Source of the DNA: an uncultured delta proteobacterium
GTDB taxonomy: Bacteria; Myxococcota_A; Polyangia; Polyangiales; Houyiibacteriaceae
DNA length: 64,000 nt
Assembly (NCBI GenBank): GCA_963699755.1
Contig: CAVOVB010000001.1
Coordinates: 1,792,001 to 1,856,000, forward strand
Reading direction: 5' to 3'
In this document: positions 1-64,000 of the stretch, piece after piece
How the letters are laid out: each line of letters opens with the position of its first letter
How positions within the stretch are numbered: the first letter of the stretch is position 1
Notes under the pieces: generated by a model
Databases searched by the model: none
The model's input: the letters and a program-made list of their open reading frames with translations, nothing else
What the model was told of the DNA's origin: nothing
Position numbers and translations under genes: made by a program

Positions 1-1726
1 CCCGAAGACCGGCGATCGAAAGGTCGCGATCAAAGAGGTCGTCGGGCACCTGTTCGCGCCGATGCTCTACACGTCGCTGACATCGGCCGCCGGTTTCCTC
101 TCCCTCACGCTGACGCCGATTCCGCCCGTTCGTGTTTTTGGCGTATTCGTTGCGATGGGCATCGGGATTGCATTCGTCTTGACGATTCTCTTCGTACCCG
201 CCTACATCGCTGCGCTGCCCGAGAAGCGCTTGGCGGCACTGCTCTCGGCCAAGCGTAATGCCAGCGAGGGCGGGTTGCTGGGTCGCGTCGTCGAAGCTCT
301 GGGCGCAAAAAGCCTTCGCTTCGCCAAGCCGATTCTCATCGTGACGGTCGCGGCGATCGCGATCAGCGGCTACGGCATTTCGCAGATCAACATCAATGAC
401 AACCCAGTTCGTTGGTTCAAGCCTTCCCACAAGATCCGGGTGGCCGACAGGGTGCTCAACCAAGAGCTTGCCGGAACGTACACCGCCTTCCTCATCATGA
501 AGCAGGATACGGATGCGAAGGCCGAGATCGTCGCGGCCGGTGACAAGGCCCTCGAAGGCGCCAGCGACGCCGTGCGCACGCGCTGGGACGTCGTCAAATC
601 AGACGCGGAAACCGCGGGTAAGGAAGAGACGACGAATGTCTCCGACGCCTTAATCGAAGCGACCTCCGATCTGGTGTTCGACACGAGCGGCGAAGAGTCG
701 GAGCAGTGGCAGGCGGTGCAAACGGCGCTTGAAGAGGCACAGACGGCCAGCAAGACCTTCCAGAATCCGGAGCATCTCGCTTACATCGAGCGACTCCAAG
801 AGGCAGCGGAGGCACTGCCTCTCGTCGGCAAGACGAGCTCGATCGCCGACGTCGTGAAGACCGTCTACCGCGAGCTGATCAGCGGAAAAGACGAAGATTT
901 CCGTATCCCGGGCTCGACCGAGGGCGTTGCGCAGACGCTCCTTCAGTTCCAGTCGTCACACCGACCGAACGATCTCTGGCACCTGGTGAGCCCCGACTAC
1001 CGTGAAAGCGCGATCTGGGTGCAACTCAGGAGCGGTGACAACCAGGACATGATGTCGGTCAAGACCGACCTCGATGCCTTCCTTGCGGCCGACCCACCGC
1101 CTGAGGGCCTTCACGCCCAATGGGCCGGTCTCACGTTTCTCAATACGGTTTGGCAGGAGGAAATGGTCGGCGGGATGCTGGAGAGCTTGATGGGGGCGTT
1201 CGTCATCGTCTTCTTGATGATGGTGATCCTGTTCCGGTCGCCGGTGTACGGCGCGCTGGCGATGGTCCCGCTCACGATCACCATCGTGTTTACGTACGGA
1301 CTGATCGGTCTCGTGGGCAAGGACTACGACATGCCTGTCGCTGTCTTGTCATCGTTGACGCTTGGCCTCTCGGTCGACTTCGCCATTCATTTTCTCGAGC
1401 GTGCTCGCGCCATCCAGGGGGAGACCGGTGACTGGCGCGAGACGATGTCGCGCATGTTCCAAGAGCCGGGGAGGGCGATCATGCGCAATGCAATCGTCAT
1501 CGCCATCGGCTTCCTTCCGCTGCTAGCAGCGCCGCTCGTTCCCTACAACACCGTGGGCTTCCTGATGGCCGCCATCATGGCCGTCTCGAGCGTCGTCACG
1601 GTGATTTTACTGCCCTCGATCATGATGCAAATCCAAAACCGGCTGTCCCCGAAGAAGGAAAGGGCGGCAACGAACGGGGACGAACCATCAGCGCCTCTCG
1701 CGACCAACAAGGAGCAAACAGCATGA
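1..1726 (+). CDS. MMPL/RND-family membrane transporter, 5'-truncated by the window edge
   Basis: Frame is open from base 2 upstream of the ORF-track Met. Multiple TM helices and the RND/MMPL motif LGLSVDFAIHF. Stop overlaps the next start (ATGA). Confidence 0.85.
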   Translation, partial: PKTGDRKVAIKEVVGHLFAPMLYTSLTSAAGFLSLTLTPIPPVRVFGVFVAMGIGIAFVLTILFVPAYIAALPEKRLAALLSAKRNASEGGLLGRVVEALGAKSLRFAKPILIVTVAAIAISGYGISQININDNPVRWFKPSHKIRVADRVLNQELAGTYTAFLIMKQDTDAKAEIVAAGDKALEGASDAVRTRWDVVKSDAETAGKEETTNVSDALIEATSDLVFDTSGEESEQWQAVQTALEEAQTASKTFQNPEHLAYIERLQEAAEALPLVGKTSSIADVVKTVYRELISGKDEDFRIPGSTEGVAQTLLQFQSSHRPNDLWHLVSPDYRESAIWVQLRSGDNQDMMSVKTDLDAFLAADPPPEGLHAQWAGLTFLNTVWQEEMVGGMLESLMGAFVIVFLMMVILFRSPVYGALAMVPLTITIVFTYGLIGLVGKDYDMPVAVLSSLTLGLSVDFAIHFLERARAIQGETGDWRETMSRMFQEPGRAIMRNAIVIAIGFLPLLAAPLVPYNTVGFLMAAIMAVSSVVTVILLPSIMMQIQNRLSPKKERAATNGDEPSAPLATNKEQTA

Positions 1727-2532
1727 AGACCCTCACCAAGACCTGGCTAGCGGCCATTGCCGCAGCGATTCTTCTCTCGACCCCGGCGATATCTGCCGAG
1801 GCGGGAGACCTGAAGGACGCGAGCCAAATCGTAAATCGCACCAACAACGCTCAGTATTACGCGGCGAACGATGGGCGAGCGCTGGTTCGCATGAAGATCG
1901 TCGACAGCAAAGGGCGCTCCCAGCGAAGGCAGTTTGCGGTCCTTCGGCGTGACCTGAAGGACGGCGGCGACCAGAACTACCTCGTCGTCTTCGACCAGCC
2001 GGCTGATGTTCGAAACACGGCGTTCTTGGTGAAGAAGCACGCGAACAAAGACGACGATCGTTGGCTTTATCTCCCGGGTCTCGATCTCGTCAAACGAATC
2101 GCCGCGAGTGATGAGCGCACGAGCTTCGTTGGCACGCACTTCTTCTACGAAGACATCTCCGGGCGGCATCCGGACGAAGACAAGCACGAGCTTCTCGAAA
2201 CGACGGACACCGAGTACGTGGTGAAGAGCACGCCCAAGAGCAGCAAGGGTGTGGAGTTCGCGCACTACACGCTGCGCATCAACAAGAAGACGTTCCTGCC
2301 CAGTACGATCGAGTACGTAAATGCGCAGGGCAAAATCTACCGGCGCATCGAAACCGCCAAGGTGGACACCGTACAAGGGAAGCCGACCATTACGCGCCTC
2401 AAGGTCAGTGACCTGGAGTCGGGTGGATATACGCTGAGCGACGTCAGCAATGTGAGTTACGACCTGGGGATCCCCGACGACATCTTCGTCGAGGGTTCTC
2501 TACGCAACCCGCCCGTGAAGTGGCTTCGCTGA
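1723..2532 (+). CDS. Periplasmic LolA-like outer-membrane lipoprotein-sorting protein
   Basis: Signal peptide. Motifs DDDRWLYLPGLDLVKRI and SFVGTHFFYED are typical of LolA-like partners of MMPL transporters. Confidence 0.8.
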   Translation: MKTLTKTWLAAIAAAILLSTPAISAEAGDLKDASQIVNRTNNAQYYAANDGRALVRMKIVDSKGRSQRRQFAVLRRDLKDGGDQNYLVVFDQPADVRNTAFLVKKHANKDDDRWLYLPGLDLVKRIAASDERTSFVGTHFFYEDISGRHPDEDKHELLETTDTEYVVKSTPKSSKGVEFAHYTLRINKKTFLPSTIEYVNAQGKIYRRIETAKVDTVQGKPTITRLKVSDLESGGYTLSDVSNVSYDLGIPDDIFVEGSLRNPPVKWLR

Positions 2533-2567
2533 GCCCAGCTCGACGACGGGCATGAGGGAGTAGCGAC

Positions 2568-4088
2568 ATGGAACCGACGATTTGTCGAACGAAGCGGTGC
2601 CGCGCTGGCGTCCCATCGCTGAGGTGCTTGGCGGTTGCCTCGTTTGTGTTCGCAGCTCTCGCGTTGGCCTCCGTGGCGTTCGCCCAAGCCGAGGAGACCC
2701 TCGAAGCGGAGGCCGAAGGACCGTTCGATGCAGCGGCAAGCGCAGAGAGTCCCGAAGAGCTGGCTGGCGACGTCGAATCCAACGAAGAGGCCGGCGACGA
2801 CGAGGATTGGGGTGAGTTCGACGACTGGGACGAGGAGAATGGCGGCGATTCCGGCGGCAAATCCGGTGGCAAAGCTTGGGACTTTCAGATCGGCGGCTTC
2901 GTCGAAGGTCTCATCGCACCGCGCGTGGTCCGAAGCAGCGCCAGCGCCAATGAGCTGGTCGCGAACGAGGCGCGCTTTCGGCTGAACCTCGACGCCACCC
3001 ACGAAATCGTTAGCGCGCGATTTCGGGGTGACGTCTTCGCGGATGCCGTCGACCGCCGGATTTGGTTCGACATTCGAGACGCGTCGATCTTCGTCCGTGG
3101 CGGAAGTTGGTTCAGCATGCGGTTTGGCCGACAGGTGCTCACCTGGGGAACGGGCGACTTCCTTTTCTTGAATGACCTCTTTCCGAAGGACTTCAACTCC
3201 TTCTTCATCGGTCGCGCAGACGAATACCTCAAGGCGCCGTCCAACTCGGTGCAGACGACGTTCATGATGAACAAAGTCGGATTGGACTTGATCTGGACCC
3301 CGATTTTCGAGCCGGATCGCTTCATCAACGGGCAGCGTCTGTCGTTCTTCAATCCGCTGGTCGGAGAGATCATCGGCGATCGATCTCTGCTCACACCGAT
3401 CGATCCGGTGTACCCGGAGCAGCGACTGCGAAACGGAACGGTGCACGGCCGTCTTTACGGCACGGCAGGCGCGGTCGAGCTCGCTGCCTATGGCTATGTC
3501 GGCTATTGGATGCAGCCGAATGCCCTTGCGCTGACCGACCCGGTGGACCCGAACACCATCGTGGGGGTGACCTACGCGCGTCTGGCGGTTTACGGCGCGA
3601 GCCTACGCACGCCCCTGTTTGGCGGTCTCTTCAACGTCGAGGGCGCATTCTACGACTCGTACAAGGACCGGGCGGGGACGACTCCTTCGACCCCGAATTC
3701 GCAGTTCCGAGGACTGGTGGGCTATGAGCGCGAGCTCTTCCCCAAGTTCCAAATGGGCTTGCAGTACTATCTCGAGTACACGCTCAAGTACGACGAGCTG
3801 ATCGCGCGCTCGTTCTGGGCTCAATACGAGCAGCACGAATTCCGGCATCTGATCACGCTGCGGCTGAACCAGCTCCTGGTCATGGACAAGCTCGAGCTCT
3901 CGCTCTTCGTGTTCTTCTCGCCGGACGAGCTCGACACCTACATTCGGCCGCGCATCGCCTACAAAATCGTCGAGCCCCTGGCGATGGTCGTTGGCGCGAA
4001 CCTCATGTTCGGACGCGACGACTACACCTTCTTTGGCCAGCTTCAAGAGAACACGAACGTGTACGCGAGGCTTCGTTACTCGTTCTGA
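2568..4088 (+). CDS. Outer-membrane beta-barrel protein associated with the MMPL/LolA-like pair
   Basis: Signal peptide, acidic linker (DDEDWGEFDDWD), GRQVLTWG motif, C-terminal barrel signal YARLRYSF. Start uncertain. Confidence 0.7.
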   Translation: MEPTICRTKRCRAGVPSLRCLAVASFVFAALALASVAFAQAEETLEAEAEGPFDAAASAESPEELAGDVESNEEAGDDEDWGEFDDWDEENGGDSGGKSGGKAWDFQIGGFVEGLIAPRVVRSSASANELVANEARFRLNLDATHEIVSARFRGDVFADAVDRRIWFDIRDASIFVRGGSWFSMRFGRQVLTWGTGDFLFLNDLFPKDFNSFFIGRADEYLKAPSNSVQTTFMMNKVGLDLIWTPIFEPDRFINGQRLSFFNPLVGEIIGDRSLLTPIDPVYPEQRLRNGTVHGRLYGTAGAVELAAYGYVGYWMQPNALALTDPVDPNTIVGVTYARLAVYGASLRTPLFGGLFNVEGAFYDSYKDRAGTTPSTPNSQFRGLVGYERELFPKFQMGLQYYLEYTLKYDELIARSFWAQYEQHEFRHLITLRLNQLLVMDKLELSLFVFFSPDELDTYIRPRIAYKIVEPLAMVVGANLMFGRDDYTFFGQLQENTNVYARLRYSF

Positions 4089-4114
4089 GATTTCAAAACG
4101 AAAGGAACACCGTC

Positions 4115-4315
4115 ATGAACATCGACAAATTGGTTTTTCGAGTTGCAGGGATCATGGTCATAGCCGGCGTGATTCTCGCCTACAGTCACCACATCGCCTG
4201 GCTCATTCTGCCGGCATTCGTCGGCCTGAACATGTTTCAGGCCTCGTTTACCGGCTTCTGCCCGATGGCGACGATTGCCAAGCGTTTCGGGATGAACGAA
4301 GGCAAAGCGTTCTAA
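4115..4315 (+). CDS. DUF2892/YgaP-like small membrane protein
   Basis: Two TM helices, FVGLNMFQASFTGFCP motif, RBS AAGGA upstream. Confidence 0.8.
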   Translation: MNIDKLVFRVAGIMVIAGVILAYSHHIAWLILPAFVGLNMFQASFTGFCPMATIAKRFGMNEGKAF

Positions 4316-4336
4316 CCTGACGACGTCGCGCGATCG

Positions 4337-6259
4337 CTAGTGTCGGCCGTCCGCGTGACAGCTGAGGCAGAAATTCGCGGGCGCGGCGCCCGCCGGATAG
4401 TTGTTCACCTCACGGTGCTTCGCGTCCATCCGGGAACGCGTGTGCTCGCCGTCGTGGCAGCCGACACAGTCGGCGTTCTCACCGCCCACCGGCGAGCCGA
4501 GCGCCGCGTTGTGGCAAGATGCGCAGTCGTTTCGGTATCTCGAGTGCGCTCCTGATTGGATCCGGAAAGCGTTCTCGGGGTGGGTCCCACCGGAGGCGGG
4601 AGTCCAGGCCGCCGTCGTGTGGCAACTCAGGCAGTCGCCGGTGGCGGGGTGCGTTGGCGTCGCGGGGCGCTGCGATTCGTGACAGTCATAGCAGCGCGTT
4701 GGCTCCGGAACATGTGCGAACGTTGCCGGAGTCCAGGTCGGATACGAGTGATGACAGCTGGCACACTCGGGGTCGTACGTTTGCGCATGAAATGGGGTGT
4801 TCGACCTGGGCTCGTTTGCGTGACAGCCAATGCAAGCGGCCGGAAGCGGCGTGTGCGGCGCGACTGGATCGGCGAGTGCCCAGTCGTTCACGACGTGACA
4901 GCCGGCACAGTCCCCAAGCCCCGCGGCCGATTGATGCGTTGGCGTCGCGGGTCTCAGATCACTGTGGCACGCGTTGCAGGCGTTCGGGATCGGCGCGTGC
5001 AAGAAATCAGCCGGCGTCCAACCCGGGTATTGATGGTGACAGCGGGCGCACTCGGGCTGGGCGATCTGGGTGTGGAAGATCGTAGTCTGTCGCGGCTCGT
5101 TTTGGTGACAGGACACGCAAGACGCCGGAAGCGGCGTGTGGAGCGCGACCGGGTCGGCTGTAGCCCAGCTGGTGTGACGATGTGGCAGGAGGCGCAATCG
5201 CCCTGGCTCGCCGCGGTTTGGTGCGTGGCCGTGTTGGGTCTCTGATCGGAGTGACAGTCTACGCAGGTGCCAGGCACTGGCGCGTGGAGGAAATCAGCCG
5301 GTGTCCAACCTGGATATTCATGATGGCAGCTGGCGCACTCGGCGTCGAAGACCTGGGCGTGGAAGATCGTCGGTTGTCGCGGCTCGCTTTGGTGACACGT
5401 CAGGCAGGATGCCGGGAGCGGTGCGTGAAGCGTGGCCGCGTCGGTGACGGCCCAGTCGTCCACGACGTGGCAGCGGGCACAGTCCGCGAGGCCCGCGGCC
5501 GATTGATGCGTTGGCGTCGCGGGTCGCAGATCGCTGTGGCATGCGTTGCAGGCGCTGGGCACTGGCGCGTGTAGAAAGTCTGCTGGTGTCCAACCCGGGT
5601 AGCTCCGGTGGCAGCTGGCGCATTCGGCCTCGAACACCTGAGTGTGGAAGATGTTCTGCGGTTGCGGGTCGTCTTGGTGACAGGTCAGGCAGGATGCCGG
5701 AAGTGGCGTGTGCAGCTCCGCCGGGTCGGTGAGGGTCCAGTCGGTGACGATATGACACGAGGCGCAGTCGCCCAGTCCTTGCGGGGATTGGTGCGTGGGC
5801 GTGTCAGGTCTTCCATCCGCGTGACAGTCTAGGCAGGTGCGCGGCACCGGCGCGTGGAGGAAGTTCGCCTGTGTCCAATCCGGATAGCTCCGGTGACAGC
5901 TGGCGCACTCGGTCTCGACAATTTGCGGCATGGAAGCTCGTCTGTGGTCGCGTCTCGTTTTCGTGACACGTCACGCACGATGCCGGAAGCGGCGTATGAA
6001 TTGTGGTGGAGACCGCGGGGATCCACTCGCGTTCGGTGTGGCAATCCTGGCATGTGCTCGGGAGGGAGTCGTGCGGTGGGTTGATCGCTGCCTTGAGGTC
6101 CGCCGCGTGACACGTGACGCATTCGGCTTGACGGACCGTTCGCCGGCTCATGCTCGATGCTGCCGGCCCCACTGCATCGCCACGCCCATCGATACGGCTG
6201 GCGCTGATTGCGACGGCCGCCGCAATGTGACCAGACAGGCGACGGCAGTTAACCCTCAT
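4337..6259 (-). CDS. 25-heme c-type cytochrome lipoprotein with five tandem tetraheme repeats (frameshifted, reconstructed)
   Basis: Joining ORFs 5804..6259 (3 CxxCH), 4954..5931 (11) and 4337..5197 (11) across a +1 insertion at ~5928 and a +2 AC duplication at ~5175 restores exact repeat spacing. Further +1 indels at ~6140-6200 hide a lipoprotein-like N-terminus (..C-SGAGSIEHEPA). Confidence 0.85.
4620..6000 (-). repeat. Five ~285-bp (95-aa) intragenic tandem repeats, four hemes each
   Basis: Unit HTPLPAS-CxxCH-x18-CxxCH-x19-CxxCH-x18-CxxCH, with the last unit slightly shorter. Near-identical DNA at 4921 and 5493 is 572 bp apart (2x285+2). Confidence 0.9.
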
Positions 6260-6438
6260 GGCGTATATGATAAGCCGATCAATTCACCCTGTCAGGTTAA
6301 TTCAGCGGCCGCGTGAGACCGCAGCCTAGAGGCCAAAATAGCCTCAAAAACCTTTTCTTTCCAGGATGTTAGTAGCCTTGCCAAACCGGGGGACCCGCTA
6401 CCGGGGTCCGATCTAGGATGCTACCTTTCGAGGAATCC

Positions 6439-7142
6439 ATGATCCTTCCCGGCCGAGCGGCAATACGAGCTCTGATCTTCGGAGCGTCGGGCGCGGTGCT
6501 GCTCAGCGGAGCGTGCACCGGCGGGACGCAGGACCACGATCGTCTGCAGGTTCGAGGCGCCGATTGCATCGTCTGTCATTCCGACGATGTTCAGCATGCG
6601 CTTGAACCCACCTCATGAAGGGCTTCCCGGACACCTGCGGAACCTGCCACGGTCAAGAAGCCTGGTCGCCTGCCGCGTTCACGCACACCTGGCCGCTCGT
6701 CGGCGCGCACGAGATGCTCGCCTGCAGCGCATGCCACGTCGGGGATCCACCGGTCTACCAAGGCACGCCCACACTCTGCGTCGGCTGCCATCAGGACGAT
6801 TACGACAACAGCCCCTTCCCAGGTCACGCCGACTTCCCAACGACCTGCGAGAACTGCCACACGACGACCGCCTGGACGCCCGCGGTTGGGGGTACACACC
6901 CCGAGAACGCGTTCCCGATTCAAAATGGCGCACACTCTCCCTATCGCGACGATTGCGTGTCCTGCCACAACCCGGATCTTGGCTCACCCGTGAATGGAGA
7001 AAACGCGGACTGCGTCGGCTGTCACGACGGCGAGCACACGCGAGCCTCGATGGATCCCAAGCATCGCGAAGAGCCCGATTATCCACAGGGTGCGGCGCCG
7101 CCCAACTTCTGCTTGGATTGTCACGCGGACGGTCGCAACTAG
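6439..7142 (+). CDS. Octaheme c-type cytochrome lipoprotein, short paralog of the 25-heme protein (frameshifted)
   Basis: RBS GAGGA, lipobox-like LSGAC, CIVCH, then two +1 insertions (~6601, ~6620) restoring ALNPPHEGFPDT, then 7 more CxxCH. The C-terminal ~95 aa closely match the 25-heme protein (THPENAF..GENADCVGCHDGEHTR..NFCLxCHADGR). Confidence 0.85.
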
Positions 7143-8203
7143 GCTTCTCCGTACTTCGTGACGATCTCGATCCCGATGTCCTGAAGCAGGGCAGTTGGGG
7201 CCGTTCCGCCGATCTGGATTACGACCGCATCGTTTTCGATGGAGAGCGGCTCTTTGGCGCCGTTGCGCAAGATGACGCGGTCCTCGAAGATCTCTTCGAC
7301 CTGCGTGCCCATGAGAGCCGTCAGCCGGCCGGCCTCGATCTCGGCTTCGATTCGCTTTCGGTTCGGCTGACGGCACCTCGCGAAGTTGTTCTTTCGATAG
7401 CTGATCGTCACCGACGCGCAGTTGCCGCCGTCGACCAACGCAAACGCCGACTCGACCGCTGCATTGCCTCCACCGACGACCAAGACGTGCTTGTCTTGAA
7501 ATACCTCGGGTTCGATCACTCGGTAGGCGACTTTGGATCGCTCCTCGCCGGGCACGTCGAGCTTGCGCGGAGAGCCTCTGCGACCGAGGGCCAACAGCAC
7601 GTTTGCAGCCTTGAAGACGCCGCCGGTCGAGGACACCCGCCAATCGCCATCCTGACCGCGCTCGATCTTCTCGACGAGCTCTCCGACCGCGACCTGCAGG
7701 CCGGTTTTCTCACTGATGTCTTGCCACAGCTCGACGAGTTGCTCCTTGCTCATCTTCCTCTTGGACACGCGCCCGTAGATCGGGAAGTCCAAGAAGCCCG
7801 TCATGACGACCTTCGCGCGCGGGTAGTGCGTGATCGTGCCGCCAAACGCTTCACGCTCGAGCAAGAGCACCCGCAACCCCGCTTCCATCAATCGGAGCGT
7901 TGCGCTCGTCCCGGCTGGGCCCGCGCCGATGACCAAGGCATCGAGCGAATCGCCAGCGGCTCTGCGATTCCCTGCGATGATGTGGTCGGCTGCCTGCCTG
8001 CCTTGGGACACGGCGTTGCGGATCAAACCCATTCCGCCGAGCTCGCCGACGATGTACACCCCCGGCTGGTTGGTCTGAAAATCAGGATCGACGTTCGGGA
8101 GCTCGAGCCCGCGCTTGGCCGTGCCAAACACCAAGGTGATCGCTTGAACCGGACAAGCCGACGCGCAGGCCCCGTGTCCGATGCAGCCGAGTGGGTTGGT
8201 GAA
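7139..8203 (-). CDS. Ferredoxin-fused FAD/NAD(P)H oxidoreductase (thioredoxin-reductase-like), N-terminus missing
   Basis: GAGPAG and GGGNAA Rossmann motifs. The frame continues upstream of the ORF-track start as FTNPLGCIGHGACASACPVQAITLVFGT (Fe-S motif) to a TAG near 8204, with no start codon. Confidence 0.8.
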   Translation of the reverse strand, partial: FTNPLGCIGHGACASACPVQAITLVFGTAKRGLELPNVDPDFQTNQPGVYIVGELGGMGLIRNAVSQGRQAADHIIAGNRRAAGDSLDALVIGAGPAGTSATLRLMEAGLRVLLLEREAFGGTITHYPRAKVVMTGFLDFPIYGRVSKRKMSKEQLVELWQDISEKTGLQVAVGELVEKIERGQDGDWRVSSTGGVFKAANVLLALGRRGSPRKLDVPGEERSKVAYRVIEPEVFQDKHVLVVGGGNAAVESAFALVDGGNCASVTISYRKNNFARCRQPNRKRIEAEIEAGRLTALMGTQVEEIFEDRVILRNGAKEPLSIENDAVVIQIGGTAPTALLQDIGIEIVTKYGEA

Positions 8204-8705
8204 CTATGAGACGCTCCGGCCGAGCGGCCTCATCGGGCACGGCTACGGCATCGTCGGAACGATCCTGATTTTGGCCAACCTCCTTTACCTGGCGCGACGC
8301 AGGCTTGCGCGCTGGTCGCTCGGGTCGATGAAGACCTGGCTCAACCTGCACGTATTCACCGGCCTCTTCGGCTCGCTCCTGATCCTCTTCCACTCGGCGT
8401 TCCAGTTCCGGACGCCCATCGCGCTAGTCACGGCGATCAGTCTTGGCGTGGTCGTGGTGACGGGGATCGCTGGCCGCTATCTCTATGCGCTGACACCGCG
8501 TCCCGATCGCCAGGCGCTCGACGGAGCGCTCTCTTCGCTCGACGAGTTGGCCCCCGGATGCAGCGCGCGCGTCTATCAGGCCCTCGCGATCCATCAGGTG
8601 ACGCAGGTCGACACCCATCACTGGTTGATCGCCAAGCTCGCGGCCATTCCGAAGTGGGCGAGTGAAGCGCGATCCCGCGGTTTTCTGGTCAGCTATGCCA
8701 TCGAA
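8203..8705 (+). pseudogene. Internal fragment of a His-containing membrane protein (LRPSG-IGHGYG type), truncated at both ends
   Basis: YETLRPSGLIGHGYGIVGTILILANLLY..WLNLHVFTG..LFHSAF: three TM helices with His residues. No credible start. The ORF-track tail after ~8705 is the off-frame shadow of a cytochrome. Confidence 0.65.
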
Positions 8706-9064
8706 GCTGCCATAGCCCGTCGAAAAAGGATCGGCTCAGCGGGCGAGGAGCGACGTACCGAGGGGCGCCGCGTGACTGCGCTGGTTGCCACAGGGACATT
8801 CACGCTGGGCAGTTTCGGCTCAGCGCGCCCGAGCGCGCGTGTGACGCCTGTCACGCCACCGAGTCGTTCGCAATTGAGGCTTTCGCCCACGAGGAGCTCG
8901 CCGACTATCCGCTCGAAGGCGCTCACGCCGAGCTCGAGTGCGTCGGCTGTCACCAAAAAGAGCGCCTCCGAAGCGGGGTGCAAGCGGTGAGATACCGGCT
9001 CGGGTACCGCGAGTGCGCCGATTGCCATGGCAACCCTCACGCGCGAAGAAAGGGGCAGCGATGA
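8705..9064 (+). pseudogene. C-terminal fragment of a multiheme cytochrome c (4 CxxCH plus a partial motif), not in the ORF track
   Basis: Frame reads SCHSPSKKDRLSGRGATYRGAPRD-CAGCH-..-CDACH-..YPLEGAHAELE-CVGCH-..-CADCH-GNPHARRKGQR-stop. TGA 9062-9064 overlaps the ATG at 9061. Confidence 0.85.
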
Positions 9065-9996
9065 ACCGCGCGCTGTTCATCGTCCTGTTCATCGTTTTGG
9101 CCGTCGTCGCTCTCGCCGGCATCGCCGGACTGGCCATCGCCAAAGACCCCGAGCGGAACGCTGCGCGAGCCAGGGCCGCCAGCCACAACTCGATTACCGA
9201 AGGGCTCGATTGCGGCAACTGTCACACGCCGGCGAGCTGGAAGATGATGGGCGGCAAGTCAGGCGAAGGCTTCGACCATTCCCGCACCGGCTTCCCCCTC
9301 ACGGGGAGACACGAGCCCGCTGCCTGCAATCAGTGTCACAGCGGCGAGCGGCGAGTGACGAGGGAGTGCGGAGCATGTCACGAAAATCCACACCAAAAAC
9401 GATTGAGCGGTCGATGCGACAGCTGCCATTCGTCTCGACGATGGAATGACCTCGAGGCGTTCGAAATCCATCGCCGAACGCGATTTCCGCTGACGGGTAT
9501 GCACGCTCTTGCTGCTTGCACCGAGTGCCATCTTCGCAACGGGGAGAGGCAATGGACGACGGTTCAAAGCGACTGCTTCTCCTGTCACGCGGCAGAGTAT
9601 CTGGATCCGAGCGTTCATCCGAATCACCGAGGCACGGGTACGTCGCCGCACTGTCCCACAGGATTGTTCGCAGTGTCATACGGCGCGCGCGTGGAGCCCC
9701 GCGTTCATCGACCCGACGAACATTGCACCGCTCGCGTCGACCGGCGCCGTCAGCAAGGGGATCGGCGGCATGGTCGATGCCCGCCCGATCACGACAGATA
9801 TTTTCCGGTTTCTCGCGGGCCGCACCGCGGGGCTCCGTGCAATAGCTGCCACACCTCGGCTCGAACGCCTCGCCTGGTCCGCTGCACGGGGTGCCATGCG
9901 CACAACGCGGTCAAGCTCCAGCAGCAGCATGGAAGGCGCGTGTCGAGCAGCGGCGTCTCGTGCCTTGGCTGCCACCCCGGAGGAACCGCGCGATGA
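9061..9996 (+). CDS. Periplasmic decaheme cytochrome c with FPLTGxH repeats (two compensating frameshifts)
   Basis: Signal peptide MNRALFIVLF.., 6 CxxCH, then CSQCH in an alternate frame between ~9650 and ~9780, then 3 more CxxCH. Confidence 0.85.
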   Translation: MNRALFIVLFIVLAVVALAGIAGLAIAKDPERNAARARAASHNSITEGLDCGNCHTPASWKMMGGKSGEGFDHSRTGFPLTGRHEPAACNQCHSGERRVTRECGACHENPHQKRLSGRCDSCHSSRRWNDLEAFEIHRRTRFPLTGMHALAACTECHLRNGERQWTTVQSDCFSCHAAEYLDPSVHPNHRGTGTSPHCPTGLFAVSYGARVEPRVHRPDEHCTARVDRRRQQGDRRHGRCPPDHDRYFPVSRGPHRGAPCNSCHTSARTPRLVRCTGCHAHNAVKLQQQHGRRVSSSGVSCLGCHPGGTAR

Positions 9997-11519
9997 CGCG
10001 GACCTGGTTCGGGAGCGCTGATTGCATGCACGGCCCTGTTCGCCGCAACTTCGGCGGCCAACGCAGCATCTGGTCGCAGAGTGAGCGTCAAAGTCGTCGA
10101 CATTGCGGGCGGACGCGCCTATCTGACGCCAGGCGAAGCCGCAGGGGTCGCGAGTAGGCTCCGTCGTGGTTCTTCGTGATCGTCGCTATCGCGTGGTTGG
10201 GGCTACGGGCAAGCACGCGGTCATCGAAATGAAAGGACGTGAGCTTCGAGTTGGGCATGACCGGCCGAGCAGAGGCCAAGCTCAAACGAAGCGCCAGCGC
10301 ATCCCTTCCCAAACCCAAGCCACTTACGGCGTACGAGAGCCAATGGCCAGAGCCGGTGCTTCCCGCCACGCGGCAGACGCCCGAGTACGTGCCGCTTGGT
10401 ACTTCCTCCGGCGGGGATCGAATCGACCTAGCGCTTTCGACCGATGTCGGTGGGACGATTGCGCTGAGCGACGGGGAGTCCTTTGGCCGCGCATCGCTGC
10501 GCGCGCGGCTCCACGCCGAGCCTTTTGCCCAACCCGTGTCCTTCGACGTCGGCGTCGGACGACTCGATGGGCTTCGTGTGCGCTCCCCATCATGGGGTGG
10601 CTTCACCATCGGCGCGTTCGGTGGCACGGTGCCCGACCCGCTCGACTATTTGCCGACTCTGGATACGACGCGCTTTGGGGCAGAGCTTGCATACCAAAAC
10701 GAATCGCTCGATGCCCAGCCGTTCGTGGGCCTGTCCGTCCACGCTTCGACGTTCATGGGCGACATCGACGAGCGACGTCTCAATCTGGAGTTCGACGTCT
10801 TTCCGGGAACCGGCCACGTCGCAGGGCACATCGAGCTCTCCATGCACGACGAGGTCAACCCTTGGCAGGCGCCGCGCTTCGAAGTGAGCGCCGCTGGCCT
10901 CGATGCATCGATTCGTGTCGGCATCTTTCAGCTTGCTGGCCGTTTCGACATGCGGTTGCCCGAACGCTCGCTCTGGCTCACCTCGTACCTGCCCTTGGGG
11001 TACTTGTGCAACACCGTTCCTGACCCAGCCGCTAGCACCGGGGACGAGGTCGTGTGTCTCAACAGCAATGACCAGCGATACTTCGGTGGCTTGGATGCGA
11101 GCTTCAGTTTTTCACGTTTCGCACTGCATGCGGGGGCCAACATCGTGCACAGCGAGACCGCCGCTGAATTCGAGCAAATCTCTGGCTACCTGCAGGCCCG
11201 CATCTTGCGTATCGCAGACATTGCATGGGCGGACGTTTCGGTGGCTGCCTACGCACGCTCGTTCGTATCCGACTATGCGGCGCGTCTCGGAGCAGGGGTG
11301 GACATCCGGCGCATCGGTGAAATATCCGCGTACTATCGGGTCTCGCTCAATCAGTATGTGGCGTCCCCGACGAACTGGTTGCAGCATTCGGCCGGCGGTA
11401 TCTTGTATTTCGCCCTCGGGCACGACCTCGACCTCGGTGTGCGCGTCGACGGAATCTTCGGCGAAGATGTCAGCGTGCTCGTGCTCGGCTCGAATCTGAC
11501 TTGGCGGCCGTCCTGGTGA
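9993..11519 (+). CDS. Outer-membrane beta-barrel (putative cytochrome-associated porin), frameshifted near the 5' end
   Basis: ATG overlaps the decaheme stop. Removing +1 bases at ~10014, ~10150 and ~10255 gives signal peptide MTRTWFGALIACTALFAATSAANA joined to ORF 10239..11519. Amphipathic strands and C-terminal LTWRPSW. Confidence 0.7.
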
Positions 11520-11558
11520 CCGTTTCGAAACGCGGTCCAGCCCCCGCCCAGCCCAGCG

Positions 11559-12992
11559 CTACTCGATTCGCTCCCTCAGGAGCTCGATCTCGCGAACGAA
11601 ACCAGTGGCGATGTCCTGCAAGTCAGGGACGAGCTCGGCGCAGGCCAGCGCCCCGAAACAAAGCCGGTCCACCACGCTCATCACCGTGATGTTGAGCCCC
11701 GAGCCCTGCTGCACCGGTCCGAGCGGGAAGAGGTGAGTGAGCCTGGTCCCCGCTGTGTAGAGGGGTACGGGCGGGCCTGCGATGTTCGAAATGATCAGGT
11801 TCCACAAAGGGGGAACCCGGTCGGCCAGGTGCCGTGACGAAAAGAAGCCCATGAAATGCGTCGCCATCCAGGGCACCGTGATGTTGGTCACGAGGTCGGC
11901 GAAGTTCTTGAGGATGTCGCCGCCACCCGATTTGCTGTGTTGTCTCTTCCTGCGCGATGTTTCCTGGTTGATGGCGATCAGCCGATCCAACGGATCTTCG
12001 GATTGAATCGGCAGGTGCACCCGAATCACCGAAACGCGGTTGCCGGCTCGGTCTCCTTCGTGCCGAACCGATACCGGAACGGTTGCGACCAGAGGGCGAT
12101 CGGGAAGGCCCCCATGTTTGCCAAGCCAAGATCGCAAGGCTCCGCAACAGCCGGCCAGAACGACATCGTTCACCGTCGTTCCGAAGGCGCTCTTGATCGC
12201 TTTCACCTCGTCGAACGAGACATCGGCGAACGCGACCGAGCGATTGGGCGTGAGGGCACCGTTGAACATCGTCGGCGGTGCTTCGAAGAGGGGCGGCTTC
12301 TCCGAGGCTTCATGGTCCGCAGGCGCGGCTGGTTGCGAGCCCCCTTTGTCTCGGACGGCCTCGACCATTTTCGTGGCCGCCTCGACGGCGCGCCGCGGCT
12401 TCCCTGCCAGGGTCCGCAGCGTGTCGGCCGCCAGCCAGGGGATCGTCGGTTCTCGATCGGGGAGCCAGGGTTCCTCTGGCGGAGGGATCACTCGGCCCTC
12501 GGGACTGGTGTCCATCAGCTCGCCGGCGATGGCCGCGCTTCGGCCACCGTCCATCGCCGCATGGTGGATCTTCATGACGAGCGCGAGCTTTCCGCCTTCC
12601 AAGCCTTCGACTAGCGCAGCCTTCCAAAGCGGCCTGTTGCGTTCGAGACAGGTGCCGGCGAAGCTCCCAACGAATTCGCAGAGTTCGCGCATCCCCCCGG
12701 GAGAGGGCAGGGAGACGCGCACGAGGTGCTTGTCGAGATCGAAAGCCGGGTCTTCGATCCAGTGAGGGTCGCCGATCTGTAGCGGCCCTTCAACGATTCT
12801 ACGCCTGAACGGCGGAATGAGATGGATCCGCTCGGCAAACCGCTGCCGTGTCAGGTTGAACGCCGAAGCCTCGAGGTCGTCCGCGTCGAGCGAATCCTCT
12901 GGCTCCAGGATCAAGATCCCCATGGTGTGCATGGGCATCTCCGGTGTCTCGGCGTAGAGCATCGCCGCATCGAGAGTCGATACTCGGATCAT
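11559..12992 (-). CDS. Wax ester synthase/diacylglycerol acyltransferase (WS/DGAT)
   Basis: Catalytic HHAAMDG, PMHTMG, TVNDVVLA, ISNIAGP and GLNITVMS motifs. Confidence 0.93.
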   Translation of the reverse strand: MIRVSTLDAAMLYAETPEMPMHTMGILILEPEDSLDADDLEASAFNLTRQRFAERIHLIPPFRRRIVEGPLQIGDPHWIEDPAFDLDKHLVRVSLPSPGGMRELCEFVGSFAGTCLERNRPLWKAALVEGLEGGKLALVMKIHHAAMDGGRSAAIAGELMDTSPEGRVIPPPEEPWLPDREPTIPWLAADTLRTLAGKPRRAVEAATKMVEAVRDKGGSQPAAPADHEASEKPPLFEAPPTMFNGALTPNRSVAFADVSFDEVKAIKSAFGTTVNDVVLAGCCGALRSWLGKHGGLPDRPLVATVPVSVRHEGDRAGNRVSVIRVHLPIQSEDPLDRLIAINQETSRRKRQHSKSGGGDILKNFADLVTNITVPWMATHFMGFFSSRHLADRVPPLWNLIISNIAGPPVPLYTAGTRLTHLFPLGPVQQGSGLNITVMSVVDRLCFGALACAELVPDLQDIATGFVREIELLRERIE

Positions 12993-14230
12993 GTCGTACT
13001 TCCTGGCTCCAAAAACCCGATGCCCATCATGAAGCGGGCCATCTCCGTCAGATATGCGCCACGGTCGAGGTGGATGCTGTGGCTACCGGGAAACCAATGC
13101 ATGCGACAGCGCTGCCAATGATCCCAGAGCAGCCTAGAATGTTTCGGTGGAGCCAGCCGGTCGCCCGCGCCGCCGACGATCATCAGCCGCTCGCGTGGCA
13201 ACACCGCAGGATAGCTGAGCGGGCAACTCACAGCGAGGAGACGGCGCGCGTCGGCAGAGCTCAGGCCCGACGCCGAGAGTGCGGTTCGCATGAGCGCACC
13301 AAGTGGCTGCCACTCCAGAACCAAGTCCGCCACGCTGATGATCGGCACGTTGGGCAGCGCGAATGCCAATTTCGGTTCGACGCTCGCCAGCATCGACGAA
13401 ATGAAGCCGCCGAGGCTGAGGCCGGTCACGCCAACTTGCTCGACGCCTCGTTCACGCTGAAGCCAGTTGAGAAGGATCCTGAAGTCGAATACCGACTGCG
13501 CCACCGCTTCGTTGAATCGAGAAGTGCCGCCCGCGAAAAAGCCGTGTCCCGAAAACGGCGAGAAGCGTGTTTGGCGAGGACCGTGAAAAGGAAGCGTGAA
13601 CAAGGCGATGTCACAGCCCATGCGATAGAACCAAGGGAGCGCGAAGAACCACTCGTTGATCAGATAACCTTCTGCCGTGAATCCGTGAATCGCCACGATC
13701 GTCGGTCTCGGCCCGTCGCGGTGCCGCGTCACGCGCGCAAATGCGACGCGGTTTCGGTCGTGTCGCAGGTAAGGGCGGTGTTGATTCGGATGGACTGGCT
13801 GGAACGGGCTGTCGAAGCGCAGCACCTCACACACCCCGTCGTCCGGTTCGAAACGCGGAAACCAGCGCCCTCTTTCGACGCGAACGCGCACGCCCGATGG
13901 GGGATCATGAAAGAACCGGCTCCGGTCGCCCGATTCCGCCATCTCGGCGTACAGAGCCGCGTCATGCATGGATCGGCGAAGCTCGAGCGGATTGAAGCCA
14001 AACGGAATGGCCGTCGAGCCCACCATCGTGCCGAAGATGGCCCTCACCACGTGGTCAAACGCGGCGGCCGCGCCAATCTGCAAGCGATCCGCACGCGCAA
14101 GATCGAACTTCTCCGGCGTTCGCGCGAAATCGTCGTCGAGATGCTCCCACCAATGACCGCTCGGCACCAAAGGAGCCGCCCGTTCGTAAGACTCGTGCAC
14201 TATCCGAGAGACAATCGCGGAGTCTTCCAT
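12989..14230 (-). CDS. Alpha/beta hydrolase (esterase/lipase-like)
   Basis: Nucleophile elbow GLSLGG, GDRL Asp and GSH His. Overlaps the WS/DGAT start. Confidence 0.8.
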   Translation of the reverse strand: MEDSAIVSRIVHESYERAAPLVPSGHWWEHLDDDFARTPEKFDLARADRLQIGAAAAFDHVVRAIFGTMVGSTAIPFGFNPLELRRSMHDAALYAEMAESGDRSRFFHDPPSGVRVRVERGRWFPRFEPDDGVCEVLRFDSPFQPVHPNQHRPYLRHDRNRVAFARVTRHRDGPRPTIVAIHGFTAEGYLINEWFFALPWFYRMGCDIALFTLPFHGPRQTRFSPFSGHGFFAGGTSRFNEAVAQSVFDFRILLNWLQRERGVEQVGVTGLSLGGFISSMLASVEPKLAFALPNVPIISVADLVLEWQPLGALMRTALSASGLSSADARRLLAVSCPLSYPAVLPRERLMIVGGAGDRLAPPKHSRLLWDHWQRCRMHWFPGSHSIHLDRGAYLTEMARFMMGIGFLEPGSTT

Positions 14231-14239
14231 CGGCGTAGC

Positions 14240-14863
14240 CTAACCCTTTCGAGCGCCGATGGGATCGGGCTTTTCGGGCAGATTCCGCAGACCCATCCAG
14301 GCCAAGGCCACGATGTGGCTGGCGACTTTTTCGACCGACGGCTTGCGGACGACGCTCCACCACCGCCCGACCAGCGTGACCATGCCGATGAGCGCATGCG
14401 CGTAGATCGGAGCGACGTCGGGGTCGTAACCAGCCTGTTTGAACGCCTCCGCGAAAACGTCGCTGACCCGTTCGGCGACTTCGTTGAGGAGGCTCGAAAA
14501 GCCACCCGAGCTCAATACGGTCGTCGGGGCATCGTGGGTCAGCACCGCGAATCCGTCTGGCCTGTCTTTTACCCAGATGAGAAACGCCAACGCGGCCTGC
14601 TCCGCGCGTTCGCGTGGCGAGCCGGCCGAGAGCGACTCCGAAATCACGCCGATCACGTACTCCATCTCGCGGTCGACCACGACGGCATAGAGCCCTTCCT
14701 TGCCTCCGAAGTGTTCGTAAACAATCGGCTTTGAGACTTTCGCGCGGCTCGCGATCTCCTCGACGGAGGTCGCTTCGTAGCCTTTCTCCGCGAAAACCTG
14801 GCGCCCAACCTGAATCAGCTGGGCTCTCCGTGCCGCCGCGGTGAGTTTTTTTCTCGAGGCCAT
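14240..14863 (-). CDS. TetR/AcrR-family regulator
   Basis: N-terminal HTH TSVEEIASRAKVSKPIVYEHFGGKEGLY. Confidence 0.93.
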   Translation of the reverse strand: MASRKKLTAAARRAQLIQVGRQVFAEKGYEATSVEEIASRAKVSKPIVYEHFGGKEGLYAVVVDREMEYVIGVISESLSAGSPRERAEQAALAFLIWVKDRPDGFAVLTHDAPTTVLSSGGFSSLLNEVAERVSDVFAEAFKQAGYDPDVAPIYAHALIGMVTLVGRWWSVVRKPSVEKVASHIVALAWMGLRNLPEKPDPIGARKG

Positions 14864-14884
14864 TTGATAAAGATACTACGGTGC

Positions 14885-14925
14885 CGTAAGTTACGCAATC
14901 GTAAGTTACTGAATCGTAACTTATC
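14885..14925. promoter_or_regulatory. Three CGTAA-N-TTA(C) palindromic boxes at 15-bp spacing, candidate TetR operator
   Basis: CGTAAGTTACG (14885), CGTAAGTTACT (14900) and CGTAACTTATC (14915) lie in the divergent promoter just upstream of tetR. Confidence 0.65.
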
Positions 14926-14975
14926 CCGTGTTTGCGCGCCGGTTGGCGCCATCTGTCTCGAGGAGAAAAAGGCCC

Positions 14976-15281
14976 ATGTACATTCTGATCTGTGCCGCCG
15001 TCTTCCTGGCGGCCTATCTGCTCAACACGACCCTCATCGGCCCCGCACGCGGTCAAAGCGAAGACAGCGACGAGGTCCGCGACCTCGAGTTCGAGATCAG
15101 CGCCCTCAATCGAAAGGGACTCTGGTACCCGGCGTCGGCGAAGTTCTCCTATCAGCCATGGGAGGTCGACCTCGGTTTCGGAATAGCCGTGTTGCTCGAG
15201 AAGCTAGGGGTGCTGGAAATCGAGCGAGCCCTCCTGATCCCGTCGCGGGCCGTCGTGCCGAGCGGATTCGCCCATGCGTGA
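14976..15281 (+). CDS. Small exported/membrane hypothetical protein
   Basis: RBS AGGAG at 14961, hydrophobic N-terminus MYILICAAVFLAAYLL, overlaps the next gene. Confidence 0.55.
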   Translation: MYILICAAVFLAAYLLNTTLIGPARGQSEDSDEVRDLEFEISALNRKGLWYPASAKFSYQPWEVDLGFGIAVLLEKLGVLEIERALLIPSRAVVPSGFAHA

Positions 15282-16407
15282 GCAATCCCCCGCGATGCGA
15301 GTCGTCGATCGCTTCGTCGATCACGGTGCGCCGCTTTCCTTCCGGGACCTGTGCGCACGCGTGCTCGAGCAGGAGCATGACTATCTGATCCTCGACCTCG
15401 ACAAGACCACTCATCTGGGCCGCAACCTCGGCGAGCTCCTCGCATGGGAGCTGTGCGCCTATGAAGCCTACGGCGAGTCGGCAACAGGGACTTCGGCACG
15501 CCGCTGGTTTGGCGGTCGCTTGCTTCTCGATTGGTCGCAGCCGTTGAAGCTTGCTCAATACCTAGCGGCTGGCGCGCGAAGGTGGGCATGGTCAGGGATC
15601 TATTACCTCGTCTGGGGCAAGCTGGCTTCGCGCATCCCTGCGCTTCGGCGCCTTGCCTACAGTCGATTCGGTCCCGAGCCCACGACTGTGGTACAGCGTC
15701 GCCCTCAGATGGTCGCGCTCACTCATCTAGCGACGGCGGACGAGCCGCTGCTTCACGACCTCGCCCGCAGAGTCTGGCGCCGTCACGTTTCGGATCAGGT
15801 GATCGATCGTGAGGACCTCGATTGGGTTCGGAGTTGCTCCCCTGGAATCGAGATCCTATTGAGTAGCGCTTCGCCAAAAGCCATGTTGGATGTGGCGGTC
15901 GAGGAGCTCGGGGCCGACGGAGCGACGTACTCCAGCGTAGAACGTGTCAATAGCGGGAGGGCCAAGATTGCCCGGCTGTGCGAGACCCATCCCCGTGTTT
16001 TCGATCCGGACGTCAAGGTCCTAGCCATCACGGACACGAGCTACGGGGAAGACCATTGTTGGACCGAACACTTCGCGTGTGTCATCGATGTCAACAGCCC
16101 AACACCCTTTCCGCCCATCGTCACGGACGCGTCGCCGACTCGGGAAGTGCACTCGGCGATTCTTCTGACCCACGAGGAGCGACGCCGTCGAAGCAACGGA
16201 GATGAGGGCTATCTCGATGCTCGACGGCGAGACCGTCGACCGAGAGCGCCGCTCGAGCTCGATCGGGATGCTCTAGGCGTACGCCTCGACGCGCTCTTGG
16301 ACGGGATCAACCGTCTCTCGAGGCGTGTGCCGAATCCTCCGCGGCGATGGGAAATCGCCTACGCGCGAACCATGCTCACCGAAGCTTCAAGGGCCATGCT
16401 GACCTGA
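15274..16407 (+). CDS. HAD-superfamily-like hydrolase
   Basis: Motif I-like ILDLDKT, motif II-like LLSSAS, motif IV-like ITDTSYGED. Confidence 0.55.
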   Translation: MREQSPAMRVVDRFVDHGAPLSFRDLCARVLEQEHDYLILDLDKTTHLGRNLGELLAWELCAYEAYGESATGTSARRWFGGRLLLDWSQPLKLAQYLAAGARRWAWSGIYYLVWGKLASRIPALRRLAYSRFGPEPTTVVQRRPQMVALTHLATADEPLLHDLARRVWRRHVSDQVIDREDLDWVRSCSPGIEILLSSASPKAMLDVAVEELGADGATYSSVERVNSGRAKIARLCETHPRVFDPDVKVLAITDTSYGEDHCWTEHFACVIDVNSPTPFPPIVTDASPTREVHSAILLTHEERRRRSNGDEGYLDARRRDRRPRAPLELDRDALGVRLDALLDGINRLSRRVPNPPRRWEIAYARTMLTEASRAMLT

Positions 16408-16490
16408 GCAAGCGGTCCGGGGCTCCGGCGCTTGCGGCGGCGGCCACGGGCCAAGAGCCCAGAAGTCGGTGTTTCTGCTATAAAGTACGG

Positions 16491-17165
16491 GTGCGTCGAC
16501 TTTCTTGGGTTTGCTTGGGCCTGGCTGCGGTTGGGGTTCTCGGAGTCTTCACGATTCCCGACCCCGTGCTCGCGCAAGACCCTAACGAAATCGAGGTCAT
16601 CAGCGAGCCACCGGAGCAGGCCGAGCCGGCACCGCAGGTGGAGCCTCTGCCGCAGGAGGAGCCGCCCGAGGAGCTCCCTCCAGCACCGCCTCTGCCGGAG
16701 CTCGAGAAGCCCAAAGAACCGCTCGGCCACCTTCGTGTAGGTGGCGGTATTGGCTTGGGCTTTGCCAATGATCTCATTGCGGTCGGCCTGTCACCCCAAG
16801 TTTCGTACATCTTCAAGAAGATCGTCGAGCCCGGGGTTTCGATTCGCTACGAGTTCACCAGGGATAGGGTCCCCATCGAACCCATCACCTGGCATACCTA
16901 TGGCTCCTCGCTCTTCGTTCGGGTCTTTCCGATCCAACAGCTTTTCCTCCTCGTCGAAGGCGAGGTCATCAATACCGGTCGGAAACAAGCCGGCATCCGT
17001 TTCCCTCGGAAGACGTATGGAAACTTACTGCTCGGCGGGGGATTCATGATCGGCGTTGCCAAAGGCGTGTTCATTGCGACGTCCATCAAAGTTCCCGTCT
17101 TGAGAAACCCGTTCTACCCCACCGCCTTCCCGATCATCTCGGTCGGTGGCGGCTACGGGTTCTAA
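16491..17165 (+). CDS. Small outer-membrane beta-barrel protein with Pro/Glu-rich linker
   Basis: GTG start with signal peptide (..VLAQD), PE-rich linker, amphipathic strands, C-terminal GGGYGF. Confidence 0.65.
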   Translation: MRRLSWVCLGLAAVGVLGVFTIPDPVLAQDPNEIEVISEPPEQAEPAPQVEPLPQEEPPEELPPAPPLPELEKPKEPLGHLRVGGGIGLGFANDLIAVGLSPQVSYIFKKIVEPGVSIRYEFTRDRVPIEPITWHTYGSSLFVRVFPIQQLFLLVEGEVINTGRKQAGIRFPRKTYGNLLLGGGFMIGVAKGVFIATSIKVPVLRNPFYPTAFPIISVGGGYGF

Positions 17166-17178
17166 AGACGGGTTCTAA

Positions 17179-18309
17179 CTAGGGGGCGCCGTCAAAGAGG
17201 TCTTGGAAGCCGCTGGGCTCGTGTCGGCCGAACACGAGGGTTTCGAGGATGCCGATCCCGGTCTTGTCGCCCATCTTCGCGCGCACGACGTTGTGCACGT
17301 GGATGGAGCAGTACTCGTCGGGCTCCACCTCATCGAGCTTCCAGCTTTCGTAGCCGATCTCGAGCTCATCTCGCCAAACCGCGTGACCCCACTCGGGGTG
17401 CTGGTAGCCGATGCCCATCATCTGGAACCGGAAAATCGGCTCGAGCTCGATCTCGAGCTTCGTGCCGTCGCGCTTCACGAAGCCGAGGCTCGCGCTTTCG
17501 GGCCACCGAGTCCCGCTGCGCCATTTGATCGCATGGGTTGCCGAGGCCATGACCTCCTCGTCTGCTTCGACCAGGTCGCTCGGAACCTCTTCGCCTGCGC
17601 CGTAGGTCTTGACCATCGACGCAGAGAGCTCCTGCGCGTGGCCGTCCGGCATTTGGCGTGTGAGAAAGTGCGTGCAGAAACCGTCGAAGTGAATGGGCGA
17701 CCAGATCCAATAAACCGCCGGGTCGGTCGTCAGCCTGCTCGGCGCACCTTCTTCATACTCGCCGACTGGCCGCATGCCCCAGGACTTGTCCCGGAGGCCG
17801 ATGACCTCGCTGCGCTTGACGTCGAAGCGTCGGCCCTTGATCGAGAAGTAGCCCTCCCAGGTCCCCAACTGCGTGAAGCGTTGGGTGTCCATGATGAGCC
17901 GGTTCCCGTCGTACATGAGGTTTTTGGGTTCTTGGACCGGGGGCGCCTTCGCGTGAAAGGTCAGGTCGCATTCGACCTCGGTTTCGTTCGGATCGATGCG
18001 CAATCGGATTCGCCGCATGGGCTGGAGCACCTCGACTCTGAGCGGCCCCGCGCTCGAGTCCATGGGGTTGTCGGCGATGCGGCGCGATGCGTGAAACGAA
18101 TGCTGAACGCCATCGACGGCCACGCTGAAGTGCGCGTCCTGAACGAAGCGATTCGGGTACCGTCCAAAGCCAGCCTCGAACAAGAACGTCCCGGACTTGT
18201 CGAAACCGTTGAACCAGTAGCGGTCATACGCATTGCGATTGACGATGCCCGGTTGGTTGATCGGAAATGCGGCCTGGTGAATCAGGTAGTCGTCGAAATC
18301 GGTAATCAT
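17179..18309 (-). CDS. Conserved hypothetical protein, often clustered with phosphotransferase/lipid genes
   Basis: 376-aa ORF, motifs YDRYWFNG and GLRDKSWGMRP, co-oriented with the racemase and phosphotransferase. Confidence 0.7.
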   Translation of the reverse strand: MITDFDDYLIHQAAFPINQPGIVNRNAYDRYWFNGFDKSGTFLFEAGFGRYPNRFVQDAHFSVAVDGVQHSFHASRRIADNPMDSSAGPLRVEVLQPMRRIRLRIDPNETEVECDLTFHAKAPPVQEPKNLMYDGNRLIMDTQRFTQLGTWEGYFSIKGRRFDVKRSEVIGLRDKSWGMRPVGEYEEGAPSRLTTDPAVYWIWSPIHFDGFCTHFLTRQMPDGHAQELSASMVKTYGAGEEVPSDLVEADEEVMASATHAIKWRSGTRWPESASLGFVKRDGTKLEIELEPIFRFQMMGIGYQHPEWGHAVWRDELEIGYESWKLDEVEPDEYCSIHVHNVVRAKMGDKTGIGILETLVFGRHEPSGFQDLFDGAP

Positions 18310-18322
18310 CTCGGCTTCCTAG

Positions 18323-19423
18323 CTACGGCAGCGTGACTCCACAGGCACGCAGAATCTCTTCGGTGTCGGCGCCTCGTTCCCTGGCTGGCGTGGGGTCGGC
18401 GGGCTTGGTTCGGGAAAAGCGCGGCGCCGCGACGGCGTGTTTGATGCCGTCGATTTCGACGAACGAACGCCGCGCGACGTGGTGCTCGTGCTCGAACGCC
18501 TCGGCCGCCGCGAGCACCGGCGCGAAGCAGGCGTCGCTGCCTTCGAAGACCTCGCACCATTCGTCACGGGTCTTCTGACGGAAGACTTCTTCGAGCGTCG
18601 GTCGGAGCTCGTTCCACTTGGCAGGGTTCAAGTGCGCACCCACGGCGGGCGCGCTGTCGGCGAGACCGAGCTTGTCGATGAGCTCTTTGTAGAACTGCGG
18701 CTCGAGGGCGCCGATTGATACGTACTTGCCGTCGCTGGTCTCGTAGACGTCGTAGAAGGCGGCACCCGAGTCGAGCAGGTTCTCGCCGCGCTTGTCGGAC
18801 CAAAAACCCTGCTGCATGCCCGCGTAGATGCTGGCCATCAGTGCGGCGACGCCGTCGACCATCGCCGCGTCGACGACTTGCCCCTGCCCGGACTTGTTGG
18901 CTTCGAGGAGTGCGGCGACCACGCCAAACGCCAACAGCAAACCGCCGCCGCCGAAATCACCGACCAGGTTCAAGGGAATCGTGGGCCGTTCGCCTTTGCG
19001 GCCGATGGCGTGCAGGGCACCCGCCAAGGAGATGTAATTGATGTCGTGTCCCGCCCGTTTTGCCCAGGGGCCTTCTTGGCCCCAGCCCGTCATGCGCCCG
19101 AACACGAGCCGGGGGTTTGCTTCCATACAGACATCAGGACCAATCCCGAGCCGCTCCATGACCCCAGGTCGAAAACCTTCGATTAGCGCGTCGGCGGTCC
19201 CGACGAGCTTCAGAAGCGCCGCTTTGTGCGCAGGGCTTTTCAAATCGAGGGTGATGCTCTTCTTGCCGCGGCTCATGACGTCGAAGCTCGCTTGTAAAAA
19301 AGATGGCTCCGGCCGGCCAACGCGAATGACTTCGGCGCCCAGGTCCGACAACAACATCCCGGCAAAGGGGCACGGACCGATGCCTTCGATTTCAATGATT
19401 CGAATTCCGTCGAGTGGACCCAT
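18323..19423 (-). CDS. Alpha-methylacyl-CoA racemase, CaiB/BaiF family III CoA-transferase
   Basis: GPLDGIRIIE..GIGP, EGFRPGVMERLG, GHDINY, NLVGDFGGGG. Confidence 0.9.
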   Translation of the reverse strand: MGPLDGIRIIEIEGIGPCPFAGMLLSDLGAEVIRVGRPEPSFLQASFDVMSRGKKSITLDLKSPAHKAALLKLVGTADALIEGFRPGVMERLGIGPDVCMEANPRLVFGRMTGWGQEGPWAKRAGHDINYISLAGALHAIGRKGERPTIPLNLVGDFGGGGLLLAFGVVAALLEANKSGQGQVVDAAMVDGVAALMASIYAGMQQGFWSDKRGENLLDSGAAFYDVYETSDGKYVSIGALEPQFYKELIDKLGLADSAPAVGAHLNPAKWNELRPTLEEVFRQKTRDEWCEVFEGSDACFAPVLAAAEAFEHEHHVARRSFVEIDGIKHAVAAPRFSRTKPADPTPARERGADTEEILRACGVTLP

Positions 19424-19425
19424 CT

Positions 19426-20502
19426 TCAAAGCTCCGATAGTGCGCGTCGCAAGGTGATCGATGCGAGGTTCTCGTAGTCGAACTCGTTCTCTTCATCAAT
19501 GATTTCAATCTGCTTCATGTACTGCCCAACACGCGCCATGTTCATCGAGAAACGCGTGAGGGCCAAAATGAAGTAGTAGTCGAAGTTGGCCGCGCTGTGG
19601 CCCGTTGCTTGCTTCCATCGCGTGATCGATTCGTCCTTGCCGGGAAAGCCGGGGAGGCGCTCGAGCTCGAGGCCCTCGCTGAAGCAGCGGTCGGAGGCGA
19701 GCCACCAGGCGAGGTCCTGGACGGGGTCGCCGAGCCTCACCATCTCCCAATCGAGCACCGCAACGCATTCGACGCCGTCGAAGATCTGGTTCGCGAGTCG
19801 CGAGTCACCCCAGCACAGCGCGACCGGTTGCGCATCAGGCTTGCTCGCTTCGAGGTATTCGAGCGCCCTGGCGATGTCCGGGTGCCGCGAGGCCTCCATG
19901 CCCCAGCGAAAGTACTCCTGCCAGTAGTCGAGCTGCTGATCGAGCAGCGTTTCGCCGCGCTTGGGCTCGGCCAGAAAATCGAATCCCAGGGCCTGCCAGT
20001 TCAAGCGATGGACCCCGCACATGGCCTCGAAGCCGTTCCACCAAATCGCGGTTCGCTCGTCTTCGGAGGTCTCCTCCGCGATCCAGCCCTCGTCGTGCAT
20101 CGGTGGATTGTCGGTGGGGATGCGTCCTTCGACGCGCGTCATCACATAGAACGGCACGCCGAGGACCGACTTGTCCGCCTCGAACCAACGCACGACAGGG
20201 ACCGGAACGTCGGTGTTCTCGAGAAGCTGCAGCACCTTCGCCTGGAGCCCGACGTCGTAGTACGGAAACATCACGTACTCTTCGGGCTCCAGCCTCGCGA
20301 CCAAGCCCTCGCGAATCTCAACCCCTTCCTTCGGGTAGACGAGATCGAACAGTAGGGTGTCGCTCGAGAAACCCGTGCTCAGCGGTGAGTCGAGATCCTC
20401 GATGCGAATGGCCTCTGCGGGCACCGAGAGCTTGGGGGCAAGCCACGCCTTCAACGCGCTCGCGGTTTGCTCGAGATCTCGCTCTTCATCTGCAAAGGCC
20501 AT
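19426..20502 (-). CDS. Phosphotransferase family protein (APH/ACAD10-like)
   Basis: GFSSDT loop, PFYVMTRVEG, LCWGDSRLAN, VLDWEM. Confidence 0.88.
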   Translation of the reverse strand: MAFADEERDLEQTASALKAWLAPKLSVPAEAIRIEDLDSPLSTGFSSDTLLFDLVYPKEGVEIREGLVARLEPEEYVMFPYYDVGLQAKVLQLLENTDVPVPVVRWFEADKSVLGVPFYVMTRVEGRIPTDNPPMHDEGWIAEETSEDERTAIWWNGFEAMCGVHRLNWQALGFDFLAEPKRGETLLDQQLDYWQEYFRWGMEASRHPDIARALEYLEASKPDAQPVALCWGDSRLANQIFDGVECVAVLDWEMVRLGDPVQDLAWWLASDRCFSEGLELERLPGFPGKDESITRWKQATGHSAANFDYYFILALTRFSMNMARVGQYMKQIEIIDEENEFDYENLASITLRRALSEL

Positions 20503-20599
20503 TGCCTACCTCGTGCGCATTTGACTCGCTGCGTGGCTCTGTCATTTACGTCATTCCGCTGCAGGGGTCGAGTCCCAGCGGCGAGCAACCGGGCTGACG

Positions 20600-21817
20600 A
20601 TGACCTCTTCCACGTTGAATGACCCGCTGAGGCTGCCCTGCGGAGCCGTGCTTCCAAACCGCATCGCGAAGGCGGCGATGAGCGAGCACTTGGCGTCGCC
20701 GAAGCAGTCGCCAACTCGTGGACTCGTTCGACTTTACGAGCGCTGGTCTGCCGGCGGTGCCGGCTTGTTGATCACCGGCAACGTCATGATCGACAGGGCG
20801 CACCTCGAGGCGGTTCGCAACGTCGCCGTCGGAGCCGACTCGAACATCGAGCGATTCCGCGTGTGGTCGGAGGCCGGCACGGGCCATGGCAACCATCTCT
20901 GGATGCAGCTCAACCATCCGGGCCGTCAGACGCCTCGGCACCTCAACCCCCACCCAGGCGCGCCTTCGGCAGTCGAGCCGGTCAATCTATTTCGTCGCGC
21001 CAAGGCGTTTGGCAAGCCACACGCCATGGATGAAGCGGAGATCGGGCAGGCGATTCGGAGCTTTGCCAGTGCGGCGGCGTTCGCAAAGGCCGCGGGCTTT
21101 ACCGGGGTACAAGTGCACGGCGCACACGGCTATTTGGTGAGTCAGTTTCTGTCGCCGCTGACCAACCAGCGTTCGGATCGCTGGGGCGGCGCGCTCGAAA
21201 ACCGTGCCCGCTTTGCCCGCACCGTGCTGGGCAAAATCCGCACCGAGGTCGGTGATGACTTCCCAATCGGAATCAAGCTCAACTCGGCGGACTTTCAGCG
21301 CGGTGGCTTTACCGAAGAAGAGTCGATGCGCGTGCTCGGTATGCTCCAAGAAGATGGAATCGATCTCGTGGAGATTTCTGGCGGCAGCTACGAGTCCCGC
21401 GTCATGCTCGGCAAGGTAGAAGACGAGCGCGAAGCGTTTTTCCTCGACTACGCAAAGAAGGCGCGCTCCGAAGTCGACATTCCCATGATGGTCACCGGCG
21501 GCTTCCGCGCTCGATCGATCATGGTCGACGCGCTTGCAACGGGCGCGCTCGATATCGTTGGCATGGCCCGGCCGTTCACAAATGACCCGAGCGTGGCGCG
21601 AGACTTGCTCGACGGGCGCACCGAACGCGCCGCCGATCCTCCGGTCATGCCCGGGCTCGGCCGGCTGGGTGGCACCTCCGAGGCGATGATGAGCGTCGCT
21701 CAGATGGGGCTGATGGCGCAGGGCAAGAGCCCGACCTTGCGTTTCGGCGGCCTGGGCGCGGTCCTCGGTGCTCTGGTGCAAGAGAGCGCCGACCTCTTCA
21801 AGCCCAAGCGTTCCTGA
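20600..21817 (+). CDS. NADH:flavin oxidoreductase (Old Yellow Enzyme family)
   Basis: NRIAKAAMSE, QLNHPGRQ, HGAHGYLVSQFLSP, WGGALENRAR, EISGGSYE. Confidence 0.92.
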   Translation: MTSSTLNDPLRLPCGAVLPNRIAKAAMSEHLASPKQSPTRGLVRLYERWSAGGAGLLITGNVMIDRAHLEAVRNVAVGADSNIERFRVWSEAGTGHGNHLWMQLNHPGRQTPRHLNPHPGAPSAVEPVNLFRRAKAFGKPHAMDEAEIGQAIRSFASAAAFAKAAGFTGVQVHGAHGYLVSQFLSPLTNQRSDRWGGALENRARFARTVLGKIRTEVGDDFPIGIKLNSADFQRGGFTEEESMRVLGMLQEDGIDLVEISGGSYESRVMLGKVEDEREAFFLDYAKKARSEVDIPMMVTGGFRARSIMVDALATGALDIVGMARPFTNDPSVARDLLDGRTERAADPPVMPGLGRLGGTSEAMMSVAQMGLMAQGKSPTLRFGGLGAVLGALVQESADLFKPKRS

Positions 21818-21979
21818 GGCCCCCGTCGCGACGGTAGGACGCGCAAAATTTGCGCCACGCACGACCGGGCGCCGGTCGGCCTTGCAGTTTCGGTCGCCCC
21901 CAGTAGCATCCCGCCCAATCGTCTGGAGACCGGGGTCTCTGAAGAAGCATTCGCCAATCTTTGAGGAGAGGAGGTGACG

Positions 21980-22675
21980 ATGCTGTCTAAGTCCGCTGCG
22001 CGCGCGTTCTTTTTGTCTGGAACGTTACTTTTCAGCGCGGTTTTCATTTGGCTCACGGTCGACACGTTCCAACGCATCCCAGCTCAGACCAACTCGGATG
22101 AACTGACCGAATCGGTGGCACGCGGGAAGCAGCTCTGGGAGGAGAACAACTGCATGGGCTGTCACACGCTGCTCGGTGAGGGGGCGTACTACGCGCCCGA
22201 GCTGACGCGTGTGTACGACCGTCGTGGGCCAGCCTTCATCGCTCAGATGCTCCGGGACCCCGAAGCAGTCTACCCAGGGCAGCGTCGGATGGTGAAGTAC
22301 GACTTCAGCGAAGCCCAGATCGACGACATGAACGCGTTCTTCGAGTGGATCGGCCGGATGGACCTCAACGGCTTTCCTCCGAAACCCACAATCGGTTTGG
22401 CGGGAGCGGCTCCCATCCCCATCCCGGGCGGCGAGCGACCGGAGATCTTCTCTCAGGTGTGCACGGCATGTCACTCCCTCGGCGGGATTGGCGGCGCCAT
22501 TGGGCCACCACTCGACTTCGTGGGCGACCGCTTCGATCGAGGCTACCTGATGAGGTGGATCACCGATCCGCAAGCGGTCAAGCCCGGCACGACGATGCCG
22601 ACGCTCGCGCTCACCGAGCAGCAACGCAATGAAGTCGTCATCTTTCTCTCCAAGCAACGCGAGGGCGGGCTATGA
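21980..22675 (+). CDS. norC: Nitric oxide reductase cytochrome c subunit, diheme form
   Basis: N-terminal TM, NCMGCHTLLGEGAYYAPELT, plus a second cytochrome c domain (CTACH..KPGTTMP). Confidence 0.92.
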   Translation: MLSKSAARAFFLSGTLLFSAVFIWLTVDTFQRIPAQTNSDELTESVARGKQLWEENNCMGCHTLLGEGAYYAPELTRVYDRRGPAFIAQMLRDPEAVYPGQRRMVKYDFSEAQIDDMNAFFEWIGRMDLNGFPPKPTIGLAGAAPIPIPGGERPEIFSQVCTACHSLGGIGGAIGPPLDFVGDRFDRGYLMRWITDPQAVKPGTTMPTLALTEQQRNEVVIFLSKQREGGL

Positions 22676-24039
22676 AGTACGAATCGCAAAAAGTCGCGTA
22701 CTGGTTTTTCGCGACCTGCATGCTCTTGCTGAGCTTGCAGCTGGTTTACGGTTTCATCATGGCATTTGCACACGTTGGCTACGACGGGCTGCATCCCTGG
22801 GTTCCCTTCAACGTCGCGCGCGCCTCGCACAACAATCTCTTGGTCATGTGGCTCTTGGCGGGCTTCATGGGCGCCGCGTACTACATCATTCCGGATGAGT
22901 GTGAGCGGCCGCTCTACTGGCCCAAGCTCGCGTACGTGCAGTTGATCGCGTTCGTGATCGTCGGCGTGACTGCGATCATCGGTTTCCACTTCAACTGGTG
23001 GGAGGGGCGCAAGTTCCTCGAGATTCCGCGTCCGCTCGACTACCTCGTCGTCGTCGACGTGCTTTTGTTCGTCGCCAACATCGGCATGACCATTTGGAAG
23101 GCCCCCAAGATGACCACGACTTCGATCGTGCTCTTCTTCGGTCTCCTGATGGCGGCCGTCCTCTACCTGCCGGGGATGATCCCGACCGACCACCAGACAC
23201 ACGATGCGTTCTGGCGCTGGTGGGTCGTTCACCTCTGGGTCGAAGGCGTCTGGGAGCTCATCATGGGCGGCATTCTTGCGTATCTGTTGATCCGGCTCAC
23301 CGGCGTCGACCGCGAGATCGTCGAGAAGTGGCTCTATGTCATCGTCGGCTTCACGTTCTTGTCGGGCATACTCGGCACGGGGCACCACTACTACTTCATC
23401 GGCACGCCGAACTACTGGCTCTGGGTCGGCGGCATCTTCAGCGCCCTCGAGCCGCTCGCGTTCCTAGGCATGGCGATTTACGGCCTCGCACTGGCGAAGA
23501 AGGGCGGTCGAAACCATCCAAATCGAATCGCTTTGTTCTGGACGGTGGGTACCTGCGTCATGTCGTTCGTTGGAGCCGGCTTCCTCGGCATCGCACACAC
23601 GCTTCCGCAGGTGAACCTGTACACGCACGGCACACTGGTGACGGCGATGCACGGTCACATGGCCTTCTGGGGCGCCTACGCGATGTTGGTCCTGGCCATC
23701 ATCACCTACGCTATGCCGCAGCTGACCGGTCGCAAGCTCTTCGATACACCGAGCGCGACCTATGCGTTTTGGTCGGCCAACATCGGCATGACTGCCATGA
23801 CGGTCGCGTTCGGCATTGCCGGCGTGGCCCAGGTCTACCTCGAGCGTCGCGCGGGCATGGAGTTCCTCGACGTTCAGCGCGAGCTCCAGGTCCACTTCAT
23901 TGGGCTCATCTTGGCGGCGACTCTCTTCACGTCGGGCATCCTCGCGTTCATCTACAATTTCATTCGCTACGGTTGGCCGGTAGGTGACGTCGAAGAGCCC
24001 ATCCCCACGGGCACCAGGGCAGCGGTCCCGGCGGAATGA
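22672..24039 (+). CDS. norB: Nitric oxide reductase catalytic subunit
   Basis: HLWVEGVWE, GTGHHYY, SALEP and HGHMAFWGAY motifs. Confidence 0.97.
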   Translation: MKYESQKVAYWFFATCMLLLSLQLVYGFIMAFAHVGYDGLHPWVPFNVARASHNNLLVMWLLAGFMGAAYYIIPDECERPLYWPKLAYVQLIAFVIVGVTAIIGFHFNWWEGRKFLEIPRPLDYLVVVDVLLFVANIGMTIWKAPKMTTTSIVLFFGLLMAAVLYLPGMIPTDHQTHDAFWRWWVVHLWVEGVWELIMGGILAYLLIRLTGVDREIVEKWLYVIVGFTFLSGILGTGHHYYFIGTPNYWLWVGGIFSALEPLAFLGMAIYGLALAKKGGRNHPNRIALFWTVGTCVMSFVGAGFLGIAHTLPQVNLYTHGTLVTAMHGHMAFWGAYAMLVLAIITYAMPQLTGRKLFDTPSATYAFWSANIGMTAMTVAFGIAGVAQVYLERRAGMEFLDVQRELQVHFIGLILAATLFTSGILAFIYNFIRYGWPVGDVEEPIPTGTRAAVPAE

Positions 24040-24815
24040 GGGCGACCCCGCCCTGGTATCGTCCCGTCGGCCGAGAGGTCGAGCTCTTCGAGCACGCTCA
24101 TCGCCAAAGGCTACCGCTTTTGCTCGCCGGGCCGACCGGCTGTGGCAAGACGCGGTTCGTCGAGGCGATGGCGGCCCAACTCGACTTGCCCCTGATCACA
24201 GTGGCCTGCCACGACGAGACCTCGTCGATCGATTTGGTCGGACGCTTCTTGATCAGGGGCGCCGAAACGGTTTGGCAAGACGGCCCAGTCACCCGGGCGG
24301 TGCGAGCGGGCGCCGTTCTCTACCTCGACGAGATCATCGAGGCGCGAGAGGACGTGATTGTGGTCCTACACTCGCTCACCGATCATCGGCGCGAGCTCTA
24401 CATCGACCGGCTGGACGAAACCTTGTTCGCCCCTGAGGGTTTCATGGTCGTCGCCAGCTTCAATCCAGGCTATGCGCGGGGCTTCAAAGAGCTCCGGCCG
24501 TCGACCCGGCAGCGCTTCGTCGTGCAGCGGTTCTCGTATCCCGAAGCGAGGGTCGAAACCGAGATCGTGGCGCACGAAGCCAAGCTCGAAGACGGCCCGG
24601 CCAAGCGACTCGTCGAGTTTGCGAGCAAGGTGCGCGCCATGGAGGAGCTCCAACTCGCGGAGACGGTCTCGACTCGACTGCTGGTGACGGCCGGCAAGCT
24701 GATCGCGAGCGGCGTGGCGCCCCGGGTTGCCTGCAACGCAGCGGTCGTGCAACCGATCACCGATGACCGTGCCCAGTTGGAGGCCTTGCAGGATTTGGCC
24801 AACCTGATGTTCTGA
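24036..24815 (+). CDS. norQ: NorQ/NirQ/CbbQ AAA+ ATPase
   Basis: Walker A GPTGCGKT, LYLDEI, SFNPGY, LRPSTRQRF, STRLL. Confidence 0.95.
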   Translation: MRATPPWYRPVGREVELFEHAHRQRLPLLLAGPTGCGKTRFVEAMAAQLDLPLITVACHDETSSIDLVGRFLIRGAETVWQDGPVTRAVRAGAVLYLDEIIEAREDVIVVLHSLTDHRRELYIDRLDETLFAPEGFMVVASFNPGYARGFKELRPSTRQRFVVQRFSYPEARVETEIVAHEAKLEDGPAKRLVEFASKVRAMEELQLAETVSTRLLVTAGKLIASGVAPRVACNAAVVQPITDDRAQLEALQDLANLMF

Positions 24816-26764
24816 TGGAATGGGATCAGCGAGCGTTTGCTTGGCTCTACCGATCGTTTCGGCGGGTGGCGGGCAAGAGCCCCGCTACCGGGGTCGAGTC
24901 CCCGTTGGAGTCGCTGACAGCCCGCTTCGAGACCTTGAGCAACTTGCTCACCGGCGCGAAGTGGGACGTCGTTTCTGGCAAAGCGCTGGGCGGCGCCGGG
25001 CCCGGACGGCTGGTTCTACCTGAGAGCGTCGCCTGGCTTGCGGACCCGGAGGAGCAGGCATCTTTCTATCTCTACCGTGTCGTCGTCGGGGTAACCGCGT
25101 CGGAGCTCGGGTTCGTTGCCGACGAAGCCTGGTCGAGTCAAAGGCGCGCCTTGGCGATGCTGATCGCGATTCCAAGCATCCACCGGGAGATCGAGGCTCG
25201 TTATCCCGGGGCCGAGTCGCTCGTCGATCGCGCTGCCGCAACTGCGGGCGGCCAGTTCCCATTCGATGAGCGCGTCGCCGCGAACCGTTGCTTCTCGAAT
25301 GCGTGTCGAACAATTTTGCGGCGTGACTCGGTGCCATTGAGCGAGGACTCCGGAGCGCGGGTCGTAGAGCAGGATCTCGTTGATGCGGCAATACGTCCTC
25401 ACGACCAACGGAGTCTTTGCCAAGCGTCATCCGACTTCGAACGCGCACTCCAGAGGCTATCGAAGAGACGAGCCCAAGGTGAGTATCGATCACCGTGGGG
25501 GCAGCTCCTGCCGCCTTCCAAGCCCTGGAATGTCTCCCTCGAGCCCCCCGAAGACCCACACAGCAACTTGCCAAGCGGTACCGAGCGAAAGATGCGGCGC
25601 CGGCCCAGCGAGGTGGAGTACGTCGACCTCGAATCGCAAAAGGACAAAGACAATCCGCTGGTTCATTCGTTCGAGAAGGTGCACACCGCCACCGAATATC
25701 AGAGCGGCCGAAAGCAGCTCGATGGCTCCGATCAGCTCGCCCAACAAGAGGAGGCGCTCGAGGAGCTCGAGCTCAGCAAGCTCACGCGGACCGCCGAAAC
25801 CGCGCAATCGGTCTACCGCGCCGATCTGCGGGCCGGTTTGCATACCGCGGACCTCGACGAAGAGCCTTCTTCGACTCGCGCCCATCGGTATCCCGAATGG
25901 AATTTCAAGCATCGCGCGTACCGCGACGACTGGTGCACGGTCAACGAGCAGATCTCACCGCCAAGTGGCTCGGCATCGAGCGTCGCTGCGGCGAGCCGCC
26001 GACTGCACGGGGAAGTGCTGCGTCTTCAGGCGGAGCTCAAACGTCTCGAGCTCGAGCGTCGGTGGCGCAACCGTCAGCTCGACGGCAGCGAAATCGACAT
26101 CGACGCGCTCGTGGACCGGCAGGCGACCCTGATGGCGGGCCGGCACCCTGACCCACGGATCTACGTCCGTAGGAAGGTTCACGACTCCGAGCTCGCCATG
26201 CTGATCTTGGTTGACGCGAGCCTCTCGAGCGATTCCTGGGTTTCGGGGAAACGGATCTTCGATGTCGTCCGCGATTCGACTCAGGTGCTCGTCGAGTCGT
26301 TCGAGCCGACGTCCGCCAAGCTTTCGATCTGCGCGTTTTACAGCAACACCAGGCGCGACTGCCGATTCTTGGTCGCCAAGGGATTCGATGATTCCACGCG
26401 TCTGGGGCTGCAACGGCTCCATGGGATTGCGCCCGCGGGCTACACGCGGATCGGTCCAGCCGTTCGGCATGCCCTCGAGGTGCTGGACCGGAGCGGTGCG
26501 CGCCGCCGCCTCATCTTGCTCCTCACCGATGCGAAACCCACGGACTACGACCACTACGAGGGCCACTACGGCGTCGAAGACGTGCGCCAGTCGCTTCGAG
26601 AGGCAGGGGAGCAGGGGGTTCATTGCCTCGCGCTCGCCGTTCGCGACAAAGGGGAAGCGTACCTCACGCACATGTTTGGACCGCACGGCTGGATGCTCTT
26701 GCCCGACGTGCATTCGCTTCCGGGGCGTTTCGTCTCGGTGGCCAGCGACTTCTTACGAAGCTAA
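24815..26764 (+). CDS. norD: NorD vWA-domain NOR maturation protein
   Basis: YPEW, MIDAS DASLSS, YTRIGPAVRH, LLTDAKPTDYDHYEG. Follows norQ. Confidence 0.92.
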   Translation: MEWDQRAFAWLYRSFRRVAGKSPATGVESPLESLTARFETLSNLLTGAKWDVVSGKALGGAGPGRLVLPESVAWLADPEEQASFYLYRVVVGVTASELGFVADEAWSSQRRALAMLIAIPSIHREIEARYPGAESLVDRAAATAGGQFPFDERVAANRCFSNACRTILRRDSVPLSEDSGARVVEQDLVDAAIRPHDQRSLCQASSDFERALQRLSKRRAQGEYRSPWGQLLPPSKPWNVSLEPPEDPHSNLPSGTERKMRRRPSEVEYVDLESQKDKDNPLVHSFEKVHTATEYQSGRKQLDGSDQLAQQEEALEELELSKLTRTAETAQSVYRADLRAGLHTADLDEEPSSTRAHRYPEWNFKHRAYRDDWCTVNEQISPPSGSASSVAAASRRLHGEVLRLQAELKRLELERRWRNRQLDGSEIDIDALVDRQATLMAGRHPDPRIYVRRKVHDSELAMLILVDASLSSDSWVSGKRIFDVVRDSTQVLVESFEPTSAKLSICAFYSNTRRDCRFLVAKGFDDSTRLGLQRLHGIAPAGYTRIGPAVRHALEVLDRSGARRRLILLLTDAKPTDYDHYEGHYGVEDVRQSLREAGEQGVHCLALAVRDKGEAYLTHMFGPHGWMLLPDVHSLPGRFVSVASDFLRS

Positions 26765-26773
26765 GAGCCTGCA

Positions 26774-27187
26774 ATGAAGCTCTTCACCGAGACGATCACG
26801 CTTTGCACGACGAGCGAGCGCGAGCTCGTCGACTTCACTCTCGAGGCCCAACGACTCGTTCGTACGTCTGGTGTCCAGGAGGGCCTCTGCGCCCTGTACG
26901 CTCACGGCGCCACAGCCGCGTTGATGATTCAAGAGAACGACGACCCCAACATCAGGAGAGACGTCGTGAGCTGCCTCGACAAGCTCGTCCCCAAAGGTGT
27001 CTGGCTCCACGATCGGATCGATGGCAACGGGGCCTCACACATTCAGGCGGGCATCATTGGCCCGAGCGAGTCGATCCCAATTCGAGGGGGCAAGCTCGAT
27101 CTGTCGACGTGGCAGAACGTCTTTTTTTGCGAGCTCGACGGTCCCCGCCGAAAGCGGACGGTGGCAGTTACGATCTTCGGAACTTGA
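26774..27187 (+). CDS. yjbQ: YjbQ/UPF0047 family protein
   Basis: QENDDP, HDRIDGNGASH, WQNVFFCELDGPR. Confidence 0.88.
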   Translation: MKLFTETITLCTTSERELVDFTLEAQRLVRTSGVQEGLCALYAHGATAALMIQENDDPNIRRDVVSCLDKLVPKGVWLHDRIDGNGASHIQAGIIGPSESIPIRGGKLDLSTWQNVFFCELDGPRRKRTVAVTIFGT

Positions 27188-27190
27188 GCG

Positions 27191-27922
27191 TCAGCGGAGC
27201 GTCGAGACGATTAGGTAGACAGCGAGGACCGCGAGCACCAGTTGGAACCAGAACACGAAGCGCTCTTTCGAGATTCGATTCAATAAGTGCTTACCGAAGT
27301 ACGTGCCGCCGATCACTGCGACCACCAAACTCGCGAGCACTGGCGCGTAGGGCGCGTAGTCGAAGCTCAACGCCAGGAAGGCCGGGATCTTCAGGAGGTG
27401 AAGCCAGGTTTGGCAAACCGCCTTGGTCGCGATGACCTGCTCGTTGTCGAAGTCGTCGCGGAGGAAGAACGGGGCTAAGAACGGGCCGGTCGCGCCGACG
27501 AAGATCGCAAGCAGCCCCGCCGCGAGACCTAGCAACGCGTATGACCAGGCTGGTGGATTGCGAAGCTTTGGTTTGTAGCGTCGCCAGAGCAAGAAGCACA
27601 AAATGAACGCGCCGACCCATGCTCGGAACCAGGCAAGCTTCAGATCAGCCCAGATGTTCGCCGCGATGGCCACGCCCGCGACGGCGGGGACCATGAAGGC
27701 GAAGAAGATCGGCCACCGGACGTGCCGGCGAAAGGCCCAGGTTCGCGTCCAATTGGAGGCCAGCTGCACGATGCCGTGCAGGGGCACCACCACGGGCGCG
27801 GGGAGTAGGGCGGTCATCACGCCGAGCAGGGTGACTCCTCCTGCCATCCCCAAAATTCCAGAGATGGTGGCTGTGACGAAGCAGGCGACGACGAGGACGA
27901 CGACCGTGACCACCTCGAACAT
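27191..27922 (-). CDS. TauE/SafE-family sulfite exporter
   Basis: Multi-TM protein, ISGILGMAGG, VPLHGIVQL, GATGP. Confidence 0.85.
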   Translation of the reverse strand: MFEVVTVVVLVVACFVTATISGILGMAGGVTLLGVMTALLPAPVVVPLHGIVQLASNWTRTWAFRRHVRWPIFFAFMVPAVAGVAIAANIWADLKLAWFRAWVGAFILCFLLWRRYKPKLRNPPAWSYALLGLAAGLLAIFVGATGPFLAPFFLRDDFDNEQVIATKAVCQTWLHLLKIPAFLALSFDYAPYAPVLASLVVAVIGGTYFGKHLLNRISKERFVFWFQLVLAVLAVYLIVSTLR

Positions 27923-27986
27923 GCGCGGAGGCTAGCATCCCTTTCGCCTTGTGCTCCATGGGCAACATGGGTATTCGACGAGACGC

Positions 27987-28637
27987 ATGCCGAAGCGCGT
28001 CCTTCGTTTTCATTTCGACTACATCTCGCCCTACAGCTACCTGGCCTGGCAGCAACTCGGCGACTTCGCGAACGAGCACGAGCTGCGTGTGGAGCCCAAG
28101 CCCACGCTGCTTGCAGGCCTGCTGAACCATTTTGGCCACAAGGGACCCGCAGAGATCGAGCCCAAACGGATCTACATGTTCAAGGACTGCATTCGGGCCG
28201 CGGTGCAACTCGGCGTGCCGTTTGCGCCCGTGTTTTCGCATCCGTTCAATCCGCTTCCGTCGCTCCGGGCGACGCTGCTCGAGATGGAGGACCAGACCCG
28301 CGAGCGCCTGGTGACCGACCTGTTCCATGCAACCTGGGCCGAGAGCCGTGACATGGGCTCCGCGGAAGTCGTCGCTGAAGTTTGCGCCGGCGCGGGCATT
28401 CCGAACGCGCTCGATCGCATCCGGGATCCCGAAATCAAGCAACGTCTCCTACAGGCCAGTCGGGAGGCCATCGAGATCGGTGTCTTCGGTGTTCCGACGA
28501 TGATCGTCGACGACGAGCTTTTCTGGGGGACGGACAGCTTCCCGCACCTCGCGCGCTTTCTGCGCGGCGACGACCCTGTTCGCCCGGAAGACGTCGAAGC
28601 CTGGCGCGCGGTTCCCGCGTCGGCCCAGCGAAAATAG
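27987..28637 (+). CDS. 2-hydroxychromene-2-carboxylate isomerase / kappa-GST (DsbA-like)
   Basis: FDYISPYSYL, HPFNP, GVFGVPT, LFWGTD. Confidence 0.88.
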   Translation: MPKRVLRFHFDYISPYSYLAWQQLGDFANEHELRVEPKPTLLAGLLNHFGHKGPAEIEPKRIYMFKDCIRAAVQLGVPFAPVFSHPFNPLPSLRATLLEMEDQTRERLVTDLFHATWAESRDMGSAEVVAEVCAGAGIPNALDRIRDPEIKQRLLQASREAIEIGVFGVPTMIVDDELFWGTDSFPHLARFLRGDDPVRPEDVEAWRAVPASAQRK

Positions 28638-28642
28638 CCGGA

Positions 28643-29692
28643 CTACTGGCTTTGCCAGGCGACCATGCCGCCCCGCATCGAGGCGATGCGCTTGAATCCA
28701 AGCTTCTCGAGCTCGAGCGCGACCCGCCCCGAACGCCGACCGGAACGGCAGATGGTGATGACGGGGATTTCCTTGTCCCAGGCCTTCGAGGCTTCGTCGA
28801 CGGTGCCCATCGGGACGACGTCGACGCCTTCGATTTTGCCGTCGGACTCGGCCTCGTCGATTTCCCGAACGTCGACCATCCGGACCGCGCCTTTGTTTTT
28901 CGCAACCCAGGCGATGGAGACCTCGGGAATCCCTTGGGGGCTGCGCTCGATCGCAGCCCAGCCTCGCTCGGGAAGCGGGTCGCCGGACATCGAGCTCGGC
29001 GGAACGATGCCGCAGTGCAGATTCGCTGGTACCGCGATGTCGAGCTTCTTCGGCGTTGGCAAGTTGAGATGGTCCATGATCTCGGCGAACTCGACTTCGG
29101 TGCGGCCGTCTCCGACGCGCGGATTCAATCGTTTTTCCTCGCCCACTGTGGTGAAGGTCATTCCTCGGTAGTCGTGACCCGGCCAGATGATCGTGTCGTC
29201 GGGGAGCGTGAAGATCTTGTCGTGGATCGAACGGAAGAGCCGTTTTGCACTGCCCTGCTGGAAGTCCGTTCGACCGGTGCCACGAATGAAAAGCGCATCT
29301 CCAGTAAACGCATGCTTGTGGTCCGCGGTCACGAACGTGACGCAACCGTCGGTGTGCCCGGGCGTCGATCGCACCTCGAGCTCGACCGAGCCGAACTTGA
29401 GCCGGCTTCCATCGTCGACCAGCAAGTCTGCACCTTCCGCGCCAGCATGGGCGCCGATGACAGCCTTGCTGCCCAAGCGCTTGCGAAGAAGCCCGGAGCC
29501 CGTGATGTGATCGGCGTGCGCGTGCGTGTCCAAGGTGAACATCAGCTTCAAACCGAGCTCGTCGAGGAGCTTGATGTCGCGCTCCAGCTGATCGATGACC
29601 GGGTCGATCAACACGGCCTGGCCCGACTCCTCGTCGGCGATGAGGTAGGTGTAGGTCCAAGTCTCTCGATCGAAGAGTTGCCGAAGTAGCAT
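28643..29692 (-). CDS. Persulfide dioxygenase (ETHE1-like) fused to a rhodanese
   Basis: RQLFD..TYTY, THAHADHITG, GRTDFQQG, GHDY and ANLHCG, then a rhodanese domain with the CRSGRR active loop. Confidence 0.93.
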   Translation of the reverse strand: MLLRQLFDRETWTYTYLIADEESGQAVLIDPVIDQLERDIKLLDELGLKLMFTLDTHAHADHITGSGLLRKRLGSKAVIGAHAGAEGADLLVDDGSRLKFGSVELEVRSTPGHTDGCVTFVTADHKHAFTGDALFIRGTGRTDFQQGSAKRLFRSIHDKIFTLPDDTIIWPGHDYRGMTFTTVGEEKRLNPRVGDGRTEVEFAEIMDHLNLPTPKKLDIAVPANLHCGIVPPSSMSGDPLPERGWAAIERSPQGIPEVSIAWVAKNKGAVRMVDVREIDEAESDGKIEGVDVVPMGTVDEASKAWDKEIPVITICRSGRRSGRVALELEKLGFKRIASMRGGMVAWQSQ

Positions 29693-29802
29693 GGGTCGCC
29701 TCCTGATGCGGTTCCGGATCGCTGCGCTAGCCGGAGCTAAGTCACTGAATTAACAGGACTCGAGCCGAGCTGCAAACCCAAGCCACACAAAGCGCTGGCG
29801 GT

Positions 29803-29819
29803 TTGGCACCGGTGCTGCT
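29803..29819 (+). promoter_or_regulatory. Putative sigma-54 promoter for the yeeE-yeeE-sulP genes
   Basis: TTGGCACCGGTGCTGCT has GG-N10-GC spacing and matches TGGCAC-N5-(T/C)TGC. Confidence 0.55.
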
Positions 29820-29832
29820 TTGAATGAGCACC

Positions 29833-30264
29833 ATGGACTCCTTTACACCCATCGCCTCCACGATTGGGGGCTTGATGATAGGCACCGCAGCTGCCGGTCT
29901 GCTGCTGTTCCACGGCCGGATCGCCGGGATTAGCGGCATTGCAGGCGGTATTTTCCGTCGAGAAGCAGGCGACATCTCCTGGCGCGTCATGTTCCTCATC
30001 GGGCTGTTTGCCGCGGGCGCGGGTTGGAGCCTTTTCTACCCGCAGGACTACGTCGTCGAAATCAGTCGCTCGACGCCCGCGCTGATCGTCGCCGGCCTCA
30101 CGGTAGGCGTCGGTACACAGCTCGGAAGTGGTTGCACCAGTGGTCATGGCGTTTGCGGAATCGGGCGTCTGTCCAAGCGATCGACCGTAGCCACCATCTC
30201 GTTCATGATCACCGCGGCGCTCACCGTCTTCGTCGTGAACGAAATGCTGGGAGGCTCGATATGA
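29833..30264 (+). CDS. YeeE/YedE-family sulfur transporter half-protein
   Basis: GRIAGISG and GSGCTSGHGVCG motifs. Alternative start at 29824. Confidence 0.92.
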   Translation: MDSFTPIASTIGGLMIGTAAAGLLLFHGRIAGISGIAGGIFRREAGDISWRVMFLIGLFAAGAGWSLFYPQDYVVEISRSTPALIVAGLTVGVGTQLGSGCTSGHGVCGIGRLSKRSTVATISFMITAALTVFVVNEMLGGSI

Positions 30265-30734
30265 AGGTCAAGATCGGCGCGTTCCTCGGTGGCGCTTTGT
30301 TTGGCGTTGGCCTCGCCATCGCGGGGATGACCCAACCCGCTAAGATCATCGGCTTTTTCGACTTCTTCGGATCCTGGGATCCCAGCCTGGCCTTCGTGAT
30401 GGTGGGCGCCATCCTGGTGTACACGCCGGTTTATCGATGGGCGATTCGAACCTGGCAAAGGCCAGTTTGGGCGCCGGCGTTCTCCCTCCCGACGCGCAGC
30501 GACATCGACGGACGACTGATTTTCGGTTCCGCGGTTTTCGGTGTGGGTTGGGGGCTCGGAGGCTACTGCCCCGGTCCCGCGTTCACTTCGGTCGGGGCCA
30601 GGTCGCAGGAGGCGTTGACCTTTGGTCTTGCGATGCTGATCGGCGTGGGCGCGTATCAGCTCTTCATGCGAATGCGTGAGAAGCGCAGCGGAGATGCGGT
30701 CGACCCGCAAGCCGCTGCCATGATCGACGGATGA
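30261..30734 (+). CDS. YeeE/YedE-family sulfur transporter second half-protein
   Basis: Start MKVKIG at an ATGA overlap. GMTQPAKI, WDPSLAFVM, GWGLGGYCPGP. Confidence 0.92.
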   Translation: MKVKIGAFLGGALFGVGLAIAGMTQPAKIIGFFDFFGSWDPSLAFVMVGAILVYTPVYRWAIRTWQRPVWAPAFSLPTRSDIDGRLIFGSAVFGVGWGLGGYCPGPAFTSVGARSQEALTFGLAMLIGVGAYQLFMRMREKRSGDAVDPQAAAMIDG

Positions 30735-32578
30735 GCCAAGCCGATCACGCAACTTCGACGCCACGCGGCGCCGGGGTTCCTGCACTGCCGATCATTGGCT
30801 GGCTTCGAACCTACCAGCGTCAGGACTTTGGGCCCGACTTCGTCGCGGGTTTCACGACGGCAGTCATGTTGATTCCCCAGGCGATGGGCTACGCGCTCCT
30901 CGCCGGCCTCCCACCGATTCACGGGCTCTATGCTTCTGTCGCGCCGCTCTTGCTTTACGCCATGCTCGGGACCTCGCGACAACTCGCGGTGGGTCCCGTC
31001 GCCATGGACTCGATTCTGGTCGCTGGGAGCGTCGGAACCATCGCCACGATTGGCACCGAGAACTACATCCTGGTGGCCGCTGCCCTCGGCGTGATGGTCG
31101 GTGTCGTTCAGGCTGGGCTCGGTTTTCTGCGCGCCGGGTTCCTGGTGAATTTCCTCTCCCGGCCGGTCGTTGCGGGCTTCACTGCCGCCGCGGCGCTCAT
31201 CATTGCCGCCAGCCAGCTGGGTCACCTGCTCGGCGTGGAGATTCCCCGCACCCACCACGTTCACTTGGTCATCTGGGAAGCGGTCCGAAGTCCGTCGACT
31301 TGGTCCTGGCCCACGCTTGCCATCGGTGTGTCGTCGATCGCCGCGCTCGTTCTCTTCAAGCGGCGTTGGCCGCGTCTTCCCGGAGCGCTCTTCGTCGTCG
31401 TCGCCGCGACCCTCGTTGTTTGGGCTTTCAATCTTTCTGGCCGTGGGGTTTCAATTGTCGGTGAGGTGCCCGCGGGCTTGCCCGGCTTCCGACTGCCCTC
31501 GGTCGATCGCTCCGTTCTGGTGCAGCTCGTTCCTGCAGCCGCGACGATCGCCCTCGTTTCCTTCATGGAAGCGATTTCGGTCGGCCGGACATTCGCTCAA
31601 GCCCACCGCTACGACATCTATCCCAATAGCGAGCTCATCGCCCTCGGCTTCGCCAACATGGCCGGTGGCGTGACGGGGGGTTACCCGATCGCAGGAGGCT
31701 TCTCGCGCACGGCCGTCAACGTTCGTGCAGGTGCACGAACACAGCTGGCCGCCCTCATCACCTGCGCCGTGGTGGTCATCACGCTCTTGGTGCTGACGCG
31801 CGCGTTTTTCTATCTACCCAAGGCGGCTCTGAGCGCGATCATCGTGGCAGCCGTCACGGGCCTCATCGACATTCGCGGCGCCGCCGAGGTGTATCGAGTC
31901 AAGCGAGCGGATTTCTATCTGCTCGTTCTGACGTTTTTCGCGACGCTGTCCCTGGGAATCCAGTGGGGCATCCTGGTTGGCGTCGCCGCGTCGCTGCTTC
32001 TTTTCCTGGTACGCACGACGAGACCCTACTTCGCCGTGCTTGGGCGTGTGCCCGAATCGCAGACCTATCTCAACATGGCGCGCCACCCGCACGCCGAAAC
32101 GATTCCAGGCATCATCCTCGTCCGTGTCGACGCACAGTTCTATTTTGGCAATGTGAGCTTTCTCAAAGAAACGGTGCGCACCCTGGTCCGTGAATCCGAG
32201 ACGCCGGTCCGATACTTCGTCCTCGAAGCGGCGGGGGTGAACGATCTCGACTCGGCGGCAGCCGCAACGCTGGCCGAGCTCGATGAGGAGCTGGCGGCGC
32301 AAGGCATTCTCCTCGTTCTCACGCGAATCAAAGGCCCCGTCCGCGACGTTCTTCACCGCGCCGGGCTTCTCGAAAAGCTCGCCGCGGAAGGCCGAGTCTA
32401 CCTTTCTACGCACCGTGCGATCGAGGTCCTTCGCTCGGGCATGGCGCTCCCGGACCTCTCCGCAGAGGCCGATGACCCGCGGGAGCCTGCAGACCAAGTG
32501 GGCTGCGGCATGCTCAACCTGGAAGCGCCTGACCCTGGCAAGAACTTTTTCGAGACCGTAAAAAAGCGAAAGCAGTGA
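30731..32578 (+). CDS. SulP/SLC26 anion permease with STAS domain
   Basis: PQAMGYALLAGLPP, GTSRQLAVGP, GGFSRTAVN, C-terminal STAS domain. Confidence 0.95.
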   Translation: MSQADHATSTPRGAGVPALPIIGWLRTYQRQDFGPDFVAGFTTAVMLIPQAMGYALLAGLPPIHGLYASVAPLLLYAMLGTSRQLAVGPVAMDSILVAGSVGTIATIGTENYILVAAALGVMVGVVQAGLGFLRAGFLVNFLSRPVVAGFTAAAALIIAASQLGHLLGVEIPRTHHVHLVIWEAVRSPSTWSWPTLAIGVSSIAALVLFKRRWPRLPGALFVVVAATLVVWAFNLSGRGVSIVGEVPAGLPGFRLPSVDRSVLVQLVPAAATIALVSFMEAISVGRTFAQAHRYDIYPNSELIALGFANMAGGVTGGYPIAGGFSRTAVNVRAGARTQLAALITCAVVVITLLVLTRAFFYLPKAALSAIIVAAVTGLIDIRGAAEVYRVKRADFYLLVLTFFATLSLGIQWGILVGVAASLLLFLVRTTRPYFAVLGRVPESQTYLNMARHPHAETIPGIILVRVDAQFYFGNVSFLKETVRTLVRESETPVRYFVLEAAGVNDLDSAAAATLAELDEELAAQGILLVLTRIKGPVRDVLHRAGLLEKLAAEGRVYLSTHRAIEVLRSGMALPDLSAEADDPREPADQVGCGMLNLEAPDPGKNFFETVKKRKQ

Positions 32579-32616
32579 GGAAGGGTGCCGGGGTGGGGGA
32601 ACGGCTTGCGTTGTTT

Positions 32617-32762
32617 GGTTTAATTAAACCGCCCGCCCACCCCCGCCCGTAGTCCTCCCTGCCGCGGCAATCGCTTCGCTGTGCCTTGGCGGCGCGTTGC
32701 GCCGGGCTTCGCCCTGCGGGCTCGCGCTGCCGCGGGTGGTTGGGGGTGGTCGTGAAGGGCGG
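32617..32762. repeat. REP-like intergenic palindromic element
   Basis: Perfect palindrome GGTTTAATTAAACC, then nested arms CCGCCC/CCACCCC/CCGCGGCA ... TGCCGCGG/GGGGTGG/GGGCGG enclosing GCTTCGC hairpins. Confidence 0.55.
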
Positions 32763-32763
32763 G

Positions 32764-32823
32764 CAGTGTCAGTGTCGGTGTCAGTGTCAGTGTCAGCGCC
32801 AGCGTCATCGCCAGTGTCAGCGC
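32764..32823. repeat. Degenerate hexamer tandem repeat, CAGTGT/CAGCGC x10
   Basis: cagtgt cagtgt cggtgt cagtgt cagtgt cagcgc cagcgt catcgc cagtgt cagcgc. Confidence 0.85.
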
Positions 32824-32851
32824 CAGCCTTTCGGCCGGCCGGCGGAGAGGT

Positions 32852-34294
32852 GTGGGTCCGCAGGTGAGTGGCGTCGACGATTACCATGCGTGGCGGCGCA
32901 GGACGGAGGCCTTGGCTGAACGGGCCGATGTGGAGGCCTGGCGCGCGAAGCCCGAGTCTTCTGTTTACGACGCCAAGCTCTTGCGCCAGCACACCGAAGA
33001 GCTGACCCGCACGCGCGAGGCGGGCAAGGCGCTTCAGCTGGTGCCCTTGCTGCGAGAGGCTCTGTACCGGCATCTGGGTGAGTTGGCGGACCCCCGGCTC
33101 TATGCGCGAACACCGCTCGGCACCAAGCATCTGGTCGAGGGCTTCTACGAAGAAGCGCTCGCCTGCATCGCGTACTTGGCAGACCCCGATCAAACTGGGC
33201 TCTCCCCCGAGTTCACGCTCGCCGGCTTTCGAAGAGCAGCGCACATCTTCGGGCGTTCGGCACTCCTGCTCTCTGGGGGAGCCACGCTTGGCTTTTTCCA
33301 CCTAGGAGTCGTCAAGGCTTTGTTCGAGCAGGGCCTCTTGCCCAGCGTCCTTTCCGGCGCTTCGATGGGCGCCCTCATCGCGTGCGGCGCCGGGGTTCGA
33401 ACGGATGAGGAGCTCGAGGCGCTCTTCGCCGACCCACGGGTCATCCGGACCGATGCGCTCAAGCGCCTTCCGCCCAAGCGCGCCGCAAGCGAACGCGCCG
33501 TCTATGACCCGGCGCGTCTCGAAGCAGTGGTCGCAAACAACTGCGGCGACTTCACCTTTGAAGAGGCGCACGCGCGCACGGGCCGCACCGTCAGCATCAG
33601 CGTTTCACCGACTCGCGAGCGCCAGAAGCCAAGGGTGCTTTGCCACTTCACGACGCCCAAAGTTTTGATGAACAGTGCCGCGGTCGCTTCGGCGTCGATT
33701 CCCGGGGCCTTTCCAGGCGCGATGCTTTACCAACGAGACAGCTCGGGTGAACGTATCCCCTACATGTCGACGGAACGATGGATCGACGGCTCGCTCAAAG
33801 GCGATCTTCCGATGCGCCGGTTGAGTCGTCTTCACAACGTCAATCACTTCATCGTCAGCCAGGTCAACCCACACGTCGCGCCGGTTCGCGGCGTCACGGG
33901 AAAGCGCGGGATCGTCCCGGTCGTCTCCGGCGTGATCCTCTCGAGCGTTCTTGCGCAGGTAACCCACCAACTCGAGCTCGCCCGAGGCTTCACGAAGAGC
34001 ACGCCGCTCTACAGCACGTTCGACGTCGCCCACTCCTTGGCCAATCAGCCCTACAGCGGCGACATCGACATCCACCCGCGCCTTCGCCCCAGCGCCCTCC
34101 TCCGCGCCATGTCGAACATCTCCCACAAGGAGCTGCTGAAACACATCCTGGAAGGCGAGCGCGCCACCTGGCCGCTTCTCGCCCGCGTTCGCGATCAGAC
34201 CTGTGTATCGCGCGCCTTGGATGCAGCGATACGGCGGCTGTCGTCCGAACAGGCCGCCACGCGACGGCCTAGCTATCCACGGCCAAGTAGATGA
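32852..34294 (+). CDS. Patatin-family triacylglycerol lipase-like protein
   Basis: ALLLSGGATLG, GASMG, DGS, NHFIVSQVNPH. Start uncertain. Confidence 0.88.
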   Translation: MGPQVSGVDDYHAWRRRTEALAERADVEAWRAKPESSVYDAKLLRQHTEELTRTREAGKALQLVPLLREALYRHLGELADPRLYARTPLGTKHLVEGFYEEALACIAYLADPDQTGLSPEFTLAGFRRAAHIFGRSALLLSGGATLGFFHLGVVKALFEQGLLPSVLSGASMGALIACGAGVRTDEELEALFADPRVIRTDALKRLPPKRAASERAVYDPARLEAVVANNCGDFTFEEAHARTGRTVSISVSPTRERQKPRVLCHFTTPKVLMNSAAVASASIPGAFPGAMLYQRDSSGERIPYMSTERWIDGSLKGDLPMRRLSRLHNVNHFIVSQVNPHVAPVRGVTGKRGIVPVVSGVILSSVLAQVTHQLELARGFTKSTPLYSTFDVAHSLANQPYSGDIDIHPRLRPSALLRAMSNISHKELLKHILEGERATWPLLARVRDQTCVSRALDAAIRRLSSEQAATRRPSYPRPSR

Positions 34295-35138
34295 CGTCGT
34301 CTCCGACTTCGACGTCGAGGTTCGGCAGCACGGCGTAGCAGGCTCGGCTCGTACGAATTTCAGTGACGCGGTCGCGGCCGACGAGCGTGCCCGGCGCGAG
34401 TCGCTGGAAGCCCGTCCATTGGGCGCCGAAGTGAAACTCTACGCTCGGCTTGGTGATCGTTTCGACGACATGCACCGTGCGTACTTCGCTGCCGTTGGTC
34501 GGGTGTCCGTCGTCGATCGCGCCGGTCACTCGAAGGAAGTTCATCGCGATGCGCTGCGCGGTCTCCGAGATCCCTGGATCCCCGTGCGAGCCGCACTCGA
34601 CCGACATGGCGGGAATGCCCGCGAGCTTGAGGAAGCCAATGATCACCTTGTCGGCGAGGCCGTACCAGGACTGCACGAGGTATGCGATGCCGATCTGCTT
34701 CGCGAGCTCATCGATGTGCGCCTCGCCGTTGCTCACACCGAATGCGGGCGTTGCGGTCCCCGCTGAGTGAAGGTCCAAAAACACGTCGAGCTCGCCAAGC
34801 ACTTCCTTTAGCTCGAGCGCGCGATGGTGCTCGTAGCCCCAGGCTTCCTCGCGAAGGGTCTCGGTGAACTCGAAATCCCAGAGGCGGTTGAGGTCTTCGC
34901 CCTCTGGCGTGTGACGCCGCCCTTGAGAAGTCGCTTCAGGGTTTGCATGAACCAAAAAGATCGTGCCTTTGGCGGGCGAGAGCTCTCCGTTTTCGAACGC
35001 ACTTGCGATGTGACGAATTGCCTCGGCCCCGCAGGGTTCGTTCCCATGCATCGAGCCGCCCACGCCGATGTAGGGCTTCGGCCAATCCGGAGATGCCGAT
35101 ATTCGCAACACGCCCGGTTTCAACTCTTCGATGTACAC
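34269..35138 (-). CDS. M14 succinylglutamate desuccinylase/aspartoacylase-like zinc hydrolase
   Basis: HGNEPCG, DLNR, FLDLHS, VECGSH. Confidence 0.85.
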   Translation of the reverse strand: MYIEELKPGVLRISASPDWPKPYIGVGGSMHGNEPCGAEAIRHIASAFENGELSPAKGTIFLVHANPEATSQGRRHTPEGEDLNRLWDFEFTETLREEAWGYEHHRALELKEVLGELDVFLDLHSAGTATPAFGVSNGEAHIDELAKQIGIAYLVQSWYGLADKVIIGFLKLAGIPAMSVECGSHGDPGISETAQRIAMNFLRVTGAIDDGHPTNGSEVRTVHVVETITKPSVEFHFGAQWTGFQRLAPGTLVGRDRVTEIRTSRACYAVLPNLDVEVGDDVIYLAVDS

Positions 35139-36670
35139 AGCTCACTCTTCGTTTCGCGGTCCAGCACCTGTCTCGTCCGTTCGAACCAATGGTCCGCTTC
35201 GGCTGGGCTCTTGCCCACCGCAGTAATGCCGAGCTTTCCGAATTCGCTGAGCGTGCCCGTGAAGTGGAAGATCACGCCCGATTCGGAGTCGTTTTGATAG
35301 TGCAAACCGTTCGCGGTGGCAATGTCCAACAAGTCTTCGATGAGCAGGCCGCGGTAACTTTCCGAACGCAGCGAGTCGGTCGCGACGTAGAACTGCGGCT
35401 CGCCGCCTGGGGTCAGGTAAAGGCCCGCGTCCGGATCGTATCGGCCGTCCGTCAACATTCGAAGAAGCATCATGGGATGCGTCGTCCCGCCCAAACGCAA
35501 GTTGGTTTCGATCGCGTAGTGTTTCCAGGAGCCATCGTCGTCGCGCACGCAGATGAAGTCGACGGCCAACCGACCGACCGCGCCCTTCTGCTGGAGGATT
35601 TCGGCCACGCGAAGCGCATCCCGCTGGATGTCCATGCGATAGGCTTCGTCGGCAGGGAATCGACAGCCCGCATAGACCTGACCGTCCACCCCTTCGACGA
35701 GCTGGTCGTGCGTCGAAATCATGTCGAGACTGCCTTCGGGTGAGATCCGGAGCTGACAGCTCGGTGCGCGCTTCGCCCTGTCTTCGACGAAGGCCTCGAC
35801 GACACCGCCTTCCCGTTCGAGCTTCTCCCGAAAGCTCTCCCAGCTCAGTAGGGAATCGACGAAGCGCATCGTCGAGAGGGAATCGGCCAAGGCTTGCTTC
35901 CGCGCCTTGCCGCTCGCGCCGCTCCCCGGGGCGACGGAGCGCAGAGCGCCCAGGTCGAGGATTGCGTTGCCCTGGCCGCTGAAGCCGGTGTTTTGCTTCA
36001 CGACCACCCGCTCGAGCTCGACATCATCGCACCAGAGGCTGTCGATGGCTTCGACTAAATCCGCTTCGCTTTTCAGGTTCTCGACCCCTGGCAACATGCG
36101 AATGCCGGCTTCACGAAACGCCCAGCGCGACCCGGTCTTGGTGCCGAGCCAGGTCAAGTCGGGATCCACGCCGTAGAGCGGAACGCCGAGCGCGACCGCC
36201 ACGCTCCGCTCAAGGTCGGAAACCGTGAAGCAGGTCATGAGCCCGCAGTCGGGCCGAATCAAATTGCGGATCCGCTCGATGACCCGTGGTCGCTCCAGGA
36301 TCTTCTTCGATAGAGGCACGAACGAGCTGTCGTAGAGGGAGAGCACGGTGAGCCGTTGCCGCAGCTGCTCCGTTGGGATACCGCGGATCAACGAGAGCAT
36401 GTAATCGACAGCCGCCGGATGGATCGGCGCGGAGCTCACGTAGATCAGACGCGCCTGCGGATGTCGCAGCAAGTTCAGCGTGAACAGCATCCGCTCTTCG
36501 TAGTGAATCACGCCGTCGATCGCGACGGTGTCGATGCCATCGAACGACAAGGAAGGCACGACCACGATGTCTCTTGGCTCGGGTCCGTCGCCGTCGGCCA
36601 AAGCCCACCGTGGGGCCAGATGAGCCTGCAACTCGCGAAATGCCTTCATTTCGTCGCGGTCGCCACTCAT
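35120..36670 (-). CDS. ATP-grasp peptide ligase, PGM1-related
   Basis: VVVPSLS, HYEERML, GFSGQGNA, STHDQ, ETNLRLGGTTHP. Confidence 0.8.
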   Translation of the reverse strand: MSGDRDEMKAFRELQAHLAPRWALADGDGPEPRDIVVVPSLSFDGIDTVAIDGVIHYEERMLFTLNLLRHPQARLIYVSSAPIHPAAVDYMLSLIRGIPTEQLRQRLTVLSLYDSSFVPLSKKILERPRVIERIRNLIRPDCGLMTCFTVSDLERSVAVALGVPLYGVDPDLTWLGTKTGSRWAFREAGIRMLPGVENLKSEADLVEAIDSLWCDDVELERVVVKQNTGFSGQGNAILDLGALRSVAPGSGASGKARKQALADSLSTMRFVDSLLSWESFREKLEREGGVVEAFVEDRAKRAPSCQLRISPEGSLDMISTHDQLVEGVDGQVYAGCRFPADEAYRMDIQRDALRVAEILQQKGAVGRLAVDFICVRDDDGSWKHYAIETNLRLGGTTHPMMLLRMLTDGRYDPDAGLYLTPGGEPQFYVATDSLRSESYRGLLIEDLLDIATANGLHYQNDSESGVIFHFTGTLSEFGKLGITAVGKSPAEADHWFERTRQVLDRETKSELCTSKS

Positions 36671-36738
36671 TCCTTTTCTATAGCATGCAGATGCCGGATT
36701 TACTTGCAGCCAGAGCGCGGGAAGGGCACAAGATCCCC

Positions 36739-37008
36739 GTGGCCATCGTCATCGAGTTATTGATCCCACTTGCGGTCGTCGGCCTGATCGGCTGGGGCCT
36801 CTGGCTCTGGTACAAGCTTCGGCTTGCACGCGCGGAGGAGACCGAACGCATGCAGGAAGAGCTCAGCGAGCTCCGCGCGTACAAGCAGGACACCGAAGCC
36901 CGCCTCCAGGCGCTCGAAACGATCGCTACGCTCGGCGAAGGCCGAATCCGAGTGGACTACAAAGACGTCCCCGAGGATGACGACGAACAGCGCAAACGCA
37001 GGGGTTGA
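36739..37008 (+). CDS. Small single-TM coiled-coil protein
   Basis: One TM helix then the coiled coil EARLQALETIAT. Stop overlaps the region before the next gene. Confidence 0.55.
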   Translation: MAIVIELLIPLAVVGLIGWGLWLWYKLRLARAEETERMQEELSELRAYKQDTEARLQALETIATLGEGRIRVDYKDVPEDDDEQRKRRG

Positions 37009-37013
37009 TCGTC

Positions 37014-37589
37014 ATGGCGACAGCGAAGGAGGGACCGGAGCAGGAGGGGCTCTTCAGCTTCCTTTCGAGGCGCCGGTTCTTGAAGGTGAGTCTGGTGGCG
37101 GGTGGCGCCATCCTGGGCGTGGGTGGTGGTGGTCTTTTGGCCCTGAGGGGGCGGGCGCCCAAAGTCGAAGGGCTCCGGGTGCTCGATGCGCACGAATACC
37201 GAACGCTTCAAAGCTTGGTCGCCGTCATGCTCCCCAAGACCAACGGGATTCCAATCGACGCGGCGCCGATGGATCTTCCGCGAGCGTTCGACGGATTTCT
37301 TGCCGACGAACCCGAGCACAACGTCAAGGATCTGCAAAAAGCGCTGGTTCTCATCGAGCTCGGCCCCCTGGTGTTCGACAAGAAGCTCAATACGTTTTCG
37401 CGACTCGGCGTCGCGGAGCGTACCGAGCATTGGAACGGCTGGGCCACTAGCGACAGTTTGCTGCGACGTCAGGTAAGCATCGCCATGCGCAAGTTCTTCA
37501 ATCTCGTTTACTTCGACCATGAGCAGGTGTGGCCGTACATCGGCTACCCGGGGCCGTCGATGAAACGTACCAAGGAAGTCACGCCGTGA
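37014..37589 (+). CDS. Tat-exported gluconate-2-dehydrogenase subunit-3-like partner of a GMC oxidoreductase
   Basis: Tat motif SRRRFLK and C-terminal WPYIGYPGP. Confidence 0.78.
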   Translation: MATAKEGPEQEGLFSFLSRRRFLKVSLVAGGAILGVGGGGLLALRGRAPKVEGLRVLDAHEYRTLQSLVAVMLPKTNGIPIDAAPMDLPRAFDGFLADEPEHNVKDLQKALVLIELGPLVFDKKLNTFSRLGVAERTEHWNGWATSDSLLRRQVSIAMRKFFNLVYFDHEQVWPYIGYPGPSMKRTKEVTP

Positions 37590-39115
37590 GTGGCGCCATC
37601 CTCGACCTGTCCAAAGAGGCGACGCCCGACGGGGTCATCGCGGAGGTCTGCGTCATTGGCTCGGGCTCCGGCGGGGCAACGGCTGCGCGAATGTTGGCAG
37701 AGGCCGGTCGCGAGGTCGTCGTGCTCGAGGAGGGGCGTGATCTCGTCGGCCCAGAGCGGACGCAACGCGACGCGCCGATGTACGACCAGCTCTACATGGA
37801 CCGGGGAGGGCGGGCCTCCCACGACCTTTCGGTGAGCGTCCTGCAGGGCAGGGTGCTCGGCGGGGGCGGTGTGATCAACACCTGCGACGTGGTGCCGATC
37901 CCCGATGGGGTGCTGCGGCACTGGGCGGTCAAGTACGGGCTCGAAGACTACGCGCCTGAGCGATTCAAGCCCTTCACCGAGGACGCGCTTGCCGATCTTT
38001 CGGCGAGTCGCATCCCGGAGAGCATGGTCAACCTCGCGAACGCCAAGTTGCGTCAAGGGGCCGAAGCGCTCGGGCTGCGCGGCGAGGTGATGCTGCACAA
38101 TCGCGTGGGCTGCCGCGGGCTCGGCACCTGCCTCATCGGCTGCCCCATCCACGCCAAACGAAACCCACGCATGGTCGCGCTTCCCAAGGCGATCGAGGCC
38201 GGCGCCCGCATCTTCACGAGGGCCCGCGCCGTGAAGATCCACAAAGCCAGTCAGGAGCTCAAGGAGATCGAGGTGCGCACGCTCGACCCCGGGGGCTACC
38301 ACGAACAGAACGAGCTCAAGGTCCGAGCAAAGATCATCATCATCGCCGCAAACGCCGTCTCGTCGGCACAACTGTTGCTGCGTTCCGGCATCGGAAACGC
38401 GCACGTTGGGCAGAACCTCATGCTGCAACCCCAGCTCCCCGTCATCGGGATCTTCGATGAGCGCATCGCCGCGTTCGACGGCATCCCTCAATCGTATGCC
38501 GTCACCGAGTTCGAGCAAGACGACAACGCCGAGTTCGGGCTTTGGGGCTTTCGGATCGAAGGCATCATGGGCACGCCCGGGATCGTCTCCAGCCTCTTGC
38601 CGTTTTCGGGTGCCCCCGGGATGGAGGGCATGGCGCAGTATGATCGCATGGCGCCTTCGCTTCTCCTCGCCCCTGATGCGCCTTCGGGTCAGGTCGCAGT
38701 TGCGCGCAATGGTCGGCTGACGATTCGCTACGAGCAGCGCGACAATCATCGTGAGCGGCTCCGGCGTGCGGTCGAGCTCGCCGCCAAGGTCTACCTGGAA
38801 GCCGGCGCGCGAGAGGTTCTAGTGCCAACCGTGCCACCTCTCATCATCCGCTCGGCCCGTGAGGCCCAGCAAGCGCGGCAGCTGCCTTTCGCACCCGCGA
38901 CGGCGCCGATGATCAGCGCCCACCAGCAAGGCACCGTGCGATTTGCAGCCTCGGACCGCGATGGAGGCGCGGACTTGAACGGCCAGGTCTTTGGCACACG
39001 CGATGTCTACGTCTTCGACTCGTCGGGTTTTCCAACCAGCGCATCGAGCCACACCATGACCCCCATCATCGCTTCCTCGCGCATGCTGACGAGCAAGCTC
39101 CTCACCCGAATCTAA
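37586..39115 (+). CDS. GMC-family flavin oxidoreductase
   Basis: IGSGSGG, GRVLGGG, Cys motif CRGLGTCLIGC, SAHQQGT. GTG start overlaps the upstream stop. Confidence 0.88.
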   Translation: MSGAILDLSKEATPDGVIAEVCVIGSGSGGATAARMLAEAGREVVVLEEGRDLVGPERTQRDAPMYDQLYMDRGGRASHDLSVSVLQGRVLGGGGVINTCDVVPIPDGVLRHWAVKYGLEDYAPERFKPFTEDALADLSASRIPESMVNLANAKLRQGAEALGLRGEVMLHNRVGCRGLGTCLIGCPIHAKRNPRMVALPKAIEAGARIFTRARAVKIHKASQELKEIEVRTLDPGGYHEQNELKVRAKIIIIAANAVSSAQLLLRSGIGNAHVGQNLMLQPQLPVIGIFDERIAAFDGIPQSYAVTEFEQDDNAEFGLWGFRIEGIMGTPGIVSSLLPFSGAPGMEGMAQYDRMAPSLLLAPDAPSGQVAVARNGRLTIRYEQRDNHRERLRRAVELAAKVYLEAGAREVLVPTVPPLIIRSAREAQQARQLPFAPATAPMISAHQQGTVRFAASDRDGGADLNGQVFGTRDVYVFDSSGFPTSASSHTMTPIIASSRMLTSKLLTRI

Positions 39116-39141
39116 CCCTCACCCGCCGCGGACCGCGAACC

Positions 39142-39336
39142 CTATTCCTCTTCAATTTGAATCGACTGGGTCGGACACATCATGCAGGCGTCCCGCACCT
39201 TGTCCTCGAGGTCGGGGGGGACGTCGTAGGTTTGAATCATCAGACTGCCATCTTCAGCGAACGAAAAGACCTCCTGGGCCTCTTCCACGCAGACGCCGTA
39301 GTGATTGCAAGTCGACGGGTTGTACATGATCTTCAT
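39142..39336 (-). CDS. Small ferredoxin, probably [3Fe-4S]
   Basis: CNHYGVC..CPTQSI, 64 aa, acidic, second Cys replaced by Tyr. Confidence 0.85.
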   Translation of the reverse strand: MKIMYNPSTCNHYGVCVEEAQEVFSFAEDGSLMIQTYDVPPDLEDKVRDACMMCPTQSIQIEEE

Positions 39337-39351
39337 AGGCCTGCTCCCACC

Positions 39352-39783
39352 TCAGGGTCTATTCAACAGCTCCCTTTCTTCGTACTCCATGTCGTCCCGG
39401 ATGGCGCGCGAGAGCTCGCGCACGCCGATGACCAGCTTCGAGCCAACCGCCGTTTCGTCGAGCTCGGCAATGATGCGATCGAAAAGCTTGCGCTGCCCTC
39501 GATGCTCGCGACGCATGTCTTCGGCGACCTGGTTGGCTTTGCCTGCCTCGGCAAGCGAAGGGAGTTGGTACTCCTCGTAGTGCAAATGCTCGATCAACAG
39601 CGCGCCGAGTTGTTGGAGCTCGTCGCGTAGCGCGATCACCGACTCATTGTCGCCGTGGTCGACGCGCTCGGTCAACGCCTCGACCCGCGCAAGCTGTGCG
39701 GAGATCTGCGCATGCTCGCTTCGGATGCGCGCTCTAATTTCGTCTGGGGTTGCGAGCATGGCTGTGTCGGAACCGCTGTCCAT
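39352..39783 (-). CDS. Hemerythrin/HHE-domain protein
   Basis: EH, HLHYEE, EH and DMEYEE helical di-metal ligand pattern. Confidence 0.75.
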   Translation of the reverse strand: MDSGSDTAMLATPDEIRARIRSEHAQISAQLARVEALTERVDHGDNESVIALRDELQQLGALLIEHLHYEEYQLPSLAEAGKANQVAEDMRREHRGQRKLFDRIIAELDETAVGSKLVIGVRELSRAIRDDMEYEERELLNRP

Positions 39784-40827
39784 CTATGCTGCGACAAGTC
39801 GCTTGCGGCGCTCTGCCAGTGTGAGCGGCTTGCTCACCTCCTTGAGGCCATCATACTCGTCTTGCGCCTGTTTGTGGTACCAGTCTGGGTAGAAGTGCTT
39901 GCACCACTTGCGAAATTCAGCGACCGGCCCATCCCCTTCGCAGAGCATGGGCCGCTCGAGGAAGGTCTTGTTCTCCCAAATCGGGGCGTCCTCCTCGAGT
40001 TGCCGCGCGATCTCCTTGGTGAAGGCTTTGCCGACCCCTGCGGTGATATCGGCGCCGCCGAGCTTTTTGACGGTGAATGAGAAGCGAACGTCGCAGAATT
40101 CATCGTCGATCGGCGTGACCGAAGCCATGTTCGTGGTCTCGACGATGCCCCGAAAGCGACTCACCGAGAAGCCAAAGCCGTGGACCTCGACATCGAGCTC
40201 GCCCTTCACCTCGCCCTGCGGCGTTTCGTAGATCGTGTCCGTGATCATCTTGATGTGCGGGTACTCGAGCTCCATCGTGTGGGGCTGCGGCACGATGTTC
40301 ATGCCATGCACATAGCGGAAATGCGCTTTGTCGACGACGTTCTCGCACATGTCCTGGTTGTGGGATCGGAGCTTCCAGTGCTGTCGCCAATACGGAGTCC
40401 ACGCATCGTTGTCCCACTCCGGGATCACGGGGATCTCCCACTCGGGTTCTCTCCCCTCGATGTCGTGCCAGACCATGATGACACCGTTGACCTCGTGAAC
40501 GGGCCAAGCCGTGATGTTGGCCTTGCGCGGAAGGTGCTGCGCGTAGGGCACTTGGATGCACTTGCCTGCGCCGCTGAACTTCCAAGCGTGAAATGGGCAG
40601 ACGATGCCCTCGCCTTCGACTTTGCCGCCGTGTCCTAGGTGTGCGCCCATGTGCGGGCAGAACGCGTCGAGCACGTTGACCTCGCCGCTTTCGGTGCGGA
40701 ACATGACGAGCTCGACGCCGAAGTATTTGAGCGGCTTGACCTCGCCCGACTTGATTTCATCCGAGTAGGCCACCTGAAACCACCCTCGCGGGTAGCGTGG
40801 AATCGAGAAACGCGGTTTGTTGCTCAT
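39784..40827 (-). CDS. Rieske oxygenase, KshA/cholesterol 7-desaturase-like
   Basis: Start MSNKPRF. YPRGWF, CPHMGAHL..CPFH, ENVVDKAHFRYVH, EDAPIWENK. Confidence 0.88.
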   Translation of the reverse strand: MSNKPRFSIPRYPRGWFQVAYSDEIKSGEVKPLKYFGVELVMFRTESGEVNVLDAFCPHMGAHLGHGGKVEGEGIVCPFHAWKFSGAGKCIQVPYAQHLPRKANITAWPVHEVNGVIMVWHDIEGREPEWEIPVIPEWDNDAWTPYWRQHWKLRSHNQDMCENVVDKAHFRYVHGMNIVPQPHTMELEYPHIKMITDTIYETPQGEVKGELDVEVHGFGFSVSRFRGIVETTNMASVTPIDDEFCDVRFSFTVKKLGGADITAGVGKAFTKEIARQLEEDAPIWENKTFLERPMLCEGDGPVAEFRKWCKHFYPDWYHKQAQDEYDGLKEVSKPLTLAERRKRLVAA

Positions 40828-40837
40828 GTTCGTTCTC

Positions 40838-41812
40838 CTACTCGGCAGCGTCGGCGGCCTCGTTGCGTGGCGTATAGAACTGCGCGTACCAACGGCGGAA
40901 CTCTCCGATGGGACCGTCGCCGTCGCACAGCATGGGTCGGTCGAGGTAGATCTTGTTTTCCCAGATCTGCACATCCTGCAGGTAGCCGTCACGCATGTTG
41001 TTGATGAAGTGTTCGACGAGCTCGTCGGTCATACCCTTGGTGGCTTTCATCGACACCCCGAACCGAAGCATCACATTCTCGTCGTCGATTGGCGTATGCG
41101 CGTTGATGATCACGCCGAGCCCCTTACCGAACATCTTGGTGACCTGATACGCGGGGCCATAGTAGGTCGCCGTGGACTCGAACTCGTCCTTGCCGCCGTG
41201 CACGGGATAGGCGACCGCCTTGATTTTCTGCTGGCCGATGTGATCGGTGTAGGTGTTGCTGAAGGAGCCAGGGACCGGGTGTGTGTTGTGCACCGGGATG
41301 AAGTGGCCGGCATCGGCGAGGTTTTCGGCAATGGCGAGCGGCGGTGTCTTGATCTGAAGCTTCGCGTAGCGCCAGGGAATGAACTCCGGGTCTTCCCATT
41401 CTTCGAGTACCGGAATCTCCCAATCCGGCTGGCTCTTCTCACGGTCGTGCCAGACGAAAATCATCCCGTTGCGCTCGAGCACCGGCCAGCACGCAAGGCC
41501 GGCCTTCGGCGGAATGCGCTTGGCGTACGGGATCTCGACGCACTTTCCGGAGCCATCGAACTTCCAAGCGTGAAACGGGCAGACGATCGCTTCGCCGACG
41601 ATTTTGCCGCCGTGTCCGAGGTGCGCGCCCATGTGTGGGCAGTACGCATCGAGAACCTTGGCCTCGCCCGACGCTGTTCGGAACAACACCAGCTCCTGGT
41701 CGAAGCGTTTCAGTGGCACGACCTGGCCGTGCTCGAGCTCGTCGGAGAACATGAGCAAGAACCAGCCCCTGGCAAAACCTGCCCAAGGCCCCGCTTTCGT
41801 TTCGGTGATCAT
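40838..41812 (-). CDS. Rieske oxygenase, KshA/cholesterol 7-desaturase-like (tandem paralog)
   Basis: FARGWF, CPHMGAHL..CPFH, ENLADAGHFIPVH, QDVQIWENK. Confidence 0.88.
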   Translation of the reverse strand: MITETKAGPWAGFARGWFLLMFSDELEHGQVVPLKRFDQELVLFRTASGEAKVLDAYCPHMGAHLGHGGKIVGEAIVCPFHAWKFDGSGKCVEIPYAKRIPPKAGLACWPVLERNGMIFVWHDREKSQPDWEIPVLEEWEDPEFIPWRYAKLQIKTPPLAIAENLADAGHFIPVHNTHPVPGSFSNTYTDHIGQQKIKAVAYPVHGGKDEFESTATYYGPAYQVTKMFGKGLGVIINAHTPIDDENVMLRFGVSMKATKGMTDELVEHFINNMRDGYLQDVQIWENKIYLDRPMLCDGDGPIGEFRRWYAQFYTPRNEAADAAE

Positions 41813-41861
41813 TGGATGCTCCAACTATCTGTTCGCCGGGACCGGCGACGCGCGGCCCAAC

Positions 41862-41890
41862 TAGAACATGTTCCACTAGAACATGTTTCA
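41862..41890. promoter_or_regulatory. Two tandem KstR-type operators (TnnAACnnGTTnnA)
   Basis: TAGAACATGTTCCA (41862-41875) and TAGAACATGTTTCA (41877-41890), 50 bp upstream of the Rieske operon. Confidence 0.7.
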
Positions 41891-41931
41891 TTTTGACACC
41901 CCTGGCAAGAACGATTTATCAGCATTTCGAC

Positions 41932-41983
41932 GTCTAGGTATTGACGGCCAAAACCTAGACAGTAGATAGACATCACTGCAACA
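41932..41983 (+). promoter_or_regulatory. Fasciclin promoter with CarH/LitR-type repeats
   Basis: TTGACG at 41941. TAGACA at 41956 and 41967 (11-bp spacing), GCAACA at 41978. Inverted repeat GTCTAGGT..ACCTAGAC. Confidence 0.55.
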
Positions 41984-42008
41984 ACGCAGCATTTTGGAGG
42001 AAAAACTC

Positions 42009-42527
42009 ATGCGAACGAAGACAATTTTGCTTACCGCCCTGGCCTCGTTGGCGCTCGCCGGCTGCGCGAAAGACGCACCGAGCACGGCGACTGCCGTTAC
42101 CGCAACGGCCGCTCAAGGAGACATCGTGGCCGTCGCCGTGGGGGCTGGGCAGTTCAACACGCTCGTCGCAGCCGTCCAGGCCGCGGGCCTGGTGGAGACG
42201 CTGCAAAGCCCCGGACCGTTCACGGTCTTCGCGCCAAACGATGAAGCGTTTGCGAAGCTACCGGCCGGTACGGTGGACAGTCTCCTGCTCCCCGAAAACA
42301 AGGCGAAGCTCACAGCCATCCTGAAGTATCACGTGGTCGCTGGCGAAGTCCTCGCGGCAGACGTCGTGAACCTCTCCTCGGCGGACACGGTCGAGGGCCA
42401 GTCGGTCCAGATCAGCGCCGGCGATTCTGGCGTCCAAATCAATGACGCCAACGTGATCGGGACCGATGTGATGGCCTCGAACGGAGTCATCCACGTCATC
42501 GACACAGTTCTCATTCCCGCTTCCTAA
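42009..42527 (+). CDS. Fasciclin (FAS1) domain lipoprotein
   Basis: RBS GGAGG, lipobox [35 protein letters not shown]. Confidence 0.93.
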
Positions 42528-42538
42528 CGATCAATCCC

Positions 42539-42571
42539 GGGCCGCCTTCGAACGGAGAGGCGGCCTCTTTT
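42539..42571 (+). terminator. Rho-independent terminator after the fasciclin gene
   Basis: GGCCGCC..GGCGGCC stem followed by TCTTTTT. Confidence 0.6.
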
Positions 42572-42723
42572 CTTCCCGGTGCAGGACGGGTACTCGCTGC
42601 AGGAGCACGCAAGATGGATGAATACCACCACCACGACCTTCAGCGTCACGAGATTGAGCGTGACCCGACGCGGTGGGTGCTCGTCCCTGTGCCACTTTTG
42701 TCATGACAAACAACGTAAAAGAA

Positions 42724-43638
42724 ATGAGCGGTCCATACCCAATGCGGGTCGTTTCCAGATTGACCGGCCTGTCCGCGGATACGATTCGCGTGTGGGAACG
42801 TCGCTACAGCGCAGTGGCTCCGGATCGGACAGATGGGAACAAACGCAGATACAGTGGCGCTCACGTGCGTCGCCTGGTTCTCTTGCGCCGCGCGACCGAG
42901 CTCGGGCATTCCATCGGTCAGGTCGTCCAGCTCTCGGACCCGGAGCTTCGGAGGCTCATCGGGGAATCGAGCCCCGACACTGGCAGTCAGGTGTCGCTCT
43001 ACGCGGCCATCGTCGAGGACTACTTGAAAGCGGTCTTCGAGTACGACGTGCGGCGCGCGGAATCGATTCTCACTCGAACCGCGGCGATTCTACCTCCGAT
43101 GACCCTGACGCTCGAAGTCATTGTCCCGCTGATGCGTCGCGTCGGCGAAGCATGGAACGCAGATGAGCTTCGCATTTCGCATGAGCACATCATTTCTGGG
43201 CAGCTTCGTAGCCTGCTCGGCACGCTCATGCGACACGAACAGCCGGCCACCGGGGCTCCGCGAATCATCGTCGCCACACCTCCGCGTCATTTGCACGAGT
43301 TCGGCGCCATCATCGGTGCGTTCATGGCTGCAGGCCGTGGCTTCGAGCCGATTTATCTGGGCACCCACATGCCCTTGGAGGAAATCGCAGAGGCCGCAGA
43401 GCAAAGCGGGGCGACCTTGGTGCTCTTGAGCATCGCCCGCGATTGTGAGCCTGGCGAAACCCAAGAGCTCATCTCTGGGATCTCGAGCCTCGCGAAGCAA
43501 CACGAGGTTTGGCTGGGCATTCCAGAGCAGCACGAGCTTTCCCGGCTCCCTCTGCCCGCGAAACTCCTTCATCGCTACGAGGACCTGGACGTCGCGCTCA
43601 CGAATAAACCCGCCATTGGGCGCGAGAGCTTGGGCTGA
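42724..43638 (+). CDS. MerR-family regulator with cobalamin-binding domain (CarH/LitR-like)
   Basis: MerR HTH with IRVWERRY, W-x9-EH motif, HLHEFG and IYLG B12-domain motifs. Confidence 0.88.
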   Translation: MSGPYPMRVVSRLTGLSADTIRVWERRYSAVAPDRTDGNKRRYSGAHVRRLVLLRRATELGHSIGQVVQLSDPELRRLIGESSPDTGSQVSLYAAIVEDYLKAVFEYDVRRAESILTRTAAILPPMTLTLEVIVPLMRRVGEAWNADELRISHEHIISGQLRSLLGTLMRHEQPATGAPRIIVATPPRHLHEFGAIIGAFMAAGRGFEPIYLGTHMPLEEIAEAAEQSGATLVLLSIARDCEPGETQELISGISSLAKQHEVWLGIPEQHELSRLPLPAKLLHRYEDLDVALTNKPAIGRESLG

Positions 43639-43711
43639 CCGGCCGCTCGCCCCGTCGACCAAGAAGCAACAACGCGCTTCATGAACCGCTCGATTCCTTT
43701 ATACTCACGCG

Positions 43712-44839
43712 ATGATTCATCGCTTGGGTTGGACCTGTTGTATTCTCGGGTTGGCACTGGGGGCTTGTGATTCTTCGGCTGAGCCGGCGGTTCGGCGGCT
43801 CTCGGGGGGCCTCGGCTCGTGGTCACTGCCGACTGGTTGAATCAGTCGCTGACCCTTCTCGACTACGGAAGGCTGGTCGATGGGGCGAGCGATGGGCCTT
43901 CATCGGTGCTCAGAACCATTGACCTTGCGGACTGGGAACCGGGTCCCATCGAAGTCGAGATCACGCCGGACGGCAAGACGGCAGTCGTAACCGTCGGGCC
44001 TGCGTATTTCGACGGCCTGCCCGGGCTCGTTGGCGGCCCCGAGATCCCGGAAGGAGGCACACTGCTGATCGTCGACTTGGAGTCAGGAGTCGCCGACGAG
44101 GTTCAAACTCAGGATGTCCCCCTTGGCATCGCGATCAGTCCTGATGGCATGACCGCCTACACCGCGAACTACGGTACAAGAGTTGCGCGTGGCAGCAGCC
44201 TTTCGGTCATCGACATTCCCGGGCGCCGAGTCATCGAGGAGGTCGACGTCGGAAGCGGACCCCGAGCAAGTTGCTTTGAGCCCCGATGGGAGCCTTGGCA
44301 TCATCAACATCGTCAGTGGAGGGGGCATCCGAATCTTCCAGACGTCCGACGTAGCCGGCACGATGAGCGACGTGCTCGAAACCGGTTCCGATCCATCCGA
44401 TGTCTCATTTCTCGACGGTAACGATCTCGCGGCCGTGGCGAACACGCTCGGCTTCAGCGTCACGCTGATCGACACGTCCGACCCGAGCAGTCCAAGCGTT
44501 CTCAGCAGCGTCCCAGTCGCTGGTGGCGTTCCCTACGGGCTGACCTACGTCCCTTCGCGAGACGAGTTGCTCGCACCGACCAACCCGGCGAGGCCGGGTA
44601 TGCTGACCAACCTGATCACCATCGCGCGAGCTGGCGACACGCTGACCCCCAGCGCGCCGCTGCAGCTTTCAGGGGAGAACTTCCCGCTAACCGCGGCCGC
44701 CGATTCGGCTGGCGACTTTGCGTTCGTGGCCCACATCGTTGACCAAAAGCTTTCGATCATCGAGCTCGAGACCGGCGCTTCGCGCGCGGTCACTTGGCTT
44801 GCAGGCCCCGGTCCATCTTACGTCGCAGTCCAACCCTGA
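43712..44839 (+). CDS. YncE/YVTN-like beta-propeller lipoprotein (two frameshifts)
   Basis: Lipobox LGAC after ATG 43712. Frameshifts near the G-run at ~43805 and the C-run at ~44262 join ORFs 43819 and 44183. Repeated ITPDG/ISPDG/LSPDG blades. Confidence 0.75.
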
Positions 44840-44957
44840 ACGGGCGATCACCAACGCACCCGCGGGTTCCGTTGACGACGGAACGCGGGCCTCCGCGGCG
44901 TGCGCTGTCTATATTGAAGCGGAGAAGAAAAGGGGGTCTTTTCTTCATGGGGGATGA

Positions 44958-45867
44958 ATGATGTCTGTGCTTCGTGGTTGGGGACTTGCTGGTTTCTTAG
45001 TTGCTGCTGCGCTTTGGTTGGCGCCCGGTCAGGCGCGCGCGTTCCCGGCTGAGCCGTACAGCCTCGACGAAGGAATGAAGGCCCATACCAAGCGGTTTCA
45101 CATCCTTGGCGAGATCGCTCTGTTTGGCGGGAAGCTCGAGGGCAACCAGCGGTCCATCGTCGTCAGCCCACTGATCGAGATGCGTTTACAGCTGGCATAC
45201 AGTGTTCTGTTTCAGGTCATGTGGGGAATGTCGTACGTCAATGTCGACCTTGCCGATGAAGACAGCGATCCGCAGAACGCCTTTCGCTCTGGCAATCCCT
45301 ATGCCGCCTTTCACTATCAGGGCAAAAAGAACCAGTTTTCGTACCGCCTGGGCGTTGGCGTGACGATACCGGTCGCAACCGTCACCTCCGACTTGAATGA
45401 AGTTTTCGCACAGCAATCTGCGTACACGCTGGCCGCGGCCGTGCGAGGCAACACCAACTATTGGATTTGGGACGCCCACGCGGTGAGCGTCATCGTCCCG
45501 ATCGCGTTCGAACGACGCAAGCCAAGCGGGTTTCTCTGGGGCGCTTACGTCGACACCGGCGCGATGATCAAGATCGACAACAAGAACAACCGAACCTCCA
45601 AAACCGATTTCATCATGCAGATGATGGCGATGATGGGCTACCAAGCCACCGACTGGCTTCGGGTCGGCTCTCGCTTCAGCTTGGTTCTGATTCCCAAGTT
45701 CAAGGACGCACAACACGCAACTTGCAATCGAGCCGTACCTGCGGTTCGGCAATGACAACGCGTTCGGCGCGATCCGCCTCAACATCAATCTCGACAATCC
45801 GTGCGGCTTTTCCTTCGACGACCGCCAGGTCTGGGGCTTGCGAATCGGAGGCGGCGCAGCCTTCTGA
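44958..45867 (+). CDS. Putative outer-membrane beta-barrel protein (frameshift at ~45710)
   Basis: Signal peptide ..ARA. After the shift it reads TQLAIEPYLRFG..VWGLRIGGGAAF-stop, ending in Phe. Confidence 0.6.
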
Positions 45868-45896
45868 CGACCGTGGCGCGACCGCTGGTCGCTCAC

Positions 45897-47192
45897 CTAG
45901 CCGAAGATCGGCAGGTCTTCGCCCGCGAGCGGGAACGCGGCTTTGAAGTCGTTCGGAACGCCCGACAGATTGCGCAGCGCGCGGTGTACGTGGGCGATCG
46001 AAAGCCTGGTTCCCTCAGCCGTGTCCGGCGAGCCGGTCGGTAGCAAGGTCACCGGGTCGATGAGCTGGAGACCATGGCGGTCGTCGGTTCCACCGACGAC
46101 GCGGTTACCTGGAATCCCGGGGCCCATCATCATCATGCTGCTGATCGGCCAATGGTCTTTGCCGTTGCCGTTGTTGTAGCCGGGCGTTCGACCGAAGTCC
46201 GAGCCCATCACGACTGCGACCTTGTCGGCAATCCCCATTCGCTCTGCCTCTTGCATCGCAAAGTTGGCGCCGTTGACGAAGTCGATGAGTCGCGGCAGGT
46301 GATTGCCGTCGTGGTTGCCGTGGGTGTCGAAGCCGCCGCGGCTGACGCTGACGCTGACCGAAAGGCCGGCCTGATACGCTGCGAGCGCAACTTGGATTTG
46401 GCGCTCGAGCTGATTGTTCGAGAAGTTTTCCGGAAGCGAGTCAGAGACCCGCTTGAGATCGTCCTGGCCGAGCCGAGCCAGCATGAGCTCGTTCTGCCCA
46501 TCCCAGATCCGCGGCAAGCGTTGCTTACCCTGAAGCCTGAGGAGTCGAAGCTGCTGCTCGCGCTGGACGATGCCGGGAACGTCCGGATGGCCGAAGTAGT
46601 TTTCCTCTGAGCCGGTCGGATCCGGCCGAGAAGGGTGCGCGAGGTTGTGAAGGAGACCACCGTCACCGAGCGGCACCGCATTGGTCACGCCTTGGGTGTC
46701 GAGGTACCCTCCGTAACCGATCAAGGGCATCGGAAGATTGGGGCCGTGCGTGGCCGCAATCAGCGCGCCAATCGGCGGATGGCCCTCGGCCGTTCGCCCG
46801 CTCCAAGTGCCGCGGGTGCCCTGGTCATGGCCGTTGGTCGTGGTGTCCATCCCGTTGATGACCAGCAGGCGCTCGTAGTGAGTCTGAAAGAACGCATCGA
46901 GCGCGGTGCCATCATCGCCGAGCGGCGCATACTCGATGTTGCCTGCCGTCCGGATGTCGCTCTTGAGGAAGCGCCCCATCGGATTGTTCTCGTTCTCCGT
47001 GGCGCGGCCCTTCGGATCGCAGAGGTGAGTGGGGTCCCAACCGCCGCCTGCGTGCATGAAAATCCAGTACGTGCCCGTGTAGGCCGAGCCGCTGATCGGC
47101 TGAGCGCTCGCGCGCAGAGGGTCCATCGCTGCCGGCAGAACACACGTCAGCCCAGCCCAGCTTGCCATTCGTATAAAGTCACGACGATCCAC
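45897..47192 (-). CDS. DUF1501-like Tat-exported protein
   Basis: MDRRDFI Tat motif, GGWDP, GGFDTH, SDFGRTP..GKDHW. Confidence 0.85.
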   Translation of the reverse strand: MDRRDFIRMASWAGLTCVLPAAMDPLRASAQPISGSAYTGTYWIFMHAGGGWDPTHLCDPKGRATENENNPMGRFLKSDIRTAGNIEYAPLGDDGTALDAFFQTHYERLLVINGMDTTTNGHDQGTRGTWSGRTAEGHPPIGALIAATHGPNLPMPLIGYGGYLDTQGVTNAVPLGDGGLLHNLAHPSRPDPTGSEENYFGHPDVPGIVQREQQLRLLRLQGKQRLPRIWDGQNELMLARLGQDDLKRVSDSLPENFSNNQLERQIQVALAAYQAGLSVSVSVSRGGFDTHGNHDGNHLPRLIDFVNGANFAMQEAERMGIADKVAVVMGSDFGRTPGYNNGNGKDHWPISSMMMMGPGIPGNRVVGGTDDRHGLQLIDPVTLLPTGSPDTAEGTRLSIAHVHRALRNLSGVPNDFKAAFPLAGEDLPIFG

Positions 47193-47205
47193 AGCTAGTC
47201 CTCCC

Positions 47206-49476
47206 TCACTCGTACAGGTATCGGTAATCAGACAGGAGATAACTCATCGCGGCCATCCAGGCGCGAATGGTGTATTCCGTGTCCCGGTTGATTCGGCGGC
47301 TGTCCGGTAAGTCCGCGCCGGTGATTCGGTCGTTGTTGAGGCGGCACTGGCCTACGAGCTGGTCCGAGACCGACTCGTCAGCCAGACCTTGGCGGCCTAG
47401 ATTGTACGCCTCCATGAGAACGACCATCGTCGCTGCGATTTCCTCGTCGCCACCGGAGAGATCTTCGCCGAGAAGCCTGTCGTGGAGATGGCGAACCGCC
47501 TCCCGGACCTGGTCTGAGGTTTCCGACAGCGGCGTGTTCTGATCGATGCCTGGGAAGAGGAGCCGCTGGTTTGCGGGCTTCGAGAAGTCGTACGGAACGG
47601 CCGAGCAAGCCACCTCGTAGGCCATGCGCTGCGCGAGGCTTGCCATGACGCCATTGGGCTCCGTCACCCGTTGTGTCACCAGGTCCGAATCGATGCCGCC
47701 GTAGAAGATACGGTACTGGTCGAGCAAGTAGTCGGCCCGGTTCGGATTCGATCGCCAACGAACACCTGTGGTCGCCTGGATCTTGCGAGACAGATGCTCG
47801 GGCGTCAGGAGCCGAGCCGTGCCAAACGTCGAAAGCTCTTTTTCGAGATCGCTGGTGAGTGGGCTGGCGTTCTTGGCGCGGAAGTACGGGCTCAGGACGA
47901 TTTCGCGTACCAGGACCTTGAAGTTGTACCCGCTGTCGATGAAGCGCTGCTGAATCGTGCGCAAGACCTGCTGCTGCACGTTGTAGGCGCGCTGGAGGGC
48001 CGGATCGACGGTGGGGTCGATGTTTGGATCGTCATCTGGAAGTGGCGGAGGAGGTGGAGGGGGGGTCGATCCACCGACGCCGCCCATGCCACCGACGCCA
48101 GGGTCACCACCCATGCCACCGACGCCAGGGTCACCGCCCATGCCACCGATGCCAGGGTCACCGCCCATGCCACCGACGCCAGGGTCACCGCCCATGCCAC
48201 CGACGCCAGGGTCACCGCCCATGCCACCGAGACCAGGGTCGCCGCCCATGCCGCCGACACCAGGGTCGCCGCCAGCACCGCCTGCGCCGCCACTACCGCC
48301 CGTGCCACCCATGTCAGGTGGAGTCGGGATCGTGATGTCGAGAATCTCTTGCCCTGTCAGTCCTTGGAAGACCGTCTTCACTGTGGCCTGGGCGAATCTC
48401 GGATTCTGCGCGACTCGCTGGGCAAACCATTGCAGCGCGTTTCTCCGATTCTGGTTCGGCAGCGCTTCGCCGTTGAAGCCCGGCGGCAAGATGTAGTCGG
48501 GCCCAAACCATTCGCCGTCGCCGCTGTATTCACCGTTCTCATTCCAGTTCATGAAAAGGCCGGCGACCGGGTCCATGGTGGTATGACAGACGATGCAGTC
48601 CGGGTTGTTGAGCGTCGGGTTCTCGCCGAAATCATTGCTCGCATCGACCGGTCGATTTCCGAATTGATTGATGTCGATGTCGAGGAAGAAGAAGTACGCC
48701 ATGCGCGAACGGTGCCGATTGATGTTCGTGTCGCTCGTCGGAAAACGGTTGAGGAACATCGCTGACGTGAGAATGCCGGCATGAGGAATGCCTGGCACGT
48801 AGATCTCCTGGAAGCCTTCCGGATTGTCGCCGAGCCCAACTGGGATGTCTGGTAGTCCGATGAGTGAAAACGCCGAGTAGGTGTTCGCCATCGTGTAGTC
48901 CGCAGTCAGGATCTCGGTGAACGGACGCTCGGACCGAATGACATGCGCGATCAGCTCCAGCGGTTCCCGCGCCAACGAGTCGTTGGTCATCAATGCCGTC
49001 TTGTCATCGCCGGGGAACCTGTTCTCGAACCAGCGGAGATTCGGCCAAACCTCTTCGTCGAGCAGCTCGATGGCGTTTTCCCGGCCGAGGTATTTGTCGG
49101 TCAAGAAATGATCGTTGTAGAGCTCGATCATTCGCAGGGTGAAACCAGGGTCGCGCATCATCTCCGCGAGTGACGCTTCGAGCCCGAGCTGGCCGTGAAC
49201 TTCCGCAACGGCTCGCTGCGACTCGGTGGGAAGCTTACCCGTGAGCTCGAGGCTCGCCTTACGCAGTGTCTCGGTCCAACTCAAGAGCTCGAGCTGTCCG
49301 TCATACGGGTTGGCAAAGCCGTCCGATCGCGGACAGGCGTTGATGTCTTGGGTTGAGCAGCCCCCAAAGAGGGTGGGATCTTCCTTGCAGCCCGATACGG
49401 TGAGCACCGAACCGAGCAACAGGATCGCCAATCCGCCCTTAAGGCTGCCGTGAATGCAAGTCTGACTCATCTGCAC
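47206..49476 (-). CDS. DUF1588/DUF1592-type lipoprotein with one CxxCH and a Gly-rich repeat insert
   Basis: Lipobox VSGC, ILTADYT, HAGILT, NRHR, CIVCHTTMDP. Upstream of the DUF1501-like gene. Confidence 0.7.
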   Translation of the reverse strand: MQMSQTCIHGSLKGGLAILLLGSVLTVSGCKEDPTLFGGCSTQDINACPRSDGFANPYDGQLELLSWTETLRKASLELTGKLPTESQRAVAEVHGQLGLEASLAEMMRDPGFTLRMIELYNDHFLTDKYLGRENAIELLDEEVWPNLRWFENRFPGDDKTALMTNDSLAREPLELIAHVIRSERPFTEILTADYTMANTYSAFSLIGLPDIPVGLGDNPEGFQEIYVPGIPHAGILTSAMFLNRFPTSDTNINRHRSRMAYFFFLDIDINQFGNRPVDASNDFGENPTLNNPDCIVCHTTMDPVAGLFMNWNENGEYSGDGEWFGPDYILPPGFNGEALPNQNRRNALQWFAQRVAQNPRFAQATVKTVFQGLTGQEILDITIPTPPDMGGTGGSGGAGGAGGDPGVGGMGGDPGLGGMGGDPGVGGMGGDPGVGGMGGDPGIGGMGGDPGVGGMGGDPGVGGMGGVGGSTPPPPPPPLPDDDPNIDPTVDPALQRAYNVQQQVLRTIQQRFIDSGYNFKVLVREIVLSPYFRAKNASPLTSDLEKELSTFGTARLLTPEHLSRKIQATTGVRWRSNPNRADYLLDQYRIFYGGIDSDLVTQRVTEPNGVMASLAQRMAYEVACSAVPYDFSKPANQRLLFPGIDQNTPLSETSDQVREAVRHLHDRLLGEDLSGGDEEIAATMVVLMEAYNLGRQGLADESVSDQLVGQCRLNNDRITGADLPDSRRINRDTEYTIRAWMAAMSYLLSDYRYLYE
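48075..48275 (-). repeat. 27-bp tandem repeat encoding (GDPG[V/L/I]GGMG) x7
   Basis: Repeated ccgcccatgccaccgacgccagggtca units. Confidence 0.9.
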
Positions 49477-49717
49477 AAACGTCAGCCTAACATGCTAGAA
49501 AACACCCTGCAGGACTAAATTCAAACTGTAATACAATGGAATACAGTCAATTCATGTACCTTAAGGGTCAATTTATTTCGTGAGCGGGCTTGCATCTTCT
49601 CTGTAGTTTGCGAACATCAAAGAAGAAAGCAGGGGTGAATTTTTCCTTTGGAGAAGTGATTTTTTTCCCCCATCATTAGAGCCTCAACAGAATTTTTTAT
49701 CAGGAGTGACAGAAAAA

Positions 49718-50206
49718 ATGTCTTACACACGGACGAATTGGGTGCGATTCATGGTTTTGGTCGCTTGTGGTTCGGTTCTCGCAGCTTGCGGGGAAAGCGA
49801 CGTCGGGGCGCCATTCTCTGCAAACCTGGTGTACTGCGATAACCCGATGACGGCTGAGCTGTCGTGCTCGCTCGGAGGCTATTCGATAGCGGACGACTCC
49901 GCGCTCCGTACCAAGTTAGAAGGTTGCGCTACGGGCCAAGGCTGTCATGCCGCGGGAACTTCGTTCACGACCTGGGCTATGGATCTCTCCGGATCGGTCG
50001 AGGGCGCGCTGTCAGCGCTGACGACCTTCGCGGATAATAGCCCGTACTTCCTGGTCGACGACTTCGATCCTGATTGCAGCCAAGTGCTGAGTGAGATCAC
50101 GAGCGAGCCCGTGGGAGCCGTCCGGATGCCGGTCACCGGTGGCTATTGGAGCACCGCGGAGACGGACTGCTTTCGGTCGTATCTGCACGAGCTGTATCCG
50201 CAGTAG
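49718..50206 (+). CDS. Cys-rich lipoprotein with atypical CX5CH motif
   Basis: Lipobox LAAC, CATGQGCH, RMP motif near the C-terminus. Confidence 0.65.
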   Translation: MSYTRTNWVRFMVLVACGSVLAACGESDVGAPFSANLVYCDNPMTAELSCSLGGYSIADDSALRTKLEGCATGQGCHAAGTSFTTWAMDLSGSVEGALSALTTFADNSPYFLVDDFDPDCSQVLSEITSEPVGAVRMPVTGGYWSTAETDCFRSYLHELYPQ

Positions 50207-50227
50207 CGGACTGACGACACTTGACGG

Positions 50228-51260
50228 TCAGCCTCGCTCGGCGCGGCGGATCCCCAGATTGACGATCTTCTGTAGGAGATTCGGGTAGGTCATCCCGGCG
50301 GCCTTGGCCGCGCCCGCAAACTCTTCGAACTCGCCGATGTCGGGGTTCGGGTTGGCTTCCAAGAAGTACAACCCGACCCGACTCGTCGAGCCGAAAGTCG
50401 ATTCGCACGCATCCGTCGGTGCCGAGTCGCCGGCAAATCCGCCGCGAGAGCCGCGCGATCCGGCGTTCCGTTTCTTCGGAAAGCCCCTTCGCTCGGCCGA
50501 TGCGCACGCCGTACTTTTGCTGGTACTCCAGATTCCATTTGACCTTGCGAGTGGCGATCTTGGGCGCGTCATCGGGAAGCTTGTCTAGGAAGATCTCCCA
50601 GGTCGGAAGCACCTGCAATCGATGATTTCCGAGGACCGAGACGTAGAGCTCCCGGCCCTCGATGTATTGCTCCACGACGGCGTCCGTGCGAATTTTCTCG
50701 TGAATGAAGGCCACTCTTTCTTCGAGGGCCTTGTTGCTGTGCACGACGGAGGCCTGTGCGATTCCGTAGCTTCCTTCTTCGATTAGCGATTTGACGATGA
50801 GCGGGAACTCCAGCCGCTGGGGAGGCTTGATCTTCCGGTAGCGGGGAAAGACACGGAACCGCGGCACCTGAATCCGGTGATAAGCCAGGACCTTCTTCGA
50901 AAGTGCCTTATCACGGGCCAAGAGGAGCCCTCGCGGGTTGCAACCGGTATAGGGCGCACGCTGAAGCTCCAGGTATCCGACCACGTGCGCATCGAAAATC
51001 GCCTCTCCGTCGAACTCCTCGAGAAGGTTGAACACGACGTGTGGCCTGAATTCTTCAATTGCAGTGCGAAGTGGCGCGAGCTCGTCGCTCAGGCCGATCA
51101 TGATGACCTCGTGTCCAAGCGCCCGCAGACCCTTGCGCACCTCGAGCTCCGTCTTGAAAGGCGCGACTTGTTCGTCGGAGAGGTCGCTGATGTCTTCGGG
51201 CGGGATGAGACTCTGGTGCACGAGAACGATGATTCGCCTTCGTTTTACAGTGGATGCCAT
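50228..51260 (-). CDS. D-Ala-D-Ala ligase-like ATP-grasp enzyme (frameshift at ~50373)
   Basis: VFNLLEEF, PYTG, FPLIVKS, EQYIEGRE, RIDFR, then LEANPNP in the shifted frame after an extra G. Confidence 0.85.
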
Positions 51261-52261
51261 GTGTCCCGCCGGTGCAGAAGGTGCACCGTGTGCACCGTCA
51301 ACATGATGGCAAAGTCGAGCTTCGTCTGACGCTCCCCCTTGGTGAGTCGGAGCCTCAGCTCGCGACACCGGCCGATGATATCACGAAGCACCTGGTCGAC
51401 GGTGAACTGATATTCGCCCGTGAAAATCGAAATCTGTTCTCGAATTTGGCGGCGATTGCGACGCAGGAATCCAGCTGCCGTCTCGTTGTTCCGATAGCGC
51501 GGGGAGTCGCTGAAGATCTTGAGAAGGTCCCTGTCATACTCGTCGCTAAAACCAGGGCTGTAGTGGTCCTGCCGGCGTTCGTAGTGGCGGCGCAGCGTGT
51601 GGCGGAGTCGTGGCAGCGAGTACGGGCGCGCGCGTGAGCTTACCTGCGGCTTCTCATCCGCGAGGTCGGCGATGAGTGCGTCGATGTACTCGAGCTTCTC
51701 GAGCGCGGATGAGCGTGCATATTGCTTTCGCCAATTCGAGCGCGGGGCTAGCCAGACGGCAAACGTTTCGGCGAAGTCTTCCACGGGATGGGCCTGCGCG
51801 TACCAGCCGTCGAGGTGTTCCACGAATCCTTTGCTCGAGGGGTTGGGTCGGTAGAAGTCCGGGTAGGGCTCGGAAGCGCGGCCGAATGCCTGCTGCCAGA
51901 GCTTTCGCCGCTGGAGGTTGTATGCGTGCTGGAGCGCATGCCCGGCTTCGTGGCGAAGCAGACGCATGCACTCGACGCGAGTGCCCCCCTCCACCTCGAA
52001 CATCATCTGCCGTTCCAACCGCATCAGCCGGGGGTGCGCGAGATAGAATGGCACTCCGACGCCGGGAATGCCGTCGGGAGAGCACCACTCATCGCTCAGC
52101 CAGAAGTGGATACGAAACCGCCGCAGCCCCGCGATGTCGAGCTCTTCGCGAAGGCGCCCCACGCAGTCTTCGAGCCACGTATCGGCAACGGTGAGACCGA
52201 GATCGCTCAGGCGAACGTCGAGGAGCTCCTCGGTTGGCAGACTTTCCCAGTCGACGGGCAC
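51245..52261 (-). CDS. Putative zinc metallopeptidase (zincin, Peptidase_Mx-like)
   Basis: LRHEAGHA (HExxH) and YAQAHPVEDFAETFAVWL. Overlaps the ATP-grasp gene start. Confidence 0.82.
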   Translation of the reverse strand: MPVDWESLPTEELLDVRLSDLGLTVADTWLEDCVGRLREELDIAGLRRFRIHFWLSDEWCSPDGIPGVGVPFYLAHPRLMRLERQMMFEVEGGTRVECMRLLRHEAGHALQHAYNLQRRKLWQQAFGRASEPYPDFYRPNPSSKGFVEHLDGWYAQAHPVEDFAETFAVWLAPRSNWRKQYARSSALEKLEYIDALIADLADEKPQVSSRARPYSLPRLRHTLRRHYERRQDHYSPGFSDEYDRDLLKIFSDSPRYRNNETAAGFLRRNRRQIREQISIFTGEYQFTVDQVLRDIIGRCRELRLRLTKGERQTKLDFAIMLTVHTVHLLHRRDTWHPL

Positions 52262-52313
52262 AGCGGGCGCAGCTTGAAGGATCTATCTGCGCGCGACAAC
52301 AGCCTGGCGACGC

Positions 52314-53060
52314 TCAGTCACGCTCGTGGCAAAAGGTCCCGTTCCAACCGTCCAGGCAGTTGCACTCATAGGAACCGTACTCGTTTGTGCAGCTCTCGGT
52401 GCCGAATGGGTTGCAGAAACCGAAGGCGAACGCGCATTCGTCGAGATCGTCGCATTGCAGCTCTGACGTTTCCCAACTGCCATCGGCTTGGCAGGCAATG
52501 CTTTCATAGCCTGGCCCAAAGCCCCACTCACAGCTGATCGTCACGACGTCGCCAAACTCAGTGCCTGTGATTTCCCCAGTCTCAGAGTTGGGCGGCCCTT
52601 CGGGTGGGCTTCCGCAGCCCACCGGGACGTTGCAGTTCGTGCCTTCAAAACCCGGCTCGCAGACGCAAACCACTTGGCCGGAGCTGTCATCGCAGCTTCC
52701 GTTGATGCAGGCGTTTGGAGTCTCGCAGCTCAGGAGCCGCACCGTGCACAGGCCGCCCGGGTCGATGCCCCATCCTTCGTGGCAGTCGCATGACGACGAG
52801 CGAACCCGATCGACGCAATCGCCGTTCATGCAGTCGACTCCCCGGCAGTCGTCGATCCATTCCGAGCAACTGGGGCCCGAATAGTCCACCGGCTCGCAGA
52901 AGCAGTCGGTCACGACGCAAACACCGCCGTGTTCGCAAACCGGTGTACAGCTCGCGCGCGGGCCTGGACGTTCCAAGCCGGCGAGACCGCTGCGATCCAC
53001 GAAGCAGCCAGCGATCGCGGTCAACGCGACCAGCGCGCAAACCCCAAGCGCCTTGTTCAT
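52314..53060 (-). CDS. Lipoprotein with EGF-like, Sushi/CCP and Ca-binding EGF domains
   Basis: Lipobox IAGC, CVCEPGFEGTNC, CQADGSW, DDLDEC..CTNEYGSYECNC. Confidence 0.8.
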   Translation of the reverse strand: MNKALGVCALVALTAIAGCFVDRSGLAGLERPGPRASCTPVCEHGGVCVVTDCFCEPVDYSGPSCSEWIDDCRGVDCMNGDCVDRVRSSSCDCHEGWGIDPGGLCTVRLLSCETPNACINGSCDDSSGQVVCVCEPGFEGTNCNVPVGCGSPPEGPPNSETGEITGTEFGDVVTISCEWGFGPGYESIACQADGSWETSELQCDDLDECAFAFGFCNPFGTESCTNEYGSYECNCLDGWNGTFCHERD

Positions 53061-53135
53061 GCTTCTGCCCACGCTTCAATGAAACAAAACCACACGGGTC
53101 CTACCAGGGTGACATGTGCGAAATTGTGGGTGTGG

Positions 53136-53795
53136 CTACCAGGGAAGCGGTTCGCCGTTCGCTTGCCAGAAGCCCCCAGTGTCCTCCAGGCGAAGCCCGT
53201 CGATTCGCGAGATCAAGCCCTTGGCCGATTCTGAGGCCGGGATGCCGTGGTGGCCGGTCATGTCCGTCGCGACGAGGCCCGGATGAAGAATCGCGACCGA
53301 CACGCCCTTGCTGCGAAAGTCGTGCGCGAGGTTCACGCCGGCCATGTTCAAGGCCGCCTTCGCCATGCGGTAGCCATAGTAGCTACCAGAGCCGTTGTCC
53401 CCGATCGAGCCCATCCTGCTGGTGATGAGGATGATCTTCGAGCCCTTCTCGAGATGAGGGGACAGGGTCGACGTGACCCGAAGGGCGCCCAGGGCGTTGA
53501 CTTCGAACTGCTCCCGGATTCGGTCGAAGTCGAGGCCGTCGAACGATTCGTTTCCAAAGATGCCGGCGTTGTTGATGAGGACGTCGATTCGAGTGTCGCC
53601 GAGCTCCTGCGACACCGCTTCGAGCGCCGCCTGGTCGGTCACATCGACCTTCTCGAAGAGTCGCACACCGAGCGCCTCGAGCTCCGGGCTCGCTTTTCGG
53701 CAAAGCGCGATGATGTCGTCGCCGCGCTCCCGGAGCTGGCGGCTGAGCTCTAGGCCGATGCCCTTGTTTGCGCCCGTGATCAGTACCGTTGCCAT
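53136..53795 (-). CDS. Short-chain dehydrogenase/reductase (CsgA-like subfamily)
   Basis: TGANKGIG, NNAG, ITSRMGSI, YRMAK, LHPG. Confidence 0.9.
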   Translation of the reverse strand: MATVLITGANKGIGLELSRQLRERGDDIIALCRKASPELEALGVRLFEKVDVTDQAALEAVSQELGDTRIDVLINNAGIFGNESFDGLDFDRIREQFEVNALGALRVTSTLSPHLEKGSKIILITSRMGSIGDNGSGSYYGYRMAKAALNMAGVNLAHDFRSKGVSVAILHPGLVATDMTGHHGIPASESAKGLISRIDGLRLEDTGGFWQANGEPLPW

Positions 53796-53857
53796 GAAGC
53801 CCTCCTCGGTTTGAAGGCTATCATAGGGCCCCTATCGTCGTGTCGAGCCCAAGGCGC

Positions 53858-54292
53858 TCATCGAATCGGGACGCAGAGCCGGTCCCCGGCGATGAACTCG
53901 CATCCAAAGCCAGCGGGTACGTCGCAGTCGGCGTCGATCTCGCAGCGCTCCACGCAGACCCGTGCCCCGATCGGACCTCCAAGGACCGCATGATCCAGAC
54001 ACGCGCCTGGCAGACCGTTGAATTCGGAGAACGGACAATCGAGATCATCGAAGCAGTCGACCGTGCAGATCGCGTTCACGAAATCCGTGTAGCGATCGGC
54101 GGGCAAGGCGAGCTCTTCGCAGTACTCGCCTGCGTAGCAATCGACGTTCGAGTAGCAGACTTCGTACGTGATCGCTTTGGGACCCGGTTCGAAGACATCG
54201 TCGTAGTCCCCAATGAAAATGCAGCCGGAAAGCATCGAGGTGAACACTGCGATTCCCAACCAGCTAGAGCGTCGAATTGGATTAAGTTTCAT
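53858..54292 (-). CDS. Cys-rich lipoprotein
   Basis: Lipobox LSGC and repeated C-x3-D-C modules. Confidence 0.7.
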   Translation of the reverse strand: MKLNPIRRSSWLGIAVFTSMLSGCIFIGDYDDVFEPGPKAITYEVCYSNVDCYAGEYCEELALPADRYTDFVNAICTVDCFDDLDCPFSEFNGLPGACLDHAVLGGPIGARVCVERCEIDADCDVPAGFGCEFIAGDRLCVPIR

Positions 54293-54433
54293 CGTGAAAG
54301 CCCTCTCTCTAAGCAGATAGACGTCCCTCCGTGCCTGCGATTCAACCGAGCGCGTTCCCTGTTTTTTCGGCCCGAATTTCAGCCTGATCTCGGTCTCCGC
54401 AAGTACCCCGGACCGGCGGTATCGTTCCGACCC

Positions 54434-54817
54434 ATGGCCACCCGCGGACGCGCTCGTCTTCTATTCATTGATGGCTTCGTCAACCTCTTGTTGGGTGTCG
54501 CGCTCCTGTGCTTCGATCCCGTCGCGGGTTGGTTGGGTGTTCCAGCTTCCGATACGCCGTTCTATCCAATGATTCTTGGAGCAGTGTTGTTTGGAATCGG
54601 GATCGCACTGATCTGAGAAGGTGTCCGCGGCGATGGTCAGCTGGTTGGTCTCGGCCTTGGCGGGGCCATCGCGATCAACCTCAGTGGCGGCTTGGCGCTG
54701 ACAGGCTGGCTGCTCTTCGGCGATTTGAGCTTACCCTTTCGAGGGCAGCTCTTCCTTTGGACCCTGGCCTCGATTCTAGTGCTGATTAGCCTCGCAGAGC
54801 TCAGAATGCGTGCCTAG
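54434..54817 (+). pseudogene. Four-TM membrane protein interrupted by an in-frame TGA at 54614
   Basis: ..GIGIALI*EGVRGDGQLVGLGLGGAIAINL..: hydrophobic coding continues in frame to TAG 54815-54817. Confidence 0.65.
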
Positions 54818-56457
54818 GCTTTTCCGCGTTTGGTTCCTTGCCTGCTAGCGCTTTTCCCAGCTCGGCGGCCCGAGTAGACGCAGTCGGCGATCGACAGGCC
54901 GCTGACGTATTGGCGGGAGCAGATGCCCACGGCGTTCCGGCCAGCCGCATACAAACCGGGGACGACGCCTCCGTTTTCGCTGAGGACTTGCCCCGTTCTT
55001 TCGTCGACCGCGAGCCCACCGAGTGTCATTACCGCGCAGAGGTGGCGCTTCGAGCCGAGTGAACAGTCGATCGCGTAGTACGGTCCGCTGCTCAGCGGGT
55101 GCACGCTGTCAGGCGCTTTGTCGAAACGGTCCGCGCGAATCCCTTGCGCCACCGCGTTGTTCTCATCGAGCGTCTTTTGAAGCGCCTCGCGCGGCACATC
55201 GAGCATCTTCGCCAAGGCATCGACGTCTTCGGCCTTCTTGCAGTTGAGGTAGAGGTTCATCAGCGCGGCGGCCCGCTGAAACCACTGGAGCTCGCCCGGC
55301 TTGGACTGCTCGTGGGCGAGCTTCTTGAGCTTTTCATCGATGATGAGCGTGGCAACGCCGTGATTCTCTTCCACCATGGCCTCGCCGATCTTTGCGCCGT
55401 ACCAGAATTCGTTGGCAAAGCGCTCGCCTTTGTCGTTGACCAACACACCCTGGGCAAATGCGTTTGGCGGGTAGAGAAAACGCCACGCCGAGGCTCGGTG
55501 CATCTGCTCGAGCCTCCCCCCGACGCTTTGGCCGAGACGAATCCCCAGGCCGTCGTCACCGGCCGTTCCGAGCGGCAGGCCGGGGACGAACTCAGGCAGG
55601 TGCTCGGCGACCATCTCACGATTGAAGACGAAGCCGCCGGCGCAGAGGATCAGGCCGCGACGGGATCGAATCCGCTTTGGCTCCGAATGCCGGCGCTCGA
55701 TTCCATCGCAGCGATTTCGAAGCCACCCCGCCAGGGCGGGCGCGATCTTCCCGATGGTGGTCTCGAAGTCGTGCAGTCGCTTGTGAAGGCCGCGCCAGAA
55801 GCCCGAAGCGATGCGTTGGTACTCCGCGCCGCTCACGCGGCCGTTTCTGTCAACGATCAAGCGGCTGACACGCGCCTGGAGCTCGATCCGCACGCCTTCC
55901 GCAACCGCCGTTTGGCGCAGCGGCTCGATGATGTTCGCGCCGGGAAAGGCTCCGCCGTCGGCACGGTGGCCCCGCGGCGCCGGCTTTGCGTGCTGGCTGT
56001 AAGGAGGGAAGGTCTCGTTCCCGGAATAGTAGAGATGGTACTCGTCGGTCGGATAGGAGGTCTTGATCGGGCAGAGATTCGGCAAGAACGGAACGCCACG
56101 GTCGGTCAGCCACTTCACGTTGGCCGCGCTGGTATCACAGAAGTCCCGCAGCGTTTCGTCCGACACCGCGTCCTGCACCTCCATCGATAGATATCGGTAC
56201 ATGTTCTCCACGCTGTCCTGGACGCCGGCCTCTTTCTGAATGTGGGTGCCGCCCCCTCCGTAGAAGACTCCTCCGCTAATCGAGGTGGCGCCGCCTCCTT
56301 CGAAACGATCCAAAATAACGACCTCGGCGCCGTGCTCACGCCCTTCGATGGCAGCCGTGATGCCTGCGGCGCCCAAGCCCACGACGACCAGATCTGCAAC
56401 GTCATCCCAGTGCGCGCCGTCCAGGTCTTCGACTACGATCGGGCTCAGGCGGCTCAT
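54814..56457 (-). CDS. FAD-dependent 3-ketosteroid dehydrogenase, probably Delta4-(5alpha) type
   Basis: VGLGAAG, SISGGVFYGGGGT, YYSGNE, TLGGL, YVSGLSIADCVYSGR. Confidence 0.78.
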   Translation of the reverse strand: MSRLSPIVVEDLDGAHWDDVADLVVVGLGAAGITAAIEGREHGAEVVILDRFEGGGATSISGGVFYGGGGTHIQKEAGVQDSVENMYRYLSMEVQDAVSDETLRDFCDTSAANVKWLTDRGVPFLPNLCPIKTSYPTDEYHLYYSGNETFPPYSQHAKPAPRGHRADGGAFPGANIIEPLRQTAVAEGVRIELQARVSRLIVDRNGRVSGAEYQRIASGFWRGLHKRLHDFETTIGKIAPALAGWLRNRCDGIERRHSEPKRIRSRRGLILCAGGFVFNREMVAEHLPEFVPGLPLGTAGDDGLGIRLGQSVGGRLEQMHRASAWRFLYPPNAFAQGVLVNDKGERFANEFWYGAKIGEAMVEENHGVATLIIDEKLKKLAHEQSKPGELQWFQRAAALMNLYLNCKKAEDVDALAKMLDVPREALQKTLDENNAVAQGIRADRFDKAPDSVHPLSSGPYYAIDCSLGSKRHLCAVMTLGGLAVDERTGQVLSENGGVVPGLYAAGRNAVGICSRQYVSGLSIADCVYSGRRAGKSASRQGTKRGKA

Positions 56458-56503
56458 CTGGATTGCGCAAGCTAGCATGCCGGTTCAAGTTCGGCAGCGG
56501 CAC

Positions 56504-57568
56504 ATGGAGCTCCCCGTCGATCCGAATCAAGTTGGTCCCGTCTGCCTGGTGACCGGTGGCAACGGCTACGTTGGCAAGCATCTGGTTCGCCGGCTCTTGG
56601 AGCTCGGCTGCGAGGTGCGCGCGCTCGATCTTGCGCCGTTTGAGGGCGATGGGCCGGTCCGGAGCATCGTTGGTGACATCCGGCGAATGAGCGATCTCCG
56701 TGCGGCCTGTGAGGACGTCGATACCGTCTTTCACACTGCCGCGATCATCAACACCCTCACGCTCGCGCGCGCGAGCGTCCGCCGCCACGTCTATGGCGTC
56801 AATGTTCTTGGCACCGAATGCGTGATCCAGGCCTGCCAGGCCGCGGGGGTGAAGAAGCTCATCTTCACCAGCTCGATTACCGTCGCGGTCGACCGTCCGA
56901 TTCGCGAGGGAGACGAAACGGTGCCCTACGTTGGAACCGACGGCCTGCCCGACCTCTATTCGCAAACCAAGAGCCGGGCCGAAAAGATGGTCCTCGAAGC
57001 CGACGACCCTAACGGCCTGCGAACCGCGGCGGTTCGACCGGGTGGTGTTTGGGGGCCCGGCGAGGGGGCCATGATGGTGCAGGACTTCCTCGAGCACCTC
57101 GCTGCTGGGCAGTTCAAGCTCAAGATAGGCGACGGCAAGTCCGTAACAGACAACGTCCACGTCGATTCGGTGGTGGACGTTCACTTCCTCGTGGCAAAAA
57201 AGCTCGGCGAGGAACCGAAGTTGGTTGGAGGCCAAGCGTACTTCGTGAGCGACGACGAGCCGACCAATCCCGTCGGCTGGTACCGGCCAATCGTCGAAGG
57301 CCTCGGGTACTCCTGGCCGAAGCTCCACATTCCCCGCTCGCTGGCCTACGGCATCGCGTATCTCGGGGAGGTCGCCCACTACTTTGGCGGCCCGTTTCCC
57401 ATGCTCACCAGGCGTTCGGTCTTGTCGATCTGCAACGACGCCTCGTTCCGCGTCGACAAGGCCCGCACCGAGCTCGGCTACGAGCCGCGAACCAGCGCCG
57501 CGGAAGGCATTCCCGAGCTGATGCACGAGTTCCGAGCGACACACGACCGCTTGAAGGCGACGCCATGA
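56504..57568 (+). CDS. 3-beta-hydroxysteroid dehydrogenase-like extended SDR
   Basis: TGGNGYVG, VFHTAA, YSQTK, RPGGVWGPG, GQAYFVSD. Confidence 0.82.
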   Translation: MELPVDPNQVGPVCLVTGGNGYVGKHLVRRLLELGCEVRALDLAPFEGDGPVRSIVGDIRRMSDLRAACEDVDTVFHTAAIINTLTLARASVRRHVYGVNVLGTECVIQACQAAGVKKLIFTSSITVAVDRPIREGDETVPYVGTDGLPDLYSQTKSRAEKMVLEADDPNGLRTAAVRPGGVWGPGEGAMMVQDFLEHLAAGQFKLKIGDGKSVTDNVHVDSVVDVHFLVAKKLGEEPKLVGGQAYFVSDDEPTNPVGWYRPIVEGLGYSWPKLHIPRSLAYGIAYLGEVAHYFGGPFPMLTRRSVLSICNDASFRVDKARTELGYEPRTSAAEGIPELMHEFRATHDRLKATP

Positions 57569-58293
57569 TCAAGCTCATCTACTTGCTCTGGCCTCGCCAG
57601 CCGATGGAACCCGCAGCGCGCCGGCTTGCCTTGGTCGAGCGCTGCGCGCCAAGGCTTCTCGATTCCGGCGCGCGGTATCTTCTGATGAACATCGATGACG
57701 ACTTCGCCACCGTGCCGTCACCAACCCCGACGACCCAGCTCACGGATCCCTTCGCAGCCGAGGTCAGTATCTGGGTCGACGATCTGAACGTGCGTGGCAC
57801 GCTCGAAGCGATCTTGCTCGACGCGGACTTCGACATCGCCGGCTACCGCGTCCGCGAGCACCTCTACACCGACTATGGAGGAAACGAGCATGGCACTCCG
57901 CGTGACTGGCCCGATGGGAAGCGCTCGCCGTACGTCATTTCGGTGACTCCGCTGGAGAGACCGAAGCGCATCCCCAAGGACCGCTGGATGCGGCACTGGT
58001 TCAATCGTCAGGGGCCGATGTCCGAAAAGATGCAGCCGCGCGCGCGCTATGTCCGCAACGTCGTCGAGGAGGTCCTGACACCCGGTGCCGTACCGTACGA
58101 AGGGATCGTCGAGGAATCCTGGCCGTCCCCGGAACACATGACGAATCCGTACGTGTTTTATGGGGCTCGCAATCGATTCGAGCTCCTGCGAAACATGGGG
58201 ATCATGATGCAAAGCGTCGCGGCCTTCCTCCCGATTTGGAAGATCACCAGTGTCACCACGAGCGAGTACTACATCCGCAGCCGGGGGGCCTAA
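57565..58293 (+). CDS. EthD-like dimeric alpha-beta barrel protein
   Basis: ATGA overlap with the 3-beta-HSD gene. RYVRNVV..YEGIVEESW. Confidence 0.6.
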   Translation: MIKLIYLLWPRQPMEPAARRLALVERCAPRLLDSGARYLLMNIDDDFATVPSPTPTTQLTDPFAAEVSIWVDDLNVRGTLEAILLDADFDIAGYRVREHLYTDYGGNEHGTPRDWPDGKRSPYVISVTPLERPKRIPKDRWMRHWFNRQGPMSEKMQPRARYVRNVVEEVLTPGAVPYEGIVEESWPSPEHMTNPYVFYGARNRFELLRNMGIMMQSVAAFLPIWKITSVTTSEYYIRSRGA

Positions 58294-58349
58294 AGGGTCG
58301 CTTTCTGCTGGACCCGTGGCACCATCGTATGGGTACACTGTCCGCTCCA

Positions 58350-58919
58350 ATGCCAACCGATCGACGTGATTTTCTCAAGCTGTCGGTAGCCGGTGCCGCT
58401 GCGCTTTCGACGATGAGTGCCGGTGCGACCTTATCGGGTTGTACGTCCAGCGCGCCTGCGTCGGGGATGAAGGTCCTTCGTGCCGAAGACGTGGAGCTCT
58501 TGCGCGCCCTGACGCCTGCCGTGATGAAAGGTAAGATCGCACCGGGGGACACGACCGCCATCGACCAAACCCTGAAATCGTTCGATACCTTGCTGGTCGA
58601 TCTCTCCGAGTCCGTCGTTGCAGGCGTGCATCAGGCCTTCGACGTGCTGAGCTTTGGGCTGAGCCGCGGGCTGATGACAGGTCAGTGGTCTTCCTGGTCG
58701 AAAGCTTCGCCAGAAGACGCCGAAAGCGCCCTGGCGCGTTTGCGCGACAGCGGCATCGGCTTGTTGAACGCGATCTACGCGGCGGTCATCAGGCTCACCA
58801 TCAGCTCTTGGTATCTCATTCCTGAGAACGCAGCGACGACCGGATACCCCGGCCCGCCCAGGAAGGTCGCCAGTCCAGTGCCCATGGTCGCTCCCAGGGA
58901 GGAGGAGGCCGCACCGTGA
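58350..58919 (+). CDS. Tat (lipo)protein partner of a GMC oxidoreductase
   Basis: DRRDFLK, LSGC, C-terminal GYPGPP. Confidence 0.78.
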   Translation: MPTDRRDFLKLSVAGAAALSTMSAGATLSGCTSSAPASGMKVLRAEDVELLRALTPAVMKGKIAPGDTTAIDQTLKSFDTLLVDLSESVVAGVHQAFDVLSFGLSRGLMTGQWSSWSKASPEDAESALARLRDSGIGLLNAIYAAVIRLTISSWYLIPENAATTGYPGPPRKVASPVPMVAPREEEAAP

Positions 58920-60535
58920 CCGATCTTTCCAAAGTGATTCTGGGCAGCAGCACCGACCCGTACAACAAGGCGGCCGAACACGGCTGGGACATCCGTGACG
59001 CCAGCAAGCTCACGTCTGCGCTCGAGCTCGAAGCAGACGTGGTCATCGTCGGCACCGGTGCCGGCGGAGGCACAGCAGCCGAGACCTTGAGCAAGGCCGG
59101 CTTGCGCGTGGTTCTCCTCGAAGCAGGGCCCCTCAAGACCTCGAGCCAGTTCGACATGCAGGAGCGCGCGGCTTACCGCGACCTCTATCAGGAAGGGACC
59201 GGTCGCGGCACCAAAGACGGGGGCATGGTCATCTTGCAGGGCCGCTCGGTTGGAGGCTCCACGACGGTCAACTGGACGACGAGCTTCCGCACCCCGCCCG
59301 AGACGCTGAAGTTCTGGGCGGAGCAGATGGGCGTGAGCGGCTGCTCGGTCCAAGAGATGGCGCCGTACTTCCAGCACATGGAGCAGCGTCTCAACATTCA
59401 CAAATGGCCTCAAGCGCCCAACAACAACAACGGCATGTTGCAGCGAGCATCAGAGAAGCTTGGCTACTCATGGGACACGATTCACCGGAACGTACGGGGC
59501 TGCTTGAACCTTGGTTACTGCGGGCTTGGTTGCCCGGTCGACGCCAAGCAATCCATGCTCGTCACGACGATTCCAGCGGCCTTGGATAACAAGGCCACGC
59601 TCGTGCATCGCGCGCGCGTCGTGAACGTGCTGCGCAACGGCGACGTCGTGACGGGTGTCGAAGCAGAGGCTCTCACCGCCGACGTCCGGGGGACGACCGG
59701 GCAAAAGATCATCGTTCGAGCCACGCGTACCATTCTGGCAGGCGGCGCGATCAACTCGCCGGCGGTCTTGCTGCGCTCGAAGGTCCCCGATCCGCACGAC
59801 CTCATCGGCAAGCGCACGTTCTTGCACCCGACGACGCTCACCATGGCGATCTACGAGGAATCGATCGACCCGTTCTACGGCGCCCCTCAGTCGATCTACT
59901 CCGACCACTTCCAGTGGCAGAATGTCCACACGGGCCCGGTCGGGTTCAAGCTCGAGGTGCCCCCGCTGCAACCCGCATTTGCCGCAGGGTTCTACGCGGC
60001 CGCAGGTGAGGAGATCACCAGCAGCATGGACCAGCTCAGGAACACGCAGTGCATGATCGCTCTGATGCGCGACGGGTTTCACGAAGAAAGCCAGGGTGGT
60101 GCGGTCGAGCTCAACGACAAAGGGCAGCCCGTCGTCGACTATCCGATCAACGACTACCTGATGGAAGGCGTGCGGCGGGCCTTCAACGTGATGCTCGAGA
60201 TGCAGTTTGCCACGGGCGCCAAGTCTGCACGGCCTGCGCACAAGCAGGCGAAGCACTACACGTCCTGGAAAGAGGCCAAGGCGGCCGTTGCCGCGCTTGA
60301 TGTGGTCGTACACAAGGCCACCGTCGGTAGCGCCCACGTCATGGGTGGCTGTCCGATGGGCGACGACCCGAAGCGAAGCGTCGCTGGCAGCGATGGCAAG
60401 TTCCACCATCTGGACAACCTCTACATCATGGACGGCTCCCTCTTCCCCACCAGCATCGGCGCCAATCCACAACTCTCGATCTACGGCCTCGTCTACAAAC
60501 TCTCGAGCAACCTGGCCACGCAGTTCCAAGCCTGA
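58916..60535 (+). CDS. GMC-family flavin oxidoreductase
   Basis: VGTGAGG, GRSVGGSTTVN, CLNLGYCGLGC, SAHVMG, ANPQ. Confidence 0.9.
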   Translation: MTDLSKVILGSSTDPYNKAAEHGWDIRDASKLTSALELEADVVIVGTGAGGGTAAETLSKAGLRVVLLEAGPLKTSSQFDMQERAAYRDLYQEGTGRGTKDGGMVILQGRSVGGSTTVNWTTSFRTPPETLKFWAEQMGVSGCSVQEMAPYFQHMEQRLNIHKWPQAPNNNNGMLQRASEKLGYSWDTIHRNVRGCLNLGYCGLGCPVDAKQSMLVTTIPAALDNKATLVHRARVVNVLRNGDVVTGVEAEALTADVRGTTGQKIIVRATRTILAGGAINSPAVLLRSKVPDPHDLIGKRTFLHPTTLTMAIYEESIDPFYGAPQSIYSDHFQWQNVHTGPVGFKLEVPPLQPAFAAGFYAAAGEEITSSMDQLRNTQCMIALMRDGFHEESQGGAVELNDKGQPVVDYPINDYLMEGVRRAFNVMLEMQFATGAKSARPAHKQAKHYTSWKEAKAAVAALDVVVHKATVGSAHVMGGCPMGDDPKRSVAGSDGKFHHLDNLYIMDGSLFPTSIGANPQLSIYGLVYKLSSNLATQFQA

Positions 60536-60607
60536 AAAAGGGGACAGTCCCCTTTTTCACCGCCGCATGAACGAACTAACCCTTTCAAAAAGGGGACTGT
60601 CCCCTTT
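60535..60607. repeat. Inverted pair of REP-like palindromes, probably also a bidirectional terminator
   Basis: AAAAAGGGGACAGTCCCCTTTTT (60535-60557) and AAAAAGGGGACTGTCCCCTTT (60587-60607) between convergent genes. Confidence 0.8.
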
Positions 60608-60608
60608 A

Positions 60609-61649
60609 TTAGACGAGGTTCTTTAGGAACTCGAGGAGGTGTTGGTTCACCGCTTGGGGCTGCTCCTGCTGGACGAAATGGCCCGCGCCGGTGACGAGCT
60701 CGATGCTCCGGAGGTCCGGGACCCGGCTTGGCATGGTTTCGAGGGTTTTGGGCGTGATGATCTGGAGGACGGGGTCTTTTTCCCCGCAGATGAACAGGGC
60801 GGGCTGCTCGATTGGGCGGCGACCGTAGTCCCGGTCGTGCTCCCAGTTGAGGTCCATCGCGCGGTAGGAGTTGAGGCCACCGATGAACGCGGCCTTGGGC
60901 CCCGCCTGCATGTACTCCTCGACCAGAAAGTCGAGGTCCTCTTTGCTGAGCCAGGGCCACGGCAAGGGCTCTTTCGGATCCGCGAGCACGTCCAAGTAAC
61001 CGGTGCCTTCCCCGGGGAACTTCTTGAAGTCGAGCAAGCGTCCGCGCGCGCTCAAGGCCCAGTAGATCCGCTTCAGAAACAATCGAGGCTGACTGCCGAG
61101 CTCGGCTTCGGCCGGTCCCACTTTTTGGAAGTAGTGCAGATGAAGGAAGTGCCTCTCCGCGATGGCGGCATAGGTCTCGCTTGGTTTGCGGCCCCTTGCC
61201 GCCGCTTCTTGGCTTGCGGTGGCCGGTTTCCCTCTCGTCTTCTCGCCTCCAGCAAATCCAAGCCCGTAGGGCACGGCTAGCGATACGACCCCGCGGACCC
61301 GCTCCGGTGCGTGGAGCGCGGCCGCCCACGCTGCCTGCGCGCCGAAGTCGTGGCCGACGAACACGGCGTCCCGTTCCCCAAGCGCGTCGAGGACTCCGGT
61401 CAAATCGGCGACGATCGTTTGGTTAATATATTCCCTTGCGGAGAGGGGTCGGTCACTTCGGCCGTAGCCACGCATGTCGACGGCGATTGCTCTGAAGCCA
61501 GCGGCCGCGACCACTGGCAGTTGATGCCGCCAGGAGTACCAGAGCCCCGGAAAGCCGTGACAGAACAAGACGGCAGGCCCCTTGCCGCGGCTGACCGCGT
61601 GCATACGAATCCCGTTCGATTCGAGCGTCAGGTGCCCGGCGCTGCTCAC
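60609..61649 (-). CDS. Epoxide hydrolase (alpha/beta fold)
   Basis: HGFP, DMRGYG, GHDFGA, LNSYRA, GHFVQQE. Confidence 0.9.
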   Translation of the reverse strand: MSSAGHLTLESNGIRMHAVSRGKGPAVLFCHGFPGLWYSWRHQLPVVAAAGFRAIAVDMRGYGRSDRPLSAREYINQTIVADLTGVLDALGERDAVFVGHDFGAQAAWAAALHAPERVRGVVSLAVPYGLGFAGGEKTRGKPATASQEAAARGRKPSETYAAIAERHFLHLHYFQKVGPAEAELGSQPRLFLKRIYWALSARGRLLDFKKFPGEGTGYLDVLADPKEPLPWPWLSKEDLDFLVEEYMQAGPKAAFIGGLNSYRAMDLNWEHDRDYGRRPIEQPALFICGEKDPVLQIITPKTLETMPSRVPDLRSIELVTGAGHFVQQEQPQAVNQHLLEFLKNLV

Positions 61650-61667
61650 GTCTTCAGAGCGCGGCCG

Positions 61668-62669
61668 TTACGGCTTCGCAGCTTCTGTCACCGCATTGAT
61701 GAGGCTTTTCGAGAACATCCGTCCGGTGAGGTTGTCGCGAACCTGCTTATCCGCGGCGTCCCACGCAGCTTGGGCATCCCCGGCTTCCACTGCTTCGATG
61801 CCTTTGGTGAGGACGATCTTGTAAGCCTTCTCGTCGTCTTTGCGAATGACTTTGTTGAGCAACTCGTGTGCGCGTTCGGCGGTGCTGTCGAACGCTTCTC
61901 GAAGCTCGGGTGGGAGCTCGTCATACTTGTCTTTGCGCATCATCGTTCCACCGGCGATGATCGCGGAGTTGTGCGCGGTCATGTATTTCACACGCGTGTA
62001 CCACTGCAACGCCACCGCGGTGAGCGCCGAGGAAGAAATCACGTCGACCATTCGGGTTTGCAGCGCCGGGTAGACCTCGGGCACGCCGAGCCGAACCGCG
62101 CTTGCGCCGATGACTTGATAGAATTCGACGAAGATCGGATCGTCCTTCCAGACCCAGGGGCGCATGGCCTTGATATCGTGGGGCGACTTGATGGGCTTCG
62201 CCGAGAACAGGCGCGTCTTGCCAGCGTCGCCCCAGCCGACGAGCTTCATGTTCTCCTTCGCGAACATCGCTTCGAACTCAGGGGCCATCTTGCCGCGAAC
62301 TCGGTCGAGCTGCTCATAGGTGGGGAGCAAGCCCGGCAGCACCAGGACATTCATCGCGGGTATTAGCAAGCTCATCCCGGTCATGGTGACCACGCCACCG
62401 TCGAGCTGTCCGACCCGCATCTTGCGGACGAAGTCGCGCTCGTCACCCTGGGAGCCACCAGGGTAGAATCGCATCTTGAGCTTTCCGTCGGTCTTCTCTT
62501 GAAGCGTCTTGTTCCAGGCGTTGAGAATCTTCATCCACGATGAGCCCGCGGGCGCGAGGGACGCGATCCGTAGCGTGTAGGCCTCTTCGGCCTTGGTGGG
62601 TGTGCTGGTGCCTGGCAGCGCGAAGGCGGCGACCAAAAGCAGAAAAATAGGTACAAAACGGCGCTTCAT
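61668..62669 (-). CDS. dctP: TRAP transporter substrate-binding protein
   Basis: Signal peptide, IASLAPAGSSW, YPGGSQGDE, EVYPALQT. Confidence 0.85.
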   Translation of the reverse strand: MKRRFVPIFLLLVAAFALPGTSTPTKAEEAYTLRIASLAPAGSSWMKILNAWNKTLQEKTDGKLKMRFYPGGSQGDERDFVRKMRVGQLDGGVVTMTGMSLLIPAMNVLVLPGLLPTYEQLDRVRGKMAPEFEAMFAKENMKLVGWGDAGKTRLFSAKPIKSPHDIKAMRPWVWKDDPIFVEFYQVIGASAVRLGVPEVYPALQTRMVDVISSSALTAVALQWYTRVKYMTAHNSAIIAGGTMMRKDKYDELPPELREAFDSTAERAHELLNKVIRKDDEKAYKIVLTKGIEAVEAGDAQAAWDAADKQVRDNLTGRMFSKSLINAVTEAAKP

Positions 62670-62877
62670 TCTCTAAAACCTTTCCCGTCGCGTGGGAGCC
62701 CGCCGAGAGTCACAAGTTCCCTCGCCGTCGTCAATATGAATGGTTTGCTTTCTCGAACACGCTGAACACTTCATCTCCGAATAGCTCGACGGGCCCGCCT
62801 TGGCTTTTACTCAGTGCCTCGTCAACCCCGACTCCTACGATCACCTTTCCGGGCGAGCTATGCTATGTGCAGGCTCG

Positions 62878-63222
62878 ATGGTCCGCGACCTCATCGAAAA
62901 CCGTGACAGCACCGCGCGCGACCACCTGGCCAACGAGCGGACGTTCCTGGCATGGGTGCGGACGGCGCTCGGCCTCGTTGGGCTGGGGGTTCTGCTGGAA
63001 CGGCTCGGGGCTGGGGGCGAAGCGATCGCGGTGGCCGCGGGACTCGGCTTCATCAGCTTCGGTGGCCTGTCCCTGATGTACGCCGTGAGCCGATATCTCT
63101 GGGTCGCGAAAAACCTCGAACGCGGCATGTTTCCGGTGGCGATTCGAGGCCCGATTGTCGTTGCCTTTGGCGCCATTCTGGTCGCGGGCGGGGCCATGCT
63201 TTACGTGCTGCTCCTCCATTGA
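62878..63222 (+). CDS. DUF202/YidH membrane protein
   Basis: RDHLANERTFLAWVRT and three TM helices. Confidence 0.88.
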   Translation: MVRDLIENRDSTARDHLANERTFLAWVRTALGLVGLGVLLERLGAGGEAIAVAAGLGFISFGGLSLMYAVSRYLWVAKNLERGMFPVAIRGPIVVAFGAILVAGGAMLYVLLLH

Positions 63223-63231
63223 GGTTCGCGC

Positions 63232-63765
63232 TCAGAAATCAGCCTCGGTGCCGCATTGGAGCATGTCGGTGCCCATGTATGGGTTTGAGACACCTTCAGA
63301 CACCTGCACCCACTTCTTGTAGCCTTTCGCCATGGGGCATTCGTAGACGTGTCGGCCCTGCTGGAGGCTCGGCTCGGCGGACAGTACGGCGATGAGTGCC
63401 TGGCTCACATCGCCAAACGCCTTTCTCGCTTCGCTCAGGTCCGAGCTTTCCAAGCCGGCGAGCCGTTGTGCGGCGCTCGACAGATCCTCCAGAGGCCGGC
63501 GGAGGCTATCCGGAGCCGATGCCGAGGCCAGACGTGCCGCGTCCGCAAGCTGGGTTGCCGGCGTTTTTACGTCTCCGCGATCTTCTGCGAGTGCACCGCG
63601 CGCTAGGTCATAGGCCGCGACGGCTTCGTCGATTCTCGCGCTCGTCTCGGCAGGGAGCGTCGACGGTTCGGGAACCGCCTCCCGGCTCTTGCTGCATCCA
63701 ATGAAAATGCTCGCCACACCGATTACGGCGCCTACGAGCAGAACCGCTGGTCGTCCATTCGTCAT
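63232..63765 (-). CDS. DUF3347-like heavy-metal-associated lipoprotein
   Basis: FIGC lipobox and YECPM..WVQ..NPYMGTDMLQCG. Overlaps the cusA-like stop. Confidence 0.75.
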   Translation of the reverse strand: MTNGRPAVLLVGAVIGVASIFIGCSKSREAVPEPSTLPAETSARIDEAVAAYDLARGALAEDRGDVKTPATQLADAARLASASAPDSLRRPLEDLSSAAQRLAGLESSDLSEARKAFGDVSQALIAVLSAEPSLQQGRHVYECPMAKGYKKWVQVSEGVSNPYMGTDMLQCGTEADF

Positions 63766-64000
63766 ACCTCGTCTCCATTTCCTTCTGCGTGATTGACCTG
63801 AAGCGCAGGAAGAGAGCGACCCTTCCATGCAGCAAAAATCGCTGGATAGACCGTGAGCTCCAGCAAGAACGAAGTCACCAGACCGCCCACCATCGGCGCA
63901 GCAATTCGCTTCATGACGTCTGCTCCCGTGCCTGTGCTCCAGAGGATCGGCAAGAGTGCAATCGTGGTGGTCATCACGGTCATCAGCTTCGGCCGGATTC
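63762..64000 (-). CDS. cusA: CusA/CzcA heavy-metal efflux RND pump, C-terminal fragment
   Basis: RPKLMTV..GTGADVMKRIAAPMVGGLVTS. Runs off the window edge. Confidence 0.85.
   Translation of the reverse strand, partial: IRPKLMTVMTTTIALLPILWSTGTGADVMKRIAAPMVGGLVTSFLLELTVYPAIFAAWKGRSLPALQVNHAEGNGDEV

Follow-up and report, generated by a model that had tools for sequence, protein, structure and literature searches.

A repeat-built multiheme cytochrome gene, broken in this assembly

The window, that is, the whole 64,000-nucleotide stretch of DNA analysed, contains on its minus strand (4337-6259) a region with 25 CxxCH motifs, located by six-frame translation between positions 6121 and 4369; 500 base shuffles of the same region gave a mean of 0.04 motifs and a maximum of 2. 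The motifs are split 3 + 11 + 11 over three reading frames, with no single open frame, and a tandem array with a period of 285 bp (4.1 copies, 73% matches) occupies positions 4839-6000. The repeat spacers are 18, 20, 18 and 19 aa long, each of them holding a His in the translations, and those of the C-terminal cap measure 15, 31, 14 and 28 aa. Alignment of the units to each other located frame breaks of +1 near 5926-5929 and +2 at 5172. No lipobox can be read from the ATG at 6259, because three +1 insertions shift its Cys codon out of frame. The features of the gene are as follows.

4337-6259, minus strand: the whole multiheme cytochrome c gene, built of repeats and disrupted in this assembly (from motif count, relatives and alignment to the related locus L054)
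6174-6259, minus strand: signal peptide with the Cys codon of the lipobox at 6174-6176, which three +1 insertions (6139, 6177 and 6196) shift from the reading frame; the lipobox is intact in L001, L006 and others
6038-6121, minus strand: N-terminal two-heme cap, common to 8- and 14-heme paralogs
4619-5998, minus strand: five four-heme units of 95 aa (285 bp), each made of two diheme halves of ~47 aa, corresponding to units 1, 3, 4, 5 and 6 of the intact gene
5712-5713: junction at which unit 2 (285 bp) is missing
5926: +1 frameshift insertion, not in contigs of the four public runs compared (4/4)
5172-5173: +2 frameshift insertion, likewise not in contigs of the four public runs (4/4)
4337-4600, minus strand: C-terminal three-heme cap, common to paralogs across Polyangia
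6267-6295, minus strand: sigma-70-like promoter consensus match (10/12), 8 nt before the ATG at 6259, a match that by itself does not demonstrate function

The gene is intact in related bacteria

The region represents a single gene in damaged form; in relatives this gene encodes a 29-heme, lipobox-bearing cytochrome. In contig C7 of the same genome the gene is one frame of 735 aa, with 29 CxxCH motifs (about 25 aa per heme) and a lipobox, and intact single-frame 29-heme genes also occur in nine other genomes of the genus and in three metagenome contigs. We compared 15 distinct complete copies, counting identical duplicates once and excluding flank-cut duplicates and the partial copies L009, L021, L025, L026, L027, L029, L030, L033 and L034. 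Thirteen have the layout 2 + 6×4 + 3 = 29 hemes; the other two, with four and three units, have 21 and 17 hemes, and come from metagenome assemblies that could themselves be collapsed. Five units, or 25 hemes, were found in none of the 15. The sequence-only reading, which had proposed a single polypeptide with 25 hemes arranged as 2 + 5×4 + 3, was thus right about the 25 motifs of the region, the 95-aa period and the existence of one gene, read in a single frame in the intact copies; the window copy is spread over three frames, and it is short by one unit and four hemes. Its fear that assembly had expanded the array was the reverse of what we found, since relatives hold more units, not fewer, and three separate genes were rejected on the single frame of every intact copy.

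The spacer pattern is identical in all 13 complete 29-heme copies (two of which are nearly identical). In each of these copies there is at least one His in every one of the first 25 spacers, the last three spacers hold 2, 0 and 2, and one further His precedes heme 1, giving 29 spacer His positions plus that one; a distal His is therefore available for every heme. The spacer His is also invariant across 49 two-unit fragments. A lipobox-like motif, called with a simple regular expression plus hydropathy rather than a trained predictor, is present in 12 of the 13 copies, and the remaining one is cut at its 5' end. The lipid anchor, also proposed from the sequence alone, is thus borne out in relatives and lies out of frame in the window copy. 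Units at the same position are 74-81% identical between genomes, while units within one genome average 62% identity, indicating that the six-unit layout is old and inherited.

Frameshifts and the missing unit most likely result from assembly error

The window and L054 are 95.2% identical over 10,947 aligned bases. Against this locus, the window shows 13 insertions of 1-2 nt plus gaps of 285, 503, 1509 and 153 bp, all within 5172-10547, and we saw no frame-breaking changes in the coding sequence of 2001-5171 and 10548-13000. All 13 small frame-breaking changes are insertions, and the 285-bp gap removes exactly unit 2, in frame, joining at sequence common to the units. The multiheme gene contains no stop in 636 codons and has a dN/dS of 0.21; values for five neighbour genes are 0.07-0.12, and that of the remnant of a 20-heme cytochrome is 0.66, calculated on only 3 synonymous and 6 non-synonymous changes.

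Frameshifts are not restricted to the cluster. In the part of the window's contig (C1) that is colinear with C7, 20 of 207 genes are frameshifted, mostly through single-base insertions, with 24 net insertions versus 8 deletions in 19 of these genes. A gene near 1,670,000, outside the window, which we take to be rpoC-like from its motifs, carries three +1 insertions. The density of small insertions is much higher in the cluster, with 13 in 5.4 kb compared with a contig background of 0.105 per kb. A comparable run of truncated genes lies near C1 1,871,000-1,874,000.

Contigs from four public sediment runs (three studies; runs with a share under 0.2 were not used) represent relatives at 88-99% identity, seen as contigs and not as reads of the source strain. 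The insertions at 5172 and 5926 are absent from all four. At 5712, runs X5 and X9 carry an extra unit of 285 bp and X1 has a loose end matching the tail of unit 2; some contigs of X2, X5 and X9 cross this position at about 90-92% identity, which may reflect alignment of a sister unit. One run has 503 extra letters at 8202. In X1 and X2, contigs also join 4313 directly to 11557, without the cluster, with sides of only 38-49 letters.

We consider it most likely, and indeed highly probable, that the frameshifts and the missing unit are assembly errors, because dN/dS in the multiheme gene is 0.21, stops are absent and the rpoC-like gene on the same contig is also frameshifted. The cause is perhaps low coverage of a cluster carried by only part of the population. 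Additionally, the gaps of 503 and 1509 bp (3×503) sit 502 bp apart (window 8202-8705, versus L054), a pattern that suggests dropped 500-bp windows in window-based polishing.

It is improbable that the strain instead carries a freshly decaying cluster, with real mutations behind the frameshifts and gaps and the multiheme gene reduced to a pseudogene. Such decay would fit the confinement of the damage to 5172-10547 with clean flanks, a cluster that is dispensable (its flanks are directly joined in X1 and X2, and it is patchy in the genus) and a 285-bp junction at unit-common sequence, as recombination would produce; the dense damage relative to the contig background could also come from real, very recent decay. 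However, mutation in bacteria is usually biased towards deletions, and here all small frame-breaking changes are insertions; the missing stop codons and low dN/dS, the same kind of +1 errors in an essential rpoC-like gene and the gap pattern pointing to polishing also argue against decay. We regard as very improbable a genuine five-unit, 25-heme allele in which only the frameshifts are errors: five units would fit a 2 + 4n + 3 series that includes 17- and 21-heme forms, and the gap, which preserves the frame, has the length of a single unit, but none of the 15 distinct complete copies elsewhere has five units, unit 2 is present in the closest relative and in three of the four runs, and three other large gaps lie within 5 kb. 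Programmed frameshifting was rejected, because the sites are conserved in no relative or run.

Contig C7 (436 kb) is colinear with C1 1.59-1.91 Mb over 300 kb at 83% identity, and the two have a 5.5-kb end in common at 99.8%. C7 most likely belongs to a sister species in the same bin, whose contamination is 9%. If the bin does combine two species, gene copies in this genome are overcounted. About one gene in ten on this contig is frameshifted, so that caution is needed with any broken gene found on it; its heme count is most likely an assembly product.

The gene lies in an accessory cluster with a predicted role in electron transfer

The cluster continues to the right of the multiheme gene with the following features.

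4314-11557: extent of the accessory cluster, whose two flanks are directly joined in the X1 and X2 contigs
6418-7142, plus strand: divergent paralog with 8 hemes, in which the same caps flank a single three-heme unit; the frameshifts in this copy are at 6600 and 6623
7139-8202, minus strand: membrane-anchored ferredoxin/FAD NAD(P)-binding oxidoreductase, its 5' part lost in the 503-bp gap
8203-8705, plus strand: central part of an inner-membrane protein with five helices and two WX3HX13H motifs (295 aa when intact), truncated at either end by a gap
8706-9064, plus strand: 3' remnant of a 20-heme cytochrome, with 1509 bp missing upstream
9061-9996, plus strand: 10-heme cytochrome, frameshifted here
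9993-11519, plus strand: likely outer-membrane beta-barrel without family hit, with frameshifts and a 153-bp gap here

When intact, the cluster comprises the 29-heme lipoprotein, the divergent 8-heme lipoprotein, the ferredoxin/FAD reductase, the five-helix membrane protein, the 20- and 10-heme cytochromes and the likely barrel. Searching with the membrane protein retrieved 79 loci, many of them on short contigs, of which 67 contain the oxidoreductase, 65 the barrel and 59 the C-terminal cap; they are labelled Polyangiales, Myxococcales and Haliangiales/Kofleriaceae, and the closest include SG8-38. The intact membrane protein has five hydrophobic segments and WX3HX13H motifs at 97 and 262 that are invariant in 41 homologs. 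In helix 4 it has TGxxG (T138, G139, G142) instead of SGxxG, which is found in a homolog from Emticicia (25% identity). The barrel candidate is a conserved exported protein of 558 aa, with an alternating pattern and a terminal Trp by a crude count, and it gave no NCBIfam hit as the intact protein and no Pfam hit for the part in the window. The cytochrome that directly follows the membrane protein has 20 hemes in this genus and mostly 23 in other Polyangia, and its signal-like N-terminus suggests a periplasmic location. A Pfam match of the oxidoreductase to the enterotoxin B subunit (E 0.002, below cut-off) was taken as chance.

Among the 54 other genomes of the genus, ten contain the four-heme-unit gene and 21 the membrane protein, which indicates that the conduit does not need the former. 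Family searches detected heme-lyase family genes (three matches) in the genome, where a GspD secretin is also present; Emticicia CcsA as a query gave no match there.

Other redox loci were observed along the way. L002 (G000:C1:610000-629999) is a second multiheme cluster, with 13- and 23-heme cytochromes, a small membrane-bound cytochrome and proteins of 7, 8, 9 and 10 hemes, some of them lipoprotein-like. In one metagenome contig, an unrelated 24-heme repeat lipoprotein of ~1100 aa adjoins the 29-heme gene (L024 3518-7117, minus strand). Plasmid pEMTOL02 of Emticicia, a cultured member of Bacteroidota, carries a related cluster (L132 9805-18501) with ccsA, the membrane protein, the reductase and cytochromes of 23 and 40 hemes, making this strain a possible test organism; the plasmid search also matched sphingomonads. 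Within the window, four genes at 21974-26764 (plus strand) resemble a cytochrome c nitric oxide reductase operon, presumably norCBQD judging by their motifs, and a lipoprotein-like frame of 756 aa at 47206-49476 (minus strand), with about seven GGMGGDPG(V/L/I) repeats, adjoins a Tat-signal protein.

The repeat unit belongs to a large family of diheme-repeat proteins

Each 95-aa unit consists of two halves of ~47 aa with the form H-x-P-x-P-x-x-CxxCH ... H ... CxxCH ... W. The units contain 10.5% Pro and 0.4% Met, with no conserved Met, and the His described earlier for each spacer of 18-20 aa was confirmed in every repeat spacer. A profile built from the 49 two-unit fragments matched 2364 representative proteins at E values up to 0.001. 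The best 150 of these matches have 11-131 hemes (median 35), with 25 or more in 109, and exactly one His in 4417 of their 5510 short spacers. Such heme numbers, and a single His per spacer, are thus ordinary for the family. One family member of proteobacterial type has relatives labelled Rhodocyclales, Aquabacterium and Burkholderiaceae. Two repeat relatives, P0243 and P0247, have 131 and 129 CxxCH motifs; both are single-member clusters, possibly expanded by assembly. The record heme number has been given as 85 (PMC5566968).

Common end caps enclose three-heme or four-heme units

We identified 55 complete frames, including a few duplicates, that end in a cap-like motif and have 5, 6, 7, 8, 11, 13, 14, 17, 20, 23 or 29 hemes, nearly all of them steps of a three-heme unit. 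Among the loci examined, no other genus showed the four-heme unit. At L037 (1928-8500) and L043 (4141-8500), paralogs with 8, 14 and 29 hemes and the same caps are arranged in tandem. What is new here is that the same two caps enclose either three-heme or four-heme units, in proteins of 5 to 29 hemes.

We tentatively propose, as a possibility that we find less probable than its negation, that Polyangia possess a set of surface heme wires graded in length, in which a two-heme N-cap and a three-heme C-cap would surround n three-heme units (5, 8, 11, 14, 17, 20 and 23 hemes) or, in one sediment genus, n four-heme units of another repeat family (17, 21 and 29 hemes). The number of units might then act as a molecular ruler for the reach to an external electron acceptor, because six units are held constant across copies that are only 70-83% identical and because some genomes have 8-, 14- and 29-heme versions side by side. 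The earlier suggestion that repeat number sets the length agrees with the whole-unit variation across the family, and less so with the six units kept in 13 of the 15 copies.

Resemblance to known electron conduits

Repeat-built single-chain heme wires have already been described (PMC5566968; PMC10138318, in excerpt), and among them those of Geobacter include solved structures (PMC10138318, in excerpt). In layout, the cluster appears closest to PCC3, a comparison with the Sideroxydans and Leptothrix systems that we made by descriptions and not by sequences. The membrane protein of PCC3/PCC4 is defined by WX3HX13H motifs (He et al. 2017, PMC5566968), and for the extracellular cytochromes of PCC3 heme numbers of 10-35 have been reported, together with models that are long and for the most part linear (Hoover et al. 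2023, PMC9900912, in excerpt). In the accessible parts of bioRxiv 10.1101/2025.02.27.639646 and PMC11429942, PCC3 is described as untested, and the latter reports that proteomes of ES-1 did not reveal Slit_1448, the extracellular cytochrome of PCC3. Both systems would combine a repeat-built, Thr/Ala/Ser-rich cytochrome of variable heme number (~25 aa per heme here; 22-39 in PCC3) with a five-helix membrane protein of ~300 aa carrying two WX3HX13H motifs (in helices 3 and 5 in PCC3), a cytochrome of ~20 hemes (about 21 in PCC3) and a likely barrel, and in both the wire function is only predicted. They differ in their hosts, which are Polyangia (Myxococcota) here and Proteobacteria for PCC3; in the lipoprotein nature of the cytochrome studied here, with its fixed two- and three-heme caps and Pro-rich four-heme unit; in the additional 10-heme cytochrome, flavin-ferredoxin reductase and one to three lipoprotein paralogs; and in the TGxxG of helix 4, a near miss of SGxxG. 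We found no paper on a PCC3-like conduit in this genus in the openly accessible literature, which leaves subscription journals mostly outside its coverage, and the terms 'extracellular electron' and 'iron' are absent from the accessible main text of a preprint on Myxococcota metabolism (10.64898/2026.07.10.737566).

With GSU1996 and GSU0592 (12 hemes) and GSU2210 (27 hemes) of Geobacter, the protein has in common many hemes on one module-built polypeptide (PMC10138318, in excerpt; PDB 3OV0), and its profile matches 3ov0 weakly (E 2e-20). The GSU1996 type is, however, soluble and periplasmic, with triheme c7 domains that have one His/Met heme each (PMC10138318, in excerpt), whereas here we find a doubled diheme repeat with a four-heme period, evenly spaced motifs, nearly no Met and a lipobox. 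As in MtrCAB, where MtrA is a decaheme and MtrC/OmcA are surface lipoproteins, a lipoprotein cytochrome is encoded beside a barrel and a decaheme, but it lacks MtrC-like beta-barrel domains and has almost three times as many hemes. The best PDB profile hit of the multiheme protein is 6r2q chain A, which is listed under another name and which we take to be MtrA. The DmsE/MtrA family TIGR03508 was not matched (119.7 bits versus a cut-off of 192.2; 29 hemes versus ten).

Heme ligation and proposed function

The conserved His of the intact copies are enough to supply every heme, in agreement with the bis-His chain suggested by the sequence-only reading, and all hemes are presumably bis-His ligated. 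Structure prediction was of limited help: a single-sequence fold of the mature 29-heme protein was unusable (pLDDT 37.5, pTM 0.19, heme-free), and a two-unit fold with a 68-row alignment (pLDDT 60.9, pTM 0.35, heme-free) displayed only short helices at the CxxCH motifs. These low-confidence, heme-free models found no fold match in Foldseek PDB or among 48,161 representative chains, and the ESM Atlas returned only generic c7/c3 clusters and no model. The predicted complex of the barrel, the 10-heme cytochrome and the N-terminal 101 residues scored 0.00, which speaks neither for nor against an interaction.

The reading that we favour, with a probability of roughly 60%, is that the gene in its intact form encodes the 29-heme, lipobox-bearing cytochrome, the frameshifts and missing unit here being likely assembly errors, and that its product is a likely lipid-anchored, predicted bis-His heme chain that would form the outer segment of a PCC3-like electron conduit. 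The protein would be exported by Sec, receive its hemes in the periplasm and be lipidated, and would then be sorted to the outer membrane and displayed on the surface, perhaps by type II secretion. Each half-unit of 47 aa would hold two hemes, and the units would stack into an extended chain of roughly 25-30 nm if its spacing is like that of GSU1996, about 1 nm per heme. Electrons might originate in the quinone pool or at the flavin-ferredoxin reductase, enter the diheme-b-type membrane protein and travel via the 20-heme cytochrome, the 10-heme cytochrome and the barrel to the 29-heme protein, which would hand them to an acceptor outside the cell, for example metal oxides or humics. That they flow outwards is guessed from the host's lifestyle, which is likely heterotrophic and facultative.

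The main rival, which we judge rather unlikely, places the intact 29-heme lipoprotein on the periplasmic side, where it would store electrons as a capacitor or serve as a periplasmic wire like GSU1996 or GSU2210, and would not be a surface terminal. Lipoproteins by default face the periplasm. Moreover, the gene is preceded by a promoter-like site of its own, is oriented away from the barrel operon and is missing in about half of the genomes that carry the cluster, and a capacitor role has been proposed for GSU1996 (PMC10138318, in excerpt). Nevertheless, the constant 20/23- and 10-heme cytochromes, which have no lipobox, already suit the periplasm; the lipoproteins are the length-variable part (5-29 hemes), like the extracellular PCC3 cytochrome (10-35 hemes; PMC9900912, in excerpt), and the repeat is related to proteobacterial diheme-repeat proteins of the extracellular PCC3 cytochrome type. 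A bent or globular multi-domain protein like HmcA, with each unit forming a compact tetraheme domain, is a very unlikely alternative to a straight wire: profile matches do include HmcA and class III cytochromes, and the low pTM leaves the domain arrangement open, but those matches fall below family cut-offs and are driven by CxxCH spacing, ~24 aa per heme with evenly spaced motifs provides little protein for a globular core, and PCC3 cytochrome models are long and mostly linear (PMC9900912, in excerpt).

Significance

More than 2000 protein clusters contain the diheme repeat, with as many as 131 hemes, and no close relative of it has a solved structure; the strict periodicity of the 95-aa unit makes it well suited to structure determination. 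A natural length series would likewise let conduction be measured against length. If our favoured reading is true, abundant uncultured sediment myxobacteria have a PCC3-like route for electron exchange with solids, and about 40% of the genomes from this genus would encode it.

Follow-up and report, generated by a model that had tools for sequence, protein, structure and literature searches.

Does the heme-rich locus at positions 4337-11519 of the window (the whole stretch of 64,000 nucleotides that was analysed) encode an undescribed electron conduit, and in which direction would the electrons run? An earlier note, made from the sequence alone, had proposed a distinct trans-envelope system with 47 heme motifs, hidden by frameshifts. 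The motifs are real: 47 CxxCH were counted (25 on the minus strand, then 8, 4 and 10), against a chance expectation with mean 0.5 and maximum 3 in 200 first-order Markov resamples. All seven named pieces are present and lie in an accessory island, between a YgaP-like membrane gene and a gene that we take to be wax-ester-synthase-like.

4314..11556: accessory island, 9.67 kb when intact
4337..6259, minus strand: repeat-built lipoprotein cytochrome c with 25 motifs and five small insertions (motif count, orthologues)
6439..7142, plus strand: 8-heme lipoprotein cytochrome c with two +1 insertions (motif count, orthologues)
7139..8202, minus strand: membrane-anchored oxidoreductase with two [Fe-S] and FAD-NAD(P)H, TrxR-like FNR/YpdA fold (Pfam, fold, motifs)
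8203..8704, plus strand: internal piece (about residues 52-218 of 295) of a PCC3-type inner-membrane protein, predicted diheme b (intact orthologue)
8705..9064, plus strand: C-terminal 119 aa (4 hemes) of a 20-heme periplasmic cytochrome (intact orthologue)
9061..9996, plus strand: frameshifted 10-heme cytochrome c, predicted to be barrel-associated (the 'extracellular MHC' position of PCC3)
9993..11519, plus strand: outer-membrane beta-barrel preceded by a small N-terminal beta domain; interrupted by a 153-bp gap and three +1 insertions

The system is not an undescribed one. Judging from sequence, the core of the locus (a 5-TM four-His membrane protein, a 20-heme and a 10-heme cytochrome and a 22-strand barrel) matches PCC3, as the four genes have the order, sizes and motifs of that cluster (He et al. 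2017, PMC5566968; Hoover et al., PMC9900912). With moderate confidence we read the locus as a PCC3-type porin-cytochrome cluster in a broken copy, accompanied by a conserved flavin/iron-sulfur partner gene; when intact, the system likely passes electrons from NADPH in the cytoplasm out to the cell surface, bypassing quinone.

The breaks were mapped on the closest relative, L019, which is 95.2% identical to the window. Compared with it, the window has 13 separate +1 or +2 insertions and one net +3 cluster, and lacks four stretches: 285 bp (near 5688), 503 bp (8202/8203), 1509 bp (8704/8705) and 153 bp (10546/10547). The same four gaps are observed relative to a second copy of the locus on contig C7 of the same bin. 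Small indels are indeed present, as the earlier note had it, but their repair alone does not restore the locus. Three gene-breaking deletions had been overlooked, and the parts were therefore miscounted. The supposedly separate 4-heme piece is 87% identical to residues 432-550 of the intact 20-heme protein and has 1509 bp missing upstream; it is the tail of that cytochrome. The '25-heme' lipoprotein exists, but has 29 hemes in the intact copies of L019 and C7. The membrane protein has lost TM1 and TM5 together with two of its four histidines, and the flavoprotein has lost its 5' 84 codons in the 503-bp gap, with the membrane anchor and the first Fe-S motif (residues 1-84). When intact, the locus carries 67 hemes in total. 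An inversion at 8202, suggested by the strand switch, was ruled out, since every relative has these genes in divergent orientation and the junction merely lacks 503 bp.

These breaks probably arose during assembly, as errors of the consensus where coverage of the accessory island was thin. Short-read contigs lack 8 of the listed insertions, cover the missing DNA and, in four runs, form no joint across the three gene-breaking gaps (503, 1509 or 153 bp). The flanks, in contrast to the island, have 0 gap openings relative to L019 in 4.3 kb and 2 in 5.5 kb. The alternative, which concerns the window copy only, is that the island is genuinely decaying into pseudogenes in the source strain. All damage does lie within a dispensable island that half of the congeners lack. 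Moreover, every sequencing run contains less than half of the words sampled from the window, so the source population may not have been sequenced, and the 285-bp skip is seen in one X2 short-read contig (depth 3.4). Given this contig, the 25 hemes of the lipoprotein may also represent a natural repeat variant. On the other hand, all 13 single small events are insertions, and no new stop codons have arisen in 2314 codons of the island. The dN/dS values point to purifying selection in six of seven genes (0.07-0.19); the 119-codon piece of the 20-heme gene stands out with 0.77, from few changes (the set excludes the wax-ester-synthase-like flank, misframed and with stops in the reference). Finally, the sequence of losses (503 bp gone, 502 kept, 1509 or 3 x 503 gone) is consistent with polishing in windows of 500 bases, the default of Racon. 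True decay therefore seems improbable. Speaking against misassembly, no clear general insertion bias was seen in 294 kb of C1 compared with C7 (384 vs 337). The window can serve as an example of an accessory island mangled in a long-contig genome bin.

Short-read contigs join 4313 to 11557, and in three of the four runs they skip 9669 bp of L019; the island flanks are directly adjacent in congeners G327, G312, G303, G304 and G319; the membrane-protein gene was found in 7 of 14 congeners. Synteny, proposed earlier as a check, is conserved, the gene order being kept in relatives. Homologues of the membrane protein occur in 87 of 301 Myxococcota genomes searched. The same five genes, with the addition of ccsA, are carried by the Emticicia plasmid pEMTOL02, and Emticicia oligotrophica DSM 17448 thus provides a cultured, plasmid-borne copy of the cluster. 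Plasmid searches with two inner-membrane proteins gave weak or no matches, and no Gallionellaceae were among the matches in the homologue lists.

The intact membrane protein has 295 aa, five hydrophobic segments, two WX3HX13H motifs and TGIAG on TM4. Residues H101, H115, H266 and H280 are invariant in 59 sequences; both WX3HX13H motifs are retained in 58 of 60 homologues and [ST]GxxG in all 60, with T in the clade of the window. No match to PF01794 (ferric-reductase TM) was found in Pfam. A PDB sequence search with the membrane-protein profile matched designed helical repeat proteins alone and was judged spurious, and fold searches with a fusion of this protein were filled by its FAD domain.

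The genes of the 20-heme and 10-heme cytochromes are coupled by an ATGA overlap (9061-9064), as are those of the 10-heme cytochrome and the barrel (9993-9996). The two cytochromes have 27.5 and 30.9 aa per heme, respectively, and homologous loci carry 6-42 hemes in the place of the latter. In the AlphaFold2 model of the intact orthologue (pLDDT 82.8) the barrel has 22 strands from residue 143 and matches known barrels at Z 15-19 in fold searches; a decaheme next to a barrel is the porin-cytochrome architecture recognised earlier. The reported absence of likeness to MtrA beyond CxxCH is also borne out, there being no MtrA or MtrB family match: the decaheme hits 0 NCBIfam families at E 0.01, DmsE/MtrA included, and the barrel sequence has no match in Pfam or NCBIfam, its profile finding no PDB sequence at E 1. 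MtrB was not among the matches listed in the fold searches, which excludes nothing. Binding of the decaheme to the barrel is weakly supported by computation. The complex score, 0.47, exceeds the best control (0.00) but is weak, with run agreement of at least 34% and partner pLDDT of at least 57; among the benchmark pairs, 18 of the 157 solved complexes passed with a score of 0.60 or less, as did both of the passing mismatches.

The 8-heme protein is paralogous to the C-terminal portion of the 29-heme one, with 74% DNA identity between 6855-7142 and 4337-4624. The Cys of both lipoprotein signals recurs in the orthologues compared. The 25/29-heme protein is likely a surface or periplasmic terminal cytochrome, and both lipoproteins would likely act as optional terminal cytochromes.

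The flavoprotein combines the Pfam domains Fer4 and Pyr_redox_3. Its best NCBIfam family, YpdA, scores below the cut-off (133.7 vs 339.9 bits), and a fused homologue matches YpdA at Z 21.6 and the B. subtilis FNR at Z 19.1 in fold search. The NADPH-type motif GGGx[SA]A is present in all 49 flavoproteins, and a CxxC in the FAD part in none. In the ferredoxin domain, CxxSxxC occurs in 44 of 49 and CxxHxxC in 49 of 49.

The flavoprotein gene stands beside the membrane-protein gene in 51 of 60 loci; of 20 close loci, 19 have it within approximately 10 kb, as do 32 of 40 loci selected from Myxococcota, and all four markers occur together in 16 of the 20 and 24 of the 40. The two proteins are fused in 7 of the 40 Myxococcota loci, in both orders. 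Among the best 150 50%-identity representatives, retrieved with a query that is itself a fusion, 56 (52 + 4) are fusions, and the single-chain model of a natural fusion is confident (pLDDT 88.2, pTM 0.81). The earlier note's suggestion that the flavoprotein connects NAD(P)H of the cytoplasm to the membrane protein is likely right, given these fusions and the conserved adjacency. We found no paper noting an association of the flavoprotein with PCC3, and the available part of the text of a 2026 peat preprint (EET1-4) names no such inner-membrane module.

Another reading makes the flavoprotein an accessory input, or lets it reduce quinone via the same membrane protein. A quinone role was proposed from likeness to cytochrome b and ferric-reductase domains (PMC5566968); the PCC3 published there is a set of four genes that would pass electrons to quinone, known from Alpha-, Beta- and Gammaproteobacteria. 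In Sideroxydans ES-1, with PCC3 clusters Slit_0867-0870 and Slit_1446-1449, the former is adjoined by Slit_0866, which has peptides matching the flavoprotein family. The latter is flanked by an HD-domain protein (Slit_1445) and an aldolase (Slit_1450) and has no flavoprotein neighbour, although Slit_0866 could act for it in trans. During iron oxidation by Sideroxydans CL21, expression of a PCC3 membrane-protein gene increased. Eight of the 40 loci have no flavoprotein within the fetched stretch, yet in five of these (L054-L058) the membrane protein carries a long N-terminal Fe-S region; in three of them, inspected closely by sequence or with Pfam (the latter for L054), this is a fused Fe-S dicluster region. 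Fusion in both orders likewise argues against an accessory role, and the ES-1 clusters were down-regulated on Fe(II) compared with thiosulfate (PMC8788666). This reading appears rather unlikely.

Heme b binding, membrane-protein topology and electron direction are predictions. In the preferred scheme of NADPH-driven export, electrons would pass from NADPH to the FAD of the flavoprotein, to its two Fe-S clusters, whose ligand positions unusually include Ser and His, and on to a cytoplasm-side heme b (H101/H266) and a periplasm-side heme b (H115/H280). From there they would enter the 20-heme periplasmic wire and reach external acceptors by way of the barrel-associated 10-heme protein. The path is likely opposite to the published model, in which electrons run inward from iron. 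The outward direction is suggested because the membrane potential favours electron movement from inside to outside and opposes the reverse. As electrons would move outward with the potential, the system would use up proton-motive force rather than conserve it, and would serve as a redox valve or exporter of reductant.

Could surface cytochromes instead oxidise a strong external donor, with the flavoprotein reducing NAD(P)+ for biosynthesis? FNR-type enzymes are reversible. However, inward electrons would oppose the membrane potential, and a donor near or below approximately -470 mV, by textbook values, would thus be needed. The cluster also occurs in Emticicia, an aerobic heterotroph. Even with PCC3 present in iron oxidisers (PMC5566968), inward uptake is very improbable.

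More generally, we tentatively suggest that PCC3 is a widespread, NOX-like electron pump that runs on NADPH and discharges into a porin-cytochrome conduit, and not an iron oxidase feeding quinones. It would be independent of quinone, helped by the membrane potential, able to reduce acceptors of very low potential, and would spread between Myxococcota, Bacteroidota and Proteobacteria on plasmids or in the form of an island. PCC3 serves as a candidate marker of iron oxidation, its function and direction as published being a proposal; outward flow is what one would predict from a NAD(P)H flavoprotein that is conserved and often fused. If this is true, iron-oxidation calls from PCC3 in genomes will have to be revised, and an entry point other than CymA, ImcH or Cbc is added to extracellular electron transfer.

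Of the known systems, PCC3 is the closest. The intact orthologues share with Slit_1446-1449 the order membrane protein, periplasmic MHC, second MHC, porin, the likeness to the ES-1 proteins being judged from peptide matches by eye. Shared are a 5-TM protein of about 300 aa with two WX3HX13H (SGXXG on TM4 as published, TGxxG here), a periplasmic MHC with 20 hemes (about 21 in PCC3), heme spacing within the published 22-39 aa, a second MHC with 10 hemes (10-35 or more published), and a flavoprotein neighbour, as at Slit_0866. The FDHxxTGF-type repeat of the 20-heme protein recurs in the one listed Slit_1447 peptide, and the 22 strands of the barrel equal the 22 TM regions of the L. cholodnii PCC3 porin. 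The membrane-protein profile finds its counterpart in the PCC3-like locus L063 at E 5e-17; the barrel profile matches the TPR porin of that locus weakly (E 0.023, probability 2%). The locus differs in its host (Myxococcota, with Polyangiales-labelled relatives), in the divergently transcribed flavoprotein, in the extra 8- and 29-heme lipoproteins, and in a shorter barrel (558 vs 744 and 862 aa) with no TPR match.

PCC4 (PMC5566968) has the same His signature in the membrane protein, and neighbouring Fe-S and redox genes were noted there. However, it has three periplasmic cytochromes of 4, 5 and 10 hemes and no extracellular one, against 20 + 10 hemes here. MtrAB/MtoAB resemble the locus in a decaheme gene translationally coupled to an adjacent beta-barrel gene; here the decaheme has no DmsE/MtrA family match, the barrel none to MtrB/PioB, and the island no CymA/NapC gene. 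The flavoprotein resembles TrxR-like FNR and YpdA (Bdr) in FAD and NADPH Rossmann motifs, lack of CxxC, and fold (Z 19-22), and differs by its N-terminal membrane anchor and ferredoxin domain. With NOX and the ferric reductases (FRE, MsrQ) the system shares two HX13H helices with two predicted b hemes, and a cytoplasmic FAD/NAD(P)H input, separate or fused; the input here, however, is TrxR-like, with its own Fe-S domain and anchor, and the output is a multiheme wire.

Six-frame translation gives 47 CxxCH motifs at 4337-11519, against a mean of 0.5 and a maximum of 3 in Markov resamples. The motif count of the earlier note is thus real, whereas the gene inventory that it reconstructed was wrong, as the window copy is broken and intact relatives show another gene set with 67 hemes. 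The intact order is a 29-heme lipoprotein, an 8-heme lipoprotein and a 439-aa flavoprotein, and divergently a 295-aa inner-membrane protein (IMP), a 20-heme protein, a 10-heme protein and a 558-aa barrel. The "4-heme fragment", formerly listed as a part of its own, corresponds to the C-terminal end of the 20-heme protein. The features of the window are as follows.

1-4315, directly left of the locus: RND/MMPL transporter, LolA-like protein, 506-aa protein without a Pfam match, YgaP-like membrane protein
4337-11519, both strands: multiheme cytochrome and porin cluster; 25 CxxCH motifs on the minus strand, 8 then 4 then 10 on the plus strand
21839-27095: norCBQD-like cluster, which from its translations we take to encode nitric oxide reductase; duplicated at 88.6% at 400929-406177 of the same contig (C1), with no match on C7, another contig of the bin

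The locus is an accessory island. Short-read contigs connect 4313 directly to 11557, three of four runs skip 9669 bp of the homologous locus L019, the island flanks are adjacent in five congeners, and the IMP gene occurs in 7 of the 14 congeners sampled. Island variants with a 13-14-heme lipoprotein were observed in relatives (L003:5263-7730, L009, L012, L017, L021); the L003 variant has a second flavoprotein copy.

Compared with L019, its closest relative (95.2% identical), the window locus carries 13 separate +1/+2 insertions and a further cluster of net +3; four stretches of 285, 503, 1509 and 153 bp are missing from it. The flanks have 0 gap openings in 4.3 kb and 2 in 5.5 kb. These breaks are very probably a misassembly. 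There are no new stop codons in 2314 island codons, and dN/dS is 0.07-0.19 for six of seven island genes (0.77, on few changes, for the short 20-heme piece; one misframed flank row was excluded). In short-read contigs from four runs, 8 of the insertions among 12 compared rows are absent, and the 8202/8203 junction is filled with 503 letters in two of the runs. When placed on L019, contigs from four runs of one study cover the stretches missing in the window with pieces 98-100% alike; none joins the edges of the 503, 1509 or 153 bp, whereas a single contig of low depth skips the 285 bp. The runs are possibly linked to the source sample, although each contains less than half of the window's words. 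A loss of 503, retention of 502 and loss of 1509 would be consistent with a polisher working in windows of 500 bases. Against misassembly counts the lack of a general insertion bias over 294 kb of C1 (384 vs 337).

The bin has completeness of 100% and contamination of 9.04%. Contig C7, with an intact locus of its own, parallels C1 over 309 kb at roughly 83% identity and is likely a co-binned relative or an assembly bubble, fitting this contamination. It is a syntenic second copy of C1:1.58-1.95 Mb, and the two share a 5.5-kb end (99.8% identical). Other indel hot spots between them lie at about 1,600,000 and 1,870,000 of C1, the latter coinciding with a clean 2988-bp gap.

The synteny is conserved in relatives. 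The flavoprotein, porin and large cytochrome are present in 19, 17 and 19 of 20 close loci and in 32, 26 and 35 of 40 loci hand-chosen across the score range, although several loci end at contig ends and divergent porins escape detection. Of 301 genomes searched in the phylum, 87 contain an IMP homologue. Taxonomic labels among the relatives are Polyangiales, Myxococcales, Sandaracinaceae or Deltaproteobacteria, and the metagenomes with matching sequence come from sediment, marine sediment and estuary. The same set of five genes is found on plasmid pEMTOL02 of Emticicia oligotrophica, where the cytochromes have 23 and 40 hemes and ccsA is present as well. Another multiheme cluster of the bin (L002:4996-18198, C1:613-626 kb) encodes a NapC/NirT-like protein, a barrel-like gene product, 13- and 23-heme cytochromes, Rieske, cytochrome b and 9-heme proteins, and 7-, 8- and 10-heme proteins; it resembles a conduit linked to quinol, in addition to the one linked to NAD(P)H.

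The IMP has five hydrophobic segments, four invariant histidines and, in 58 of 60 homologues, two WX3HX13H motifs. The flavoprotein starts with an anchor followed by ferredoxin motifs CxxSxxC (44/49) and CxxHxxC (49/49). All 49 contain GGGx[SA]A, mostly followed by SYR, and none has CxxC in the FAD part. The nearest fold is YpdA (Z 21.6, rmsd 4.2, 263 aligned); B. subtilis FNR is also similar (Z 19.1, rmsd 4.2, 256 aligned). Fusion of the two proteins was seen in 7 of the 40 chosen loci, with the IMP leading in three and the flavoprotein in four. Among the best 150 representatives 56 carry a fusion, a count biased upward because the query itself is a fusion. With the topology predicted from charge and hydropathy, the enzyme would stay on the cytoplasmic side in both orders. 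A natural fusion was modelled with pLDDT 88.2 and pTM 0.81. In L054-L058 the fusion partner of the IMP is instead a long stretch carrying Fe-S motifs, confirmed by Pfam for L054. Five fusion-search representatives (P0316, P0339, P0344, P0374, P0399) have the flavoprotein and 20-34 heme motifs in one chain, by fusion or gene-calling read-through.

The barrel model has 22 strands (pLDDT 82.8) and is similar in size to TonB-dependent barrels; it contains no plug-sized domain. Its complex with the decaheme protein scores 0.47 (best control 0.00), with contact agreement between runs of at least 34% and partner pLDDT of at least 57. The modelling favours binding weakly, since the passes at or below 0.60 comprised 18 of 157 solved complexes together with the only two passing mismatches among 215.

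Electrons would pass from NADPH to FAD and two Fe-S clusters of the flavoprotein, then to the inner and the outer heme b of the IMP, the 20-heme wire, the 10-heme protein at the barrel, and finally an outside acceptor or the lipoprotein cytochromes. We lean slightly towards this outward path. Exchange with quinones instead seems rather unlikely. Inward electron uptake is highly improbable, as the membrane potential opposes inward reduction of NAD(P)+ and favours outward flow. On the outward path, the system would export reductant at the cost of proton-motive force, which would suit redox balancing, or reduction of metals or humics.

The locus L063:1741-10316 (Myxococcota) is nearer classical PCC3, the published porin-cytochrome cluster type (He et al. 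2017, PMC5566968), with IMP, 21-heme, 27-heme, a TPR-bearing barrel and a Sel1 and ankyrin protein. The PCC3 gene order in Sideroxydans ES-1 is IMP, periplasmic, extracellular, porin (PMC12016527); both ES-1 clusters are expressed less on Fe(II) than on thiosulfate (PMC8788666); and one PCC3 IMP gene of Sideroxydans CL21 is up with iron oxidation in a study that terms PCC3 function untested (10.1101/2025.02.27.639646). One ES-1 cluster adjoins Slit_0866, a protein with peptides that match the flavoprotein family; the neighbours of the second cluster differ. Among the openly readable texts covered by our literature search, none states a link between the flavoprotein and PCC3, though articles under subscription and supplements given as images or on bioRxiv may bear on it. 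Both the observation and the interpretation of the earlier note are thus upheld in part: the heme motifs, the conserved multiheme-porin cluster and a likely NAD(P)H link are retained, the reconstructed gene set and the reading as a distinct system are not. The locus appears to be a variant of the already known PCC3 type, whose function is a putative one.
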